Shown here: positions 1 to 57,971 of the stretch, in pieces
Layout: each line of letters opens with the position of its first letter
Position numbering within the stretch: position 1 is the first letter of the stretch
NCBI GenBank assembly: GCA_051007495.1
Contig: JBPCSC010000216.1
Location: forward strand, 1-57,971
DNA: 57,971 bases
Direction: 5' to 3'
From: Methylococcaceae bacterium
GTDB taxonomy: Bacteria > Pseudomonadota > Gammaproteobacteria > Methylococcales > Methylococcaceae
Program-made: the position numbers and the translations under genes
Notes under the pieces: generated by a model
Databases searched by the model: none
The model's input: the letters and a program-made list of their open reading frames with translations, nothing else
What the model was told of the DNA's origin: nothing

Positions 1-1
1 G

Positions 2-1706
<1,705 letters not shown>

Positions 1707-1710
<4 letters not shown>

Positions 1711-3086
1711 ACGCGCTGCAACGATTATCCGATTGGGCGCGTGTAACGGGCGGTGAGTGGCAGGGAGACGACATTTGCCTATCTAGCCTCTCCATAGACA
1801 CCCGTAAACTGGAACCCGGCCAAGCGTATCTCGCAATAAGGGGTGAGCGATTCGATGGCAATGATTTTGTCGCCGAGGCGGAGCGTTGCGGGGCTTCAGC
1901 ACTGATCGTCGAACGCTGGGTGGATAGCGGGCTACCGCAAGTTAAGGTGGCAGATGGGCGGCTGGCCTTGGGGTATCTGGCTAAGGAGTGGCGAACCGCG
2001 TGGGGTGGGATTGTGATCGGGATTACCGGCAGCAACGGCAAAACCACAGTCAAGGAATTGGTGGCCGCACTGTTGGCTGAATCTGGTGCGGTCTGGAAAA
2101 CCCAGGGCAATTTCAATAACGACATCGGTGTACCGCTGACCCTGCTGCAATTGCGCGAAGCTCACCGCTACGCCGCCATTGAGATGGGAGCCAATCACCC
2201 CGGTGAAATCGATTATGTGGCTCAACTGGCCATGCCCAATGTAGCCATCATCTCAAACGCAGGACCGGCCCATCTTGAGGGCTTCGGTTCAGTTGAAGGC
2301 GTAGCTAAGGCCAAAGGCGAATTACTTGATGCCCTGCCCGCTGACGGAATAGCTCTGCTGAACGTCGACGATCCGTTTCACGATCAGTGGCGTGAACGGG
2401 CCGGTTCGCGGCGCGTGTTACGGTTCGGCTTTTCTGACAAAGCCGAAGTACGCGCTCATTCGGACTCCGTTGTCACAGGGTTTCAGGATGGCCGCTTTCA
2501 TACCCGCTTTACTGCCGATGTGGATGGGCGTCATCTGGACATCCATCTCCCATTGTGTGGTCGGCACAACGTGCGTAATGCCTTGGCCGCTCTGGCGGTA
2601 GGCCATGTATTGGGACTGGATGACAGAGCCTTGATGTCCGGAATGATGAACATCGCCCGGGTAAGCGGTCGGTTTCAACCACTCAAAGGCCAGCGCAATA
2701 TGTTGTTGATAGACGACACGTACAACGCCAATCCAGCTTCTGTGGAAGCGGCTCTTGCCGTGTTAGCCGACTGGCCGGGCGAGGCCTGGATGGCTCTGGG
2801 TAGCCTGGGGGAATTGGGCGACACCAGCCCGGCTTTGCACGCAGCATTGGGCCACAAGGTTCGTGCAGCCGGTGTGACCCGCTTACTGGCCACAGGCCCA
2901 GATGTAGAACACACGCTGACCGCTTTCGGAGCGGGGGCCAGGTATTGCAGCAATCAGGCTGACATGATCGAACACATATTGAATGAACCCGTTGCCCCCG
3001 CCATCTTGTTGATTAAAGGCTCACGCAGCCAGCAGATGGAGCGGGTCGTAGCCGCCTTACGCGAGCAGGACACCCCATGCTATTGA
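1707..3086 (+). CDS. murF: UDP-N-acetylmuramoyl-tripeptide--D-alanyl-D-alanine ligase
   Basis: ORF with [15 protein letters not shown]-loop and DDTYNANP motif. I prefer the ATG at 1707 (ATGA overlap with the murE stop, MNALQRL...) over the track start at 1689. Confidence 0.92.
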
Positions 3087-4159
3087 TTCTGGCTGAGTTT
3101 CTCGGCAAATACCTTGACGTTTTTCGGGTATTTCATTACCTCACCTTCAGGGGCATTTTGAGCGTACTGACCGCTCTGGTCATTTCCTTGCTGATCGGCC
3201 CAGTCATGATTCGCAAGCTGAGTTCCTACAAAATCGGCCAGAATATCCGCAGTGACGGGCCGCAAAGTCATTTGTCCAAAGCAGGAACCCCCACTATGGG
3301 TGGAGCGTTAATTCTGGTGTCCATTAGCATTACCACCTTGCTTTGGGCTGATCTGACTAACCGCTATGTGTGGACTACCTTGTTGGTTACGCTGGCGTTT
3401 GGGGCGGTGGGATTTGTAGATGACTATAAAAAACTGATACTCAAAAACAGCAAGGGTTTGGCAGCCCGTCACAAATATCTATGGCAATCAATCTTTGGTG
3501 CCGGTGCCGCCTTGTTCCTGTTTTTTACCGCCAGCGTCCCGGCTGAAACCCAGTTTATCGTGCCGTTCTTCAAACAGATTGTGCTGAACATGGGCTGGCT
3601 ATATCCGATCATGGCCTATTTCGTGATCGTAGGCACCAGTAATGCCGTCAATCTGACCGATGGCCTGGATGGTCTGGCCATCATGCCCACTGTGATGGTG
3701 GGAGGTGCTTTAGGCATTTTTGCTTATGCCTCAGGCCATGCCAGCTTTGCCGAGTACCTGGGCATCCCTTATCTACCCAAATCAGGCGAACTGGTCATTT
3801 TCTGTGGGGCTTTGGTCGGTGCCGGTTTGGGCTTTCTCTGGTTCAACACCTATCCCGCTCAAGTATTCATGGGCGATGTCGGCGCACTGGCCCTGGGGGC
3901 TTCTTTAGGGGTTTTGGCCATATTGGTACGCCAGGAAATTGTTTTAGTCATTATGGGAGGGGTGTTCGTGATGGAAACCTTGTCGGTGATGCTGCAAGTT
4001 TTGTCTTTCAAACTCACGGGTAAACGGATATTCCGCATGGCCCCCATACACCATCATTTTGAATTGAAAGGCTGGCCTGAACCCAAGGTCATCGTCAGAT
4101 TCTGGATCATCACCGTTATTCTGGTTCTGTGTGGATTAGCCACCTTGAAACTGAGGTAA
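3077..4159 (+). CDS. mraY: Phospho-N-acetylmuramoyl-pentapeptide transferase
   Basis: 360-aa polytopic membrane protein with [13 protein letters not shown] and HHHFE motifs typical of MraY. Overlaps the murF end by 10 nt. Confidence 0.97.
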
Positions 4160-4172
4160 ACGAGACGAGCGT

Positions 4173-5549
4173 ATGAGTAACGAGCAATCAATTGCCTCTT
4201 CCCTGGAACGACTGGGGCTGGATATCCACACATCGCGCGTTTTAATTGTGGGATTGGGCAAGACTGGCTTTTCGATAGCCCGGTTTCTGTCGCGGATGGG
4301 AATTTCGTTCGCAGTCACGGATACACGAGAGCGTCCTCCTTTGCTGACCGAACTGAAGGAGAACCTGCCGGATGCAGCAGTTTTTCTAGGTGGTTTCAAC
4401 CGTGCCGCGTTTTCAGCGGCCACTCATATTATTGTGAGTCCGGGAGTGTCGCTGGATATTCCCGAGATACGGCAAGCCAGCCGGATTGGCATTCCAGTAT
4501 TCGGAGATCTGGATTTGTTTGCGTGCAAGGTTCAGGCACCTGTTGTGGCCATCACCGGAGCCAATGGCAAAAGTACCGTAACCACCTTGGTTGGATTGAT
4601 GGCTGAGGCTGATCAAAAAAACGTTCGGGTTGGCGGCAATCTAGGCACACCTATGCTGGATCTACTGGATGACGACGCAGACCTTTATGTGGTGGAGTTG
4701 TCCAGTTTCCAGCTCGAACGTTCGAGCTTGTTCCAGGCTGATGTCGCTACCGTCTTGAACATCAGCCCGGATCACATGGATCGCTATCCTGACGTAAGCG
4801 GCTATGCCGCCGCCAAGCAACGGATCTACGCCGGTTCGGGACTCATGATTTTGAACCGGGATGATCCGATGGTGGCGGCCATGCAGAAACCCGAGCGTAA
4901 TATGCGTTGGTTTGGTTTATTGGAGAAGGATATGGATTACGGCCTGATCACGTATGGTGGCGAGGAATGGATCGCCATTCGCTCGTCCGGCCCACTGCTA
5001 AAAACAAGGGAAATACGCCTGCAAGGCCGCCACAATCTAGCGAATGCACTGGCCGCTGTCGCTTTGGCAGATGCGGCGGGAGTGTCACACTCCGCCATGA
5101 TCCAGGTGCTCAAGCGGTTTCCAGGTCTTGATCACCGGATGCAATGGGTCGCCGAAATTGATCATGTCACCTGGATCAATGATTCCAAGGCCACCAACGT
5201 GGGTGCTTGCCTGGCTGCTTTACAAGGATTGGACAATAAAGCTGTGTTGATTGCGGGTGGAGACAGTAAGGGGGCTGATTTTTCCATTTTGCGTGAGGTG
5301 GTTGCCAGCAAAGTACGCTCCGCTGTGCTGATGGGCAAAGATGCTCCACTGCTCGAACAAGCCATAAGTGATCTGGTGCAAACGGTGCGCGTAGACAACA
5401 TGAAGCAAGCCGTGCGTACCGCCCGGACTCTAGCCCAGCATGGTGATACCGTGCTGCTGGCACCAGCCTGTGCCAGTCTTGATCAATATCGGGATTTCCA
5501 GGAACGAGGGCATTCGTTTGCGGATGAAGTCAGGAGATTGGGCGCATGA
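4173..5549 (+). CDS. murD: UDP-N-acetylmuramoylalanine--D-glutamate ligase
   Basis: 458-aa ORF with a Rossmann-like N-terminus (VGLGKTGFS) and Mur ligase P-loop ITGANGKSTV. dcw order. Confidence 0.95.
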   Translation: MSNEQSIASSLERLGLDIHTSRVLIVGLGKTGFSIARFLSRMGISFAVTDTRERPPLLTELKENLPDAAVFLGGFNRAAFSAATHIIVSPGVSLDIPEIRQASRIGIPVFGDLDLFACKVQAPVVAITGANGKSTVTTLVGLMAEADQKNVRVGGNLGTPMLDLLDDDADLYVVELSSFQLERSSLFQADVATVLNISPDHMDRYPDVSGYAAAKQRIYAGSGLMILNRDDPMVAAMQKPERNMRWFGLLEKDMDYGLITYGGEEWIAIRSSGPLLKTREIRLQGRHNLANALAAVALADAAGVSHSAMIQVLKRFPGLDHRMQWVAEIDHVTWINDSKATNVGACLAALQGLDNKAVLIAGGDSKGADFSILREVVASKVRSAVLMGKDAPLLEQAISDLVQTVRVDNMKQAVRTARTLAQHGDTVLLAPACASLDQYRDFQERGHSFADEVRRLGA

Positions 5550-6751
5550 TAGTTAGAACTCAAACCATACGTGCGAAGGGATTGGTATTGCGTTGGGGCA
5601 GTCATTTCTTTTATCTGGATACCGTATTGCTACTGTCGGCCATGGCTATTTTGTTGCTGGGCTTTGTAATGGTGGCTTCGGCTTCGCTGCATCTGGGCGA
5701 AAAAATGGCCAATGACAGCTTTTATTTTCTCAAGCATCAAGCTGTACACATCGCCATAGGCTGCGCGACAGGACTGGCTGTTGTTCAGGTCAAGCTGGAA
5801 ACCTGGGAAAAATGGTCAGTATGGTTGTTTATCGCTGGGTTGATCATGCTGGTGGTGGTGTTAATTCCAGGTGTAGGCAAAGTCGTCAACGGCAGTTCAC
5901 GCTGGATCAGCGTACTGGGCTTGCGAATTCAGGTATCAGAGGTATTCAAGCTCATCGCCGTGATATTTATGGCCGGTTACATAGAGCGGCAACTTAAGGT
6001 CGTGCGTACCTCGGCTCAAGGGATGATTCGTCCTCTGGGCATGTTGTCGGTAGCGGCTGTTTTGTTACTAAAAGAACCTGACTTCGGAGCCACAGCCGTC
6101 ATTATGACGACTGCACTAGGGATGCTGTTTCTGGCCGGGGCCCGCTTGTGGATTTTCGGTTTGTTGTTGGGTTTGCTGGTGGGCATAGGCGTGACCTTGG
6201 TCATGACCGCCGAATACCGGCTAAAACGAGTACTCAGTTTCGTAGACCCATGGCAGGATCCACTGGATACCGGCTTTCAGTTAACCCAGGCCTTGATTGC
6301 TTTTGGCCGGGGTGAATGGGCCGGCGTGGGCTTGGGTTCCAGTGTACAAAAGCTGTTTTACCTGCCAGAAGCGCACACCGATTTTCTTTTTTCGATTATT
6401 GGTGAAGAACTGGGGTTGCTGGGCACCAGCACTGTAATTCTGCTGTTCATGATCGTGGTTTGGCGTGCCTTTACCATCGGGCAACTGGCCGAGCGGGCCG
6501 GCATTCGCTTTGCTGCCTTTATGGCTTATGGCATAGGCATCTGGTTTGGTCTTCAGTCATTTATCAACATGGGAGTCAACATGGGCCTGTTGCCCACCAA
6601 AGGCCTGACACTTCCCCTCATGAGTTACGGCGGTGGCAGCATGATGGTGATGTGTGCTGCGCTGGCACTGCTGTTTCGTATCCGCAATGAAGCCATACAA
6701 AACCTGGCTGGCCATCCTGCTCGGAGTGGCTTGGTGTGGTCACGGGCATAA
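5546..6751 (+). CDS. ftsW: SEDS-family peptidoglycan glycosyltransferase / lipid II flippase FtsW
   Basis: 401-aa multi-TM protein with the SEDS motif PEAHTDFLFSIIGEELG. ATGA overlap with murD. Lies between murD and murG. Confidence 0.93.
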   Translation: MIVRTQTIRAKGLVLRWGSHFFYLDTVLLLSAMAILLLGFVMVASASLHLGEKMANDSFYFLKHQAVHIAIGCATGLAVVQVKLETWEKWSVWLFIAGLIMLVVVLIPGVGKVVNGSSRWISVLGLRIQVSEVFKLIAVIFMAGYIERQLKVVRTSAQGMIRPLGMLSVAAVLLLKEPDFGATAVIMTTALGMLFLAGARLWIFGLLLGLLVGIGVTLVMTAEYRLKRVLSFVDPWQDPLDTGFQLTQALIAFGRGEWAGVGLGSSVQKLFYLPEAHTDFLFSIIGEELGLLGTSTVILLFMIVVWRAFTIGQLAERAGIRFAAFMAYGIGIWFGLQSFINMGVNMGLLPTKGLTLPLMSYGGGSMMVMCAALALLFRIRNEAIQNLAGHPARSGLVWSRA

Positions 6752-6760
6752 TAGAGAACC

Positions 6761-7840
6761 ATGGAAAAACACACAAAAAAACTGACATTGCTTATCATGG
6801 CGGGGGGAACCGGTGGCCATGTCTATCCGGCTTTGGCCGTAGCAGAGGCCTGGTGTGCAGCCGGTCATGCGGTGGTGTGGATGGGAACACGTTCTGGAAT
6901 AGAAGCCCGGGTTGTGCCTGCTGCCGGGATTCCCATGGAATGGCTGGCGGTTACCGGGATACGCGGCAAGGGGGTGTGGGGCCTGATGAAATCGCCATTT
7001 ATGTTGCTTCGGGCTTTGTGGCAATCTTCAGTAATACTGCGTAAAGTTCGTCCTGATGTGGTACTGGGGATGGGGGGCTTTGTTGCAGGCCCTGGCGGAT
7101 TGATGGCCAGATTTTGGGGTATTCCCCTGGTTCTACATGAACAAAACCGGATACCCGGTACAACCAATCGTTTGTTGTCCGGATTGGCTCAGCGGGTGCT
7201 TGAAGCGTTTCCGGGCAGTTTCGCTCCCAAAGTGGGCGCAATCTGTACCGGAAATCCACTTCGAGCCAACTTATGCGCCCCTAAAAAAGAGCGGCAACGC
7301 GAAGATGAGGACGTGCATCTACTAATTATGGGTGGAAGCCTGGGGGCTATGGCGTTGAACGAACAAGTACCACAAGCCTTATCCCGGCTGGGTTGCTCGA
7401 TCAAAGTTCTGCATCAAAGCGGAACCCAAATGCTCGAACAAACCCGCAACACCTATACGAGTCTGGGGATTCCAGCCACCGTGCAAGCGTTTGTAGACGA
7501 CATGGCTGCTGTTTATGCCTGGGCCGATCTAGTAGTCTGCCGCTCGGGAGCCATGACCATCAGTGAACTGGCGGCGGCCGGGCTTCCTGCCCTACTGATA
7601 CCGTTTCCGTACGCGATAGACGATCATCAAACCGCCAATGCACGTTATTTCAGTGACGCAGGAGCCGCCATACTGCTGGATCAAAAAGATCTTAGCCCTG
7701 AACGTTTGGCCAAAATTGTGGAAAACCTCATACTGAACCGGCACCGTCTGAACCGCATGGGTATTGAGGCACTGACCTTGGCCCGACCACAAGCCACCCA
7801 AGACGTCGTCCATCACTGCTTGCAAGCCGCCCAATCATGA
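6761..7840 (+). CDS. murG: UDP-N-acetylglucosamine--N-acetylmuramyl-(pentapeptide) pyrophosphoryl-undecaprenol GlcNAc transferase
   Basis: 359-aa ORF with N-terminal [14 protein letters not shown] and a C-terminal glycosyltransferase-28 region ([23 protein letters not shown]). Confidence 0.95.
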
Positions 7841-9273
7841 ACACAATCGAACCCAGCCCAGAACGACACGGAATGCACCGCATTCGCCTCATACATTTCG
7901 TGGGGATAGGCGGTTCCGGCATGAGCGGCATCGCCGAGGTATTACTCAATTTAGGTTATCAAGTATCCGGTTCGGACTTGCAGGAAAACAGCAGCATACG
8001 CCGACTGGAACACCTGGGGGCTAAAATCTGGTTTGGACATGCTGCAGAACACATCGCTCAGGCGGAAGTCGTGGTTATTTCCAGTGCGGTGGGAAAAGCC
8101 AATGTCGAGGTTGTGTGCGCCCGCGCCCGTAAAATCCCGGTCATCTCCAGAGCTGAAATGCTGGCCGAATTGATGCGCTTCCGCTTCGGAATCGCCGTGG
8201 CCGGAACCCACGGAAAAACCACAACGACCAGTCTGGCCGCCAGTGTCCTGGCTGAAGCAGGGCTGGATCCCACCTTCGTAATCGGGGGAAGACTCAACAG
8301 TACCGGTACGCACGCACAACTGGGTAAGGGTTCTTATCTGGTCGCTGAAGCCGATGAAAGCGATGCTTCATTCCTGTATTTGCAACCCATGATTGCCATA
8401 GTGACCAACATTGACCGGGATCACATGGAAACCTACAGTGGAGATTTTGGCCGTCTCAAACAAACCTTTATTGAATTTCTCCATCACGTTCCATTTTATG
8501 GATTGGCAGTGCTCTGTGCGGACGACCCCGGAGTACGGGAAATTCTGCCTGAAATCAGCAAGCCGGTGAGAACCTATGGTTATGGAGAAGATGCCGACAT
8601 TCGGGCGGAGGCCGTCCATCAGGAAGGCTTGCGTACCCACTTCAACGTATTGCGCGGGAATGGATCGCCACCCTTGGCCGTCACTTTGAATCTGCCGGGG
8701 AGGCACAATATCCTCAACGCACTGGCTGTTATAGCCGTGGCCGGAGAACTCGGCATCGCCGATAAAACCATTCTGAGTGCGCTGACTTCGTTCAAAGGCA
8801 TAGGCCGCAGGTTTCAGATCAATGGGCATATTTCCTGGAACGGTGGAACAGTCACCTTCGTGGATGATTATGGCCACCACCCCAGGGAAATTGCTGCGAC
8901 ATTGGAATCAGCCCGATCCGCTTGGCCTGATCGGCGGTTGGTGCTGATGTTCCAACCGCATCGTTATACCCGCACTCGCGATTTGTTTGAGGATTTTGTC
9001 CTGGTGCTTTCTACCACCGATGTGCTAATACTGCTGGATGTTTATCCCGCCGGTGAGAAAGTTCTTTTGGGCGCAGACGGACGTTCTTTGGCCAGAGCCA
9101 TACGGGTTAGAGGCCAGATTGATCCAGTATTTGTGGACAAAACAACTGATTTGCCAGAAGTCTTAAGCCGTTTGCTTGAACCCAACGACGTGGTATTAAC
9201 CTTGGGTGCTGGCAGTATTGGACAGGTTGCTCAAGAACTACCGCGCCATTTGGCAGGGATTGGCTCCACCTAA
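7837..9273 (+). CDS. murC: UDP-N-acetylmuramate--L-alanine ligase
   Basis: 478-aa ORF with [17 protein letters not shown] and [10 protein letters not shown] motifs. ATGA overlap with murG. Confidence 0.95.
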
Positions 9274-9306
9274 GCAGATGGATTGCATTAAATGAATGGC
9301 AAATGA

Positions 9307-10200
9307 ATGAAGTACAATACCACCGGTCTGCGCGGAGAATTACGGTTCAATGAGCCTATGTCCGATCATACCTCCTGGCGTGTGGGTGGCCCGGCCCGAT
9401 ACTTCTACCTGCCTGCCGACAGAGACGACCTAAGCGAATTTTTAAGGAGAGTACCGGAGGTTGAGTCCCTGCATTGGCTGGGTTTGGGCAGTAATCTGCT
9501 GGTGCGGGATGGCGGCATTGAGGGCACAGTACTGTGTACCCGCAAGCGATTAAGGAGGCTGGAACGGGGTGCTGCCAATACGATTGTCGTCGAGGCCGGA
9601 GTGCCTTGTGCCTACGTGGCCCGATTCTGTGCAGAGCAAAATTTAATCGGCGGTGAATTTCTGGCTGGCATTCCGGGAACGATGGGAGGTGCTCTCGCCA
9701 TGAATGCCGGAGCCTTTGGAAGTGAAACCTGGGAGTTAGTCGAGCGGGTAATTACCGTAGACAAAAAGGGAAACACATACAATCGTGATCGCTCCACCTT
9801 TCGAATCGCTTATCGCGAAGTAGAGGGACATTCCGGTGAGTGGTTTCTGGCCTGTGTATTGCTCCTCGAACAAGGCGATGGTCTGGCGGGTCGTCAACGG
9901 ATAAAGTCCATGCTTGCGCGCAGAAGTGCCTCCCAACCCATTAATCTGCCCAGTTGTGGTTCAGTATTTCGTAATCCGGAAGGCGATCACGCCGCTAGAC
10001 TCATAGACGCGGCTGGATTAAAAGGCTACCGGATTGGGGATGCCTGTGTTTCCGAAAAGCACGCCAATTTCATCATCAACACGGGAAAGGCCTCAGCGGC
10101 TGATATTGAAACGCTGATGACACAGGTACAAGAAATAGTCATGCAACGAACTGGACTACTCCTGAAACCAGAAGTCAGGGTTGTAGGACAGGCGAAATAA
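9307..10200 (+). CDS. murB: UDP-N-acetylenolpyruvoylglucosamine reductase
   Basis: 297-aa ORF with MurB-like FAD-binding N-terminus (TSWRVGGPARYFYLP, LGLGSNLLVRD) and C-terminal SCGSVFRNP motif. Confidence 0.93.
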   Translation: MKYNTTGLRGELRFNEPMSDHTSWRVGGPARYFYLPADRDDLSEFLRRVPEVESLHWLGLGSNLLVRDGGIEGTVLCTRKRLRRLERGAANTIVVEAGVPCAYVARFCAEQNLIGGEFLAGIPGTMGGALAMNAGAFGSETWELVERVITVDKKGNTYNRDRSTFRIAYREVEGHSGEWFLACVLLLEQGDGLAGRQRIKSMLARRSASQPINLPSCGSVFRNPEGDHAARLIDAAGLKGYRIGDACVSEKHANFIINTGKASAADIETLMTQVQEIVMQRTGLLLKPEVRVVGQAK

Positions 10201-10212
10201 AGAGAGCATTAA

Positions 10213-11145
10213 ATGGACAAAACCATAACAGACCCCAAACAGTTCGGTCGAGTGGCCGTGATGATGGGGGGTAGCTCGGCAGAGCGAGCCATTTCCCTAA
10301 ACAGTGGGTCTGCCGTACTCCAGGCATTGTTGAGGGTAGGTGTTGAGGCCGTAGCGATGGATACCGCTGATTCGGACTGGATCGACATCCTGCGCGCAGG
10401 TTCGGTTGATCGAGTATTCAATATGCTGCATGGCCCAGGCGGTGAAGACGGAGTGCTGCAAGGTACGCTTGAATCTTTTGGGATTGGCTATACGGGTAGC
10501 GGCGTACTGGCATCGGCTTTGAGTATGGATAAATTACGCACTAAACAGTGCTGGCATGGATTGGGTTTGCCTACCCCGCGCTGGTTCGAGTTACGTTCCG
10601 AACACGATCTAATCGCGTGTGCGGACGCGCTGGGTTTTCCTGTAATCGTTAAGCCCGCCACCGAAGGTTCAAGCATAGGTATCAGCCGCGCCGACGACAT
10701 CTCGGAGCTGGAGCAGGCCTGGCAAGTGGCCAGTCAGCATGAAGGTGCAATTTTTGCCGAAGCCTGGATTGCCGGTTCAGAATATACCGTCGGAATCCTT
10801 AAAAATAAGCCCTTGCCGCTCATCCGACTGGAAACCCCTCGCCGGTTCTACGATTACGAGGCCAAGTATCAGGCCAGCAATACGCAATACCATTGTCCTT
10901 GTGGACTTGATTCCAGCACGGAGCAGCGTGTACAAGATTTGGCCGTAGCCAGTTGTCAGGCCTTGGGTGTTGAAGGCTGGGGGCGGGTAGACATCATGAT
11001 GTCAGAGGAAGGATCACCATGGTTGATTGAAGTCAATACGGTGCCGGGCATGACCGACCACAGCTTGGTTCCTATGGCAGCAAAGGCTTACGGTTTATCC
11101 TTCGAAGAACTCGTCTGGCACATTCTGGAGACCAGCTTCGGATAA
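10213..11145 (+). CDS. ddl: D-alanine--D-alanine ligase
   Basis: 310-aa ATP-grasp protein (VAVMMGGSSAERAISLNSG, EYTVGIL, LIEVNTVPGMT). Lies between murB and ftsQ. Confidence 0.93.
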   Translation: MDKTITDPKQFGRVAVMMGGSSAERAISLNSGSAVLQALLRVGVEAVAMDTADSDWIDILRAGSVDRVFNMLHGPGGEDGVLQGTLESFGIGYTGSGVLASALSMDKLRTKQCWHGLGLPTPRWFELRSEHDLIACADALGFPVIVKPATEGSSIGISRADDISELEQAWQVASQHEGAIFAEAWIAGSEYTVGILKNKPLPLIRLETPRRFYDYEAKYQASNTQYHCPCGLDSSTEQRVQDLAVASCQALGVEGWGRVDIMMSEEGSPWLIEVNTVPGMTDHSLVPMAAKAYGLSFEELVWHILETSFG

Positions 11146-11154
11146 CCCATCAAT

Positions 11155-11952
11155 ATGCAGACCACTAAAAGGAACATACGCCCAGGGAAGCAGCGGGTCT
11201 TATCCTGGTTGCCTGTGTTGTGGGTGATAGTGACATTGTCCGCAGGTATGCTGGTTTACCGTAAGTACAGCGACAACCCGCTTCCGATCCGGTACATCAG
11301 GGTAGAAGGCGCGATGAACCACATAAACCCGAGTGAAATCGCCCAGCACCTGCAACATTTAGTGGGAATGCCCAGTTACAGGTTAGACCTGTCATCAGTA
11401 GAACGGGCCGTCAGACAGAGTGCATGGGTAGATCAGGCCAATGTGGCCAGGTTATGGCCGGATACGATACGGATTCGGATCAGCGAACAAAAACCAATGG
11501 CTATTTGGGGTGATGAGGGCTTTGTCAATAACCGGGGTGAGTTGTTTTATCCGGGCAGCATCCAGACGCATACTCATTTGCCGCGCCTTTATGGCCCATC
11601 CGGGTCGGAAAAACAACTTTTGGCCATGCTCCATGCCTTGAACAAAGCATGGAAATCACGAGGAATAAAAATATCCCGGCTTACACTGAGCGAAAGACAG
11701 GCTTGGTCATTGGTGTTTGATTCCGGTCTCAACGTAATATATGGCAAAAAAGACCCTTCACTGGCAACGATAAAACTGGAGCGTGTATTGCCAGCACTGG
11801 GCGAACAACGATTTGCTGAATTAGCGTCGGTAGATGTGCGTTATGCTAACGGCATGGCATTGGTGTGGAAGCAGGCAAAGGCAGTAGGTTCGTCTATGCC
11901 ATTAGGTCATGAAGCCACCGCGACCTCAATAAAAAAAATGGAAAACCGGTGA
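11155..11952 (+). CDS. ftsQ: Cell division protein FtsQ
   Basis: 265-aa protein with a single N-terminal TM segment (LSWLPVLWVIVTLSAGMLVY) followed by a POTRA-like region (IRYIRVEGAMNHINPSEI). Lies between ddl and ftsA. Confidence 0.85.
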   Translation: MQTTKRNIRPGKQRVLSWLPVLWVIVTLSAGMLVYRKYSDNPLPIRYIRVEGAMNHINPSEIAQHLQHLVGMPSYRLDLSSVERAVRQSAWVDQANVARLWPDTIRIRISEQKPMAIWGDEGFVNNRGELFYPGSIQTHTHLPRLYGPSGSEKQLLAMLHALNKAWKSRGIKISRLTLSERQAWSLVFDSGLNVIYGKKDPSLATIKLERVLPALGEQRFAELASVDVRYANGMALVWKQAKAVGSSMPLGHEATATSIKKMENR

Positions 11953-12014
11953 TTTCCAGCAGTTGTAATCCCTGTCTGCGATAATTCATCTATGAACTTT
12001 CAAAATTAAACACA

Positions 12015-13250
12015 ATGGCCAAAAGAGTGGATCGTAGTCTCATCGTCGGGTTGGATATAGGCACTTCCAAAGTCGCCTGTATAGTAGGTGAACTGAGTGA
12101 TGAAGGTGATATTGAGGTTGTCGGTATTGGTGTGAGTCCTTCCCGTGGGCTACGCAAAGGTGCAGTCGTGAATCTTGAAACCACGGTTCAATCCATACAG
12201 AAAGCCGTTATGGAAGCTGAGCTGATGGCCGGTTGTCGTATCGAATCGGTTTATGCCGGCATCGCCGGTAGCCACATCAAAAGCATGAATTCGCATGGCA
12301 TTGTGGCCATCAAGGATAAAGAAGTCACCCAAAGCGACATTGACCGCGTGATTGATTCGGCTCGTGCCGTAGCCATTCCGGCAGATCAGAAAATTCTCCA
12401 CATCCTCCCGCAGGAATTCGTAATTGATAGCCAGGAAGGTATAAAAGACCCTATTGGTATGTCGGGCATACGGTTGGAAGCCAGAGTACACATCGTTACG
12501 TGTGCCGTCAGCGCATACCAGAATATAGTCAAATGCATCCGCCGTTGCGGTCTGGAAGTGGAAGAGGTCGTTTTGGAGCAGGTGGCCTCCAGCATGGCAG
12601 TACTTACGGAAGATGAAAAAGATCTCGGCGTATGTCTGGTCGACATTGGCGGCGGAACGACCGACCTGGCGGTGTATGCCGGAGGGGCGATTCGGGCGAC
12701 GGACGTGATCCCCATAGCCGGAGACCAAGTCACCAACGATATCGCCATGGCATTAAGAACACCTAAGGATTCGGCGGAGGAAATCAAGAAAGCCCATGCC
12801 TGTGCCCTCACCCAAATGGCTCTTCTGGAAGATACGATTGAAATTGCCAGCACGGGCAACCGACCTCCCAGGCTTATCTCCAGGCAAAATCTGGCTGAAA
12901 TTGTAGGCCCTCGTTACGAAGAATTGCTGTTACTCATACAGGATGAACTGGCCCGTACCCGCTTCGCAGAGCTAATCCCTGCGGGAATGGTGGTTACCGG
13001 TGGCAGTTCCAAGGTACACGGACTGGTGGAACTCGCGGAGGAAATTTTCCACATGCCAGTGCGCATCGGAACGCCCCAGTACATCACCGGATTGGGTGAG
13101 GTCGTTAATAATCCCATTTATTCAACCTGTGTTGGACTGCTTTTATTCGGAAAGCAGCACTTGTCTCAGGGAGTCAGCAATACGTACTCCGGGATGGGTT
13201 TCAAAACAATGTGGGCCAGATTGAAAACCTGGTTCTCCGGTAACTTTTAA
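12015..13250 (+). CDS. ftsA: Cell division protein FtsA
   Basis: 411-aa actin-like ATPase (GLDIGTSKVACIVGE, VDIGGGTTDLAVY) with a C-terminal amphipathic helix (WARLKTWFSGNF). Confidence 0.96.
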   Translation: MAKRVDRSLIVGLDIGTSKVACIVGELSDEGDIEVVGIGVSPSRGLRKGAVVNLETTVQSIQKAVMEAELMAGCRIESVYAGIAGSHIKSMNSHGIVAIKDKEVTQSDIDRVIDSARAVAIPADQKILHILPQEFVIDSQEGIKDPIGMSGIRLEARVHIVTCAVSAYQNIVKCIRRCGLEVEEVVLEQVASSMAVLTEDEKDLGVCLVDIGGGTTDLAVYAGGAIRATDVIPIAGDQVTNDIAMALRTPKDSAEEIKKAHACALTQMALLEDTIEIASTGNRPPRLISRQNLAEIVGPRYEELLLLIQDELARTRFAELIPAGMVVTGGSSKVHGLVELAEEIFHMPVRIGTPQYITGLGEVVNNPIYSTCVGLLLFGKQHLSQGVSNTYSGMGFKTMWARLKTWFSGNF

Positions 13251-13279
13251 TTACAGATCATCAACAATAAGGTCAAAAA

Positions 13280-14437
13280 ATGAAATTTGAGCTGGTCGAT
13301 TCGTACAGCCAAAACGCTATCATCAAGGTGGTTGGCGTAGGGGGTGGTGGTGGCAATGCCGTCAATCACATGGTCAATAGCAGTATCGAAGGCGTTGATT
13401 TTATTTGCGCCAACACCGATGCCCAGGCACTCAAGAGCATCCACGCACGTTCGGTGATTCAACTTGGCAACGCGCTGACCAAGGGCTTGGGTGCCGGAGC
13501 CAATCCAGAGATAGGCCGTCAGGCCGCTCTGGACGATAGGGACCGTATACTGGAGGTATTAGGAGGTGCTGACATGGTATTCATCACCGCCGGTATGGGG
13601 GGGGGGACAGGCACCGGAGCCGCACCTGTCATCGCTGAAATAGCCAAGGAAGCCGGAATCCTGACTGTAGCCGTCGTCACCAAGCCTTTCCCGTTTGAGG
13701 GCAAGAAGCGTCGTGATGTAGCCGAAAAGGGCATAGAAGAGCTAAGTCAGTTCGTCGATTCACTCATTACCATTCCCAATGAAAAGCTACTTCCTGTGCT
13801 CGGCAAGGATGTCAGCCTCATCAATGCTTTTGCCGCCGCAAACGATGTTTTACTCGGTGCGGTTCAAGGTATCGCCGATCTGATCACCCGCCCGGGGTTG
13901 ATCAACGTGGACTTTGCCGACGTGAGAACTGTAATGGCCGAAATGGGCATGGCCATGATGGGTACTGGAGTAGCCAGTGGCCCTAACCGTGCTCGTGAAG
14001 CCGCCGCCCGTGCCATAGCCAGCCCCCTTTTGGAAGACATCAACCTCAATGGGGCCCGTGGAATTCTGGTCAACATCACCGGAGGTCTGGATTTGGCCAT
14101 AGGCGAATTCGACGAAGTGGGCAATGCTGTGAAGGAATTTGCATCAGACAATGCAGAAGTCGTCATCGGTACGGTGATAGACCCTGAATTGCATGATGAA
14201 CTGCGAGTAACCGTAGTCGCCACCGGTTTGGCTCATCATCGTCAACCTAACGAACCGCACATTAAGCTGGTGCACAAGCATACCGGCGAGATTGATTACG
14301 ATCAGCTGCAGCAACGCCCGTCCATCAGCCGCAAACAACCCAGCAAGATGGACAGCCGAGGTTCCGAACCCAGAGGCAAGGAAATAGACCTCGAATACCT
14401 GGATATTCCGGCCTTTCTGCGTCGTCAGGCGGATTAA
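13280..14437 (+). CDS. ftsZ: Cell division GTPase FtsZ
   Basis: 385-aa ORF with tubulin signature [18 protein letters not shown] and conserved C-terminal peptide [16 protein letters not shown]. Confidence 0.98.
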
Positions 14438-14485
14438 GTTTTTTCATCGACTGGCCACTACGGCTGCATATAGCGAGAAACATTA

Positions 14486-15400
14486 ATGATTAGGCAAAGA
14501 ACACTCAAAAACGTTATCCGTGCGACTGGCGTGGGTTTACACACCGGAGAAAAGGTTTACCTGACCTTAAGACCGGCAACAGCCAATACCGGTATTGCAT
14601 TCCGCCGGGTTGATCTGCCTGAACCGGTACTGATTGAAGCAGTCCCCCAAAATGTGGGTGAAACCACTTTATCCACCACGCTGGAAAAGAACGGTGTAAA
14701 GATTTCAACCGTAGAGCATTTATTGTCCGCTTTCGCCGGGCTAGGAATCGACAATGCCTACGTGGATGTCAGTTCTGCCGAAGTACCCATAATGGATGGC
14801 AGTGCCGGGCCGTTTGTGTTTTTGATCCAGTCGGCCGGTGTGGAAGAACAAGCCGCCCCCAAGCGGTTCATCCGGATTAAACGTCCAATACGGGTACAAG
14901 ACGGTGATAAATGGGCTTGTTTTGAACCCTACGAAGGCTTCAAAGTAACCTTCACCATAGACTTTGACCACCCGGCTTTCCGTGAAGAAAACAAAACCGC
15001 AAGCGTGGATTTTTCCTCCACCTCTTTCGTCAAGGAAGTCAGTCGGGCGCGTACTTTTGGTTTTATGCGTGATATAGAGGCTTTGCGCCAGCGTCGTCTG
15101 GCCCTGGGTGGTAGTCTGGACAATGCCATTGTGGTGGACAACTACCGCGTACTAAACGAAGAAGGTTTGCGCTATGCCGATGAGTTCGTCAAACACAAAA
15201 TTTTGGATGCCATCGGTGATCTTTACCTGCTAGGCCACAGCCTCATAGGCTCGTTTACGGGCTACAAATCAGGTCACGGTCTGAATAACCAACTGCTGCG
15301 TGAACTTTTGGCTCATCAAGATGCATGGGAATCAGTCACCTTTGGTGACGACGAAGAAATGCCTATCTGCTTCATGCGGCCGGTACACGCCGGATCCTGA
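14486..15400 (+). CDS. lpxC: UDP-3-O-acyl-N-acetylglucosamine deacetylase
   Basis: 304-aa ORF starting [24 protein letters not shown] with [14 protein letters not shown] motif. Canonical position after ftsZ. Confidence 0.97.
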
Positions 15401-15455
15401 TGTCTCGCATGATCTCCCTCCGGCATGGAAGCCGGACTGGATCGTCTGCTCTCGC

Positions 15456-15962
15456 TCAAAACAGCTCTAAAGTCTCCCCTGCCTGCCCAATCCGGATTAC
15501 CGGATCGCCCTTGCGTATCACCCCTCCTCCTACGATGGTGGCCGTCATGCCACCGTGTCCACGCATAACGTTGAACCCCCCTGCTCCCAAGCTCTCCTCC
15601 ATCCGCGAGCACGGATGACAGGCACCAGTAATCTCCAGCATCACCGTGTCACCAATCTTTAGCCATTGCCCTTTCAATGCGAGAAGATTAATCCCGCTAA
15701 TCAGCAGATTACGTCTGAGCGTGTGTGGTTCTACGGTGTATCCCAGCAAAGCAGACACCACGGCCAGGTGCTCACTCTGAATAAGCGTCACCTGCCGTTT
15801 GCGCTGCTGTATTCCGGCGTAATGATCGCCCGCAATTCCTGTTACGGCATCCAATATCAGTTCGTCTCCCACCAACATGGGAGCACGCCGTAGCGGTCGA
15901 ACACCCATCCACTCGACTCGCCCGTTACGCGGAAATTGATGTAGCAGATTTTGATAGCTCAA
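15456..15962 (-). CDS. MOSC domain-containing protein
   Basis: 168-aa ORF with a MOSC-like beta-barrel region and the conserved cysteine context ITGACHPCSRME. Its start overlaps the upstream tauE-like stop by 4 nt, which suggests one operon. Confidence 0.8.
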   Translation of the reverse strand: MSYQNLLHQFPRNGRVEWMGVRPLRRAPMLVGDELILDAVTGIAGDHYAGIQQRKRQVTLIQSEHLAVVSALLGYTVEPHTLRRNLLISGINLLALKGQWLKIGDTVMLEITGACHPCSRMEESLGAGGFNVMRGHGGMTATIVGGGVIRKGDPVIRIGQAGETLELF

Positions 15963-16759
15963 AGTACAAACTTGATGCCTATGAGCATCAGCAGCGTCGC
16001 CAATATGGGCCTAAGGATCTTTTCAGGAATCCGGGCACTGAGGTGGCTCCCCAGGTAGATGCCGGGTAGCGAGCCTAATAGCAAACTGCCTAAAAGATTA
16101 AAATCGACATTTCCCATGTGTAAATGGCCCAAGCCGGCCACAGCGGTCAAAGGGATGGCATGGGCCAGATCAGTGCCCACAATACGCACAGTGGCCAGAC
16201 GGGGATAAAGAAAGAACAAAGCCACAGTACCCAAAGCACCCGCCCCCACAGAAGACAGGGTCACCAAAACACCCAGCATCAAGCCCGTCATTATTGTCAT
16301 GGGTGCTTGCCAACGACCAAAACGCTCAGTGTGCGTGACGCGCTGTACAGCAGGTTCATGAGAACGGAGTCGCATGGCAATGAGCCGATTACGAACAAAC
16401 AGAGAAATACTCGTCAAGATCAAGGCAACACCCAATGTTGTGGTGATAACCGCCGTAACGGAGTCATCTTTCTCGAACACGTTTTCAAGAAGATAAATGA
16501 CGGTCAGCGCAGCCGGCAGGCTGCCTATGCAGAGTTGCCCGACGATTTTCCAATCCACCGAACGGTGTTTGCCGTGGTGTACAAATACACCCAAGCCCTT
16601 GGTAATAGAGGCGAAGAGGAGATCGGTACCGACGGCCGTCTTGGGGGAAAAACCAAAAAGAAAAACCAACAGTGGGGTCATCAGTGACCCGCCTCCCACG
16701 CCGGTCAGGCCCACCAAAAAACCAACCAGCAATCCCGATACGATGTAGCCTGTCAACAT
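15959..16759 (-). CDS. TauE/SafE family sulfite/anion exporter-like membrane protein
   Basis: 266-aa polytopic membrane protein with duplicated G-rich helices (LVGLTGVGGGSLMTPLL and LSSVGAGALGTVALFFL), as in the TauE/SafE (DUF81) family. Confidence 0.83.
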   Translation of the reverse strand: MLTGYIVSGLLVGFLVGLTGVGGGSLMTPLLVFLFGFSPKTAVGTDLLFASITKGLGVFVHHGKHRSVDWKIVGQLCIGSLPAALTVIYLLENVFEKDDSVTAVITTTLGVALILTSISLFVRNRLIAMRLRSHEPAVQRVTHTERFGRWQAPMTIMTGLMLGVLVTLSSVGAGALGTVALFFLYPRLATVRIVGTDLAHAIPLTAVAGLGHLHMGNVDFNLLGSLLLGSLPGIYLGSHLSARIPEKILRPILATLLMLIGIKFVL

Positions 16760-16847
16760 TACAAACGCTCCCGTAAAACGATGGAGTCTAGCGGTTTAGC
16801 GCGAAGGCACGCCAGTAGGTTGACATAACGGTTTGGAATAAACTTAT

Positions 16848-16886
16848 GAATAAATAAATAAGAAGCAGCCTAGAGGGGCTGCTTCT
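16848..16886 (-). terminator. Rho-independent terminator downstream of the cytochrome gene
   Basis: Perfect 10-bp stem AGAAGCAGCC / GGCTGCTTCT (16861-16870 / 16877-16886) with a 6-nt loop. On the minus strand it is followed by TTATTTATTTATT. It lies 23 nt after the cytochrome stop codon. Confidence 0.6.
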
Positions 16887-16908
16887 TATTGAGTGTCCTG
16901 CTGAGACC

Positions 16909-19725
16909 TTACTCCACTATGGCCAGATTTTTTACCTTGGCAAATTTTGCCGCAGTGGGTTGAACTACCACATAACCCGAACCTTCAGCGGTAACAGGAG
17001 AAAAATCCACGATCTCGGCGTCAGTGAATTTCTGCCAACTTTTGCAAGTAGCCGAATAAGCCACAGAAAGCTTATCCGTCGCACTCATCGAACCCGTATA
17101 AGGCAGTTTGATGAGAATATCGCCCTTACTCGGATTAGCCACGACTTTGCGCGACTGATTCTGGAAGGTCAAAGTATAAACATCCTTAATCTCATTGACT
17201 CCGAGATTAGCCGCGCATCCGACATCCGCCTTATTAGAAGCGCGGGACTTCATGGTCACCTTAACAGACCGCATCCGAGTTTCACGATCTGCATCACCAG
17301 GCATAATCATAGCCGCCTTGCTAAGACTGGCTTCTCCCACCTCAGAGTTGAATACCAACCAGTGGCTGCTATTCAGTTTTTTGGATATCTTCTCTGCGGT
17401 CGATGATGAAATACGGGCATACTGAGTACCGTCCGCATAATCGGCAGTCTTAAAGTAACCGATAATTTCACGGGTATTTTCGGCATTTAAAATTGACATG
17501 GAAGGATTGATGGCACTGGCTTCGAGTACTGCAGCCACGCTTTCCTTTATAGTGCCGGCAGAGTCGATCTGATAATACGGTTTACCCAATACAAAAATGC
17601 CTTCATCAACCAGGCGACGGTCAGGCACACTACCTATAGGCAGTAGTTTATTGCGTCCGAAAATACCATCATCTGAAACAGCAGCACGATACACACCACG
17701 AGTATCTTTTTCATGGCAATCACCACAAGGAACAGACTCCTTGGCCGGACGTGTCTGGTGATTAAGAATATACTCGTTGGTTTCAGTGTAAATAAGTTTT
17801 ACATCCGGATTTTTGTACCCCTTCCTGTCCAGCAGTTTGTCATAAATCTGCTTGAGTATCTTATACCCGTCATAGTTAACCGGATCACCCAGTTGACCCA
17901 TCGCGTTAATACTTACACGACCGGCTTCCTGTTGGGTTTGAGGATCAATGATGGCACCATACGCCACTCCAGTAGCATCGGTTTTCCTGGCTAGAACCGA
18001 TTGCGTTTCATATCGTGACAAAATCCGTCCGCTGGTTTTATCCTGAGCGAAATAACGGGTATGTGGTTTGTATGGTACAACTTTCATCTTGCCGTCGTGA
18101 TCAATACGGTTTCGGTAATGAATTTCACCGGGTTTGTCATTGTATGCCACATTAGTAATATGACAGGCTTGGCAAGTGATCTGATCGAAATGCACCTGTA
18201 CCACCTTGTCATACGTAGCGGGCATATATCCTTCCATATACCCTCTTTGTTTCCACAATTCACGGTGTGCATCCAAGGCGGTATGTTCACCCGAACTTGG
18301 CAACGACGGAGATTTAGCGGTATCGTGGCAATAGTCACACTCCAGTGGTTTAGGGGCATTGGTTAGGTCATGGCGGATGTCGCTATCCGTGTTTCCCTTG
18401 AGGAATTGATGATCAGGCGACAACTCCATAGGAATGGAAGCCGGCTTATAGTATTCCTTAGAGTGACAGGCTACACAGGTCTGAATTTCCCGGCTTTCAC
18501 CACTATCATCCAGCCATACTTTGCCTTTATGTACGTCATCTTTGAAATCGGCAACCCGAGTTCCGTCCGGATTAAGGGTTTGTACGGAATCAACACCGAA
18601 ACCATAAAAACCACGCCGACTACCGACCGATTTGCCAGAGGAAATCCGGTTAATACCAGAACTGGCCAAATGACACATCATGCAATTATCGTTATTTGGA
18701 AAACGGTACATAGGCATGAGTACATTACCCTGTGCGTCAAAGGCATCTTTATTCCAGATCAGTTTGGGTTGCCCCTGTTCATTAAGATTCAAAGTATAAG
18801 ACGGCTGTGGCGTATTAGGAGTGATGGTACGGTCAACCCGCAGCAACTGCAGACCATCAGTCGTATCTGGTTTCAGGTTAAGGAATTCCAGCATCGCAGA
18901 ATTGGCGTAACGAAAAAAACCTTTATTGATAAACTGACCATCCTGTAAAAGACCCCAATGAGTAAATGCGTTAGAGGTGCCATCCTTGCCGTCATTACCG
19001 CCTAACTGACTGGCGGGGAACTTCTTAAGATTGGAAAAATTCGCATGGCAGGTCAGACAATCGGCTTCACGCACGCCGCTTTTCTGCCAGTCCCACCGAG
19101 CCAGACCGGCCGGCGAGGTTTTATCCCGTTCAAAATAATCCCCATCCTTGTCGGCGATTAGTTCCACTGGTTTTAGATCGTATCGTATGCCGTCACGGTC
19201 TTTTTCTTCCCAGCCACCACCCATATGACAGGAACTGCAAGCCTTGATAAAACCAGCTGCGCCCCATTCACCAAAATCGTTGACATTGGTATTGACCTTC
19301 TTGGCTAGGACACCCGTCTGACTGCCTTGCATACAGTTATAGCCACCGAAATAACCGGGGCCGACTAAGGAAGAAAGGCCTTTAAATCCGAACTTAGGAA
19401 TCTTGTCACCACGTTTTTTGCCGTAGTCATCATCAGTTTCATCAGGGCCTTGTTCAAAGTGAAACCCGTGAGTGATTTTGTCGTAATCATGACAACCTGA
19501 ACCTTCACAACTCTTGCGGGTGCTATACGGCAAGCCGCTTTCCAGCACATGTTTTCCGTTTTCATCCAGTAAAGGAAACACGGGGTGAATCACTGTTATA
19601 TCCAGATCGTTGGTGGCTCTGGCGACCATAGGGACTAAAATTACCAAACACAAAGCCAGCAGCAGCGTCAGCTGCCTAGCCGGTCTGGTACATCGCCTAA
19701 GAAGTGTAAAAAAAATATCGATCAT
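16909..19725 (-). CDS. Secreted octahaem c-type cytochrome (one CX4CH plus seven CXXCH) with a haem-free C-terminal domain
   Basis: The long ORF runs 16909-19797. I prefer the ATG at 19725 (MIDIFFTLLRR...), which gives a signal peptide ...LALCLVILVPMVARA/TND. Haem motifs are CEGSGCH, CSSCH, CLTCH, CMMCH, CVACH, CDYCH, CQACH, CGDCH. GC content is visibly lower than in flanking genes. Confidence 0.85.
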   Translation of the reverse strand: MIDIFFTLLRRCTRPARQLTLLLALCLVILVPMVARATNDLDITVIHPVFPLLDENGKHVLESGLPYSTRKSCEGSGCHDYDKITHGFHFEQGPDETDDDYGKKRGDKIPKFGFKGLSSLVGPGYFGGYNCMQGSQTGVLAKKVNTNVNDFGEWGAAGFIKACSSCHMGGGWEEKDRDGIRYDLKPVELIADKDGDYFERDKTSPAGLARWDWQKSGVREADCLTCHANFSNLKKFPASQLGGNDGKDGTSNAFTHWGLLQDGQFINKGFFRYANSAMLEFLNLKPDTTDGLQLLRVDRTITPNTPQPSYTLNLNEQGQPKLIWNKDAFDAQGNVLMPMYRFPNNDNCMMCHLASSGINRISSGKSVGSRRGFYGFGVDSVQTLNPDGTRVADFKDDVHKGKVWLDDSGESREIQTCVACHSKEYYKPASIPMELSPDHQFLKGNTDSDIRHDLTNAPKPLECDYCHDTAKSPSLPSSGEHTALDAHRELWKQRGYMEGYMPATYDKVVQVHFDQITCQACHITNVAYNDKPGEIHYRNRIDHDGKMKVVPYKPHTRYFAQDKTSGRILSRYETQSVLARKTDATGVAYGAIIDPQTQQEAGRVSINAMGQLGDPVNYDGYKILKQIYDKLLDRKGYKNPDVKLIYTETNEYILNHQTRPAKESVPCGDCHEKDTRGVYRAAVSDDGIFGRNKLLPIGSVPDRRLVDEGIFVLGKPYYQIDSAGTIKESVAAVLEASAINPSMSILNAENTREIIGYFKTADYADGTQYARISSSTAEKISKKLNSSHWLVFNSEVGEASLSKAAMIMPGDADRETRMRSVKVTMKSRASNKADVGCAANLGVNEIKDVYTLTFQNQSRKVVANPSKGDILIKLPYTGSMSATDKLSVAYSATCKSWQKFTDAEIVDFSPVTAEGSGYVVVQPTAAKFAKVKNLAIVE

Positions 19726-20168
19726 CGAAATGTACCTAGAGCTTGGGCAAGCGTGGTGTGTTTCCCCCACCGGGGTGATCAAAGTCCAGCCTTGCACCGT
19801 GAAAAATTAGAATTCAAATGAGAGGGATTATTCCTCGCCAGTTTAGTCAGCAAAATATTTACCAATTGTTACCTTGCCAACAGTTCGATGGGAAACGGTT
19901 GTGATTTAACAGGGATGTAAGTACAAACACTTAAAGTGTAATCTGGCCTAAGGCAAGTTAGGTAAGGGTTATATCACGCAGTCTCACTGGCATTTGCCGC
20001 AATAACGACAAGTGAGTGCGAGAGGTATTTTATGGCGTTGAAGGAGAGTAGTCATTACAGGATTATTCTGTAGGACGAAAATAATCTGAGTAAAATACAG
20101 TATAAGAGTTTAGTGATTAGACAGAGGATAAAAAAGACACCGACGGCAGAATTGCATCATGCACGTTA

Positions 20169-20462
20169 CTAACGTAAATCAAAAAGTAAAAAAGCGGAGA
20201 ACACGTGCACTTCCGATACGGTAGAACATCTGCCACCGATGTAAAGTCGAGGGCGTGGAAAAAACTTCTTGCAATGAATCATGCCACTTAAATATGTTGT
20301 CGAATTACAAGCCTTTATAAGGATGAACCGTATGAAAACTAACATGTATAAAAAATGAATTGTTGGAAAACACACATAAACTGCGGTAAATCCCATGATC
20401 ACCCGTGAAAGCACAAAGCGTGTCATTTGTCGCGATGCGTGCGGCATAAAACAAAGTTCCAT
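20169..20462 (-). CDS. Hypothetical small membrane protein (97 aa)
   Basis: The ATG is preceded by AAGAGGG with a 7-nt spacer. The product has a hydrophobic core FVLSRVIMGFTAVYVCFPTIHFLYMLVFIRFILI. No recognisable family. The region is AT-rich, so a chance ORF remains possible. Confidence 0.35.
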   Translation of the reverse strand: MELCFMPHASRQMTRFVLSRVIMGFTAVYVCFPTIHFLYMLVFIRFILIKACNSTTYLSGMIHCKKFFPRPRLYIGGRCSTVSEVHVFSAFLLFDLR

Positions 20463-20530
20463 CGGTTAACCCTCTTATTATTACTATATTTCAGAGACTG
20501 GCATAAGCTTTGCGTATAAACGAAGTTGGG

Positions 20531-20577
20531 GCGGGTTTGAAGCACACATCAAAACAATCAAACCCGCACGTTTTTTT
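20531..20577 (+). terminator. Intrinsic-terminator-like hairpin immediately upstream of the PPIase gene
   Basis: GCGGGTTTGA (20531-20540) pairs with TCAAACCCGC (20558-20567). The loop is 17 nt, followed by ACG and T7 (20571-20577). The T-run exists only on the plus strand. It ends 21 nt before the ATG at 20599. Confidence 0.45.
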
Positions 20578-20598
20578 ATCGAATCGAGAATTGATGTT

Positions 20599-21474
20599 AT
20601 GAATCGTTACGTTACAGGAATGCTGGTAATAGCCGGTAATATGGTGTTGAATGAGTGTAATGCCATGAGCAGCCAGACCACTTCTGGAAACCCTCATGAT
20701 GCGGTTTCCATTCGGCCTGATGTCAAGCCTGGAGATATTCTGGCTATGGTTAATGGAAAACCCATTGCCCGCAGTGCCTTGGGGCAGAATCCACACCGTA
20801 ATAACATGAAACCGGAAGATAGCCAAAGAGATGAATTAGTGGAGCGTGAATTACTGCGCCAAGAAGCGGAGCGCGATAATCTGCTCAAGGATCCTGCTGT
20901 AGCAGAAAAACTCGACAACGCCATTCGTCTGGCCATGTCTCAGATTTCGGCAGAACACTACATAAAATCTGTATCCATTACGGATAATGACGTCAGGAAA
21001 GAGTATGAAGGGCATGCTCAAATGATGAAGAAAACCGAGTATAAAGCACGGCATATACTGGTAGATTCAGAGAAAAAGGCAGTAGAGATTATAGAAAAGC
21101 TAAATAAGGGCAACTCATTCGAAGAACTGGCACGCAAACACTCAAGTGATAAAGCCAGCCAAGAGCAGGGGGGAGATTTGGGTTGGTTTACTGCGGATGC
21201 GATGGTTGAGCCATTTTCTGTTCATGTTATGGCACTCAAGAATGGTGAGATCGGCTCTAAGCCGATACAAACTCAGTTTGGCTGGCATATTGTGCAGCGA
21301 TTGGAGTCAAGAGAACAAAAACCACCTGCTTTTGAGCAGGTACAGAATCAGATCAGAGCGATGCTGCAGACGCGCCAATTTCATCAGCACCTGGATGATT
21401 TAAAACAGCACGCAAAAATAGAAATAACTGAACCCAACGCGAATAACACCTCGCCTGGAACCCAACAGCCTTAA
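20599..21474 (+). CDS. Periplasmic PpiC/parvulin-type peptidyl-prolyl cis-trans isomerase (SurA/PEB4-like chaperone architecture)
   Basis: 291-aa ORF with a signal-like N-terminus. The parvulin core reads YKARHILVDSEKKAVEIIEKLNKGNSFEELARKHSSD...GGDLGWF...GWHIVQRLE and is flanked by helical chaperone-like segments. Confidence 0.88.
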   Translation: MNRYVTGMLVIAGNMVLNECNAMSSQTTSGNPHDAVSIRPDVKPGDILAMVNGKPIARSALGQNPHRNNMKPEDSQRDELVERELLRQEAERDNLLKDPAVAEKLDNAIRLAMSQISAEHYIKSVSITDNDVRKEYEGHAQMMKKTEYKARHILVDSEKKAVEIIEKLNKGNSFEELARKHSSDKASQEQGGDLGWFTADAMVEPFSVHVMALKNGEIGSKPIQTQFGWHIVQRLESREQKPPAFEQVQNQIRAMLQTRQFHQHLDDLKQHAKIEITEPNANNTSPGTQQP

Positions 21475-21505
21475 GCTCCGTGGTTTAGTATCCATAATAA
21501 TAGTG

Positions 21506-21544
21506 GCGTTCATTCCGCTTATGATGGTGAACAGGAATGAACGC
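21506..21544. terminator. Inverted repeat between the convergent PPIase and XRE genes (possible bidirectional terminator)
   Basis: Perfect 11-bp arms GCGTTCATTCC / GGAATGAACGC with a 17-nt loop. Flanks are only weakly T-rich on either strand. Confidence 0.3.
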
Positions 21545-21550
21545 ACCATT

Positions 21551-21886
21551 TTACCCACCAAAACGCATTGAACCCATAAGGGTATTAATTTCAGTAAGTA
21601 GACTATGGAGTTTGTCTGTTTCAACATCGGGCAAAGGACAGACGGAACAGACACGACACCCCGGAACTTCCATTTGCGCCAGCTCAGACTGGTTTCCAAT
21701 AAACAGGCCTGTTACTTCAAGATTCAAAACACAGGCAATCTGCTTTATTCGGGACAAACTAATATCTGTTTCTCCGCGTTCGATACTCCCGTATCCATTG
21801 GTGGACATTTCCAAACGGGTTGCCATTTCTTCTTGTGACCACCCACGTGCTTGCCTAAGCAATCGTATATTGTTGTGCAGATTCAT
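21551..21886 (-). CDS. XRE-family helix-turn-helix transcriptional regulator with a C-terminal CxxCxxC motif
   Basis: The HTH_3-like N-terminus MNLHNNIRLLRQARGWSQEEMATRLEMSTNGYGSIERGETDISLSRIKQIACVLN begins at the internal ATG 21886 (the track ORF extends to 21928). The C-terminal part contains GCRVCSVCP. Confidence 0.85.
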   Translation of the reverse strand: MNLHNNIRLLRQARGWSQEEMATRLEMSTNGYGSIERGETDISLSRIKQIACVLNLEVTGLFIGNQSELAQMEVPGCRVCSVCPLPDVETDKLHSLLTEINTLMGSMRFGG

Positions 21887-22072
21887 ACTCGTGTGACTCT
21901 CATACTTGGTTGGCCTGTCTGAGGCCAAGGTTATTGAAGTCTTATGAGTCTATCAGGTCGGTTTACTGTGCGATTGTACGGTAGTTCCCGCGTAATGGTT
22001 AAGGGATTGCCTATTCATCTCAAATCTTACCCACCCAGAGGCAACATTCAATCCTTAGACCGTGTATGGCCA

Positions 22073-22801
22073 TCAGGCCATGTCACCCCAAAAGCATTGC
22101 ACGGCGGCAATAGCGGTTAGGGCGGCCGTTTCTGTTCTGAGTATGCGGGGTCCTAACCGCACCGGAAGGTAGCCGGACGTTCGAGCAGATTGGCGTTCGT
22201 GTTCGGCAAACCCGCCCTCAGGTCCTGACAACAAAACCAGCGTACCGGATGGGCGAGTCAAACCGCTCAGCCCAGTTTCAGCCCCGGGATCGAAAAACAG
22301 CCCCATATCAGGTGAGTTTTTTAGAAAGTCAGTAAGCGCAACGGGTTCGTCGAGGCAAGGAACACGATTGCGTCCGCTCTGCTCACAGGCGGCGCGAATG
22401 ATTTTCAGCCAGTGTGCCGTTCGGTTGCCGCGCCGGGTTTCATCCAGTTTCACTACGCAATGTTCCATAAAAAGTGGGCTGATACGGGCCACACCCAGTT
22501 CCACCGCCTTTTGTATCACCCAATCCATGCGTTCGCCGCGTGATATACCAATGGCCAAATGAACACTCAAAGGCGACTCCAGCGAATGATGGCGTGCCGC
22601 TCCGATTTCCAGGCACACGAGTTCACGGTGTGCTTCAACCACTCGGGCAGAAAATTCCTGATCGGTGTCATTGAACACAGTTAATTCGGCTCCTTTCTTG
22701 AGTCTAAGGACAGTCTTCAGGTAATGGGCACTGTCATCGTCCAGTTGCAGGCGGGAGTACTCGGTTAAAACCTTCGAAACAAACAGTCGGGAGATTCTCA
22801 T
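22073..22801 (-). CDS. rsmE: 16S rRNA (uracil1498-N3)-methyltransferase
   Basis: 242-aa ORF with an RsmE-like N-terminal PUA-like region (MRISRLFV..., HYLKTVLRLKKG) and a C-terminal SPOUT region (LLSGPEGGFAEHE, LGPRILRTETAAL). Confidence 0.9.
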   Translation of the reverse strand: MRISRLFVSKVLTEYSRLQLDDDSAHYLKTVLRLKKGAELTVFNDTDQEFSARVVEAHRELVCLEIGAARHHSLESPLSVHLAIGISRGERMDWVIQKAVELGVARISPLFMEHCVVKLDETRRGNRTAHWLKIIRAACEQSGRNRVPCLDEPVALTDFLKNSPDMGLFFDPGAETGLSGLTRPSGTLVLLSGPEGGFAEHERQSARTSGYLPVRLGPRILRTETAALTAIAAVQCFWGDMA

Positions 22802-23511
22802 GCAGAGGGTTCTCCCCGGTGTGGACGTTTGCCGAAAATGGCCGTACCGATGCGAACCATGGATGCGCCTTCGGTAATGGCCGCGTCCAAATCGTCTGAC
22901 ATCCCCATGGATAAGGTATCCAGGCCGGGTAAATCACTAAGCGTATGCAAGGTATCTCTCACCATTCTGAATGCGGTTCGTTGCTGGGTAACATCCTCAC
23001 AGGGGGCGGGTATAGCCATGAGTCCACGCAAGCGCAGACACGGCAAGTGCGCAATCTCTAGGGCCAATTCCCGCACGGAATCAGGATGGACTCCGGATTT
23101 GCTGGACTCGCCACTGACATTGACTTGCAGGCAGATATTTAAGGGGAGGCGGTTGGCCGGGCGTTGTTCACTCAGTCGTTCGGCGATTTTCAGTCGGTCT
23201 ACTCCGTGTACCCAATCGAAAGACTCCGCCAGTAGGCGAGTCTTGTTGGTCTGAATAGGGCCTATGAAATGCCAGATAATGTCAAAATGGGCCAGTTGAC
23301 GCTGTTTGCTCAAGGCTTCCTGCACATAGTTTTCGCCAAATTCCCGTTGCCCAGCCTGATAGGCGGCTATCAGTGCTTCGACGGGTTGTGTTTTGCTGAC
23401 TGCGATCAAGCGCACCGTGCCTATGTCTCGACCGGCGTTATGTTCTGCCGCCCGGATACGCAGACGAATATCGTCTAGCCGTTCGGCTACAGGTTTGGAG
23501 TGTGGGTTCAT
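22798..23511 (-). CDS. yggS: YggS-family pyridoxal-phosphate homeostasis protein
   Basis: 237-aa ORF with VRLIAVSKTQP (PLP lysine context), FGENYVQE, WHFIGPIQTNK and SMGMSDDLDAAI motifs typical of YggS/PROSC. Confidence 0.9.
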   Translation of the reverse strand: MNPHSKPVAERLDDIRLRIRAAEHNAGRDIGTVRLIAVSKTQPVEALIAAYQAGQREFGENYVQEALSKQRQLAHFDIIWHFIGPIQTNKTRLLAESFDWVHGVDRLKIAERLSEQRPANRLPLNICLQVNVSGESSKSGVHPDSVRELALEIAHLPCLRLRGLMAIPAPCEDVTQQRTAFRMVRDTLHTLSDLPGLDTLSMGMSDDLDAAITEGASMVRIGTAIFGKRPHRGEPSA

Positions 23512-23663
23512 AGTGGTTAAAGGTTCTCGTCGTGGGGGTGTTCTCTTCGCGCCAGGTATCCGGAAACCTATTCGTAAAATAAACGGGCATCCGTCTTGAC
23601 TTGGGGGTTCACTTTAGTGGTCAAATAGCCGCCCTTCAACTTCCGTACACGTTTCTGTCTGCC

Positions 23664-25466
23664 ATGCCCATACGCTTGCTCCCGCCACAACTCATTAACC
23701 AGATCGCCGCTGGTGAGGTCGTAGAGCGACCGGCTTCGGTCATCAAGGAATTGGTAGAAAATGCCTTTGATGCCGGGGCTAGTCGTGTCGAGATTGATAT
23801 TGAGCTGGGCGGATTGCGGTTGATGCGGGTGCGTGATGACGGATGCGGCATAGAAGAAACCGAATTGCCACTGGCTTTGTCGCGCCATGCCACCAGCAAA
23901 ATCAGCAGCCTGGATGACCTTGAACACATCACCAGTATGGGGTTTCGGGGCGAGGCATTACCCAGTATTTGCTCAGTTTCGCGGCTCACTTTGACCTCGC
24001 GCACCCCGGAAGCCCGTTGTGCGTATCGCGTGAGCAGCGATGGCGGCGAACAACATTTTGATGTGCAACCTGCTGCTCACCCGACCGGTACTTCTATTGA
24101 GGTCAGGGATTTGTTCTACAACACACCGGCACGGCGCAAATTTCTTAAATCCGACAAAACCGAATTTGGCCACATCGAAACCTTGATCAAACGCATGGCC
24201 TTGGCTCGGTTCGGGACCGGTTTTGTGCTCACGCATAATCAGCGCGCCGTGTTGGATCTGGTGCCGGCTCTGGATATGGCAGCGGTCGAGCAGCGGGTCA
24301 GTCTGTTGCTGGGCGAACATTTTCTATCCAACGCCCTCCGGGTTGATGATCAGGGAGCAGGTTTGTCATTGGAGGGTTGGATAGGCGTGCCTACCATAGC
24401 CCGCAGTCAGGCCGATCAACAATATTTTTACGTCAATGGTCGGTTGGTGCGGGACAAGGTGCTGACCAACGCGGTCAAGCAAGCGTATCAGGATGTGCTG
24501 TATCAGGGGCGGCAACCGGTATACATATTATATTTGGCACTGGATCCGGCCTTGGTGGATGTCAATGCACATCCCACCAAAATGGAGGTTCGTTTCAGGG
24601 ACGGTCAGTCGATTTACCGATTCATTCTCTCCAGCGTACAACGGGTGCTTTCGGGAGCCAGACCGGGTGGTTTTGAGAACCGGGTAGAATTCGATCAACC
24701 CAAGGCCAGTCAGGCGCGTATTCCTGAAGCACCTGTCCGGCCAGCGTATCGCTCAGCAGGTGGAGCCGAACCCGCCTACCGGCGAGAGAACACCTCTTTG
24801 AATGTCAATGAATTGACCCGCGCCTACCAAAACCTCTACAACCCGGCGACGGAGTTATCTTCCGTACCCGTAAATCCGGCCACGCCGCCTTTGGGTTATG
24901 CCGTGGCTCACTTGCATGGAGCGTTCATTCTGGCCGAGAGTGCGAGCGGTTTGATTGTGGTGGATGCTCATGCCGCCCATGAGCGGGTCACGTATGAGCA
25001 ACTGAAAAAAGACCATGCGGCCGGACGTATTCCCAGCCAACCCATGTTGTTGCCAGTCCGGGTGGCCGTCAGTCCGTCCGAGGCAGAACTGGCTGAAGCC
25101 TGGGCGGAATCTTTGCTTGAACTGGGAGTGGATTTATCCCGCACCGGGCCTGAAACCTTGATGCTGCGTGCGCTGCCTTCCTTGCTGGATCCCTGTGATG
25201 GCGAGGTGCTGATTCGCGATATGCTGTCTGATCTGAGCCAGTTCGGACACAGCCACAGAATTGAAGAGCAACTCAACGGGATATTGTCTCAACTGGCCTG
25301 TCATGGCTCCGTTCGCGCCAACCGCAAACTGACGGTGGCCGAAATGAACAGCTTGCTAAGGGCCATGGAAGCGACTGAACGCAGTGGTCAATGCAACCAC
25401 GGCCGCCCTACCTGGGTAGAACTGGATATGAAGCAACTGGATAAGCTGTTTCACAGAGGTCAGTAG
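23664..25466 (+). CDS. mutL: DNA mismatch repair endonuclease MutL
   Basis: The ATG at 23664 gives MPIRLLPPQLINQIAAGEVVERPASVIKELVENAFDAGA, the canonical GHKL N-terminus. The track start at 23601 is a TTG upstream extension. The C-terminal dimerisation region ends ...GRPTWVELDMKQLDKLFHRGQ. Confidence 0.95.
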   Translation: MPIRLLPPQLINQIAAGEVVERPASVIKELVENAFDAGASRVEIDIELGGLRLMRVRDDGCGIEETELPLALSRHATSKISSLDDLEHITSMGFRGEALPSICSVSRLTLTSRTPEARCAYRVSSDGGEQHFDVQPAAHPTGTSIEVRDLFYNTPARRKFLKSDKTEFGHIETLIKRMALARFGTGFVLTHNQRAVLDLVPALDMAAVEQRVSLLLGEHFLSNALRVDDQGAGLSLEGWIGVPTIARSQADQQYFYVNGRLVRDKVLTNAVKQAYQDVLYQGRQPVYILYLALDPALVDVNAHPTKMEVRFRDGQSIYRFILSSVQRVLSGARPGGFENRVEFDQPKASQARIPEAPVRPAYRSAGGAEPAYRRENTSLNVNELTRAYQNLYNPATELSSVPVNPATPPLGYAVAHLHGAFILAESASGLIVVDAHAAHERVTYEQLKKDHAAGRIPSQPMLLPVRVAVSPSEAELAEAWAESLLELGVDLSRTGPETLMLRALPSLLDPCDGEVLIRDMLSDLSQFGHSHRIEEQLNGILSQLACHGSVRANRKLTVAEMNSLLRAMEATERSGQCNHGRPTWVELDMKQLDKLFHRGQ

Positions 25467-25477
25467 TCAAGCCACCG

Positions 25478-26434
25478 ATGACTCCCCCACACGCACCCCA
25501 TGTCCTGGCCATTATGGGACCAACCGCATCCGGCAAGAGTCGTCTGGCCATAGACCTCGCCGAGCGACTGAACGGCGAAATCATCAGCGTCGATTCGGCT
25601 TTGATCTACCGGGGTATGGACATAGGCACTGCCAAACCGACCCCCACCGAGCAGCGCGGCATACCGCATCACTTGATCGACATTCGTGATCCCGCTGAAT
25701 CCTACTCCACCGGAGCCTTTATTAAAGATGCCGGTCGGCTTATCACCCACATCACCCATCAGGGCAAGCTGCCTATACTGGCTGGCGGAACCTTCCTGTA
25801 CTTCAATGCCTTGTTTCATGGTATGGCGGAATTGCCCGAAGCCGACCCGGCAGTGCGTCGGGCGATAGATCAAGAAGCCGACCGTCTGGGGTGGTTGGCC
25901 ATGCATCAGGAGTTGGCCCGTGTTGACCCGGAAGCCGCAGCCCGCATCCACCCCAATGATCCCCAACGCATACAACGTGCGCTGGAAGTCTGGCGGCTGA
26001 CAGGCACTAGCCTCACTGAACTCTGTACCCGCACCCCGTCGCAAGCGTTTCCATTAAATGTCACCCGCATCATCGTTTCCCCCACCGATCGCAGCATACT
26101 GCATGAACGGATACGGCAAAGATTTCTAGCCATGATCGAAAACGGCTTGATTGAAGAAGTGGAACGCCTGTACCAGCGGGGAGATTTGCATCTGGATGTA
26201 CCGGCACTGCGGGCCGTGGGGTATAGGCAGGTCTGGTTGTATCTGGACGGAACGTACAACCGCGAAACACTGATGGAACGCGGCGTTATCGCCACCCGCC
26301 AGTTCGCCAAACGCCAATATACCTGGCTACGCCGGGAAACCACCGGTTACCGTTACGACAGCGAATCACCCAGGCTCACCGAAAATGTGCTTAGGGATTG
26401 GAGTAGTCGTGCCGAGCAGCACAGCAAGGCGTGA
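25478..26434 (+). CDS. miaA: tRNA dimethylallyltransferase
   Basis: 318-aa ORF with P-loop IMGPTASGKS and the SVDSALIYRGMDIGTAKP motif. Canonical position after mutL. Confidence 0.95.
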   Translation: MTPPHAPHVLAIMGPTASGKSRLAIDLAERLNGEIISVDSALIYRGMDIGTAKPTPTEQRGIPHHLIDIRDPAESYSTGAFIKDAGRLITHITHQGKLPILAGGTFLYFNALFHGMAELPEADPAVRRAIDQEADRLGWLAMHQELARVDPEAAARIHPNDPQRIQRALEVWRLTGTSLTELCTRTPSQAFPLNVTRIIVSPTDRSILHERIRQRFLAMIENGLIEEVERLYQRGDLHLDVPALRAVGYRQVWLYLDGTYNRETLMERGVIATRQFAKRQYTWLRRETTGYRYDSESPRLTENVLRDWSSRAEQHSKA

Positions 26435-26487
26435 AACAGCCCGACTGCCATTTCTCACCGAGTGCAAAGCGCACGTAATGGCACGTC

Positions 26488-27306
26488 ATGCCTGAATTAC
26501 CCGAAGTAGAAACCACCTGTCGCGGCATTAGGCCGCACATCCTTAACCAGACCGTAGAGCAGATCGTCGTCCGTGAACACCGTTTGCGCTGGCCGGTGAC
26601 TGGCGACTGGATAGCCGCCCTGCCAGGGGCTGTGGTGACTCAAGTCTGGCGGCGCGGCAAATACATCCTGCTAGACACCACCTACGGCACGCTCATCCTG
26701 CACTTGGGTATGTCGGGCAGTTTGAGAATCACCACGCCCGAGATGCCGCCGCGTCGGCATGACCACATCGACCTGGTGTTCGCCCACGGGGTTTGCCTGC
26801 GTTTTCATGATCCGAGGCGGTTTGGATGCCTTTTGTGGACTGAAACCAATCCGGCACAGCATCCACTGCTGGCCGAACTCGGCCCTGAACCTTTGGCCGC
26901 AGACTTTACCGGCGACTACCTCGCGGCACGGGCCGACAAACGCACTCAAGCCATTAAGACCTTCATCATGGACAGCCATCAAGTGGTGGGGGTGGGGAAT
27001 ATCTACGCCAACGAAGCCTTGTTCCGGGCCGGTATTAACCCCGCTCGACCAGCAGGCCAGTTGTCTGGCTCCGATCATGAACGACTGAGTGCGGCCATAC
27101 GCTCAGTGCTGGCGGCCGCCATCACCATGGGCGGCACAACCCTGCGGGATTTCGTCAACGAATCAGGTGCTCCAGGCTATTTCAGCCAGACCCTGATGGT
27201 TTATGGCCGAACCGGACAAGCCTGCCGGGTGTGTGGTCAGGCCATCCAGACCACTCGGCTAGGTCAAAGGGCGACGTACTGGTGTGCGGTGTGCCAAAAG
27301 CCATGA
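26488..27306 (+). CDS. mutM: Formamidopyrimidine-DNA glycosylase
   Basis: 272-aa ORF starting MPELPEVE (catalytic Pro2/Glu3), with the H2TH region and a C-terminal zinc finger CRVCGQ...YWCAVCQ. Confidence 0.95.
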   Translation: MPELPEVETTCRGIRPHILNQTVEQIVVREHRLRWPVTGDWIAALPGAVVTQVWRRGKYILLDTTYGTLILHLGMSGSLRITTPEMPPRRHDHIDLVFAHGVCLRFHDPRRFGCLLWTETNPAQHPLLAELGPEPLAADFTGDYLAARADKRTQAIKTFIMDSHQVVGVGNIYANEALFRAGINPARPAGQLSGSDHERLSAAIRSVLAAAITMGGTTLRDFVNESGAPGYFSQTLMVYGRTGQACRVCGQAIQTTRLGQRATYWCAVCQKP

Positions 27307-27307
27307 A

Positions 27308-28177
27308 TCACAGCGTGAGCAGGCTTCTGATTTGCTTCTCGTTGTAGCGGCCACGATTCGCCAGACAAAATTCAATTTCATCCCTATACCGACCATAAAA
27401 CCCCAGCTTGATGTCGCGGGTTGCGGATCCATCCAGCTTGGTGTGTTTGCTTTTGGCGGCTTGTGCAGCCGCGATCACCGTCGCCAGTGGCTGCTCAGGA
27501 GCGATATGACTGAGCAAACGGGTGAGGGTTAGCTCAGTGTTGCTCCATAAATCTTCATAACACAGGTTTAATGGCTCGATGTTCCGTTTTTGGAAATACG
27601 TTTGCCAACCGTATTCCTGCTGGCAAATGTGCAGCATCCAATCCCAGATTTTGCCGTCGTCGAAAACAATCTCGGTCGATGGACTCTCTTTCTTGCCCGT
27701 AGTCGAGTGGAAATAGCCGGTTTCTGTCGCTTTATAGAGAGACAGGGCTTGGCCCAGCAGGTCACGCCGAGTCCAATAAATGTAGTGGTCGAATGCAAAC
27801 GGCGCGACGCGCTGCTGGTTGGACTCCAGATACAACCGCCACTGAAACCAACTGCATTCCATCCCGAAGGTGCGGCGTTTGCGGCTGAGCATCAACCGAC
27901 GGATGCGCCGTACGTAGGAGGGCAAATCCTTGCACGGGTGCGTACTCAATATGCCGGGCAAATGATTGGGGTTCAGCCATTCTTCGGGCTGACCGGCCAA
28001 TCGGGTATCTACCAGCAGGCTGGTCAGCCAGGAACTGCCGCTTCGTGGCGTAAAGGCGATCAAATACTCCGATCTGGCCTTGGCAGGCAATGCACGCATT
28101 GCCTGCTTGTCGGCCGCATCAAACCGCTCGTGTGCCGCTGATTCCTGATGGGCAAAAATGTCCAGTAATCGACTCAT
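27308..28177 (-). CDS. Stf0-like sulfotransferase family protein
   Basis: PAPS 5'-phosphosulfate-binding loop FTPRSGSSWLTSLL and Stf0-like YIYWTRRDLLGQALSLYKATETGYFH segment. I prefer the ATG at 28177 (AGGA 8 nt upstream) over the TTG at 28195 used by the track. Confidence 0.72.
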   Translation of the reverse strand: MSRLLDIFAHQESAAHERFDAADKQAMRALPAKARSEYLIAFTPRSGSSWLTSLLVDTRLAGQPEEWLNPNHLPGILSTHPCKDLPSYVRRIRRLMLSRKRRTFGMECSWFQWRLYLESNQQRVAPFAFDHYIYWTRRDLLGQALSLYKATETGYFHSTTGKKESPSTEIVFDDGKIWDWMLHICQQEYGWQTYFQKRNIEPLNLCYEDLWSNTELTLTRLLSHIAPEQPLATVIAAAQAAKSKHTKLDGSATRDIKLGFYGRYRDEIEFCLANRGRYNEKQIRSLLTL

Positions 28178-28304
28178 ATTTCTGATCCTGTGCAACTAAA
28201 TGGGTGAATAAAAGAGAAGGAAATCCTACCACGCGACCGTCTCAAGACCATCCCACCCATAGCCTCACCGATCGGTAACAACCCCACATCACGCAAACAC
28301 CATC

Positions 28305-28332
28305 TTGACATCACACGAATCGTCGCTATGAT
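28305..28332 (+). promoter_or_regulatory. Sigma70-like promoter of groES-groEL
   Basis: TTGACA (28305-28310), a 16-nt spacer, then TATGAT (28327-28332). It lies about 95 nt upstream of the groES ATG and abuts the CIRCE element. Confidence 0.55.
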
Positions 28333-28358
28333 TAGCACTCACCCAAGGCGAGTGCTAA
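28332..28358 (+). promoter_or_regulatory. CIRCE operator (HrcA binding site)
   Basis: TTAGCACTC-N9-GAGTGCTAA exactly matches the CIRCE consensus. It lies between the -10 element and groES. Confidence 0.88.
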
Positions 28359-28426
28359 CAACAAACCCGGCCTGGTTCTTGGGAGGGTTCCGCCTCACAA
28401 CTTTTAGTAAAAAAACGGAGAGTACG

Positions 28427-28717
28427 ATGAATATTCGTCCCTTACATGATCGTGTAATTGTTAAACGCCTGGAAGAAGAACGCACTTCACCAGGTGGTAT
28501 CGTCATTCCTGATTCCGCCACCGAAAAGCCCATGCGCGGCGAAGTAATGGCTGTGGGTAATGGCAAAGTTCTGGACAACGGCGAACTGCGCGGCCTGCAA
28601 GTCAAGGTGGGCGAAAAGGTTTTGTTCGGTAAGTATTCCGGTACCGAAGTAAAAATCGACGGCATGGAAGTCGTGGTCATGCGTGAAGAAGACATCATGG
28701 CCGTACTGGAAGGCTGA
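28427..28717 (+). CDS. groES: Co-chaperonin GroES
   Basis: The internal ATG at 28427 (GGAGAG upstream) gives [18 protein letters not shown]..., 96 aa, a typical GroES. The track ORF starts further upstream at 28328. Confidence 0.98.
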
Positions 28718-28762
28718 TATCCGCAACCTTAATCCAACAACCATTTATAAACTGAAAGGTAA

Positions 28763-30406
<1,644 letters not shown>

Positions 30407-30440
30407 GCCTGCCGCGCTGCACTTGGGAAGGATTCCCGCA

Positions 30441-30474
30441 AAAAAAGCCCCGTCCCAGGACGGGGCTTTTTCGT
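30441..30474 (+). terminator. Rho-independent terminator of groESL
   Basis: AAAAAAGCCCCGTCC-CA-GGACGGGGCTTTTT: a GC-rich 8-9 bp stem followed by a T-run, 35 nt after the groEL stop. Confidence 0.85.
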
Positions 30475-30562
30475 TACGTTCGCTGAAGCTCGGCTTGTCA
30501 CCACCGTTGCCGCTAAAAGACACACCCTCGCGGAAGGAGTAGATTTTTCGGGTGGGCCACCC

Positions 30563-31282
30563 TCACTGGGTGTCCAGATCATTCACCTTGAGATAAAGCC
30601 TTTCCTCACGAGTGGGCGTGGTGTAATAGCGCGTTGCATCATCGCCCAGATCCGGTAACGCACGATCGGACACCCTGGAGATGTCCACCCACTCGCCCAG
30701 GCGCACCTTGAGTGAGGTGTTGATGCGTTGAGAAGACATGGAGAGCGATTCCACTTCCATAAGTACTTGATCGTTCAGCACACGGGCGATTACGCTAAAA
30801 CCTTGCTCAGGCCTATGTTCGGCCTGTGGTAGCGGCACGGGCGGATAATAATAGCCAGGCGGTACGGGAACTGGTGCAGGTTTGGATGTGGTGAGATGTA
30901 CCTGAGCGGCTTGGCCGTCCAGTGTCTGGATTTCAATCACTGAACCGCCCTGACGGCGGGACGGAAGCGAGTAGGTGTGTGCGGAATGTAGGTCTTGATC
31001 GGGGGCATGGTTGGCGGAGACGACGGAAATCAGCAAACGATGCCTGGGTGTGTCGAGTCGTTCTATCCAGGCTTTAAGCACGGAGGTACGCTCTGGACTG
31101 GCCTGAATCAGCACTTCAGAGCCGTTGGGAAGTATGACTTCACCCGCCTGCAGCAATGCTTGCACGCGAGGCATGAGGGATTCGGCGGGTTGGTGGCGCA
31201 GGCTTATGGCAACCACGGGTGAGTCCGCCTGACTGACGAAAGACAATGCAAGCAAGCCGATCACAGCAGCCCGCAAAACCAC
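30563..31282 (-). CDS. Secreted hypothetical protein with a NolW/secretin-N-like domain (mini secretin-like); start uncertain
   Basis: The ORF frame is open up to 31516 but overlaps glgA there. A GTG at 31282 gives (M)VLRAAVIGLLALSFVSQA/DSP, a clean signal peptide just after the glgA stop. The mature part ISLRHQPAESLMPRVQALLQAGEVILPNGSEVLIQASPERTSVLKAWIERLD resembles secretin N-domains. Confidence 0.5.
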   Translation of the reverse strand: MVLRAAVIGLLALSFVSQADSPVVAISLRHQPAESLMPRVQALLQAGEVILPNGSEVLIQASPERTSVLKAWIERLDTPRHRLLISVVSANHAPDQDLHSAHTYSLPSRRQGGSVIEIQTLDGQAAQVHLTTSKPAPVPVPPGYYYPPVPLPQAEHRPEQGFSVIARVLNDQVLMEVESLSMSSQRINTSLKVRLGEWVDISRVSDRALPDLGDDATRYYTTPTREERLYLKVNDLDTQ

Positions 31283-31310
31283 TAAGCGGGTGGATGGGCC
31301 GAGACGCGCT

Positions 31311-32786
31311 TTAAGCCGTCTTGAGCAGACTTTCTGCCAGTCGGCTATCTGCCAAAGCTTGATCGTATAAGGTTTCATAGCAGCGGGCACTGTGTTCCCA
31401 GGAGAAATCACGCCGCATTCCGGCCCTTTGAATTTGCTGCCATAGGGGTTTGTTTTGAAACAGCGCGTGTCCTCGGTAGAGCGCGTCGTATAGTGATTCG
31501 GCATCTGCCGAGTCAAAAACGATACCGGTTGCGTGCTGATACCCCAAGGCTACCGGGTTGGCATCAGTGACGGTATCGGCCAGACCCCCGACCCGCCGTA
31601 CGACAGGAACCGAGCCATAGCGTTGGCTGTACATTTGGTTGAGTCCGCAGGGTTCGAAGCGGGAAGGCATGAGAAACAAATCAGACCCGGCTTCAACCAG
31701 ATGAGCCAGTTCTTCACTGTAACCGCAAAACACCGCGATGCGGTCAGGATAAAGCCGCGCCCAGCGGAGTAGCAGTTTTTCGTAACGAGCTTCACCATTG
31801 CCCACGATGACCAATTGTACGTTTAGCCGCATCAACCGTGGCAGCAGTTCAATCAGCATGTCGATGCCTTTCTGTTGTACCAACCGCCCTACCCAGGCTG
31901 TCAAGGTGATGTCCGGGTCTTCAGACCAGTGGCAGCGTTTCTGTAAATGAGCTTTGTTGAGCATCCGTCTGGGCAGGCTATCGGCATCGAAATGTACCGG
32001 CAGCAGAGGATCAGTGCCGGGGTTCCAGGTGTTGCGGTCTATGCCGTTCAGTATGCCGGATAGCCGGTCGGCGCGGTGCAGCAACAGACCTTCAAGCCCA
32101 CAGCCAAATTCCTGGCTACAGATTTCACGAGCATAATTGGGGCTGACGGTGTTGATCCGGTCGGCGAATACCAACCCACCCTTGATGAAACAGAGTTGCT
32201 CGTAAAACTCCAGACCATCAGGTGACCAGAAACGTTGTGGCAGACGAAGCTTTTTGAATACCGGATACGGGAACAACCCTTGATAGGCCAGATTGTGGAT
32301 AGTGAATACCGAGGCCGGTCGGCCAGGTTCATCGCTCAACAGGGGCGGGATCAGTCCGGTTTGCCAGTCGTTGCAATGAACGATATCCGGTTTCCAGTTA
32401 AGTCCCATCCGGTTCATGGCGACTTCAATGGCGACATGACACAGCAAAGCAAAACGCTCGGGATTGTCTTCCCAGGGTTTGCCATCCGCATCAAGATAAG
32501 GGTTGCCCTCTCGGCCAAAATAACCGGTGTGGGTTAACAACCAGACGGGGACGTTCGTGCCGGGGAGTAGCCCCTCGAGTATGGAAATGCCGGCTCCGCC
32601 ATGGAGCAACTCGCGACAGGGTTTGAAATCACCGGCAGTCACCGCCCCCGGATAGGCGGGCATCAGTATGCGCACATCATGACCGAGTGCCTGCAGGGCG
32701 GCCGGGAGACTGCCGGAAACGTCGGCGAGACCTCCCGTCTTGATGAGCGGGTACGCCTCGCTGGTCACGAACAGGATTTTTTTCAT
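31311..32786 (-). CDS. glgA: Glycogen synthase (ADP-glucose type)
   Basis: 491-aa ORF starting [28 protein letters not shown] (KTGGL motif) with a GT5 C-terminal region. Confidence 0.95.
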
Positions 32787-35041
32787 TCACCCGTATCCGC
32801 TAGAGATTCCAATGCCTCGGCATCGGTCTCAGGTGGAACCATTGCCAGCACTACCCCGGCCAGAGGCGGCAGAACTATGCTGATGGAATAAGGCCGCCCC
32901 ATCCATTCGCGCTCATCGGTTTTCAGTATGCTGTTGCCAATGTTGCCGCCCGCATAATAAGTGGAATCGGAATTGAACAACTCACGATAGTTTCCGGGTT
33001 CAGGCACACCGATGCGGTAATCTTGGCGCACAACCGGGGTGAAATTAAAGGCCATCACCAGGAATTGATCCCCGCTACGCCTCAGATAAATCAAAACAGA
33101 CTTGGCCCAATCATGGCAGTCAACCCACTCAAAACCTTGATGGTCAAAGTCCAGTTCATACAGGGCCGGTTGGGTGCGATAAAGACGATTCAGATCACTC
33201 ACTAAACGCGCCATGCCTTTGTGGTACGCGTACTCCATCAAATGCCATTCCAGGCTGTGGGCGTGATTCCATTCGTGGCCTTGGCCGAACTCGCAACCCA
33301 TGAACAGCAGTTTCTTGCCCGGATAAGTAAACATCATGGTGTACAGCAGCCTTAGATTGGCAAACCGTTGCCACTCGTCTCCCGGCATCTTGTACAACAT
33401 GGATTGCTTGCCATGCACGACTTCATCATGTGAGAAAGGCAGAATAAAGTTCTCGGTAAAGGCGTACAGCAAACCGAACGTGAGTTGATCGTGATGGAAT
33501 TGACGGTGTACCGGATCCTTGCTCATATACACCAAAGTGTCGTGCATCCAGCCCATATTCCATTTCATGGAGAAGCCCAGTCCGCCCGTCCAGGTGGGGC
33601 GCGTCACCTGTGGCCAGGCGGTGGATTCCTCGGCCATGATCAGCGTGTTGGGAAATTGCTGGTGGGTGACCGTATTCAGTTCACGCAGAAAAGCAATGGC
33701 CTCAAGATTTTCATTGCCGCCGTATTTATTGGGGATCCAGTCACCGGGTTGTCTGGAGTAGTCGAGGTACAGCATTGACGCTACAGCGTCGACTCTAAGC
33801 CCATCAATGTGAAATTCTTCCAGCCAGAACATGGCACTGCCGATGAGGAAATTACACACTTCGTTGCGGCCGTAGTTGTAAATCAACGTCCCCCAGTCGC
33901 GGTGTTCTCCCAATCGTGGATCCGCGTGTTCATACAGCGCGGTGCCATCAAAGCGAGCCAACCCGTGAGCATCTTTGGGAAAGTGAGCCGGTACCCAGTC
34001 AAGCAGCACGCCAATTCCGTTGATGTGGCAATAATCCACAAAGTAACGAAAATCATCAGGTGTACCAAAACGGCTGGTAGGTGCAAAATAACCGGTGGTC
34101 TGATACCCCCAGGAAGCGTCCAGTGGGTGTTCGGTGATAGGGAGTAGTTCTATGTGGGTGAAACCTTGTTCCAGGGTATATTCAACCAGTTGGTGCGCGA
34201 GTTCGCGATACCCCAAAAATTGGTCGTTACTGTCTTTTTTCCATGAACCCAAATGCACTTCGTACACCGAAAGGGGTTCATGCAGCCAATCGTGTTGCAG
34301 GCGTTGGGTCATCCAGTCGGTATCGTTCCAAACATAAGTGCTGGGAGAAACGACGATTGAGGCCGTATTCGGACGCATTTCAAAACGCTGGCCGTATGGG
34401 TCGGTTTTGAGGAGTATCGCGCCATTGTGACGATTACGAATCTCGAATTTGTAGAGTGTGCCTTCCGGGATGCCGGGTATGAATAGCTCCCACACACCAC
34501 TGCCACCGCGCACCCGCATGGGGTGACTGCGGCCATCCCAGTCGTTGAAATCCCCGGTTACGCTGACCCGTTCGGCATTAGGTGCCCAAGTGGCGAACTG
34601 CACACCGGGCACGCCATCCACCGTTTTCGGATGGGCACCCAGTACACGGTAAATGTGCCAGTGTTTGCCTTCTCCGTAGAGGTAAAGGTCAAAATCGGCC
34701 AGTTGGGGCGAGAACGTGTAGGGATCGATACGGGTGTGGGTTTGACCGGCTTGGTCGACCCAGGTGATGCGATAGTGTCCGACCGGAGCTGTGTGTTCAA
34801 GGTGGGATTGGAACACGTCGGTTTCTTCCATGCGCTCCATCTCGATATCCTGCGAGCCAAACCACACGGAGCGGGCACCCGGGATGAATACTCTGAAAAC
34901 ATCACCGGATTCGGTTCTATGGCGTCCCAGAAAATTGAATGGGTCGTGATGGCGGGCTGTGAGAATGCGTTGAATGTCTGAATTTAAATTTTTTGTGTCC
35001 ATGGCTGCACCGGAAGTGATTTGAGGTTCTTTTGAGTTCAC
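32783..35041 (-). CDS. glgB: 1,4-alpha-glucan branching enzyme
   Basis: 752-aa ORF with GH13 catalytic motifs ([39 protein letters not shown]). GTG start at 35041 with AGAGG upstream. ATGA-type overlap with glgA. Confidence 0.94.
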
Positions 35042-35142
35042 TTTATTCTGCCTCTGATAGTAAAATGTCCCGGCGAAACAAGCACCCGAAACGCCAGGAG
35101 TATGTTATCAAATTTCCCCCTGGATGTAGTCACCGTCCCTAA

Positions 35143-36426
35143 ATGGAGCCTTCCATGCCCGAATCGATGCACGCCTCCCGCTTTGTAAGCCGCCTGACCC
35201 GCCACACATTGGCCCTCATTCTGGCGGGAGGTCGAGGAACCCGTCTGCACAAGTTGACTGAATGGAGAGCCAAGCCCGCCGTGCCCTTTGGCGGCAAATT
35301 CCGCATCATAGATTTTCCCCTGTCCAACTGCCTCAATTCCGGGATACGTCAAGTAGGCGTACTGACTCAATACAAGGCCGATTCCCTCATCCGCCATATC
35401 CAGCAAGGCTGGGGTTTTTTGCGGGCTGAACTCGGTGAATTTGTCGACATTCTGCCTGCCCAGCAGCGTCTACAGGAAACCTGGTACTCAGGCACCGCCG
35501 ATGCCGTCTATCAGAACATCGACATATTCCGTCAACGGGATCCTGAATACATACTCATACTAGCCGGTGATCACGTCTACAAAATGGATTACGGGTTGAT
35601 GATCGCCAATCACGTCGAAAGCAAGGCCGACCTGACCATAGGCTGCATGGAGGTACCCCGCGAAGAGGCCAAAGCCTTTGGCGTGATGCATGTGGACGAA
35701 AACAAACGGATAATCGATTTCGTCGAAAAGCCGGAAAATCCCCCACCCATGCCTAATCGCCCCGATCATGCCCTGGCATCCATGGGTATTTACGTCTTCA
35801 ACACGGCGTTTCTGTTCGAGCAACTCATCAAAGACGCAGACACCCCAGGCTCCAGCCACGATTTCGGCAAAGACATCATCCCTTCGGTCATAAAAAAATA
35901 TCGCGTTTTCGCCTATCCCTTCCGAGATGACCAAAGCGGTGTGCAATCGTACTGGCGGGATGTCGGAACTCTGGATTCCTACTGGGCCGCCAACATGGAA
36001 CTCATAGGCATTGATCCTGAACTCAATCTTTATGACAAAGACTGGCCAATCTGGACGTACCAGGCCCAGACGCCACCGGCCAAGTTTGTGTTTGATGACG
36101 ATGACCGTCGTGGCATGGCGGTGGACTCCATGGTCTCCGGAGGCTGCATAATCTCAGGTTCTGAAGTCCGTCATTCCCTGCTGTTCAGCAACGTTAGAAT
36201 CAATTCATACAGTCGGGTAGAGGATTCCGTCATCCTTCCGGATGTCAACATAGGGCGACACTGCCGCATCACCAAGGCAGTCATCGACAAGGGGTGTCAA
36301 ATCCCGCCCAATACGGTCATCGGCGAAAATCTTGAAGAAGATCGCAAACGGTTCTACATCAGTCCAACCGGAGTCATCCTGGTGACACCGGATGTTTTAG
36401 GTCAACGCCTGCATTACGCTCGATGA
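35143..36426 (+). CDS. glgC: Glucose-1-phosphate adenylyltransferase
   Basis: 427-aa ORF with [28 protein letters not shown] and a C-terminal left-handed beta-helix region. The start could be one of three nearby ATGs. Confidence 0.94.
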
Positions 36427-36532
36427 TCGGATCGCCTCGGGGTGGTGTTAAAACCTGACCCACCCCGCAATGAATATTCCACACCACCTATCGGCTGTTT
36501 TTCAAACGCCCAGCGATCCAGAGGGATAGAAC

Positions 36533-38044
36533 GTGACCACCGTACACAGCATATTGACCAGACGGCAAACAGGGGTTTTGCTGCACATTACCTCCTTGCC
36601 CGGCAGGACAGATCAAGGCGATCTGGGTACGGATGCCTACCGCTTCATCGACTTCCTGGCCGAATGCGGTGTCAGCGTCTGGCAAATCCTGCCCATAGGC
36701 CCAACCCATCCTGACAATTCTCCTTACCAATGTCTGTCCGCCCATGCCGGCAATCCTTTATTGATTGATCTGGACTGGCTAGCACAGCAAGGCTGGTTGA
36801 CTGCCGACGACATCACTTCTGCGGAGACCGGCACAAGTTCGGCGTACCGAAAAGCCTGCCTGAAAAAAGCGGGTGCGGTGTTCCGTAAAGATACGCGGCA
36901 TCCGCTACAGTCGGCGTACCGTAAATTTTGCAAGGAACAAGAATCCTGGCTACCCGACTTCGCCCTGTTCATGGCCCTCAGAGAGCATCACGGCCAATCG
37001 GCCTGGCAAACCTGGCCACAAAACCTGCGTGATCGGGCCCCTGACGCACTGGCCAAAACCCGGCGCAAACTGGCCACGCCCATCAGCAATATCAAGTTCG
37101 AGCAATTTGTGTTTTCTCGTCAATGGAATGCCTTGCGCCAGTACGCAGCCGCCCGAAACATAACCCTATTCGGAGATATGCCCATTTTCGTCTCCGATGA
37201 CAGTGCCGACGTTTGGGCCTCGCGCAACGATTTCAATCTGCGAGAAGATGGCTACCCCAGCGTAGTGGCGGGCGTTCCGCCCGACTATTTCTCTGCTACG
37301 GGCCAACGCTGGGGTAACCCGCACTACAACTGGGATGCCATGCGGGCGGATGGTTTTCGCTGGTGGTTGGATCGGTTTCGTAGCCAGTTGGCATTACATG
37401 ACTGGCTCAGAATAGACCATTTTCGTGGCCTGGAAGCCTATTGGGAAATTCCGGCTGAATCGGAAACCGCGATGGAGGGTCATTGGGTAAAAGCACCAGG
37501 CGAGGCCTTGCTCGAAACCGTATTCGACACCTTGAACGGGGCCGGTCTGCCCTTGGTGGCTGAAAACCTGGGTATCATCACTCCAGAAGTGGAAGCCCTC
37601 AGAGCGCGGTTCGATTTACCCGGCATGCTGATTTTGCAATTTGCGTTTGATGGGGACGATTCCAACCCCTACCTGCCCAAAAACCACACCGAAAACAACG
37701 TCGTCTACACCGGCACACACGACAACGACACCACCCTGTCCTGGTATGAAAATCTGAGCTTCGACATGCAGCAGCATGTTCTGCATCGAATCGCTGAATT
37801 TCTGGGTCAAGATGTCTCTGACTTGCCGAGCATGCCTGAAGTGTTGAATGTATGCGCTCTGGCCTCCTGCTCGCGCCTGGCCATACTGCCCATGCAGGAT
37901 ATTCTGGGCCTGGGGCAGGGCTACCGCATGAACACCCCCGGCACATGCACCGGAAACTGGTCTTGGCGATTCGACTGGGATCAACTCAGTGCGGACATCA
38001 AAACCCGTTTGAGCGATCAAATCAAACAATACGATCGGCATTAA
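36533..38044 (+). CDS. malQ: 4-alpha-glucanotransferase (amylomaltase)
   Basis: 503-aa ORF with GVLLHITSLPG N-terminus, the LRIDHFRGL catalytic region and YTGTHDNDT motif. GTG start with GAGGG 7 nt upstream. Confidence 0.92.
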   Translation: MTTVHSILTRRQTGVLLHITSLPGRTDQGDLGTDAYRFIDFLAECGVSVWQILPIGPTHPDNSPYQCLSAHAGNPLLIDLDWLAQQGWLTADDITSAETGTSSAYRKACLKKAGAVFRKDTRHPLQSAYRKFCKEQESWLPDFALFMALREHHGQSAWQTWPQNLRDRAPDALAKTRRKLATPISNIKFEQFVFSRQWNALRQYAAARNITLFGDMPIFVSDDSADVWASRNDFNLREDGYPSVVAGVPPDYFSATGQRWGNPHYNWDAMRADGFRWWLDRFRSQLALHDWLRIDHFRGLEAYWEIPAESETAMEGHWVKAPGEALLETVFDTLNGAGLPLVAENLGIITPEVEALRARFDLPGMLILQFAFDGDDSNPYLPKNHTENNVVYTGTHDNDTTLSWYENLSFDMQQHVLHRIAEFLGQDVSDLPSMPEVLNVCALASCSRLAILPMQDILGLGQGYRMNTPGTCTGNWSWRFDWDQLSADIKTRLSDQIKQYDRH

Positions 38045-38082
38045 GCCGCATTCCCCCCCACCCCGCGCAATAAAAATCTTGA

Positions 38083-38124
38083 GAGGAAAGTCGGCCAAAC
38101 GGTCGGCTTTCCTCTTTGTCTGTC
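38083..38124. terminator. Hairpin terminator between the convergent malQ and DUF2267 genes
   Basis: GAGGAAAGTCGGCC-AAAC-GGTCGGCTTTCCTC forms a 14-bp stem including two G-U pairs. It is followed by TTTGTCTGTC on the plus strand and sits between two convergent stops. Confidence 0.6.
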
Positions 38125-38176
38125 TGGGGGAATATCCTCAGCACGCGGGGCTCGAAGTGCTGAACACCAGTCGGCA

Positions 38177-38560
38177 TCACGCCGAGTGCGGGTTTCCCAT
38201 GAGTGAATCCCATTCATGCGGTAACTGAGCACGAATTTTCTTCATCTCACCACTATCCACCGCAACTTCCATCACGTTCAGCACAACACGGGCGTGAAAG
38301 ATCGCATCCGACAAACCCCGTCCTTCACGCTCGGCCACCCGTTGGTAAAAATCCTCCAGGGTAAAACGCCCGTGATACGGCGGAGTGCGTAGAAAATGCC
38401 CTATCTCCATCGGCAGTTGGGCCGCCAGATTATCGGCACTGCCACCGTAGAGACGCTCGCCGAATGTTTCCAGAGTGGCCCGGATAGCCCGCACGGCCTC
38501 TTCCAGGCTAGCCAAACGGGCCTGATGCTGAACCTGGCCTAAAAAATCTTCATACTTCAT
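38177..38560 (-). CDS. DUF2267 domain-containing protein
   Basis: 127-aa ORF with two helical repeats that match my recollection of DUF2267 (FLGQVQHQARLASLEEAVRAIRATLETFGERL...LAAQLP and FYQRVAEREG...ARVVLNVMEVAV...IRAQLP). Confidence 0.72.
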   Translation of the reverse strand: MKYEDFLGQVQHQARLASLEEAVRAIRATLETFGERLYGGSADNLAAQLPMEIGHFLRTPPYHGRFTLEDFYQRVAEREGRGLSDAIFHARVVLNVMEVAVDSGEMKKIRAQLPHEWDSLMGNPHSA

Positions 38561-38799
38561 GGCAATCCTCCTGAATTATTATTGGATCCCAAACGGAATC
38601 AAAACATGATTAAGCGTATCACCCGGACATAATGCCGTTATGAATGAAAAATACCCATACGGGTATTTACCTGAACCCGGCCGGATGCGAACGGTAAAAC
38701 CACCAATGGAATGAGTGCTAACCCCTTTTTATAATAAACAAATCCAGGCAAAATTATTTCCGGCGCGATAGCGATATTACCTACAACAATGGCATTGAT

Positions 38800-39765
38800 A
38801 TGGCTGTCAACAGGATCAATCATCAATATTATCTTCTCTCGTTTCATGAGTCGACGGCGACAAGAAAACAGGAATATAAACTCTACAACGAACTGGACAG
38901 GATAACCCGTATCCTCAACCATATCCCCGGGCTTTTTTATCTGTTTGACACGCACGGTAGGTTTTTATACTGGAACCAGAATTTTGAATCAGTTTCCGGG
39001 TATACCCCGGAACAGATTGCCGAGGCTCACCCATTGGATTTCATCCCCGAAGAACAGCAGGGTGTGGTACTGGACATCACCCGCCAGGTCTTCGTCACCG
39101 GTTATGCGGCCAGTGAGTGGTCATTGCTGACCCGCAACAAGATCAAAATCCCCTATTTGTTCCACCAGACCCGCTACCGCATGGACGGCGGCGAGTGCCT
39201 GATGAGCATAGGCATAGACATTGGCGAACGCACCCGCCGCGAAGCCGAAACCCGGCAACAGGCCAATTTTGATACCTTGACCGGATTACCCAGTCGCAAC
39301 CTGCTGTACGACCGCTTCAGTCGCACGCTCAGTGTTGCCGATCGCTACGGGCGATTACTGGGAATACTGTTTATTGATCTGGATTCATTCAAGGACGTGA
39401 ACGATACCTTCGGCCATCAAACCGGAGACAAAGTATTGCGCCATACCGCCCAAAGAATATTTTGCTGCCTCAGGGACAGTGATACGGTAGCCCGGATGGG
39501 AGGGGATGAATTCGTAGTATTGCTACCCGAAATAACAGGAGAAGACGAAGCCTGTGTAGTGGCTGGAAAGATACTGGAAGCATTGCGGAATCCAATGGAT
39601 CTGAAAGATTGCACGATTACTATTTCATCGAGTATCGGCATTGCCATTTTTCCGGTACACGGACAGACAGAAGAATCATTGATAAACGCCGCCGACCTGG
39701 CCATGTATGAATCCAAAAAAGCCGGTAAAAACCAATATCAGGTGTTCAGGCCAACCACCGATTAA
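38800..39765 (+). CDS. PAS domain-containing diguanylate cyclase (GGDEF)
   Basis: 321-aa ORF with a PAS-like segment ([30 protein letters not shown]). The GGDEF domain has active site [11 protein letters not shown] and an RxxD I-site (RDSD) five residues upstream. The start codon is uncertain because no SD is visible. Confidence 0.87.
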
Positions 39766-40775
39766 ATAGCCGTGGTTTCGGTCAAAGGCCAACGGGGACG
39801 CGCCCGTATTTCCAGGGGATCACTCAAGCCCGCGCTCAATCGTCTGTAACCGGCATAGGCAATCATCGCCCCGTTGTCGCCGCAAAATTCCAGGCGTGGA
39901 AAATAAACCCTATATCCTGCATGACTGGCCATAGCCTCCAGGCGTTGCCGCATCAAACGGTTGGCACTGACTCCGCCCGCCACCACCAGTCGGTTCAGGC
40001 CGGTTTGTTCCAGAGCACGGCGGGATTTTATAACCAGGGTATCGACCGCCGCTTCCTGAAAGGCCCGGGCAATATCGGCTTTGTCCTGCAGGGATTGTCC
40101 AGACCCATTAAAAATATGTAGCGTGTGGGTTTTTAATCCACTGAAACTGAAATCAAGCCCGGGTCGGTCGGTCATGGGGCGAGGAAAATCAAATCGCCCG
40201 GACTGGCCGCATTCGGCCATTCGCGCCACCTCAGGCCCACCCGGATACCCTAACCCCATGAGTTTGGCGGTTTTATCGAAGGCTTCTCCGGCGGCATCAT
40301 CCAGGGACTCACCCAAAATGTGATAGTCGCCAATCCCCCCCACACGCACCAATTGGGTGTGTCCACCCGATACCAGCAGCGCGACAAACGGAAACTCAGG
40401 CGGATCCACTTCCAGCAATGGGGCCAGCAGATGACCTTCCAGGTGGTGTACCCCTATGGCCGGAATATCCAGAGCGTAGGCCATGCTGCGGGCCACGCTG
40501 GCCCCGACCAGCAAAGCCCCCATCAAACCAGGCCCTGCAGTGTAGGCGATGCCGTTCAGATCGTGGCGTTCGATTCCTGCTTCGGCCAGCACACGCCGCA
40601 CCAGCGGAATCAACCACAGAATATGATCGCGTGAAGCCAGTTCGGGAACCACACCCCCGTACTCAGCGTGTAAACGCACCTGGCTGTGTAACAAATGGGC
40701 CACCAATCCCCGGCTTGAGTGGTAGAGAGCCACCCCGGTTTCATCGCAAGAAGTCTCAACGCCTAGCACATACAT
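39762..40775 (-). CDS. tsaD: tRNA N6-adenosine threonylcarbamoyltransferase
   Basis: 337-aa ORF starting [18 protein letters not shown] with [10 protein letters not shown] and [10 protein letters not shown] motifs. Divergent from rpsU, as is usual. Confidence 0.95.
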
Positions 40776-40777
40776 AC

Positions 40778-40806
40778 TTTTTACTTCGTGTTTTAGCGGT
40801 TATAAT
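40778..40806 (+). promoter_or_regulatory. Candidate rpsU promoter (perfect -10)
   Basis: TATAAT at 40801-40806 with a weak -35 (TTTTTA) 17 nt upstream. A 7-bp leader hairpin GGCCCGG-N7-CCGGGCC (40822-40842) follows. The ATG is at 40885. Confidence 0.35.
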
Positions 40807-40884
40807 CCCGCGCTTCAATTCGGCCCGGCACAACTCCGGGCCATTCTTCAAACCCAAATTTAATCACGAAAACCGGGGAGCTAC

Positions 40885-41118
40885 ATGCCTTCAATCAAAA
40901 TCAGAGAAAACGAACCCTTTGAAATCGCCATCCGTCGTTTCAAACGCGCCTGTGAAAAAGCAGGTGTCCTGTCCGAAGTGCGTAAACGCGAGTACTACGA
41001 AAAGCCCACCGAAGAACGCAAACGCAAAGCGGCAGCGGCAGTCAAACGTCATCTGAAGAAGCTATCCCGGGAACGTTTCGCGCTACAAAATCTACGCAAA
41101 GGCCGTCCGCAGGTCTGA
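40885..41118 (+). CDS. rpsU: 30S ribosomal protein S21
   Basis: 77-aa basic protein [48 protein letters not shown]..., with GGGGAG upstream. Confidence 0.95.
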
Positions 41119-41128
41119 GTGCACCACC

Positions 41129-41578
41129 ATGTCTACCCTCAAAGAACGCCTGCAAGCCGACATGAAATCGGCTATGAAGTCCGGTGCCAAAGCCCGCCTG
41201 GGTGTGATCCGGCTTATCAATTCAGCCATTAAACAACGTGAAGTAGACGAGCGAATCAACCTGGAAGATGCCGATGTCATCGCTATTTTGGACAAAATGG
41301 TCAAGCAGCGGCGCGAGTCCATCAGCCAGTTTGAAGCGGCAAACCGTCAGGATCTGGCCGATGCTGAAAAAGCTGAAATCACAGTGCTGCACGACTATCT
41401 GCCGACTGCATTGACGGATGATGAAATTGATAACCTGATTGCAGAAGCCATGGCCGAAGTCGGCACGGAAGGCCCCAGCGCGATGGGCAAGATCATGGCA
41501 CTGCTCAAGCCCAAAATGCAGGGGCGTGCCGACATGACCGCAGTCAGTGCCCGGGTAAAGGCCAGATTATCACCATAA
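41129..41578 (+). CDS. GatB/YqeY domain-containing protein
   Basis: 149-aa ORF MSTLKERLQADMKSAMKSGAKARLGVIRLINSAIKQREVDE..., typical YqeY. Lies between rpsU and dnaG. Confidence 0.88.
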   Translation: MSTLKERLQADMKSAMKSGAKARLGVIRLINSAIKQREVDERINLEDADVIAILDKMVKQRRESISQFEAANRQDLADAEKAEITVLHDYLPTALTDDEIDNLIAEAMAEVGTEGPSAMGKIMALLKPKMQGRADMTAVSARVKARLSP

Positions 41579-41650
41579 TCCCTACGCCAGGCTGACCCGG
41601 ACGGATCAATCATCCGGTTCGGCCCGAACCCGCCAGGAACCCATACCCTG

Positions 41651-43384
41651 ATGGCTACACGCATACCCCGCGAGTTCATACAGGAAATTCTGGCCCGAGT
41701 TGATCTGGTTGAATTGATCGAAGCCCGGTTGACCCTCAAACGATCGGGCAATAACTACACCGCCCGCTGTCCGTTTCATAACGAAAAAACCCCCAGCTTT
41801 TCTGTCCGGCGAGACAAACAGTTCTATCACTGTTTCGGATGCGGTGCCCACGGCAACGCCATCGGTTTTTTGATAGAGTTTGACCGCCTCAGTTTTACGG
41901 AAGCGGTTCGGCAACTGGCCGAACAAGTCGGCCTGCCCGTCCCTGCCGAACACGAAAGCGATTCCGCGCCACCGACCATCAACAACCAGCCCTTGCTGGA
42001 CATACAAAAAAGCGCGGCCAGTTTTTACGCCCGCCAGTTCAAAACCCATCCGAGTGCCCACAAAGCCGTTGAATACCTCAAAAACCGAGGCATTTCCGGT
42101 GAAATGGCCAAGCGGTTTCGGCTGGGATATGCCCCGCCGGGTTGGCGTAATCTGCCCTCAGCCTGGCCGGAAGAGTTGCTGATTACCTCAGGGCTTTGCA
42201 TTCAGAACGAAGGCAAAACCTACGACCGTTTCCGCGACCGCATCATGTTCCCGATACGAAACGGGCGCGGGCAGGTCATCGGTTTCGGTGGTCGAGTTCT
42301 CAACGACGACAAACCTAAATACATCAACTCACCCGAAACCCCCGTATTCAAAAAGCATCGAGAGCTATATGGTTTGTATGAAACCTTGGAGCACACCCGC
42401 AAACCGGCCAGAATCCTGGTGGTAGAAGGCTATATGGACGTGATCGCCTTGGCCGAGGCCGGAATATCCGAAGCCGTAGCCACGCTGGGAACAGCCACCT
42501 CGGAAGACCATTTACAGTTACTTTTTCGTTACACCAATGAACTGGTATTGTGTTTCGACGGCGATAGGGCCGGGCAGCAGGCCGCCTGGAAAGCACTGGA
42601 AGCCGCCTTACCCTATCTGCGTGATGGACGCCAACTCAGGTTTCTGACCTTACCCGCCGGTCACGATCCAGACTCGCTGGTTCGTGCTCACGGCCCACAA
42701 CAATTTCTTGACCTGGCCCAGACGGCGCAGCCATTCTCTGAATACCTGTTCGCGCAACTGACGCACTCACTGGACATGCAGAGCATAGAATCCAGGGCCA
42801 ACCTGATGCGTTCGGCCACACCGTTGATTGCGAAAATTCCTGAAGGCGTATTTCGCAGCTTGCTGGAACAAAAACTGGCTGAACTCAGCGGTTGTGATCC
42901 CAGCCCTCAGCCTGCCCCACGCCCCCCCTCGGTGACAGGGTTCAGACCACCCCAAAACCGCAGATCCAGCAAGCCAAAACCGTCGCTCATGCGTTTCTTT
43001 TTGGCCTTGCTTTTATATAAACCCGCACTGGCCCGCCTGTTAACCCCGACCACCCGACGGCTTATTTGTGCCGCCCCCAAGGGCGGATCATTAGCCCAAA
43101 AAATACTGGTTTTGCTGGAGGAACACCCCGAGGCATCCAGCGAATCGCTTGAGGACGCATTTAGAGGCAAACCTGAAGAAGGCTTCATCAAAGAATTGTT
43201 GACGTGGGCGGCTGACAATATGGTGGCGGATGCAGACAGGCTGGACGCTGAATTTCAAGGCACTGTACAAAAGCTGGAGCAACGTATGACCCAACAACGG
43301 CTGGACGCATTATTAGAGCAAAGCCTGCACACCGCGCTTAGCACCACCGAACAGGACGAACTCCGCGCCCTACTGAAAAACTGA
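41651..43384 (+). CDS. dnaG: DNA primase
   Basis: 577-aa ORF with zinc-binding CPFHNEKTPSFSVRRDKQFYHCFGCGAHGN, a TOPRIM region (VVEGYMDVIAL, CFDGDRAGQQAA) and a helicase-interaction C-terminus. Confidence 0.95.
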   Translation: MATRIPREFIQEILARVDLVELIEARLTLKRSGNNYTARCPFHNEKTPSFSVRRDKQFYHCFGCGAHGNAIGFLIEFDRLSFTEAVRQLAEQVGLPVPAEHESDSAPPTINNQPLLDIQKSAASFYARQFKTHPSAHKAVEYLKNRGISGEMAKRFRLGYAPPGWRNLPSAWPEELLITSGLCIQNEGKTYDRFRDRIMFPIRNGRGQVIGFGGRVLNDDKPKYINSPETPVFKKHRELYGLYETLEHTRKPARILVVEGYMDVIALAEAGISEAVATLGTATSEDHLQLLFRYTNELVLCFDGDRAGQQAAWKALEAALPYLRDGRQLRFLTLPAGHDPDSLVRAHGPQQFLDLAQTAQPFSEYLFAQLTHSLDMQSIESRANLMRSATPLIAKIPEGVFRSLLEQKLAELSGCDPSPQPAPRPPSVTGFRPPQNRRSSKPKPSLMRFFLALLLYKPALARLLTPTTRRLICAAPKGGSLAQKILVLLEEHPEASSESLEDAFRGKPEEGFIKELLTWAADNMVADADRLDAEFQGTVQKLEQRMTQQRLDALLEQSLHTALSTTEQDELRALLKN

Positions 43385-43406
43385 TTCCCGCTCAGGTCAT
43401 GGATGC

Positions 43407-45365
43407 TTATTTGAATTCCAGCATCACGCCACCGTACACCGCCGCTCCAGTCTGATTCAGGCTAATCACATAAGGACTGTGGTTGTCGGTCAGATTTTCT
43501 CCACGCACATACAATTTAAGGCGATCTGAATAGTGGTATTCCAGGCGGGCATTCAAACGCAGATTATCGTTGATGGCCAAAAGGTTGCCGATGTCGTTGT
43601 AAAACCGATCCCGGTAAACGACTTCCATCCACAAGTGCATGGGTTGCCAGAACTGCCATTCCGCGAAGGTTCTGATGGTGTTCACCGACTCAAATGGCGT
43701 ACGCCCGTGGGTATCCAGATTAGTCGCGTCGTTATAGGTATACGCCATACCCGCCAGCCACTGCTCATTGAACCGATATTGGCCCATGGTTTCCATGCCG
43801 GCACTGGTGGCACTGGCGATGTTGAACAGGCACTCACTCGCGCAAGGCCGTTCAAGGGTGGGTGCAGGGCTCCACGTCAACATGATGAGGTTGTCATAGC
43901 GGTGATAAAAGCCGGTCAGATTCAGCGTGAGGTTTTGGGTAGGTGCCCACTCAAATCCCAAATCGCCTCCTGCGCCACGCTCGGGTTTAAGGTTAATCTG
44001 GCCCACCAACGGGAATAATCGCTCTGAATAGCCAGGGATACGATAACCGGTTCCCCCATTGGCTTTGAGTTTAAGTGAAGGCCGCCACTGCCAGGCTAAA
44101 CCCGCATGAACCAGGTTTTGGTCGGCGTATTGGCTGTAGGCTTCATGTCGAATACCCACATCACCGCTCAGACGATTGAACGTGTAGCGGGCATCCAGAA
44201 ACCCCGCTTGTTGCGAGCGTTCATCGTGAATGCCTGGCCCTTCCATAAAACTGGCAGGCCCGGTTCGGGTGTAGGTAGGGCCGTTGGCGCGCTCATGGCG
44301 GCCTTCACTTCCCCACACCAGATGCAGCGTGTGCTGGTCGTTCCCCTGCCAAAGTAACTGGTCATTTTCAAAGCGAGCCAAATACAAATCGGTTGCATAA
44401 CCCAGTTGCAAACCGGAAACCTGAAGTAGATTGTGCGTTTGGGTGTAACCCAATTGCAGCCGACTGATCCAGCGGTCACTCAGTTGAGCGGTCAGCGTAT
44501 TTTGAGCCAGCCAGGCCTCTTCATTCAAAAAAGCATTGAGGCTATCCACTTTGGTGACCCGGCCACGATTGATACCCACCCCGTCCCAGGCATTCCAGTT
44601 TTTGCGGTACAGAAACGAGCCATCCCAGTGCAAACCTTCGGTGATGCTCCAGTCGGAGCGAGTCAATACCTGAGTACCTCGAGACGGATCCCGTTCCGGA
44701 TTGCCCTCGTGTCGGGGGGCCACCCAAGTACCTTCAAAAACATCCGTCCGATTGGCCATGACCGCAATCCCGGCGGTTGGGCCTGCCAGCGTACCGCGCA
44801 GCGTTTCCCTGAGGAAACCAAAGCGGCCCCCTTCAACCCGAAAATCACCGCCGTCTTTGATTGCGTTACGGGAGGTCATGCGAATACTGCCGCTCAGGGC
44901 AGAAAAGGCCTGCGAGGCCGGAGCAAAACCCCGATCCACCTCAACAGACTGCAAACCATCAGGCAGCACGGCATTTAGATTGGTGAGACCGGGCAAGGAA
45001 TACAAAATGGGTATTCCGTCCAAAGACATCAGCCCCTGCCCACTAGCCCCGCGCACACTTAAGCTGCTCATACCCTCGCCGTCGGTTTTGGTGACCGCCA
45101 ACCCCGGTTCACCTTGCAGTACTTCTTCAACACTACGTTCGTGGGCGACGGTCAGGTCAGTTTCGGTATATCGGTGAGAAGGTCGCTCGGCGCGAGGGTT
45201 CATGCCGTCCATAGCGGTGATGGGGGCAGTAATGGTGACTTCAGGCAGGGTATTGATGAGCGGGGGTTGTTCGTCGGCCCGTATCGAAGGGGTGATTGTT
45301 ACGAACAGGGAAACAAAGGCAGAAAGACGGAGATCAGCAAAAACACAGTAAGTTTTGGTTTTCAT
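43407..45365 (-). CDS. TonB-dependent outer-membrane receptor
   Basis: I prefer the ATG at 45365 (MKTKTYCVF...SIRADEQ signal peptide) over the track start at 45539. It has a TonB-box-like LPEVTITAP, a plug domain (SLSVRGASGQGLMSLDGIPI) and a long beta-barrel ending ...AAVYGGVMLEFK. Substrate unknown. Confidence 0.87.
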   Translation of the reverse strand: MKTKTYCVFADLRLSAFVSLFVTITPSIRADEQPPLINTLPEVTITAPITAMDGMNPRAERPSHRYTETDLTVAHERSVEEVLQGEPGLAVTKTDGEGMSSLSVRGASGQGLMSLDGIPILYSLPGLTNLNAVLPDGLQSVEVDRGFAPASQAFSALSGSIRMTSRNAIKDGGDFRVEGGRFGFLRETLRGTLAGPTAGIAVMANRTDVFEGTWVAPRHEGNPERDPSRGTQVLTRSDWSITEGLHWDGSFLYRKNWNAWDGVGINRGRVTKVDSLNAFLNEEAWLAQNTLTAQLSDRWISRLQLGYTQTHNLLQVSGLQLGYATDLYLARFENDQLLWQGNDQHTLHLVWGSEGRHERANGPTYTRTGPASFMEGPGIHDERSQQAGFLDARYTFNRLSGDVGIRHEAYSQYADQNLVHAGLAWQWRPSLKLKANGGTGYRIPGYSERLFPLVGQINLKPERGAGGDLGFEWAPTQNLTLNLTGFYHRYDNLIMLTWSPAPTLERPCASECLFNIASATSAGMETMGQYRFNEQWLAGMAYTYNDATNLDTHGRTPFESVNTIRTFAEWQFWQPMHLWMEVVYRDRFYNDIGNLLAINDNLRLNARLEYHYSDRLKLYVRGENLTDNHSPYVISLNQTGAAVYGGVMLEFK

Positions 45366-45554
45366 GTGTATACGGAGTGAGTCATTAGTGTTGACTATGG
45401 CCTGATGACCGTTCCCGTATGCCTTAGACCTTAATTTTATTGTATGGATGAACACAACCGATAACGCTCGGTGTAGCGTCAGTTTAGCCCTTTTGAGCGT
45501 CCCTGCCGGACGGTAAAACCGCCACAAGCAGGAACACAAAAGGAATCAAACGAT

Positions 45555-45773
45555 TCAGATTTCCTCGTCGTCATCCAGGTCTTGCAGTTCTCCGAATTCA
45601 AACGGAGTATCGAACAGGCAACGGGCAAAATAACGTAAGGTTTTGCCGGCTTCACGGGATTGATCAATCTGTTCTGGATCCTTGAGCAATTCCATGTAGC
45701 AAGTAACCAGAGAGGCAAAGCTGAGCATCAGGGTGTCGTGTGGATCGGCTTCTGGATTGAAAAGATTCGTCAT
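45555..45773 (-). CDS. Hypothetical small acidic protein (72 aa)
   Basis: Non-overlapping ORF 77 nt downstream of ssb on the same strand, with codon composition like its neighbours. It ends in the acidic tail FEFGELQDLDDDEEI. The SD is weak (AGGT). No family recognised. Confidence 0.4.
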   Translation of the reverse strand: MTNLFNPEADPHDTLMLSFASLVTCYMELLKDPEQIDQSREAGKTLRYFARCLFDTPFEFGELQDLDDDEEI

Positions 45774-45850
45774 GGTTTAAGTACCTAGTGTGAGTGAATG
45801 ATTGGAACTGGCTTAGTTTACAAGGAAAAGGTGACGAATAGGTTCATTCA

Positions 45851-46342
45851 TCAAAAAGGCACGTCGTCGTCGAAGTCATCTCCACCGTAAGCCGGAGGAA
45901 TGGCCGGTGCGGCAGCAGGCGGGGTGTTTTGCCTGCCGGTCTCGGTGCGGGCCATAGGCGGTGAACCCAGCGGAGGCGCCATGTTATCCCCTGCGCCATT
46001 GCTGCGGGTGTCCAGCATCTGCATATCACTGGCTACAATTTCAGTCGTGTAGCGTTCAACGCCGTTCTTGTCTTGCCACTTGCGGGTTCTCAGGCTGCCT
46101 TCAACATACACCTTACCGCCCTTACGCAGATACTGTCCGGCGATCTCGGCCAGTTTGCGGAAGAACACCACCGCGTGCCACTCGGTGCGCTCCTGTTGCT
46201 GGCCGGTTTGTTGATCCTTCCAGGTTTCGCTGGTTGCGATACGGATATTGGTGACGGCTTCACCGCTGGGCATATAGCGAACTTCAGGGTCGGCACCCAG
46301 ATTGCCGACCAGAATAACTTTATTAATACCTCGTGAGGCCAT
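45851..46342 (-). CDS. ssb: Single-stranded DNA-binding protein
   Basis: 163-aa [42 protein letters not shown]... (OB fold), a Gly/Pro-rich linker and the canonical acidic tip DDFDDDVPF. Confidence 0.97.
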
Positions 46343-46359
46343 TGGTTTCTCCTATAGAG

Positions 46360-47766
46360 TCAGGGTTGAATAGACGTTGTAGCGGGGCGCGTCAGAGCGT
46401 ACTCCAGCGCGGTTCGATCGAGTTGATGTTTGTCGACCTTAATATAGGCGACTCCCTCATCACCTTGCACCACGGCCTCGGCCACGCCAGGGACGGCACG
46501 CAGTGCGGTGGTGATGTCTTCCGCCTCAGCGGAATTGAGCGGGCCGATATTCAGCAGCAGGCTGGACAGATAACGAGGAGGTTTCATGCCGGTAGCCACA
46601 ATCAGCCAGAGCACGGCGGCGACTGCACAGTACAGAAAAACCCCCGCAGGCCCGAACTGGCCGTGTATCCAGCCACCTCCGGCACCACCGGCAAAGGCAC
46701 CGAGAAACTGGGAGGTCGAATAAATGCCCATTGCGGTTCCTTTGAGATCCGGTGGCGCGATTTTGGAGATCATGGAAGGCAGGGTAGCTTCCAGCAGATT
46801 GAATGCCGTAAAGAAAAGATACAGCAGACCAAACACCCCCCAGAAGGTATCACCCAACCAGACAAATCCGGCATCGGCTACTGCCACCAAACCGATGAAC
46901 GACAGAAAAACCGATTTCATCTTGCGTTTTTTCTCGGCCAGAATCACAAACGGAACCATGCTTCCCATGGCCAGCACAAACACGGGGAGATAAATATGCC
47001 AGTGCGTCGGGGTTTCCATTTGCAAACCATCCCGCATCATGACCGGCAACACCACAAAACTGGCAGTCAAAATCAGATGCAGACAAAAAATGCCGAAATC
47101 AAGCCGCAACAGTTCAGGGTTGGCCAATACCTCACCGAACGCGGCCGGACGGGCCTGGGCATCACGGTGAAAGCGGCTGATGGCCGGATCAGGCACCACC
47201 GTAAACAGCACGACGATAGCCAGCACAGCCAGAATGGCGATGATCCAGAACAAACCGGACAACCCCAGCCAGTGCGTCAGTATGGGTCCGGTGACCATGG
47301 AAATAGCGAAGGAAACCCCTATGCTGATGCCAATCATGGCCATGGCTTTGGTGCGGTGTTCCTCGCGGGTCAAATCAGCCGCCAATGCCATGACCACGGC
47401 GGCCACGGCCCCGGCACCCTGCAAAGCCCGGCCAGCGATAATGCCGTAAATCGAATCCGAAAGGGCTGCCACCACGCTGCCCCCAGCGAAGATCAGCAAA
47501 CCCAGGGCGATCAATTTTTTGCGTCCGTACCGATCAGACCAAAGCCCGAAGGGAATCTGAAACACCGCCTGTGTCAGGCCGTAAGCACTAATGGCCAGTC
47601 CGACCAGGACTGGAGTGGCGTCGGTCAAATCGCGAGACATAACCGCAAAAACAGGCAGAATCAAAAACATCCCGATCATGCGCAGCATATAAATAGCCGC
47701 CAGCGAAGCACTGGCCTGCATTTCATCGGGTGTCATGGGGGTATCGATTTCGGAAAGCTGGCTCAA
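46360..47766 (-). CDS. MFS transporter
   Basis: 468-aa protein with about 12 predicted TM helices and an MFS loop motif (LWSDRYGRKKLI). It lies 17 nt upstream of ssb and is probably co-transcribed with it. Confidence 0.87.
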   Translation of the reverse strand: MSQLSEIDTPMTPDEMQASASLAAIYMLRMIGMFLILPVFAVMSRDLTDATPVLVGLAISAYGLTQAVFQIPFGLWSDRYGRKKLIALGLLIFAGGSVVAALSDSIYGIIAGRALQGAGAVAAVVMALAADLTREEHRTKAMAMIGISIGVSFAISMVTGPILTHWLGLSGLFWIIAILAVLAIVVLFTVVPDPAISRFHRDAQARPAAFGEVLANPELLRLDFGIFCLHLILTASFVVLPVMMRDGLQMETPTHWHIYLPVFVLAMGSMVPFVILAEKKRKMKSVFLSFIGLVAVADAGFVWLGDTFWGVFGLLYLFFTAFNLLEATLPSMISKIAPPDLKGTAMGIYSTSQFLGAFAGGAGGGWIHGQFGPAGVFLYCAVAAVLWLIVATGMKPPRYLSSLLLNIGPLNSAEAEDITTALRAVPGVAEAVVQGDEGVAYIKVDKHQLDRTALEYALTRPATTSIQP

Positions 47767-47976
47767 ACCGGACTCCTGAATAACGAAAAAAAAGAGGGGC
47801 TATGGTAGCAGTTCGCACCGTGTTAGGCATGACCGAATAAGTGGAATGCGGCAGGACTCAGCGCAAGGATTCTTACGCCAACCAGAGGGTGATAATCAGG
47901 GCGGCATTATCCCCACGAACTGGGTTATGTCAATATGTGTGGCAAAGATGAAGGCAAACCGGCCCAAGATTCATGC

Positions 47977-50900
47977 TCATCGTCGGTAATTCAGTTGAAC
48001 CCCATCCGCACCAAACTGCTTATACAGTTGAAGAATCAGGCTGTCATCCGGCCTGACTTTCCAGTCGCCGCCCAATTCTAGCTGTGCTTTGGCGTGGTCG
48101 GTTTGGTATTCGATCAACACCGCACACGTACCGCCACGGTAGGGACGCAAAAGCTCGCTGAACGCCTCTGGAGACAGACCAGCGGCCCGCTCTGCTACCG
48201 TAACAGGCCACCGCACGCCAATCGTTTTGAGATGTTGGGCGCGTGCTTGCTCTATGGTGTAGAGGCGATCAGCGGTGAGACGGGGTTGCCCGGCAAATTC
48301 ATCAAACCCCAAATTGCCTTCCACCACCAATAAGGCATCCTTTACCAGCAAACCGCCGTACTGATCCAAAACCTCAGAATACACCGCCACTTCCAGCTTG
48401 CCGCTGGCATCATCCAAAGCGGCGAACGACATACGCTTGCCGGTTTTACTGGTACGGGTGCGTACGTCTGCCACCAGTCCGGCGGCAATGGTGCGGTTCT
48501 CTTGTCGCCGATAACTGCCCTTCTCCGCCACGGTGGATTCCAGCAAACGTCCCAGCCTATCGGTCACGATGTGGCGCAATTCAGATTCATAAGGGCCTAA
48601 CGGATGCCCGCTGAGATAAAACCCCAAAACCAGGCGTTCCTGATTAAGTTGCTCAGTCACCGACCACGGTTCGATGTCCTCCTGTGAGGCGGGCCTGCCT
48701 GGCGATGGCGTTGCCGGTTCCTGTGCCAATCCAAACAAATCATCCTGACCGGCGGCCACCATGCTGCCATGCTGCTCGGCCCGTTTAATGGCATCATCAA
48801 GTTGCCCCAAAAGCTGAGCGCGGTGTCCTCCAAACCCATCAAAAGCCCCGGCGCGTACCAGAGCCTCCAACACCCGCCGATTCATCTTCCGCAGATCATT
48901 ACGCGTACAAAAATCGTACAAGTCAGCGTAATCGCCATTGCGATCACGCTCGGCCAGCATATCCAGAATGGCTGCTCCGCCTACACCCTTGATCGCCCCC
49001 AGCCCAAACCGCAGGGTAGACGCTTTCGGCACGGTAAACACATCCCTGGAATGATTCACATCCGGCAGCAAAATGGTGAGCTTCATCTGCCGACATTCCT
49101 CAATCAGCACCATCATCTTGTCGGAGTTATCCCGATCAGCCGATAGCACGGCCGCCATAAAATCAGCAGGATAGTGGGCTTTAAGCCATGCAGTCTGGTA
49201 CGACACCAGCGCGTAAGCGGCCGAGTGAGACTTGTTGAATCCGTAACCGGCAAACTTTTCCATCAAATCAAAGATATACCCGGCCGTATCCCCCGGTATC
49301 CCCAAACCTACTGATCCGCTGACGAAAATCTCCCGCTGTTTGGCCATTTCCTCCGCTTTTTTCTTGCCCATGGCCCGGCGTAACAAATCGGCTCCGCCCA
49401 AGGTATAGCCTGCCATATCCCGGGCAATCTGCATGACCTGTTCCTGATAAACGATTACCCCATTGGTAGGCCGGAGTATGGGTTCGAGTACGGGGTGTGG
49501 GTATTCCGCCTTGGCCCTGCCGTGTTTGACGTTGATGTAATCGTCCACCATGCCCGATTGCAAAGGGCCCGGACGAAACAAGGCCACCAAGGCAATAATG
49601 TCCTCAAAACAATCCGGCTGTAATCGCCGGATCAAATCCTTCATACCCCGAGACTCAAGCTGGAACACCGCAGTAGTCTGACACCGCTTGAGCAGTTCAT
49701 AGGTTTTGGGATCGTCATAAGGAATTCGATTGATGTCGATGGGGTCCTCGCCCTGAGCCACTCGCCGCTGGTTGATGGGCCGCAAAGCCCAGTCGATGAT
49801 GGTGAGCGTACGCAGACCCAGAAAATCGAATTTCACCAACCCCACCGCCTCAACATCGTCCTTGTCGAATTGAGTCATCAGATTTTTGCCGTCCTCTTCA
49901 CAATAAAGTGGAGCAAAATCAATCAGTTGCGAAGGAGCGATCACCACCCCGCCGGCGTGTTTACCCGGGTTACGCGTCACGCCTTCCAGCGATTTAGCCA
50001 GTTCGATCAGCGTTTTGACATCCTCGTCGGTGTCGTACAAACGTTTCAGATCCTCGCTGTCGGTCAGGGCTTTTTCCAGGGTAATGCCCAGTTCAAACGG
50101 AATCAGCTTGGCGATGCGGTCAACGAAGGGGTAAGGGTGTCCCAGCACCCGGCCCACATCCCGCACCACGGCTTTGGCCGCCATACTGCCGTAGGTGATG
50201 ATCTGGGAAACCTTGTCCCTGCCGTAGGTTTCTGCCACGTAGTCAATCACCTCATCCCGACGCTCCATGCAGAAATCCACGTCAAAATCGGGCATGGATA
50301 CCCGTTCGGGATTCAAAAACCGCTCAAACAGCAACTCAAAAGCGATGGGATCCAGATCGGTGATGTTCAGGGCATAAGCCACCAGAGACCCGGCACCAGA
50401 ACCGCGCCCCGGGCCCACCGGTATGCCCTTGTTCTTGGCCCACTGTATGAAATCCGCCACGATCAAAAAATAACCGGGAAACTTCATCTGGTTGATAACG
50501 CCGATTTCAAGATCCAGACGCTCACCATAAAGCCGGCGTGATTTAAGGTTGCGCTCCGTATCTTCCGGGAACAGAATACTCAAGCGATCGGCCAGGCCGC
50601 GACGCGACTCCTCGGCGAAATAATCCTCGGTACTTATGCCGGATGGAACCGGAAAATTGGGCAGAAAATTCTGGCCCAGCGTCAAATCAAGAGTACAGCG
50701 GCGAGCAATTTCAACCGTGTTTTCCAGTGCCTCCGGCAGGTCGGCAAACAACTCGATCATATCCTCGACACTGCGAAAAAACTGCTGATCGGTATACGCC
50801 TTAGGCCGTTCCGGGTCACTCAGCACCCGTCCCTGGTTGATACAAACCCGTGCTTCATGGGCATCAAAATCCTCGCTGTCGAGAAAACGCACATCATTGG

Positions 50901-51498
50901 TAGCCACCACCGCCACCTGATGTTCAATGGCCAGAGCCACGGCCCGTTCAATATGACCTTCCTCTCCCACCCGACCGGTACGCTGCAACTCCAGATAGTA
51001 ACGATCCCCAAACACCGTCACCCAACGACTTAACAGGCGAGCGGCTTCGCTCAAATGACCGGCCAGCAAAGCCTTGCCCACATCCCCGCGCCCGGCCCCT
51101 GACAAAGCGATCAAGCCCTCATTTAAATCCTGTATCCACTCAACCTTGACCAGAGGAACCCCCTGATGCTGATTTTCCTGATACGCTCGCGAAATCAACG
51201 CGGTCAGATGTCTGTAACCGGTTTCATTCAAAACCAACAGCGTCATCGCGTACGGTTCCGCCGGATCCAAAGGGTTTTGCACATACACATCCGCCCCGGC
51301 CAAAGGCTTGATTCCGGCATCCTCAGCGGCCTTATAAAACTTAACCAGCGCGAACAGATTGGACTGATCCGTCACCGCCACGGCCGGCATCCCCTCAGCG
51401 ACACAGCGTTTAACCAACGGCTTAATATCAACCAAACCGTCGATCAGAGAATACTCAGTATGCAAATGAAGATGAACGAAACGTACAGAAATAGACAT
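47977..51498 (-). CDS. dnaE: DNA polymerase III subunit alpha
   Basis: The ATG at 51498 gives MSISVRFVHLHLHTEYSLIDG (PHP domain start); the track start at 51543 is an upstream extension. About 1,173 aa with the conserved palm motif (FDVDFCMERRDEVI), fingers and OB regions. Confidence 0.97.
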   Translation of the reverse strand: MSISVRFVHLHLHTEYSLIDGLVDIKPLVKRCVAEGMPAVAVTDQSNLFALVKFYKAAEDAGIKPLAGADVYVQNPLDPAEPYAMTLLVLNETGYRHLTALISRAYQENQHQGVPLVKVEWIQDLNEGLIALSGAGRGDVGKALLAGHLSEAARLLSRWVTVFGDRYYLELQRTGRVGEEGHIERAVALAIEHQVAVVATNDVRFLDSEDFDAHEARVCINQGRVLSDPERPKAYTDQQFFRSVEDMIELFADLPEALENTVEIARRCTLDLTLGQNFLPNFPVPSGISTEDYFAEESRRGLADRLSILFPEDTERNLKSRRLYGERLDLEIGVINQMKFPGYFLIVADFIQWAKNKGIPVGPGRGSGAGSLVAYALNITDLDPIAFELLFERFLNPERVSMPDFDVDFCMERRDEVIDYVAETYGRDKVSQIITYGSMAAKAVVRDVGRVLGHPYPFVDRIAKLIPFELGITLEKALTDSEDLKRLYDTDEDVKTLIELAKSLEGVTRNPGKHAGGVVIAPSQLIDFAPLYCEEDGKNLMTQFDKDDVEAVGLVKFDFLGLRTLTIIDWALRPINQRRVAQGEDPIDINRIPYDDPKTYELLKRCQTTAVFQLESRGMKDLIRRLQPDCFEDIIALVALFRPGPLQSGMVDDYINVKHGRAKAEYPHPVLEPILRPTNGVIVYQEQVMQIARDMAGYTLGGADLLRRAMGKKKAEEMAKQREIFVSGSVGLGIPGDTAGYIFDLMEKFAGYGFNKSHSAAYALVSYQTAWLKAHYPADFMAAVLSADRDNSDKMMVLIEECRQMKLTILLPDVNHSRDVFTVPKASTLRFGLGAIKGVGGAAILDMLAERDRNGDYADLYDFCTRNDLRKMNRRVLEALVRAGAFDGFGGHRAQLLGQLDDAIKRAEQHGSMVAAGQDDLFGLAQEPATPSPGRPASQEDIEPWSVTEQLNQERLVLGFYLSGHPLGPYESELRHIVTDRLGRLLESTVAEKGSYRRQENRTIAAGLVADVRTRTSKTGKRMSFAALDDASGKLEVAVYSEVLDQYGGLLVKDALLVVEGNLGFDEFAGQPRLTADRLYTIEQARAQHLKTIGVRWPVTVAERAAGLSPEAFSELLRPYRGGTCAVLIEYQTDHAKAQLELGGDWKVRPDDSLILQLYKQFGADGVQLNYRR

Positions 51499-51560
51499 GC
51501 GAGTAAATTGACCCATAGTGCGTGTAAGACCCAGAAAACCCACCGATTATACAGACACCC

Positions 51561-51594
51561 AGTCCCAGGTTCGTAGTACCGCCTTTAGGCGGAA
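51561..51594 (+). repeat. REP-like palindromic element, copy 1
   Basis: AGTCCCAGGTTCGTAGTACCGCCTTTAGGCGGAA: a GTAG head followed by hairpin CCGCC-TTTA-GGCGG. Confidence 0.6.
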
Positions 51595-51619
51595 GCCCCA
51601 GGCACATAGTCAGGTTCGT

Positions 51620-51653
51620 AGTCCCAGGCTCGTAGTACCGCCTTTAGGCGGAA
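51620..51653 (+). repeat. REP-like palindromic element, copy 2 (33/34 identical to copy 1, same orientation)
   Basis: AGTCCCAGGCTCGTAGTACCGCCTTTAGGCGGAA. A third partial head AGTCAGGTTCGTAGT lies at 51608-51622. Confidence 0.6.
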
Positions 51654-51688
51654 TACCCAGCCGGTATCGCCAACCAACCGCAACCTCG

Positions 51689-54600
51689 ATGTCCACCCCA
51701 ACCCCACCCTCATTCGCCAGCAAAGACACGCTGGACCCCCAATTCGGCAGCGGCGGCACCACAGTAACTCGCGATGCCACCCGCCAACTCACCGTGGTTG
51801 ATATGGCACTCACCGCAGCAGGTGAAATCCTGCTGGCCGTCGATGCCAGCGACTCGACTGGCTCCAGCCTGTTGCTGATGCGTTATGACGCACACGGCGC
51901 ACCGGACACCCGCTTCGGCGACGCAGGCATAGTCACCACCGCCTTTCAGTCCAGTGGCGGATCGGCCTTCGCCATCAGCGTTTTAGCCGACGGCAAAATC
52001 GTACTGGTGGGCGATGACTACAACGGCAAAAATCTCGATTTCGCCCTGGTTCAGTATGGAGCAGACGGCCGAGTGGACACCGATTTTGCGACGGCGGGGC
52101 GAGTGGACACCGCTTTTGGCCAGTACGATGACCGCGCCACCGCCGTGGCAGTACAGACCGATGGCCGGATTGTGGTCGTCGGGCACAGCTTCAACGGCAG
52201 CCAGGATGATTTTGCCGTCGCCCGCTATCTGCCTACCGGTGTACTCGACAGCAGTTTTGCCAACGCGGGCAAAACCACAGTCGACTTCCGCAAAGCCGGC
52301 GACGGCGCGACCGCCGTAGCACTGCAAACAGACGGAAAAATCCTGATCGCCGGCCACAGCTTTAATAGCACCCGAGGCGATGACTTCGGCCTGGTGCGCC
52401 TCAACGTCAACGGCACCTTCGACAGCAGTTTTGGCTCAGGCGGAGGTGTCACCACCAACATCCTGGGTGGTAACGATGTCGTTACCGCCATTGCGGTGCA
52501 AAGTGACGGCAAAATTGTGCTGGCGGGTCGTAGTTTCACCGGCCTGACGGCACAAGCAGTGCTGGTGCGTTATCTGAACAATGGAACCCTGGACACAGGG
52601 TTTGGCAGCAATGGAATCGTCACCACCAGCCTCATGGACACGGCCACCGACGTGATCATCCGCCCCGATGGCAAACTGGTGATGTCGGGGTCGGCCCAAG
52701 GCGACTTCGCCCTGATACGCCTGAATGGTACAGGCCAAATCGACACCACATTCGGCACTGAAGGCGTGGTCAAAACCGGCCAGCCAGCCCAAATCGAACG
52801 GATTAACCGCCTCGCCGTGCAAGATGACGGCAAACTTCTGGCGGTGGGCCATCGTCTGGAAGCCAACCAATCCGCCGTGGTTTTGCAGCGTTATGGCTGG
52901 GATGTTTCACTTTCGACCCTACAGGAAGACGACACCAACCCACAGGGCAGCACCTTCAAAGCATTGTATGAAACGGTCTATGTTGATGCCGATGCCAATG
53001 CGTATGCCGGGGTAGCACTGTCAGCGCGTGGGGTTCATGCCGAAGAAGGCGATTGGCAATACAGCACCGACGACGGCGCACACTGGTTTTCAGTGGGAGT
53101 AGTCGATCAAAACACAGCCCTGTTACTTGGGCGAGAGACCCGCATTCGCTTCGTGCCGGCCCACGATTACGCCGGCACACCCACCGCACTAAACCTCCAT
53201 TTGGTAGACGATTCAGCCGGTTTTACCTTCACCCAAGGGGCTAATCGCGCCACAGTCAGCCTGACATCAGCCCAGGCGATCAGTGCCATTTCCACCCAGA
53301 GCAGCGATTTATCGCTGCGGGTGCTTGCAGTCAATGATGCCCCGGTTCTGACCCGCATAACGCCCTTCACCGGCGGCCAGGAAAACCAGGCCTACACCCT
53401 GAACCCCGAAGACCTGCCCACCCACAGCGATGTATATGATGCAGACGGCGACACCCTGGTGTTTCGCATAGACAGGCTGTTATCTGGCCAGTTAAGCCTG
53501 AACGGTCAAGCGGTTATTGAAGGCGTCACCACACTCACCGCCGGATCCACACTGCTCTGGACACCACCCGCCGGGGCAAACGGTAACGTAGCGGTGTGCA
53601 CGGTGGTGGCGGTTGATCCCTCCGGGTCTAGTTCCCAGGCCGCAACCGTGACCGTACAACTGGCTGCCGTCAACGATCCCCCTCATTTAAGCCGGGTCAA
53701 CGTGATGCCAGGCGGAATCGAAGACACCCCCTACCGACTCACCTACGACGACGTGCTAAACCAATCCGATGCGAGCGACCCCGACGGCGATGCCGTGTCG
53801 TTTCGCATTGAAGCCATTGCCGCCGGCAGCGTGTTTGTAAACGACCGGGCGGTGATCCCGGGATCAACCCGGCTAAACCCCGGCGACACCTTGAGCGGGC
53901 TTCCCCCCACCGATGCCAACGGCTTGATCACTATAGGTCAGATAGTGGCAATAGACCCCAGCGGAGCAGTATCGGCCACCCCCATACCCCTCACCCTGGA
54001 GGTACTTCCCGTCAATGATGCCCCCACACTAAGCCGGATCAACCGCCTAAGCGGAGCCACAGAAGACACCCCATTTTCCATCAGCCTGGACACCCTGCGC
54101 TCAGCCAGCGATGCCCACGATGCAGACGGCGACGCGCTGGTGTTCCGGGTGGTCGACGTGATCAGTGGCACACTGACCGAAGCCGGAAACCTGATCTGGA
54201 CACCCCCCCGTGATGCCAACGGCATACTGACCGCCTTCACCGTGGAAGCGGTGGATCCGAGTGGGTCCACCAGCGACCCTGTAGCCGTGCAGGTGGTGGT
54301 CTCACCGGTAGACGATCCCCCCGTGCTCACCCGCATCGCTCCCTTGCGCGGTGGGGTGGAAGATCAACCCTACCGCTTCGCCTACCCACAAATACTCGCC
54401 GCCAGCGATGCCTACGACCCGGACGGCGAAGCCCCGGTGTTTCAGATGGATGCCGCAGTAGCAGGCCGACTGAGCATTAACGGTGTGGCGTATTCCGGCG
54501 GTGCTCGCCGGGTATTAGCCACTGATGCACTGGAGTGGCAACCGCCAGAGAACGCCAATGGCATTCTGACCGCGTTGACGCTGGGTGTGGTAGATGCCCA

Positions 54601-56059
54601 GGGGCGTGAGCAAGGGCCACCGCAGCCACTCACGATTGAACTGGCAGCGGTGAACGACCCACCCCGGATGAGCCGAATCGACGTATTCACCGATGCCCAG
54701 GAAGATACGCCTTACGTATTGACCTATGCCCAACTGCGCTCAGCCAGCGATGCCCATGATGTAGACGGCGACGCGCTGGAGTTTCGGGTTGCGGCCGTAC
54801 AATTAACCGATGGTGCCAGCCTGATCTGGACACCCCCCCGTGATGCCAACGGCGTACTGACCGGGTTTAATCTGGAGTTGTGGGATACCGTTACCCAAAC
54901 GCCAGTCCTGCCCGCCTTGCCGGTGAAATTCCGGGTGGCGGCCATCAACGACCCACCGGTCATCACCCTGCCCACCACCCCAACACCGGTTTACACGGAA
55001 GGAGGGGTTGCCGTGCAGCCTTGTTCCGGCCTTGAACTCACAGACGTAGACACCGCCCGCATGGACTCAGCGACCATCCGCCTGATCGGGTTCAATCCAC
55101 TGGATCGCCTGACGGTGAACACCGGCGGCACGCCCGTCTCGGCAAGCTACCAGGCCACAACCGGCACCTTGCAACTCAGTGGCGGGGCCACGCTGGCAAC
55201 CTACCAAAACCTGCTCAAAAGCCTGTCCTTCACAACCGCACAGGATGTACTCAAACCTGAACTGCGCCGCCTCGAACTGACCGTAAGTGATGGCACACAA
55301 ACCAGCCTGCCAAAATCGCAAAGCCTGACCCTCATGCCCTCCGTCATCAATGGAACCGACGGCGCGGACACACTAATCGGCACAGCGGCAAACGATGTGA
55401 TTAATGCTGGAGCAGGTGACGACTGGCTGGACGGCAAAGCCGGAGCGGATCGCATGACGGGAGGGGCAGGCAATGACACCTACATCGTCGATAACACCGG
55501 TGAGGTCATCCGGGAAGATACCGGAGCAGGAACCGACCGGGTCATCAGCACGCTGTCTTGGGGGCTAGGCCCTAACCTGGAGGAACTGGTGCTGGGCGGC
55601 CAGCAAAACCTGAGTGGAACCGGCAACAGCCTGAATAACAGGCTATACGGCAATGCGGGAAGAAACCGACTGTCGGGGATGGGAGGGCGAGACACGCTAA
55701 TAGGCAACGGAGGCGCAGACACCCTGGCAGGCGGGGCAGATGTGGACACGTTTGTCTACTTGAGCCTGGACGACAGCCGACCGGGTTCCGGCCACGACCT
55801 GATACTGGACTTCAACCGCAAAGCAGGCGAGCGAATCGACCTGACGGCACTGGATGCCAACAGCCTGATGGCCGGCCATCAGGCCTTTTCCTGGAGAGGC
55901 ACTGCCCCGTTCACGGCACCCGGCCAGATCCGTTATGTGTACGAGGCCGGACGAGACACCGGCACACTCACCGCCGACACCGACGGCGACCGACTGCCCG
56001 ATCTGGAAATCGAACTGATCAAAGTAAAACTACTCACCGCCGCCGACCTACTAATGTAG
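51689..56059 (+). CDS. Giant secreted repeat protein: seven delta-60 repeats, five cadherin-like repeats, RTX calcium-binding repeats and a T1SS-type C-terminus (1,456 aa)
   Basis: The ATG at 51689 (MSTPTPPSFASKDTLDPQFGSGG...) is the first Met after the REP elements; the track start at 51518 reads through them. There is no signal peptide. The C-terminus carries GGxGxD nonapeptides (GTDGADTLIGTAANDVINAGAGDDWLDGKAGADRMTGGAGNDTYIV) and a serralysin-C-like end. Confidence 0.9.
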   Translation: MSTPTPPSFASKDTLDPQFGSGGTTVTRDATRQLTVVDMALTAAGEILLAVDASDSTGSSLLLMRYDAHGAPDTRFGDAGIVTTAFQSSGGSAFAISVLADGKIVLVGDDYNGKNLDFALVQYGADGRVDTDFATAGRVDTAFGQYDDRATAVAVQTDGRIVVVGHSFNGSQDDFAVARYLPTGVLDSSFANAGKTTVDFRKAGDGATAVALQTDGKILIAGHSFNSTRGDDFGLVRLNVNGTFDSSFGSGGGVTTNILGGNDVVTAIAVQSDGKIVLAGRSFTGLTAQAVLVRYLNNGTLDTGFGSNGIVTTSLMDTATDVIIRPDGKLVMSGSAQGDFALIRLNGTGQIDTTFGTEGVVKTGQPAQIERINRLAVQDDGKLLAVGHRLEANQSAVVLQRYGWDVSLSTLQEDDTNPQGSTFKALYETVYVDADANAYAGVALSARGVHAEEGDWQYSTDDGAHWFSVGVVDQNTALLLGRETRIRFVPAHDYAGTPTALNLHLVDDSAGFTFTQGANRATVSLTSAQAISAISTQSSDLSLRVLAVNDAPVLTRITPFTGGQENQAYTLNPEDLPTHSDVYDADGDTLVFRIDRLLSGQLSLNGQAVIEGVTTLTAGSTLLWTPPAGANGNVAVCTVVAVDPSGSSSQAATVTVQLAAVNDPPHLSRVNVMPGGIEDTPYRLTYDDVLNQSDASDPDGDAVSFRIEAIAAGSVFVNDRAVIPGSTRLNPGDTLSGLPPTDANGLITIGQIVAIDPSGAVSATPIPLTLEVLPVNDAPTLSRINRLSGATEDTPFSISLDTLRSASDAHDADGDALVFRVVDVISGTLTEAGNLIWTPPRDANGILTAFTVEAVDPSGSTSDPVAVQVVVSPVDDPPVLTRIAPLRGGVEDQPYRFAYPQILAASDAYDPDGEAPVFQMDAAVAGRLSINGVAYSGGARRVLATDALEWQPPENANGILTALTLGVVDAQGREQGPPQPLTIELAAVNDPPRMSRIDVFTDAQEDTPYVLTYAQLRSASDAHDVDGDALEFRVAAVQLTDGASLIWTPPRDANGVLTGFNLELWDTVTQTPVLPALPVKFRVAAINDPPVITLPTTPTPVYTEGGVAVQPCSGLELTDVDTARMDSATIRLIGFNPLDRLTVNTGGTPVSASYQATTGTLQLSGGATLATYQNLLKSLSFTTAQDVLKPELRRLELTVSDGTQTSLPKSQSLTLMPSVINGTDGADTLIGTAANDVINAGAGDDWLDGKAGADRMTGGAGNDTYIVDNTGEVIREDTGAGTDRVISTLSWGLGPNLEELVLGGQQNLSGTGNSLNNRLYGNAGRNRLSGMGGRDTLIGNGGADTLAGGADVDTFVYLSLDDSRPGSGHDLILDFNRKAGERIDLTALDANSLMAGHQAFSWRGTAPFTAPGQIRYVYEAGRDTGTLTADTDGDRLPDLEIELIKVKLLTAADLLM
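51731..52903 (+). repeat. Seven tandem delta-60-type repeats (about 55-58 aa each) inside the giant gene
   Basis: The pattern D(T/S)xFGxxGxVxT...A(V/I)A(V/L)QxDGKIV(L/V)xG....DFA(L/V)xRY..xG recurs seven times, which is consistent with a 7-bladed propeller. Confidence 0.75.
53329..54945 (+). repeat. Five tandem cadherin-like repeats of about 100 aa (VNDAP/VNDPP-initiated)
   Basis: Units begin VNDAPVLTR, VNDPPHLSR, VNDAPTLSR, VDDPPVLTR, VNDPPRMSR. Each has an xEDxPY segment, a D(A/P)DGD(A/T)L(V/E)FR calcium-site-like segment and W(T/Q)PPxxANG. Confidence 0.75.
55346..55759 (+). repeat. RTX (haemolysin-type) calcium-binding nonapeptide repeat blocks
   Basis: Two blocks of GGxGxDxUx-like repeats: INGTDGADTLIGTAANDVINAGAGDDWLDGKAGADRMTGGAGNDTY and GNAGRNRLSGMGGRDTLIGNGGADTLAGGADVDTFVY. 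Confidence 0.8.
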
Positions 56060-56075
56060 CCAAACCGCCGGGCCT

Positions 56076-57098
56076 CTAAGGCGTAGCCACCTGGCCTAAA
56101 ATCCCCTGCATCAGTGGCAGGATAAGCGCGTCACGCCTGAGTTCGTACACCGGATTCAAAAAAATCCTGTGCGCGATGGCAGCGGCAAACACCAGATGCA
56201 CGTCTTCAGGCAGCAGATAATTCCGCCCCGCCAACCAGGCCTGCACCCGCGCCGCTTGCAGCATCAGGCTCATCCCGCGAGGACTGGACCCCGCCTTGAT
56301 AAGATGCGGCATATCCACGCCATCAATACGCACACCCACAGCCTGAGGGTCACGGGTGGCGTGCCACAGGCGGCGTGCATAATCACCCAGTGCCGGGCTA
56401 GCCTCAACAAACGCCTGAATCTGCCGGCACACACACGTCATCTCACGATAATCCAGCACGCCCGGTTCAACCGACTCAACCAACCCATCCACATCATGAA
56501 AGCGGGTATCAAACAGCAAAGCCCGTTGCGTTTCAGCATCAGCAGGAATTTCCACGCTCAACTCCAGCATAAAACGATCCCGTGCGGCGGAAGGAATCTC
56601 AAAAGTTTCCTCCTGTTCAACCCGATTGCGATCAGCGAAAACCTGAAGATGAGGCAATCGAAATTCACGGTTAAAAGCGTTCACCCGCCGTTCTGCCATA
56701 ACACCCAGCAGCAACGCGTGTACTTGCGGCCTGGCGCGGTTAATCTCATTAAAAAAGAACACCGCCAAATCCTCGCCCTGTTTCAGCAAAGGGCCAGGTG
56801 CTATGTTCGGTTTGCCCAGTTCGTCTATATAAGTGTGATAAAGCAAATCGCCCGGCAACAAATCGACAGTCCCCTCCACGCGCTCAAACGCCCCGCCCAA
56901 GCCACGCGCCACCGCCCGCAACAAAGTGGTTTTGCCCACTCCAACGTCGCCTTCCAGCATAATGTGGCCCCGCGCAAACAAGGCCAGGGTAATAAGGTGG
57001 ATGACCCGGGACTGACCCACAACCGCGTGAGCGACAGAGTCTTCAAACCGCATGGCCTTATCCCGCCAATCGGCCAGTTGATGCTCGTTCAGTGACAT
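56076..57098 (-). CDS. MoxR-like AAA+ ATPase (orphan; Walker B Asp replaced by Asn)
   Basis: AAA_3-like core AVVGQSRVIHLITLALFARGHIMLEGDVGVGKTTLLRAVA (Walker A) and AVFFFNEINRARPQVHALLLGVMAERRV (Walker B region). The ATG at 57098 has no SD and the track start at 57104 is TTG. An alternative ATG lies at 57053. Confidence 0.85.
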   Translation of the reverse strand: MSLNEHQLADWRDKAMRFEDSVAHAVVGQSRVIHLITLALFARGHIMLEGDVGVGKTTLLRAVARGLGGAFERVEGTVDLLPGDLLYHTYIDELGKPNIAPGPLLKQGEDLAVFFFNEINRARPQVHALLLGVMAERRVNAFNREFRLPHLQVFADRNRVEQEETFEIPSAARDRFMLELSVEIPADAETQRALLFDTRFHDVDGLVESVEPGVLDYREMTCVCRQIQAFVEASPALGDYARRLWHATRDPQAVGVRIDGVDMPHLIKAGSSPRGMSLMLQAARVQAWLAGRNYLLPEDVHLVFAAAIAHRIFLNPVYELRRDALILPLMQGILGQVATP

Positions 57099-57440
57099 AA
57101 ACAAGAAAGAAATAAATTAAAAAACAAACAACAAAAAAGACCACCCCAGGCCAGGCAGTCCCGCCTTCAATCGTTTTGGCCTCCAAACCACGCCTGCTTA
57201 TGCCAAAAAAAAATAAGCCCGCGTTTGCACCATTATCCATCCACAAAAAACGCAAAAAGAACCAAAAAACAACCAAAACCACAGGCCCGGTTCCATTCAC
57301 CGCCCCTCCACGCCCATCCCTTCACCACCCAACCCAAAGAGGCAACCCCACCTTATAAACACCCCCGAGTGAACCCCTCATGACACCTCCCAATCCCGCC
57401 AAAACCCTATGTAACGATACGCTTACAACGTCGGCGTATG
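57099..57440 (+). other. Strongly strand-asymmetric A+C-rich tract (about 75% A+C on the plus strand)
   Basis: A hand count of 57101-57400 gives G=35 and T=40 of 300 nt. Runs include AAACAAACAACAAAAAAGA, CCACAAAAAACGCAAAAAGAACCAAAAAACAACCAAAACCACA and CACCGCCCCTCCACGCCCATCCCTTCACCACCCAACCCAAAG. Confidence 0.8.
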
Positions 57441-57717
57441 CTTGACAATGCAGCACGAAACCAGAAAAATCATCATCGTCCGAAGCGGGCCTTAGACAGG
57501 TTCGGCTTGCGTGTTGCTTTTGCTGTCACGCAGGCATCGAGTCCATCCCACTCACCCGAACACAAGGTAGGGGGGCAAAACAGGGACAACAGTCGGGGGC
57601 ACTGCCCCTGCCTTATTCACCGGGAAATCACTACGGCTAGCGCAATGAAGTGCTAGGCCGAGTGTACGTGGCGAAGTGTTCGCTCATTTTTTATTGCAAT
57701 AAAACAGGGGATTTTCC

Positions 57718-57971
57718 ATGGCAACATTATCAGTAACTGACTTCCAATCAGGCAAAACCGGCACATCCGGCGAAATAGACACTTTAACCCTCTCAGCCAG
57801 CTTTACCAGGCCCAACAGCAACGCTGACAGCATTGAAATCGTTCAGGTTGATTCCACCACCGGCATCAGCGTCAACTGGTTAACCACCAAAACACAAACG
57901 GTCGGCATCCAGTTGATCGGCAACACCGGCGACGACACCCTCGGTGGCAGCATTGCCGCCGAGGGTGTCGT
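57718..57971 (+). CDS. N-terminal fragment of a second RTX/adhesin-like repeat protein (continues beyond the window)
   Basis: The ATG at 57718 is preceded by AGGGGA 7 nt upstream. The frame is open to the window end (84 codons): MATLSVTDFQSGKTGTSGEIDTLTLSASF...IGNTGDDTLGGSIAAEGV. It has an RTX-like GNTGDDTLGG motif and no signal peptide. It is absent from the ORF track because no stop is reached. Confidence 0.6.
   Translation, partial: MATLSVTDFQSGKTGTSGEIDTLTLSASFTRPNSNADSIEIVQVDSTTGISVNWLTTKTQTVGIQLIGNTGDDTLGGSIAAEGV

Follow-up and report, generated by a model that had tools for sequence, protein, structure and literature searches.

A low-GC islet carrying a multihaem c-type cytochrome gene and a divergent parvulin gene between tauE and rsmE in a Methylococcales genome

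A 5.3-kb GC-poor islet (16760–22072) lies between tauE (15959–16759, minus strand) and rsmE (22073–22801, minus strand) in the 57,971-nt stretch of Methylococcaceae DNA analysed here, hereafter the window. An earlier note had proposed that this islet is a horizontally acquired, self-regulated electron-transfer module of four genes, encoding an octahaem cytochrome c, a 97-aa membrane protein, a parvulin-type peptidyl-prolyl isomerase (PPIase) and an XRE regulator with a cysteine-rich tail. The locus therefore raises the question of whether the islet is foreign, which of its ORFs are genes, and whether these genes belong together. All four ORFs were present, although the 97-aa ORF is probably not a gene. 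Pfam matches agreed with the assignments made previously for the flanks (TauE, MOSC and RsmE), the parvulin domain and the HTH_3 domain. LpxC and FtsZ are 81% and 85% identical, respectively, to their counterparts in a Methylococcaceae MAG; by sequence, the host belongs to an uncultured Methylococcales lineage or a relative of it.

Composition and history of the islet

The GC content of the islet is 0.454 compared to 0.545 for the remaining window, which bears out the drop previously counted by hand. GC was 0.42–0.475 in 1-kb windows from 17001 to 22000, and 0.49–0.62 in most of the others. When 300-nt windows were used, the drop extended from ~16650 to ~22050, was sharp at both gene boundaries of the islet, and reached its minimum of 0.377–0.41 in the 19.8–20.5 kb spacer. 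GC3 values of the cytochrome (0.454), PPIase (0.450) and XRE (0.432) genes were 3.7–4.3 sd below the mean of the 35 other ORFs in the window (0.586 ± 0.036, minimum 0.516). As GC3 is also low, an amino-acid effect does not explain the drop. A codon-adaptation index derived from the window's own genes failed to separate the islet genes (0.63–0.70 versus 0.70 ± 0.03).

Our searches agreed with the earlier note that mobile-element signs are absent: there were no tRNA genes, no convincing flanking repeats around the islet, and no integrase or transposase among the ORFs. The syntenic locus of a sister species (L091) contains the same islet at the same site, where it is also low in GC. Because no relative with an empty site, i.e. 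with tauE adjacent to rsmE, was found, insertion is inferred from composition alone. The closest homologues of the cytochrome (60–78% identity) are located in five different and unrelated contexts. The gene of the closest one (L004/L005) is also GC-poorer than its flanks (52% versus 59.5%), whereas homologous cytochrome genes in genomes of 41–50% GC match their flanks; genes GC-poor relative to their flanks occur only in the clade of the islet cytochrome. Considering the low GC and GC3 together with the unrelated contexts of these homologues, a foreign origin of the islet is likely.

In L091 the cytochrome gene is a frameshifted remnant deleted to its 3' third, whereas the PPIase and XRE genes are maintained under purifying selection (dN/dS of 0.26 and 0.36 between the window and L091). 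The cytochrome is therefore dispensable and the gene set is not an obligate unit. Synonymous divergence from L091 is 0.66–0.83 on the left side and 0.12–0.30 from the PPIase gene rightwards, a jump that places a recombination end point within the islet. The islet is old and not a recent mobile element.

An orphan member of a described cytochrome family

The cytochrome gene (16909–19725, minus strand) encodes a 938-aa protein. We set its start at the ATG at 19725 rather than the GTG at 19797, which matches the start of the homologue in L005. Over 96–97% of its length the protein is 48% and 44% identical to P0014 and P0020, whose clusters include the Methylococcus capsulatus Bath proteins AAU90407 and AAU90409 as well as AAD17242, a 'putative septaheme c-cytochrome'. 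It also retains every invariant column of a 17-sequence family alignment. By these comparisons the protein is a full-length member of the family already described as occ-cluster ORF3 ('septahaem ORF3'), MCA0424 and MCA0426, so the islet carries a further example of a known, little-studied cytochrome type and is not a new system.

Seven CXXCH motifs, all invariant in the alignment, span 17713–19239 on the minus strand (19225–19239, 19045–19059, 18670–18684, 18463–18477, 18325–18339, 18160–18174 and 17713–17727). A candidate eighth haem-binding site, CEGSGCH (CX4CH), was identified at 19489–19509 on the same strand. The spacer of this site varies from 4 to 7 residues across the family, while the Cys..Cys-His pattern is constant (invariant columns C73, C78, H79, D80 and Y81 of alignment A1). 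Seven CXXCH motifs plus the conserved CX4CH site suggest that the protein probably binds eight haems, in keeping with the octahaem assignment. The protein begins with a signal peptide of the Sec type, for which cleavage is predicted at ARA/TN; neither a lipobox nor a C-terminal sorting tag was found. Pfam matches were weak and fell to MtrC/MtrF domains, and a search for solved structures resembling the predicted model (pLDDT 70.8) returned none.

MCA0424 and MCA0426 are found in the surface fraction of M. capsulatus, are raised 4.8-fold and 8.6-fold by low copper, and are encoded in one operon with MCA0427, an MtrB-like barrel (PMC4831470). Outer-surface cytochromes of this organism contribute to current production (PMC6281684). 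As the biochemistry of these homologues is itself hardly known, the 44–48% identity can only suggest localisation and function for the islet protein. Clusters in L001, L006 and L092 share a layout in which the cytochrome is accompanied by a ~90–100 aa protein, a ~456–494 aa protein, several multihaem proteins, a Fer4_5 protein and a flavodoxin reductase. In contrast to the operon containing MCA0427, the islet cytochrome gene stands alone; no homologue of the barrel or the small partner was found anywhere in the window. The intrinsic terminator I10 (16857–16890, minus strand; perfect 14-bp stem, 6-nt loop and T-rich tail) directly follows its stop codon, indicating that the gene is not co-transcribed with tauE. 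We conclude that the cytochrome gene is an orphan and monocistronic, preceded by a sigma-54-like promoter motif of its own and followed by a strong terminator.

The divergent spacer and the PPIase and XRE genes

A sigma-54-type −24/−12 motif (TGGTAAATATTTTGCT, 19849–19864, minus strand) begins 139 nt before the ATG of the cytochrome gene, and a second (TGGCATAAGCTTTGCG, 20499–20514, plus strand) begins 100 nt before that of the PPIase gene. The corresponding PPIase motif of L091 (TGGCAAAGGTTTTGCT, 99 nt upstream) is nearer the consensus, although the surrounding stretch is poorly conserved. Equivalent motifs were found 86–124 nt upstream of the homologous cytochrome genes in L001, L005, L006, L087 (11/11) and L088, and the one in L006 is the putative sigma-54 promoter that has been published for MCA0424 (PMC4831470). 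Matches of at least 9/11 occurred in 8 of 13 upstream regions, 84–207 nt from the start codon, against a chance expectation of ~0.07 per region (background of 0.119 per kb per strand). The seven motifs that we cite as promoter sites lie 86–139 nt from the start codon; as pattern matches, they are putative promoters. Neither rpoN nor a gene for an enhancer-binding protein was found in the window.

Midway between the two divergent motifs is a conserved 142-nt non-coding block (20113–20254), which is 94% identical to L091 compared to 58% for the adjacent segment (20255–20598). It contains 14-bp inverted arms (20229–20242 and 20137–20150) and a CACGTG palindrome. Its predicted fold was not significant (z = −0.6 and −1.6) and it had no Rfam match. 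This block may be a regulator-binding region shared by both genes. The 97-aa ORF (20169–20462, minus strand) overlaps this region. It has no family match, is broken in L091 by indels even within the conserved block, has GC1, GC2 and GC3 values all near 0.40, and is unrelated to the conserved ~90-aa partner of the cytochrome clusters. We therefore regard this hydrophobic ORF as probably spurious.

The PPIase gene (20599–21474, plus strand) encodes a 291-aa periplasmic parvulin (Pfam Rotamase_3, 90 bits), a chaperone-PPIase of the PEB4/HP0175 type, in line with the PEB4-like assignment made previously; the profile matches were E = 1e-53 for PEB4 (3RFW) and E = 6e-43 for HP0175. Its lipobox is degenerate (VLNEC) but retains the Cys. 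Orthologues elsewhere are part of a housekeeping ispA-YCII-bolA-PPIase operon; the islet protein is not that orthologue and belongs to a distinct paralogue clade with 100% bootstrap. In the only other fully readable context of this clade, that of another metagenome (L092), the PPIase gene precedes, by 88 bp, a homologous cytochrome gene heading a porin-cytochrome cluster. However, no PPIase gene was nearby in 7 of the 8 other cytochrome contexts examined, and a metagenome scan for PPIase relatives yielded mostly distant parvulins, none near such a cytochrome. The adjacency was observed in two lineages only, which may share ancestry, and survival of the PPIase gene after cytochrome loss in L091 indicates that the protein is not dedicated to the cytochrome alone. 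A link between the two genes, as the earlier note had proposed, is plausible on the strength of the clade, the L092 adjacency and the promoter motifs. A PPIase gene within a multihaem-cytochrome core operon is already known from SEEP-SRB1 and Desulfuromonadales (PMC5539420). The possible precedent named in that note, octahaem MccA of Wolinella succinogenes paired with MccB as a predicted peptidyl-prolyl isomerase, found no confirmation, as the one review found describes MccB as an Fe-S subunit.

A proposed joint role for the cytochrome and PPIase, and its alternatives

We consider it reasonably probable that the islet is an old horizontal acquisition providing a surface multihaem cytochrome and a PPIase for its folding, under joint sigma-54 control. 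Its main cargo is the stand-alone gene for a ~100-kDa secreted cytochrome. By homology, this protein would be exported by Sec, loaded with haem in the periplasm and placed on the cell surface, from which it would deliver respiratory electrons to extracellular acceptors under oxygen or copper shortage. As the islet has neither a barrel nor a partner gene, the cytochrome would presumably dock on a porin-cytochrome conduit whose genes lie in another part of the genome. The divergently encoded PPIase would most likely aid folding of large, proline-rich cytochromes, and, with both sigma-54-type motifs facing away from the 142-nt block, an enhancer-binding protein may control the two genes jointly. 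The XRE regulator is a neighbour with no assigned role in this scheme.

It is possible, if on balance unlikely, that the tauE-rsmE gap is a recombination-prone variable spot that collected three unconnected foreign genes. The rarity of PPIase genes at other cytochrome loci, the gene content of L091, the recombination end point, and the divergent arrangement with no common operon all fit a coincidence, but the separate PPIase clade with its L092 neighbour, the unusual promoter type common to both genes and the similar GC3 of all three (0.43–0.45) do not. We think it improbable that the cytochrome is not a surface electron conduit but a periplasmic multihaem enzyme, for instance one that reduces or oxidises a soluble N or S compound. 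Although TIGR04315 (octahaem tetrathionate reductase) gave a match, its 40.7 bits over 115 residues only are far below the 375-bit cut-off; the CXnCH site, as in catalytic cytochromes, and the missing lipobox, sorting tag and barrel partner are set against the MtrC/MtrF matches and the surface fraction and MtrB-like barrel of the M. capsulatus homologues (PMC4831470). Finally, local mutational or expression-linked bias acting on native DNA could account for an islet common to two species, lacking integrase, tRNA and repeats and showing an ordinary codon-adaptation index. We give this hardly any credence in view of the GC3 deviation within the 58-kb window, the sharp change at both gene boundaries, the flank-matched cytochrome genes outside this clade, and the unrelated loci of the closest homologues.

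The self-contained regulon of the earlier note, in which the Cys tail of XRE senses redox or metal and controls the cytochrome and PPIase genes, is quite doubtful. The 111-aa XRE/Cro-C1 family protein (21551–21886, minus strand; Pfam HTH_3, 51.8 bits) starts at an ATG conserved in L091 and homologues, while the ORF continues to a TTG at 21928. XRE is within the islet and retained in L091, the palindromes of the spacer block could serve as an operator, and 6 of the 7 closest homologues share a CxxC-P motif, which is confined to close homologues. However, the full CxxCxxC is not conserved (CPVC is all that L091 shows, and P0273 reads CPVY), and the wider family has a coiled coil there. No other gene of the region evolves as fast as XRE (68% amino-acid identity to L091), and none of the cytochrome homologues examined had an XRE neighbour. 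The promoter motifs point to sigma-54 acting with an enhancer-binding protein, and a repressor of the XRE type provides no such activator. Nothing links XRE to the cytochrome, and the four-gene self-regulated module is not upheld. The convergent PPIase and XRE genes are separated by an 11-bp perfect inverted repeat with a 17-nt loop (GCGTTCATTCC / GGAATGAACGC, 21505–21544), which likely acts as a two-way terminator.

The cytochrome and its genomic contexts

The cytochrome gene (16909-19725, minus strand) most likely starts with the ATG at 19725, as in its closest homologue, and would encode 938 aa. Curated libraries returned only sub-threshold matches: PF22113, the MtrC/MtrF domain (II/IV), scored 25.4 bits (cut-off 30), and octahaem tetrathionate reductase (TIGR04315) scored 40.7 bits (cut-off 375) in a partial match. 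A large protein search placed the product in a populous family of 880-1090-aa proteins of Gammaproteobacteria, many of them Methylococcales. The named members of this family are from Methylococcus capsulatus. One protein cluster, P0014 (E = 1.6e-285), includes AAU90407 of strain Bath, and a second, P0020 (E = 1.8e-246), includes AAU90409 and AAD17242 ('putative septaheme c-cytochrome'); identity to the window protein was 44-48% at 96-97% coverage. The homologous locus L006 encodes, in order, proteins of 1080, 1158, 923, 101, 916 and 494 aa, smaller multihaem proteins, a Fer4_5 protein and a flavodoxin reductase, in agreement with the published MCA0421-MCA0433 region, in which MCA0427 is a beta-barrel (PMC517821; PMC4831470). 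From this gene order and these sizes we infer the correspondence of P0014 and P0020 to MCA locus tags, and the window cytochrome would therefore be closest to MCA0426 (48% identity) and MCA0424 (44%). MCA0424 is ORF3, the putative septahaem cytochrome of the cytochrome c553O (occ) cluster, and both genes belong to copper-responding gene cluster 1.

An alignment of 17 family sequences, the window protein included, contained seven CXXCH motifs, all invariant, and an equally invariant N-terminal Cys...Cys-His-Asp-Tyr with a spacer of 4-7 residues across the family (CX4CH in the window protein); eight haems are therefore plausible for the latter. With MCA0426 and MCA0424 it shares full-length homology, a length of about 920 aa, the seven CXXCH motifs together with C-Xn-CH-D-Y, and a Sec signal peptide. 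On sequence grounds, the window cytochrome is an orphan member of the known methanotroph surface-cytochrome family. MCA0426 and MCA0424 were detected by mass spectrometry in the surface fraction, and were 8.6-fold and 4.8-fold more abundant, respectively, in low-copper cells (PMC4831470); outer-surface cytochromes of M. capsulatus have a share in the reduction of electrodes and of Fe(III) (PMC6281684). It is for the M. capsulatus proteins that surface location and copper response are known.

Comparison of a haem-free AlphaFold model of mediocre quality (pLDDT 70.8) with the PDB by Foldseek gave no match to a solved structure. Likewise, a sequence profile found no solved structure at E <= 1 among PDB sequences, in a copy expected to include octahaem cytochromes such as MccA. 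With its spacer of variable length, the N-terminal C-Xn-CH site (alignment columns 85-95; window residues 73-79) is an unusual candidate for a haem-binding motif. In four aligned proteins (P0031, P0053, P0099 and P0112) the C-terminus consists of a Gly/Ser-rich stretch, then a hydrophobic helix, then basic residues, resembling a GlyGly-CTERM/PEP-CTERM sorting tag, which the window cytochrome does not carry.

In three homologous loci (L001, L006 and the metagenome locus L092) the cytochrome gene heads or lies within a large porin-cytochrome-type cluster. Unlike the Methylococcus cluster, the window gene stands alone. It is accompanied by no ORF4-like partner of about 100 aa, MtrB-like barrel (MCA0427), periplasmic multihaem cytochromes or Fer4/flavodoxin genes, and the 58-kb window as a whole contained no homologue of the small partner or of the barrel and no porin-cytochrome cluster. 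Directly 3' of the stop codon lies the gene's own terminator, a perfect 14-bp hairpin with a T-rich tail, from which we conclude that the gene is monocistronic. The closer homologues are also orphans, each at a different site. The L004/L005 gene (78% identity, apparently frameshifted) adjoins bioBFHC, and P0149 (73%) is encoded next to leuS and a PemK toxin-antitoxin pair. The L087 gene (61%) follows a MEKHLA gene, the L088 gene (60%) has yacG on one side and a hybrid kinase gene on the other, and the L090 gene (51%) neighbours a TonB receptor gene. As other orphan copies exist, the clusterless state is a feature of the context rather than of the cytochrome family.

The frameshift in the closest homologue lies near residue 259 and splits the gene in each of two separate runs (L004 356-3164; L005 1614-4422); either this copy, too, is decaying or both runs share an assembly error. 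The full clusters encode a conserved protein of about 90-100 aa after the cytochrome (L001 10763-11065; L006 7646-7951; L092 12472-12735), with the motif LPWLAGAGM...NCT...QGRCxxCGSC and, after it, a membrane helix; the counterpart of this protein in the occ cluster is the 11-kDa ORF4.

Composition and descent of the islet

GC content was 0.42-0.475 in 1-kb windows across 17001-22000 and mostly 0.49-0.62 elsewhere. At 300-nt resolution the drop began near 16650 and ended near 22050, with a minimum of 0.38-0.41 in the 19.8-20.5 kb spacer. The island at 16760-22072 had 45.4% GC, compared with 54.5% for the remaining window. GC3 was 0.454 for the cytochrome gene, 0.450 for the PPIase gene and 0.432 for the XRE gene, against 0.586 +/- 0.036 (minimum 0.516) for 35 other window ORFs; as third positions are depressed, the GC drop is not an amino-acid effect. 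The low GC content described in the earlier note from counts of single lines is thereby confirmed. A codon-adaptation index built from the window's own genes, which the same note had suggested computing, failed to set the islet genes apart. The classical hallmarks of a genomic island or integrative element other than deviant composition were missing, as had been claimed: no integrase- or transposase-like ORF was present in the window ORF list or among Pfam matches, no tRNA gene that could serve as a target was found in the window, and no significant direct repeats flanked the islet. A PHROGs search gave generic HTH matches only, with no sign of a prophage, and Rfam searches of 15-24 kb at E <= 1 gave chance-level matches only.

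Outside the islet the window carries housekeeping genes (the dcw cluster, lpxC, MOSC, tauE, rsmE, yggS, mutL, miaA, fpg, groEL, glgA/B/C, malQ, tsaD, dnaG and dnaE) and also encodes a TonB receptor and a large RTX/cadherin protein. LpxC and FtsZ were 81% and 85% identical to those of a Methylococcaceae MAG, and 77-79% identical to those of Methylobacter, Methyloglobulus and Methylovulum. In an LpxC synteny search of 185k species genomes the closest LpxC was only 81% identical, in none of these nearest genomes was lpxC followed by MOSC, TauE or RsmE, and no relative with an empty site was found.

The best PPIase match (85% identity) was encoded on L091, a 43-kb contig of a sister species (SRR24319172) that is syntenic with the window from murC to miaA. 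The tauE-rsmE interval of L091 is likewise GC-poor (0.42-0.47) and contains the PPIase and XRE genes, together with a cytochrome gene reduced to its 3' third. This pseudogene (L091 8375-9420) retains, spread over three frames, residues about 562-938, together with two scraps of about 60 nt from the 5' part. Of the eight haem motifs seven have been lost, and the missing sequence corresponds to about 18050-19593 and 19655-20078 of the window. The cytochrome is decaying in the sister species. As the same GC-poor islet occupies the same site in both species, it predates their split.

Comparison of the window with L091 gave dN/dS values of 0.26 for the PPIase gene and 0.36 for the XRE gene, indicating purifying selection; the values were 0.007-0.05 for ftsZ, lpxC and tauE, and 0.13-0.24 for rsmE, yggS and miaA. 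Over window positions 9000-26500, synonymous divergence was 0.66-0.83 from murB to tauE, and 0.30, 0.28, 0.19 and 0.125 for the PPIase gene, rsmE, yggS and miaA. This fall between tauE and the PPIase gene places a recombination end point inside the islet, about at the L091 deletion. At other loci (L001, L006, L087, L088 and L090) the GC content of the cytochrome gene equals that of its flanks, whereas it is below the flanks in L004/L005 (52.1% versus 59.5%) and in the window, a pattern compatible with acquisition by the window's clade from a donor of 41-50% GC. The islet is likely to be old and horizontally acquired. Among close relatives, the cytochrome gene of this family moves and decays as a single-gene unit.

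The PPIase, its neighbours and the intergenic spacer

The PPIase gene (20599-21474, plus strand; 291 aa) encodes N- and C-terminal chaperone arms and a single PpiC-type parvulin domain (Rotamase_3, 90 bits). Profile searches matched the SurA-like periplasmic parvulin chaperones PEB4 of Campylobacter jejuni (Cbf2, PDB 3RFW; positions 47-276, E = 1.1e-53) and HP0175 of Helicobacter pylori (6BHF; positions 1-274, E = 5.7e-43) over nearly the whole protein, and the description of the product as a SurA/PEB4-like parvulin holds. Compared with PEB4 and HP0175, it belongs to a gammaproteobacterial lipoprotein family, as a diverged paralogue with a degenerate lipobox. Its relatives have an L-x-G-C box; the window (20599-20670) and L091 (10001-10075) copies have VLNEC, with the Cys kept. 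The Pro/Ala-rich C-terminal tail of the relatives has been lost in the window lineage.

Orthologues with 45-50% identity, from Methylocaldum and another lineage, are the last gene of an ispA-YCII-bolA-PPIase operon. In a neighbour-joining tree the window PPIase fell in a separate clade (100% bootstrap) with P0153 (from L091), P0154 (from a 4.5-kb Logan contig), P0155 (from L092) and P0157 (from the contig L176). At L092 the clade PPIase gene precedes, at a distance of 88 bp and in the same orientation, a gene for a 1093-aa cytochrome homologue (36% identity, seven CXXCH), which is followed by genes for the small partner, a 456-aa protein, multihaem proteins, a Fer4_5 protein and a reductase. 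L176 ends 68 bp past the PPIase gene. Both independent readable contexts of the clade, the window lineage and L092, thus place the PPIase gene beside a family cytochrome, which is unlikely by chance, with the qualification that these are two cases whose ancestry may be common. The wider comparison of neighbourhoods suggested in the earlier note supported the pairing in L092; no PPIase gene lay nearby in seven of the eight other cytochrome contexts, and an XRE gene was absent from all those examined. A metagenome scan with the PPIase alignment placed none near a family cytochrome among the 80 loci listed, out of at least that number; most of them, at 33-41% identity, were distant parvulins, and little can be learnt from the scan about this clade in particular. 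A conserved DUF4156 lipoprotein gene lies upstream of the clade PPIase gene, beside pyrG-kdsA, at both L092 (7060-7392) and L176 (2603-2935), a common setting that suggests a shared ancestral position of the paralogue.

Both the cytochrome and the PPIase gene are preceded by sigma-54-type motifs. We scanned with the pattern TGGCAC-N5-TTGCW, with GG and GC obligatory, for which the background was 0.119 sites per kb per strand. The motif TGGTAAATATTTTGCT (19849-19864, minus strand) starts 139 nt upstream of the cytochrome ATG, and TGGCATAAGCTTTGCG (20499-20514, plus strand) starts 100 nt upstream of the PPIase ATG. Each has 9 of 11 matches, with the -24 GG and -12 GC elements correctly spaced. 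The PPIase site is kept in L091 as TGGCAAAGGTTTTGCT, inside a stretch that is otherwise 58% identical. The cytochrome homologues in L001, L005, L087 (a perfect 11/11) and L088 are preceded by similar sites at 86-124 nt, and the L006 site is identical to the published putative sigma-54 promoter of MCA0424 (PMC4831470); an upstream motif of this type is a feature that the window cytochrome shares with MCA0424. The motif is common to the cytochrome family, and in the window the cytochrome and the PPIase probably share predicted sigma-54-dependent control.

Midway between the two divergent motifs, a 142-nt non-coding block (20113-20254) shows 94% identity with L091, compared with 58% for the adjacent 20255-20598; the block contains 14-bp inverted arms and a CACGTG palindrome. 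Its predicted RNA fold was no better than those of shuffled sequences on either strand, it had no Rfam match, and an sRNA reading was rejected because the fold was not significant. The block may be a regulator- or protein-binding region. A search for a motif shared between it and the upstream regions of homologous cytochromes found none, and a Fur-box scan gave no site above background.

The earlier note had proposed a self-regulated module of four genes. The 97-aa hydrophobic ORF (20169-20462, minus strand) is probably not a gene: it matches no family, has flat codon-position GC and is broken in L091, and it is unrelated to the conserved partner of about 90 aa. The XRE gene (21551-21886, minus strand) encodes 111 aa from the conserved start and an HTH_3 domain (PF01381, 51.8 bits against a cut-off of 23), as described; the CxxCxxC tail ascribed to it is not conserved, as L091 lacks the first Cys, six of seven close homologues share CxxC-P alone, and in the wider family a coiled coil takes the place of the tail. 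As the small ORF is not counted as a gene and no XRE gene neighbours any cytochrome homologue examined, the module is unsupported in that form, and the XRE gene is an unexplained neighbour in the islet. A 20-nt direct repeat of 80% identity flanks it (21548-21567 and 22024-22043) and may be due to chance.

Comparison with known electron-transfer systems

The presumed role of Shewanella MtrC/OmcA with MtrAB, a surface multihaem outlet beside a barrel, is shared by the Methylococcus, L001 and L092 clusters. Compared with MtrC/OmcA, the window cytochrome has eight haem sites rather than ten, no lipobox or lipoprotein signal, a weak MtrC/MtrF hit and no PDB match by fold or profile, and so falls outside the decahaem families. 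In SEEP-SRB1 and Desulfuromonadales, a core EET operon already described encodes a beta-propeller protein, 16-haem and 26-haem cytochromes and a peptidyl-prolyl isomerase (Skennerton et al. 2017, PMC5539420). The likeness is drawn on linkage: here too a presumably periplasmic PPIase is genetically coupled to a very large, putatively EET multihaem cytochrome, with horizontal spread. The SEEP-SRB1 operon differs in belonging to another phylum, in its unrelated cytochrome families and in having the PPIase inside one operon.

MccA has a CX15CH site and a copper site and is accompanied by Fe-S and NrfD-like subunits and a dedicated haem lyase. The window cytochrome has CX4CH as its atypical site, and no sequence relation to MccA was detected; it gave no family-level match to octahaem tetrathionate reductase or to the MccA/SirA octahaem sulfite reductases and lacks the CX15CH or CX12NKGCH of MccA/SirA. 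The Wolinella succinogenes mcc locus, reportedly described by Kern and colleagues in 2011, is said to pair octahaem MccA with a predicted PPIase, MccB, and would resemble the window in encoding an octahaem cytochrome with an atypical haem site beside a PPIase. One review gives MccB as an Fe-S protein.

The locus reveals no new kind of system. It offers concrete handles on a cytochrome family without a solved structure or known biochemistry, namely a promoter type, a candidate chaperone and an atypical CXnCH haem site. Activity of aerobic methanotrophs at scarce oxygen is reported more and more often, and surface multihaem cytochromes are the leading candidates for the route of electron disposal under such conditions (PMC6281684, PMC13322032). 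A PEB4-like folding helper may accompany cytochromes of this family, and the paralogue plausibly serves them; the link of the window PPIase would then be with the cytochrome gene and not with the general traffic of outer-membrane proteins. It is a doubtful extension that the parvulin clade (window, L091, L092, L176 and P0154) might be a dedicated maturation factor for outer-surface octahaem cytochromes of the MCA0424/MCA0426 type, and that the two divergent genes, whose sigma-54 promoters would enclose a shared activator-binding block, might form a minimal, horizontally mobile 'plug-in' giving the resident porin-cytochrome conduit of aerobic methanotrophs a new surface electron outlet.

Two further features of the window were recorded. 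The most GC-rich part (0.60), 51518-56059, encodes a 1513-aa protein with beta-propeller, cadherin-like, Big_9 and RTX repeats, probably a secreted adhesin. At 46333-47808 two long ORFs overlap on opposite strands, and as the only family match (MFS transporter) is to the minus-strand ORF (46360-47766), the plus-strand ORF is a shadow ORF.

Follow-up and report, generated by a model that had tools for sequence, protein, structure and literature searches.

The closest described relatives of the cytochrome studied here are MCA0424 (AAU90409.1/Q60BP2) and MCA0426 (AAU90407.1/Q60BP0) of Methylococcus capsulatus, for which localisation and expression have been described. Both proteins were found by mass spectrometry in the M. 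capsulatus surface fraction, a salt-extraction proteome, and without copper MCA0424 was upregulated 4.8-fold and MCA0426 8.6-fold; they lie in the copper-responsive cluster CRC1, adjoining TonB-system genes, and a sigma54-like site has been published upstream of MCA0424 (PMC4831470). Copper-starved M. capsulatus also shows Fe(III) reduction and anodic current (PMC6281684). The extracellular electron transfer (EET) knockout reported by Tanaka et al., ΔMCA0421, concerns the c553O family, which is unrelated to the family treated here, and a 2026 Methylobacter EET paper and a 2024 survey of multihaem cytochromes deal with MtrAB-type or generic clusters, not with MCA0424/MCA0426. Ward et al. (2004) placed MCA0424 under the cytochrome c553O family name. 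In GenBank, its 1999 deposit (AAD17242.1) is named 'putative septaheme c-cytochrome'. MCA0424 is ORF3 of the occ cluster. The mapping of AAU90409 and AAU90407 to MCA0424 and MCA0426 is exact, the interval being 5,927 nt in either data set; an assignment to MCA0421/MCA0423 (c553O) was rejected, since the supplement names and this interval both give MCA0424/MCA0426.

A full-length member of the MCA0424/MCA0426 family

The window, that is, the whole 57,971-nt stretch of DNA analysed, carries a gene for an octahaem c-type cytochrome of 938 aa (Table 1). No stop codon closes its reading frame upstream as far as GTG 19797, and the product in the database has 957 aa; going by the N termini of homologues, we favour the ATG at 19725 as the start. 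The signal peptide proposed in an earlier, sequence-only reading agrees with the translation and with the SPase-I-type pattern of the family, the cleavage site being of the AXA type and no lipobox Cys being present in the 938-aa protein; a lipobox-like motif occurs in just 2 of 119 family members. That reading had also counted exactly eight CH dipeptides, all in haem-attachment context (one CX4CH and seven CXXCH), and this count held, with CEGSGCH at the same coordinates on retranslation. With 21 Cys and 24 His among its 938 residues, the protein would be expected to contain ~0.5 CH dipeptides by chance, and all eight motifs are invariant among 119 homologues and collinear in 19 distant relatives; thus, the motifs are not chance occurrences. 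An invariant GGGW-E-x-D-R segment follows motif 2. The translation contains neither CXXCK nor a long-spacer CXnCH motif, including the CX15CH/CX12-17CH haem 8 motif of MccA/SirA, as the same reading had said for the MccA type.

Table 1. Coordinates of features of the cytochrome gene and its flanks in the window
Feature	Position (nt)	Strand	Basis or remark
Octahaem c-type cytochrome CDS, 938 aa + stop	16909..19725	-	Translation and full-length homologues
Stop codon of the CDS	16909-16911	-	
Signal peptide, aa 1-37 (…VPMVARA/TND)	19615..19725	-	SPase-I type, without lipobox
Haem motif 1, CEGSGCH (CX4CH), aa 73-79	19489..19509	-	Translation and family alignment
Cys131 codon, in PGYFGGYNC	19333..19335	-	Invariant non-motif Cys, 119/119
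Haem motif 2, CSSCH, aa 163-167	19225..19239	-	Translation and family alignment
Haem motif 3, CLTCH, aa 223-227	19045..19059	-	Translation and family alignment
Haem motif 4, CMMCH, aa 348-352	18670..18684	-	Translation and family alignment
Haem motif 5, CVACH, aa 417-421	18463..18477	-	Translation and family alignment
Haem motif 6, CDYCH, aa 463-467	18325..18339	-	Translation and family alignment
Haem motif 7, CQACH, aa 518-522	18160..18174	-	Translation and family alignment
Haem motif 8, CGDCH, aa 667-671	17713..17727	-	Translation and family alignment
Variable haem-free C-terminal region, aa 751-938	16912..17475	-	AF2 model and family conservation
Intrinsic-terminator-like hairpin, 14-bp stem, 6 G-C pairs, T-rich tail	16857..16890	-	19 nt past the stop
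Sigma54-type -24/-12 element TGGTAAATATTTTGCT (GG-N10-GC)	19849..19864	-	Overlaps a sigma70-like site
AT-rich spacer, 873 nt, GC ~0.39-0.43, to divergent PPIase gene	19726..20598	.	Base composition

The MCA0424/MCA0426 family has no Pfam or NCBIfam model and is defined here by an alignment (A1). It comprises 368+ matches, and 768 representatives at E ≤ 1e-3, with members of ~880-1,090 aa that are collinear over their full length. The 120 matches listed have 98-100% query coverage, 73-38% identity and E values all ≤ 1e-200. By this alignment the cytochrome is a full-length member of the family, so the description 'unplaced' in the sequence-only reading does not stand: the protein adds a member to a known, poorly studied family and is not a new kind of protein. 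Identity to MCA0424 is 44% (E 1e-247) and to MCA0426 48% (E 1e-285), and both share with the window protein the length class, the eight collinear haem sites, the invariant His residues and Cys131, the SPase-I signal peptide and an upstream sigma54-like promoter. They differ at haem site 1, which is CX7CH in both and CX4CH here. The pattern of CX4CH plus seven CXXCH occurs in 93 of the 120 listed matches, the rest having CX2, CX3, CX5 or CX7 at site 1; this variable site-1 spacer (CX2-7CH), read from the alignment, is a new observation.

All family-invariant residues are retained in the window protein, i.e., the eight haem sites, seven His outside the motifs (positions 47, 89, 399, 439, 487, 512 and 656, invariant in 119 sequences) and Cys131. 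The last, overlooked in the sequence-only reading, is the 17th conserved Cys and lies outside every haem motif; the only other non-motif Cys of the protein are at 12 and 26 (signal peptide), 837 and 894. Across the 119 sequences, eight haems are thus matched by seven invariant non-motif His and one invariant non-motif Cys, and an alignment of both tiers reveals no Met or Lys conserved through both the family and its distant relatives. Cys131 is a candidate axial ligand, giving a His/Cys haem, or a candidate catalytic thiol. A Cys occurs at or adjacent to this position in ~11 of the 19 distant relatives and is missing from ~8, all of which retain eight haems.

The distant relatives themselves, octahaem proteins that are membrane anchored or cytochrome b linked, are, as judged by alignment, described here for the first time, and we found no existing names for them. 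They are ~650-900 aa long (e.g., the metagenome proteins P0270, P0281, P0292 and P0301) and keep the eight motifs collinear, 6 of the 7 non-motif His and the N-terminal signatures HPP-x-KLLD, CxxCHxGGG and WDWxxSG-x-x-E-x-DCxxCH of the window protein, whereas position 47 is sometimes Cys and, in place of the soluble variable domain at the C terminus, there is either a transmembrane helix or a cytochrome b of the FdnI/HydC type, which may be fused or adjacent. Geobacter CbcL has a similar architecture.

Structure prediction followed by Foldseek, as the sequence-only reading had proposed, yielded a confident full-length model (AF2, pLDDT 87.5) and no PDB fold match: no match reached E ≤ 1e-3 and no cytochrome appeared among the top 50 PDB matches, the method being weak on haem-rich proteins poor in secondary structure. 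The only matches, marginal ones, were to beta-sandwich or Ig-like folds, so the C-terminal domain receives no named fold. The C terminus had been described as haem free and beta rich; it is haem free and largely beta, but it is not uniform, since in the model a mixed alpha/beta part precedes beta-sandwich-like strands. Residues 672-750 are conserved like the haem core, and variability is confined to ~751-938, with family conservation of 0.34-0.47 in aa 751-938 versus 0.62-0.77 in the core. The stretch separating haems 7 and 8 contains another insert (aa ~526-660) that is beta rich and free of haem sites.

Operon-linked and orphan loci

A conserved operon headed by the family gene (F0), F0-F7-F1-F5-F2-F3-F4-F6-F3, with ~50 CXXCH motifs, occurs in ~60 of 78 loci, encoding in order the family cytochrome, a small Cys-rich protein, a ~22-strand outer-membrane barrel and six multihaem cytochromes. 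The barrel assignment of F1 comes from its model (pLDDT 83.6) and from Foldseek, which gave 301 PDB matches at E ≤ 1e-3, with outer-membrane barrels making up nearly all of the 50 listed. MCA0424 and MCA0426 stand in tandem at the head of such a porin-cytochrome operon, MCA0427 being the barrel, whereas the window gene stands alone. Homologues of F1, F5, F2, F3, F4 and F6 are found neither beside it nor elsewhere in the 58-kb window, which likewise lacks genes for a porin, a partner cytochrome and a sigma54 activator.

The window copy falls in a clade of Methylococcales, separate from MCA0424/MCA0426, in which every copy with sufficient flanking sequence is an orphan; the sister group of this orphan clade is the Methylococcus-type clade, which is operon linked. 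The ten members of the orphan clade, 51-73% identical, occur in varied genomic contexts, and all have the 7+1 haem-motif pattern. One complete Methyloprofundus chromosome carries orphan F0 copies alongside an operon that lacks F0 and is interrupted by IS elements.

The window gene is monocistronic. A terminator-like hairpin separates it from downstream TauE and MOSC genes; an operon with this TauE 'sulfite exporter' and MOSC was considered and rejected because of the strong terminator between them and because no relative shares these neighbours. Its transcription probably proceeds alone from a sigma54-dependent promoter, a motif class found upstream of the family genes in 37 of 76 loci versus ~0.11 expected per region. 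The 873-nt spacer is presumably a regulatory region; an Rfam search of the window, spacer included, returned no match. The gene sits in a low-GC patch (GC 0.39-0.48 versus 0.50-0.55 in the flanks). PPIase genes may occur in MccA/SirA clusters, a point for which a limited literature check gave no confirmation; the divergent PPIase gene was rejected as a dedicated partner, being conserved in no relative.

Comparison with other multihaem systems

The sequence-only reading had found no named family by eye, and profile searches agree: no Pfam or NCBIfam threshold was reached, the sole matches being generic multihaem models below cut-off, and PDB searches by sequence and by family profile gave nothing significant. 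PF22113 (OmcA/MtrC domains II/IV) scored 25.4 bits against a cut-off of 30, TIGR03507 (OmcA/MtrC) 13.7 against 209.3 bits and TIGR04315 (OTR) 41.7 against 375 bits, the last with E 7e-11 over aa 415-534 only. For the octahaem sulfite reductase MccA/SirA, neither the Pfam and NCBIfam models nor the PDB, searched by sequence and with Foldseek, produced a match, and HAO/ONR/NrfA-type enzymes gave no model or structure match.

MtrC/OmcA of the Shewanella MtrCAB system is a probable functional analogue. The family gene comes first in an operon with a porin and multihaem cytochromes, the proteins are surface found in one organism, and accessory paralogues exist outside the operon, as for OmcA. The MtrC/MtrF pentahaem domain model matches, below threshold, over haems 4-7. 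The window protein is nevertheless not an OmcA/MtrC family member: it has eight haems and is no lipoprotein, in contrast to the ten-haem MtrC/OmcA lipoproteins with their two pentahaem domains, and Foldseek, weak on haem-rich proteins, found no four-domain staggered-cross fold of the MtrC type. The partner barrel of the family operon, with ~22 strands in ~420-460 aa, is smaller than MtrB, which has ~26 strands.

The octahaem tetrathionate reductase OTR (Shewanella SO4144, PDB 1SP3) and MmcA (TIGR04314) also carry eight haems. Local similarity to OTR spans haems 5-7, with weak collinear matches at motifs 2, 7 and 8, and each of OTR and the window protein may have one atypically ligated haem. 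The window protein, however, is more than twice as long, and 1SP3 is not significant (E 0.37 by sequence, E 1.4 by family profile) and has no Foldseek match; OTR is no closer than a remote superfamily relative. In OTR the active-site haem 2 is Lys ligated; in the alignment no Lys is conserved over the family and its distant relatives. OcwA and OmhA offer a conceptual precedent as surface terminal reductases with open-coordination haems and small-molecule reductase activity in vitro, but they come from Gram-positive metal reducers of a different phylum and envelope type, have nine and eleven haems, respectively, and gave no detectable sequence or fold match. Cytochrome c553O (Occ, MCA0423), whose gene lies directly upstream of MCA0424, is copper co-regulated and also surface located. 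When seven c553O-type proteins (~800-1,300 aa) taken from the loci were compared by BLASTP, the best match had E 0.005 and covered 97 aa, and the possibility that the window protein is an Occ-type (~120-kDa) c553O cytochrome was rejected because this similarity is insignificant.

Proposed role and its meaning

The reading we favour, to which we give an even chance, is that the window gene encodes a functional, Sec-exported, non-lipidated accessory outer electron-transfer cytochrome, an orphan paralogue of the MCA0424/MCA0426 family. After Sec export the protein would receive its haems in the periplasm, and the mature cytochrome would act, surface associated or secreted, as the outermost electron-transfer module. 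There it would connect extracellular acceptors, with Fe(III)/Mn(IV) minerals, humics and Cu(II) as candidates, electronically to a porin-cytochrome conduit whose genes would lie elsewhere in the genome. The variable C-terminal ~190 aa may be the partner- or substrate-facing part, and the window copy would relate to the conduit cytochromes as OmcA does to MtrC, i.e., as an accessory. The published surface location concerns the M. capsulatus homologues only. Since the distant relatives are inner-membrane anchored and cytochrome b linked, a periplasmic location is conceivable.

The sequence-only reading had taken haem density as favouring a catalytic enzyme; this is a weak argument, and the operon context of the relatives and the published surface localisation point first to EET. 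A catalytic role is nonetheless possible given the ligand count (seven His plus one Cys) and the weak OTR-type similarity, and we hold, tentatively and with clearly less confidence, that the protein may be a periplasmic or surface octahaem oxidoreductase with one atypical haem that is penta-coordinate or has Cys131 as the partner of its His ligand. Such a protein would be OTR-, TsdA- or OcwA-like and not a pure wire, with thiosulfate/tetrathionate, nitrite, hydroxylamine or sulfite as substrates. The joint lack of a conserved Met or Lys in the two tiers fits such a haem, as do the significant local TIGR04315 similarity, the like behaviour of the distant relatives with the OTR and MmcA models, the collinearity of the weak 1sp3 matches and the frequency of the family in sulfur oxidisers (Beggiatoaceae, Sedimenticola, Thiodiazotropha and tubeworm symbionts). 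Open-coordination haems are moreover known in surface OcwA and OmhA, and one in the N-terminal module of OTR and MccA (PMC9250108). Yet all scores lie 5-10 times under the family cut-offs, the family profile misses OTR in the PDB, the Foldseek top 50 lack cytochromes, the distant relatives without Cys131 keep all their haems, and the operon supplies further cytochromes and a porin but no typical enzyme-accessory genes. A bolder version, which we consider doubtful, would make the family an unrecognised octahaem branch beside HAO/ONR, OTR and MccA, with a Cys131-ligated or open haem, its soluble ~940-aa form acting as a catalytic surface oxidoreductase with the ~50-haem conduit of methanotrophs and sulfur oxidisers. 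Such a branch would count ~770 representative relatives with site 1 tolerating CX2-7CH; thiosulfate/tetrathionate or metal ions are possible substrates, and the enzyme would feed or drain the conduit.

The copper-starvation induction of the M. capsulatus homologues in CRC1, beside TonB-system genes (PMC4831470), could instead point to metal acquisition, with a surface reductase turning extracellular Cu(II) or Fe(III) into an uptake form under scarcity. In one relative (L082) the family gene is followed, ~3 kb further downstream and in the same orientation, by a TonB-dependent receptor gene, and the window holds a TonB receptor gene as well, though 24 kb away; but the family is widespread in non-methanotrophs without special copper demand, a ~50-haem operon is disproportionate for metal uptake and the family loci show no conserved linkage to a metal-uptake gene, which leaves this explanation unlikely. 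Decay of a horizontally acquired gene into a functionless remnant is highly improbable: although the gene is an orphan within a low-GC patch, a 78%-identical relative is broken into two ORFs in two samples and IS elements interrupt the Methyloprofundus operon, the 938-aa ORF is intact with every family-invariant residue, promoter-like elements of its own and a strong terminator accompany it, and all ten orphan-clade members keep the full motif set in their different contexts.

Repeated reports describe iron-mineral reduction and current production by aerobic methanotrophs under hypoxia, and to our knowledge the only EET knockout so far concerns a cytochrome family other than MCA0424/MCA0426. 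Our data tie the window gene to a widespread family without model or structure that heads a ~50-haem operon spread over Methylococcales and many sulfur-oxidising Gammaproteobacteria. They also provide experimental handles: an alignment-defined family, eight haem sites, seven His plus one Cys, the variable CXnCH, probable sigma54 control, and distinct orphan and operon clades. An unrecognised octahaem branch, if real, would mean a dedicated extracellular redox enzyme for 'aerobic' methanotrophs and large sulfur bacteria, and a Cys serving as haem ligand or catalytic residue, if true, would be a new type among the few octahaem enzymes. Otherwise, the protein is one more outer-surface electron-transfer cytochrome and, because no Pfam or NCBIfam model covers its family, a useful one for annotating EET potential in metagenomes.

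Placement in the MCA0424/MCA0426 family

The window cytochrome gene runs from an ATG at 19725 to a stop codon at 16909-16911 and encodes 938 aa. The frame is open further upstream, to a GTG at 19797, and the public database product for the gene is 957 aa; the ATG at 19725 and an SPase-I signal peptide ending ARA/TND fit the N-termini of the homologues, in agreement with the cleavage site proposed in the sequence-only reading. The product contains 21 Cys, 24 His, and exactly eight CH dipeptides (~0.5 expected by chance), all eight in a haem-attachment context, as that reading had held, down to the exact coordinates of motif 1. Its remark that a long-spacer CXnCH is absent was borne out as well: neither CXXCK nor a long-spacer motif was found in the 938-aa sequence.

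Features of the window and partial model matches of the cytochrome (aa numbers refer to the 938-aa protein, other numbers to window nucleotides)
Feature	Position	Strand	Remark
Octahaem cytochrome ORF	16909-19725	-	938 aa
Haem motif 1, CEGSGCH	aa 73-79, nt 19489-19509	-	CX4CH
Haem motif 2, CSSCH	aa 163	-	CXXCH
Haem motif 3, CLTCH	aa 223	-	CXXCH
Haem motif 4, CMMCH	aa 348	-	CXXCH
Haem motif 5, CVACH	aa 417	-	CXXCH
Haem motif 6, CDYCH	aa 463	-	CXXCH
Haem motif 7, CQACH	aa 518	-	CXXCH
Haem motif 8, CGDCH	aa 667	-	CXXCH
Cys837, Cys894	nt ~17213-17215, ~17042-17044	-	variable C-terminal domain
PF22113, MtrC/MtrF domains II/IV	aa 346-525		25.4 bits, cut-off 30
TIGR04315, OTR	aa 415-534 only		41.7 bits, cut-off 375
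TIGR03507, OmcA/MtrC	aa 340-471		13.7 bits, cut-off 209
Sigma54-type element TGGTAAATATTTTGCT	19864-19849	-	correct GG-N10-GC spacing
Low-GC patch	16700-22000		cytochrome gene, 873-nt spacer, PPIase, HTH_3/XRE; GC 0.39-0.48, flanks 0.50-0.55
PPIase	20599-21474	+	parvulin type
HTH_3/XRE regulator	21551-21928	-
TonB-dependent receptor	43407-45539	-	24 kb from cytochrome gene
ORF, 491 aa	46333-47808	+	no Pfam match
ORF, 468 aa	46360-47766	-
dnaE	47977-51543	-
1,513-aa protein	51518-56059	+	DUF5122 beta-propeller repeats, cadherin-like/Big_9 domains, RTX calcium-binding repeats

No curated Pfam or NCBIfam model passed its threshold for the window protein (the partial matches are in the table), which agrees with the earlier failure to assign a named family by eye. 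PDB searches with the window sequence and with the profile of 119 homologues found nothing similar. A confident AlphaFold2 model (pLDDT 87.5, pTM 0.86) was derived from the family alignment; compared with the PDB by Foldseek, as the sequence-only reading had suggested, it gave no match at E ≤ 1e-3, no cytochrome among the top 50, and marginal beta-sandwich matches only. The description of the protein as unplaced does not stand, since it has full-length homologues in the large MCA0424/MCA0426 family. A search of 5.8 billion proteins yielded at least 368 matches, the best 120 of which are full-length (~880-1,090 aa, 38-73% identity), and a profile search run without filters on 1.84 billion cluster representatives yielded 768 at E ≤ 1e-3. 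Named members come from Methylococcus capsulatus, M. geothermalis, M. mesophilus, Methyloprofundus, Ca. Venteria ishoeyi, Ca. Halobeggiatoa, and Colwellia. Scanning one genome for each species turned up 140 loci, and the 79 retained carry gammaproteobacterial or unresolved labels with a single exception, a MAG labelled Deltaproteobacteria; the labels include Methylococcales, Beggiatoaceae, Sedimenticola, Thiodiazotropha, an Escarpia tubeworm symbiont, Chromatiales, and Oleiphilaceae. The closest genome matches are Methylococcales MAGs at 60-61% identity. The source of the window is an uncultured gammaproteobacterium, whose FtsZ falls in a cluster made up of MAG proteins alone. The window protein belongs to this family, and its eight haem sites are intact.

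One family cluster includes AAD17242.1, a "putative septaheme c-cytochrome" of M. capsulatus Bath, which we take to be ORF3 of the occ cluster of Bergmann et al. 1999. Identification of the Bath homologues as MCA0421/MCA0423 was ruled out by the names in the supplement of PMC4831470 and by a 5,927-nt interval. That supplement lists MCA0421 and MCA0423 as "cytochrome c553o (family)" and MCA0424 and MCA0426 as "Cytochrome c family protein," also the name of AAU90409.1 and AAU90407.1; the revised MCA0424 and MCA0427 starts lie 5,927 nt apart, and in M. capsulatus Texas the first family gene start lies 5,927 nt from the barrel gene's first Met. The c553O-type proteins (~800-1,300 aa) have no significant similarity to the window protein, and therefore the ΔMCA0421 phenotype (PMC6281684) has no direct bearing on the family. 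Mass spectrometry found MCA0424 and MCA0426 in the surface-extracted fraction. The two rose 4.8-fold and 8.6-fold, respectively, in copper-starved cells, and they head a putative operon of eleven genes that encodes eight cytochromes (58 CXXCH motifs) and the beta-barrel MCA0427 (PMC4831470); a cytochrome c biogenesis gene has also been reported in the cluster (PMC517821). Surface location and copper-dependent induction are established in one species.

Haem sites, candidate ligands, and distant relatives

The full set of eight haem sites is present in every one of 119 family sequences. At site 1, which occupies one alignment position, the spacer is Gly/Ser-rich and variable in length: CX4CH (n = 93), CX7CH (n = 16; the Methylococcus type, CGNGNGSGCH), CX2CH (n = 8), CX5CH (n = 2), and CX3CH (n = 1). 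The count of seven haems in the 1999 deposit is explained by this unusual spacer, and we know of no described CX7CH haem site. Besides the eight proximal His residues, exactly seven are invariant (47, 89, 399, 439, 487, 512, and 656), and Cys131, in PGYFGGYNC, is the sole invariant Cys outside the haem motifs; together they make eight candidate distal ligands for eight haems. No conserved Met or Lys is common to the family and its distant relatives. Ligand counting would thus point to either a His/Cys-ligated haem or an open haem beside a reactive thiol.

Conservation is 0.62-0.77 from residue 38 to ~750 and 0.34-0.47 over the last ~190 residues. The AlphaFold2 model has a haem region of mostly coil and helix (aa 40-525), a beta-rich insert between haems 7 and 8 (526-660), and a C-terminus that is mixed alpha/beta and then beta. 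The account of the tail as haem-free, beta-rich, and possibly a binding domain is reasonable, with no named fold assignable to it. Within this variable domain, Cys837 and Cys894, where other family members have Ala/Val/Arg and Gly, may form a lineage-specific disulfide. Signal peptides of the family are of the SPase-I type, and because a lipobox-like motif occurs in only 2 of 119 sequences, the proteins are not lipoproteins, unlike MtrC and OmcA. This agrees with the non-covalent attachment of the M. capsulatus surface cytochromes studied earlier (c553O family, SACCP) (PMC4831470).

The profile search also recovered distant octahaem relatives outside the family, unnamed metagenome proteins throughout (~650-900 aa, E 1e-47 to 1e-15). 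Their eight haem motifs all remain in order, and six of the seven extra His residues are retained. The exception is position 47: the family-invariant His, set in V-I-H-P, is here His, Cys (6 of 19), or Val (one), which hints at an axial ligand that may switch between His and Cys. A Cys131 equivalent is present in ~11 of 19. In most of these proteins, a transmembrane helix or a cytochrome b fusion replaces the soluble C-terminal domain, and where the protein ends in a helix, an FdnI/HydC-type cytochrome b gene comes next and overlaps. Because of these endings, we regard the octahaem core as old and originally inner-membrane and quinol-linked; the window's family is a soluble derivative. Two loci (L089:7001-9732 and L090:7001-9750; proteins P0292 and P0301) have the FdnI/HydC-type cytochrome b overlapping or fused and constitute an uncharacterised quinol-linked octahaem module, with an architecture resembling that of Geobacter CbcL; both have a DUF3373 gene nearby, and L089 also a sigma54 activator gene. 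Weak matches to OTR and MmcA models, found in the family and the distant relatives alike, suggest a remote superfamily link and nothing more.

The operon of relatives and the orphan window copy

We called and clustered ORFs in all loci. In ~60 of 78 loci, the family gene heads a conserved same-strand gene set. It is followed, in order, by F7 (~80-120 aa) and F1 (~420-460 aa), neither with a CXXCH motif or a Pfam match, and then by multihaem cytochromes: F5 (~200 aa, 7 CXXCH), F2 (~330 aa, 8), F3 (~300 aa, 6), F4 (~750 aa or split, 7), F6 (~270 aa, 3), and a long F3 (~800 aa, 12-14). Including the family gene, the operon holds ~50 CXXCH motifs. The AlphaFold2 model of F1 (pLDDT 83.6) has ~22 long antiparallel strands, and among the 50 listed of its 301 Foldseek matches to the PDB at E ≤ 1e-3, almost all are outer-membrane barrels (ushers, porins, a TonB-receptor barrel). 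The operon is a porin-cytochrome gene set, in which the family gene takes the place of mtrC in mtrCAB, and relatives of the window gene are thereby linked to an outer-membrane barrel and a long cytochrome chain.

F7 always lies between the octahaem and barrel genes (L006-L017 and another 20 loci, e.g., L009:6929-7213). It resembles a small membrane protein rich in Cys, and hydrophobic stretches flank its motif LPWLAGAG…SNCT(V/L)PxxGxCSTCGSC. The operon of P0009 (53% identical) continues after its cytochrome genes with a Fer4_5 iron-sulfur protein and a 985-aa flavodoxin/FAD/NAD(P)-binding reductase (L080:17468-21579), matching the "flavodoxin domain" and "Fe-S binding" genes in MCA0421-0443 (Ward et al. 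2004); this arrangement suggests a cytoplasmic electron entry point.

Upstream of the family gene, 37 of 76 loci have sigma54-type -24/-12 elements (TGG-N9-TGCW) no more than 450 nt away, the published MCA0424 site (PMC4831470) among them; the background for a region of this length is ~0.11. NtrC-type sigma54 activators are often encoded nearby. The window gene has such an element within the AT-rich spacer upstream of it.

None of the F1-F7 genes lies beside the window gene or elsewhere in the 58-kb window, where the cytochrome is the only CXXCH-bearing ORF. Housekeeping genes surround the cytochrome gene, among them the dcw cluster through ftsZ and lpxC. Downstream are MOSC and TauE genes, from which the cytochrome gene is separated by a hairpin with a 14-bp stem and a T-rich tail 19 nt past its stop codon; upstream are the divergent PPIase and the HTH_3 regulator, followed by rsmE, yggS, mutL, miaA, fpg, groEL, and glycogen genes. 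The low-GC patch suggests an insertion into a housekeeping region, possibly an acquired islet. Linkage of the TonB-dependent receptor gene to the cytochrome gene is doubtful; in M. capsulatus CRC1 and at locus L082, the family is found together with TonB-system genes. The 1,513-aa protein, a large secreted adhesin- or RTX-type protein, has an annotated start overlapping the dnaE 5' end, and the 491-aa and 468-aa ORFs overlap almost completely on opposite strands.

In a neighbour-joining tree, the window protein falls into a ten-member clade, all CX4CH (51-73% identity), whose sister is the operon-linked CX7CH clade of the Methylococcus type. Wherever enough flanking sequence is available, the clade members are orphans, copies without adjoining operon genes, and the neighbourhoods differ each time (pilCD-coaE-zapD, biotin genes, a radical-SAM gene, TonB-receptor genes); no neighbour is common to these copies, and the PPIase was found beside no relative. 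The complete Methyloprofundus chromosome NZ_OZ252594.1 carries an operon lacking the family gene at its head (L091, 3.09-3.11 Mb), broken by two IS elements (transposase genes) and with its barrel gene split (302 + 142 aa), together with two orphan octahaem genes (L042, L059) 0.8 and 1.2 Mb away. P0006 (78% identical) is divided into two overlapping ORFs of 259 and 694 aa in two separate sequencing runs (L087:356-3164, L088:1614-4422), which points to a pseudogene with a frameshift or to an assembly error common to both.

Role of the window copy

At roughly even confidence, we infer that the window copy is an accessory electron-transfer cytochrome. It would sit at the outer surface or be secreted, its partner conduit would be encoded elsewhere, its expression would come from its own sigma54-dependent promoter, and its variable C-terminus would face a partner or substrate. 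The main competing view, held at clearly lower confidence, gives the protein an enzymatic role, either instead of or in addition to electron transfer. Small-molecule chemistry at a His/Cys-ligated or open haem is made plausible by the count of seven His and one Cys ligands, by similarity of the OTR/MmcA type, by how abundant the family is among sulfur oxidisers, and by the examples of OcwA and OmhA (PMC9250108). Acquisition of copper or iron would fit the regulation in M. capsulatus but not the wide distribution of the family, and we consider this role unlikely. Decay of the window gene is highly improbable, since its ORF is intact, no invariant residue is missing, and regulatory signals are present.

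Multihaem cytochromes of porin-cytochrome systems are a known kind of object, and sequence and proteomic data had already revealed the family in M. capsulatus; the window gene adds a new member to it, within an orphan subclade. What goes beyond the literature searched is how widely the family occurs among methanotrophs and sulfur oxidisers, the ~50-haem architecture conserved in its operon, the CX2-7CH variation at site 1, the invariance of Cys131, sigma54 control of the family, and the octahaem relatives linked to cytochrome b.
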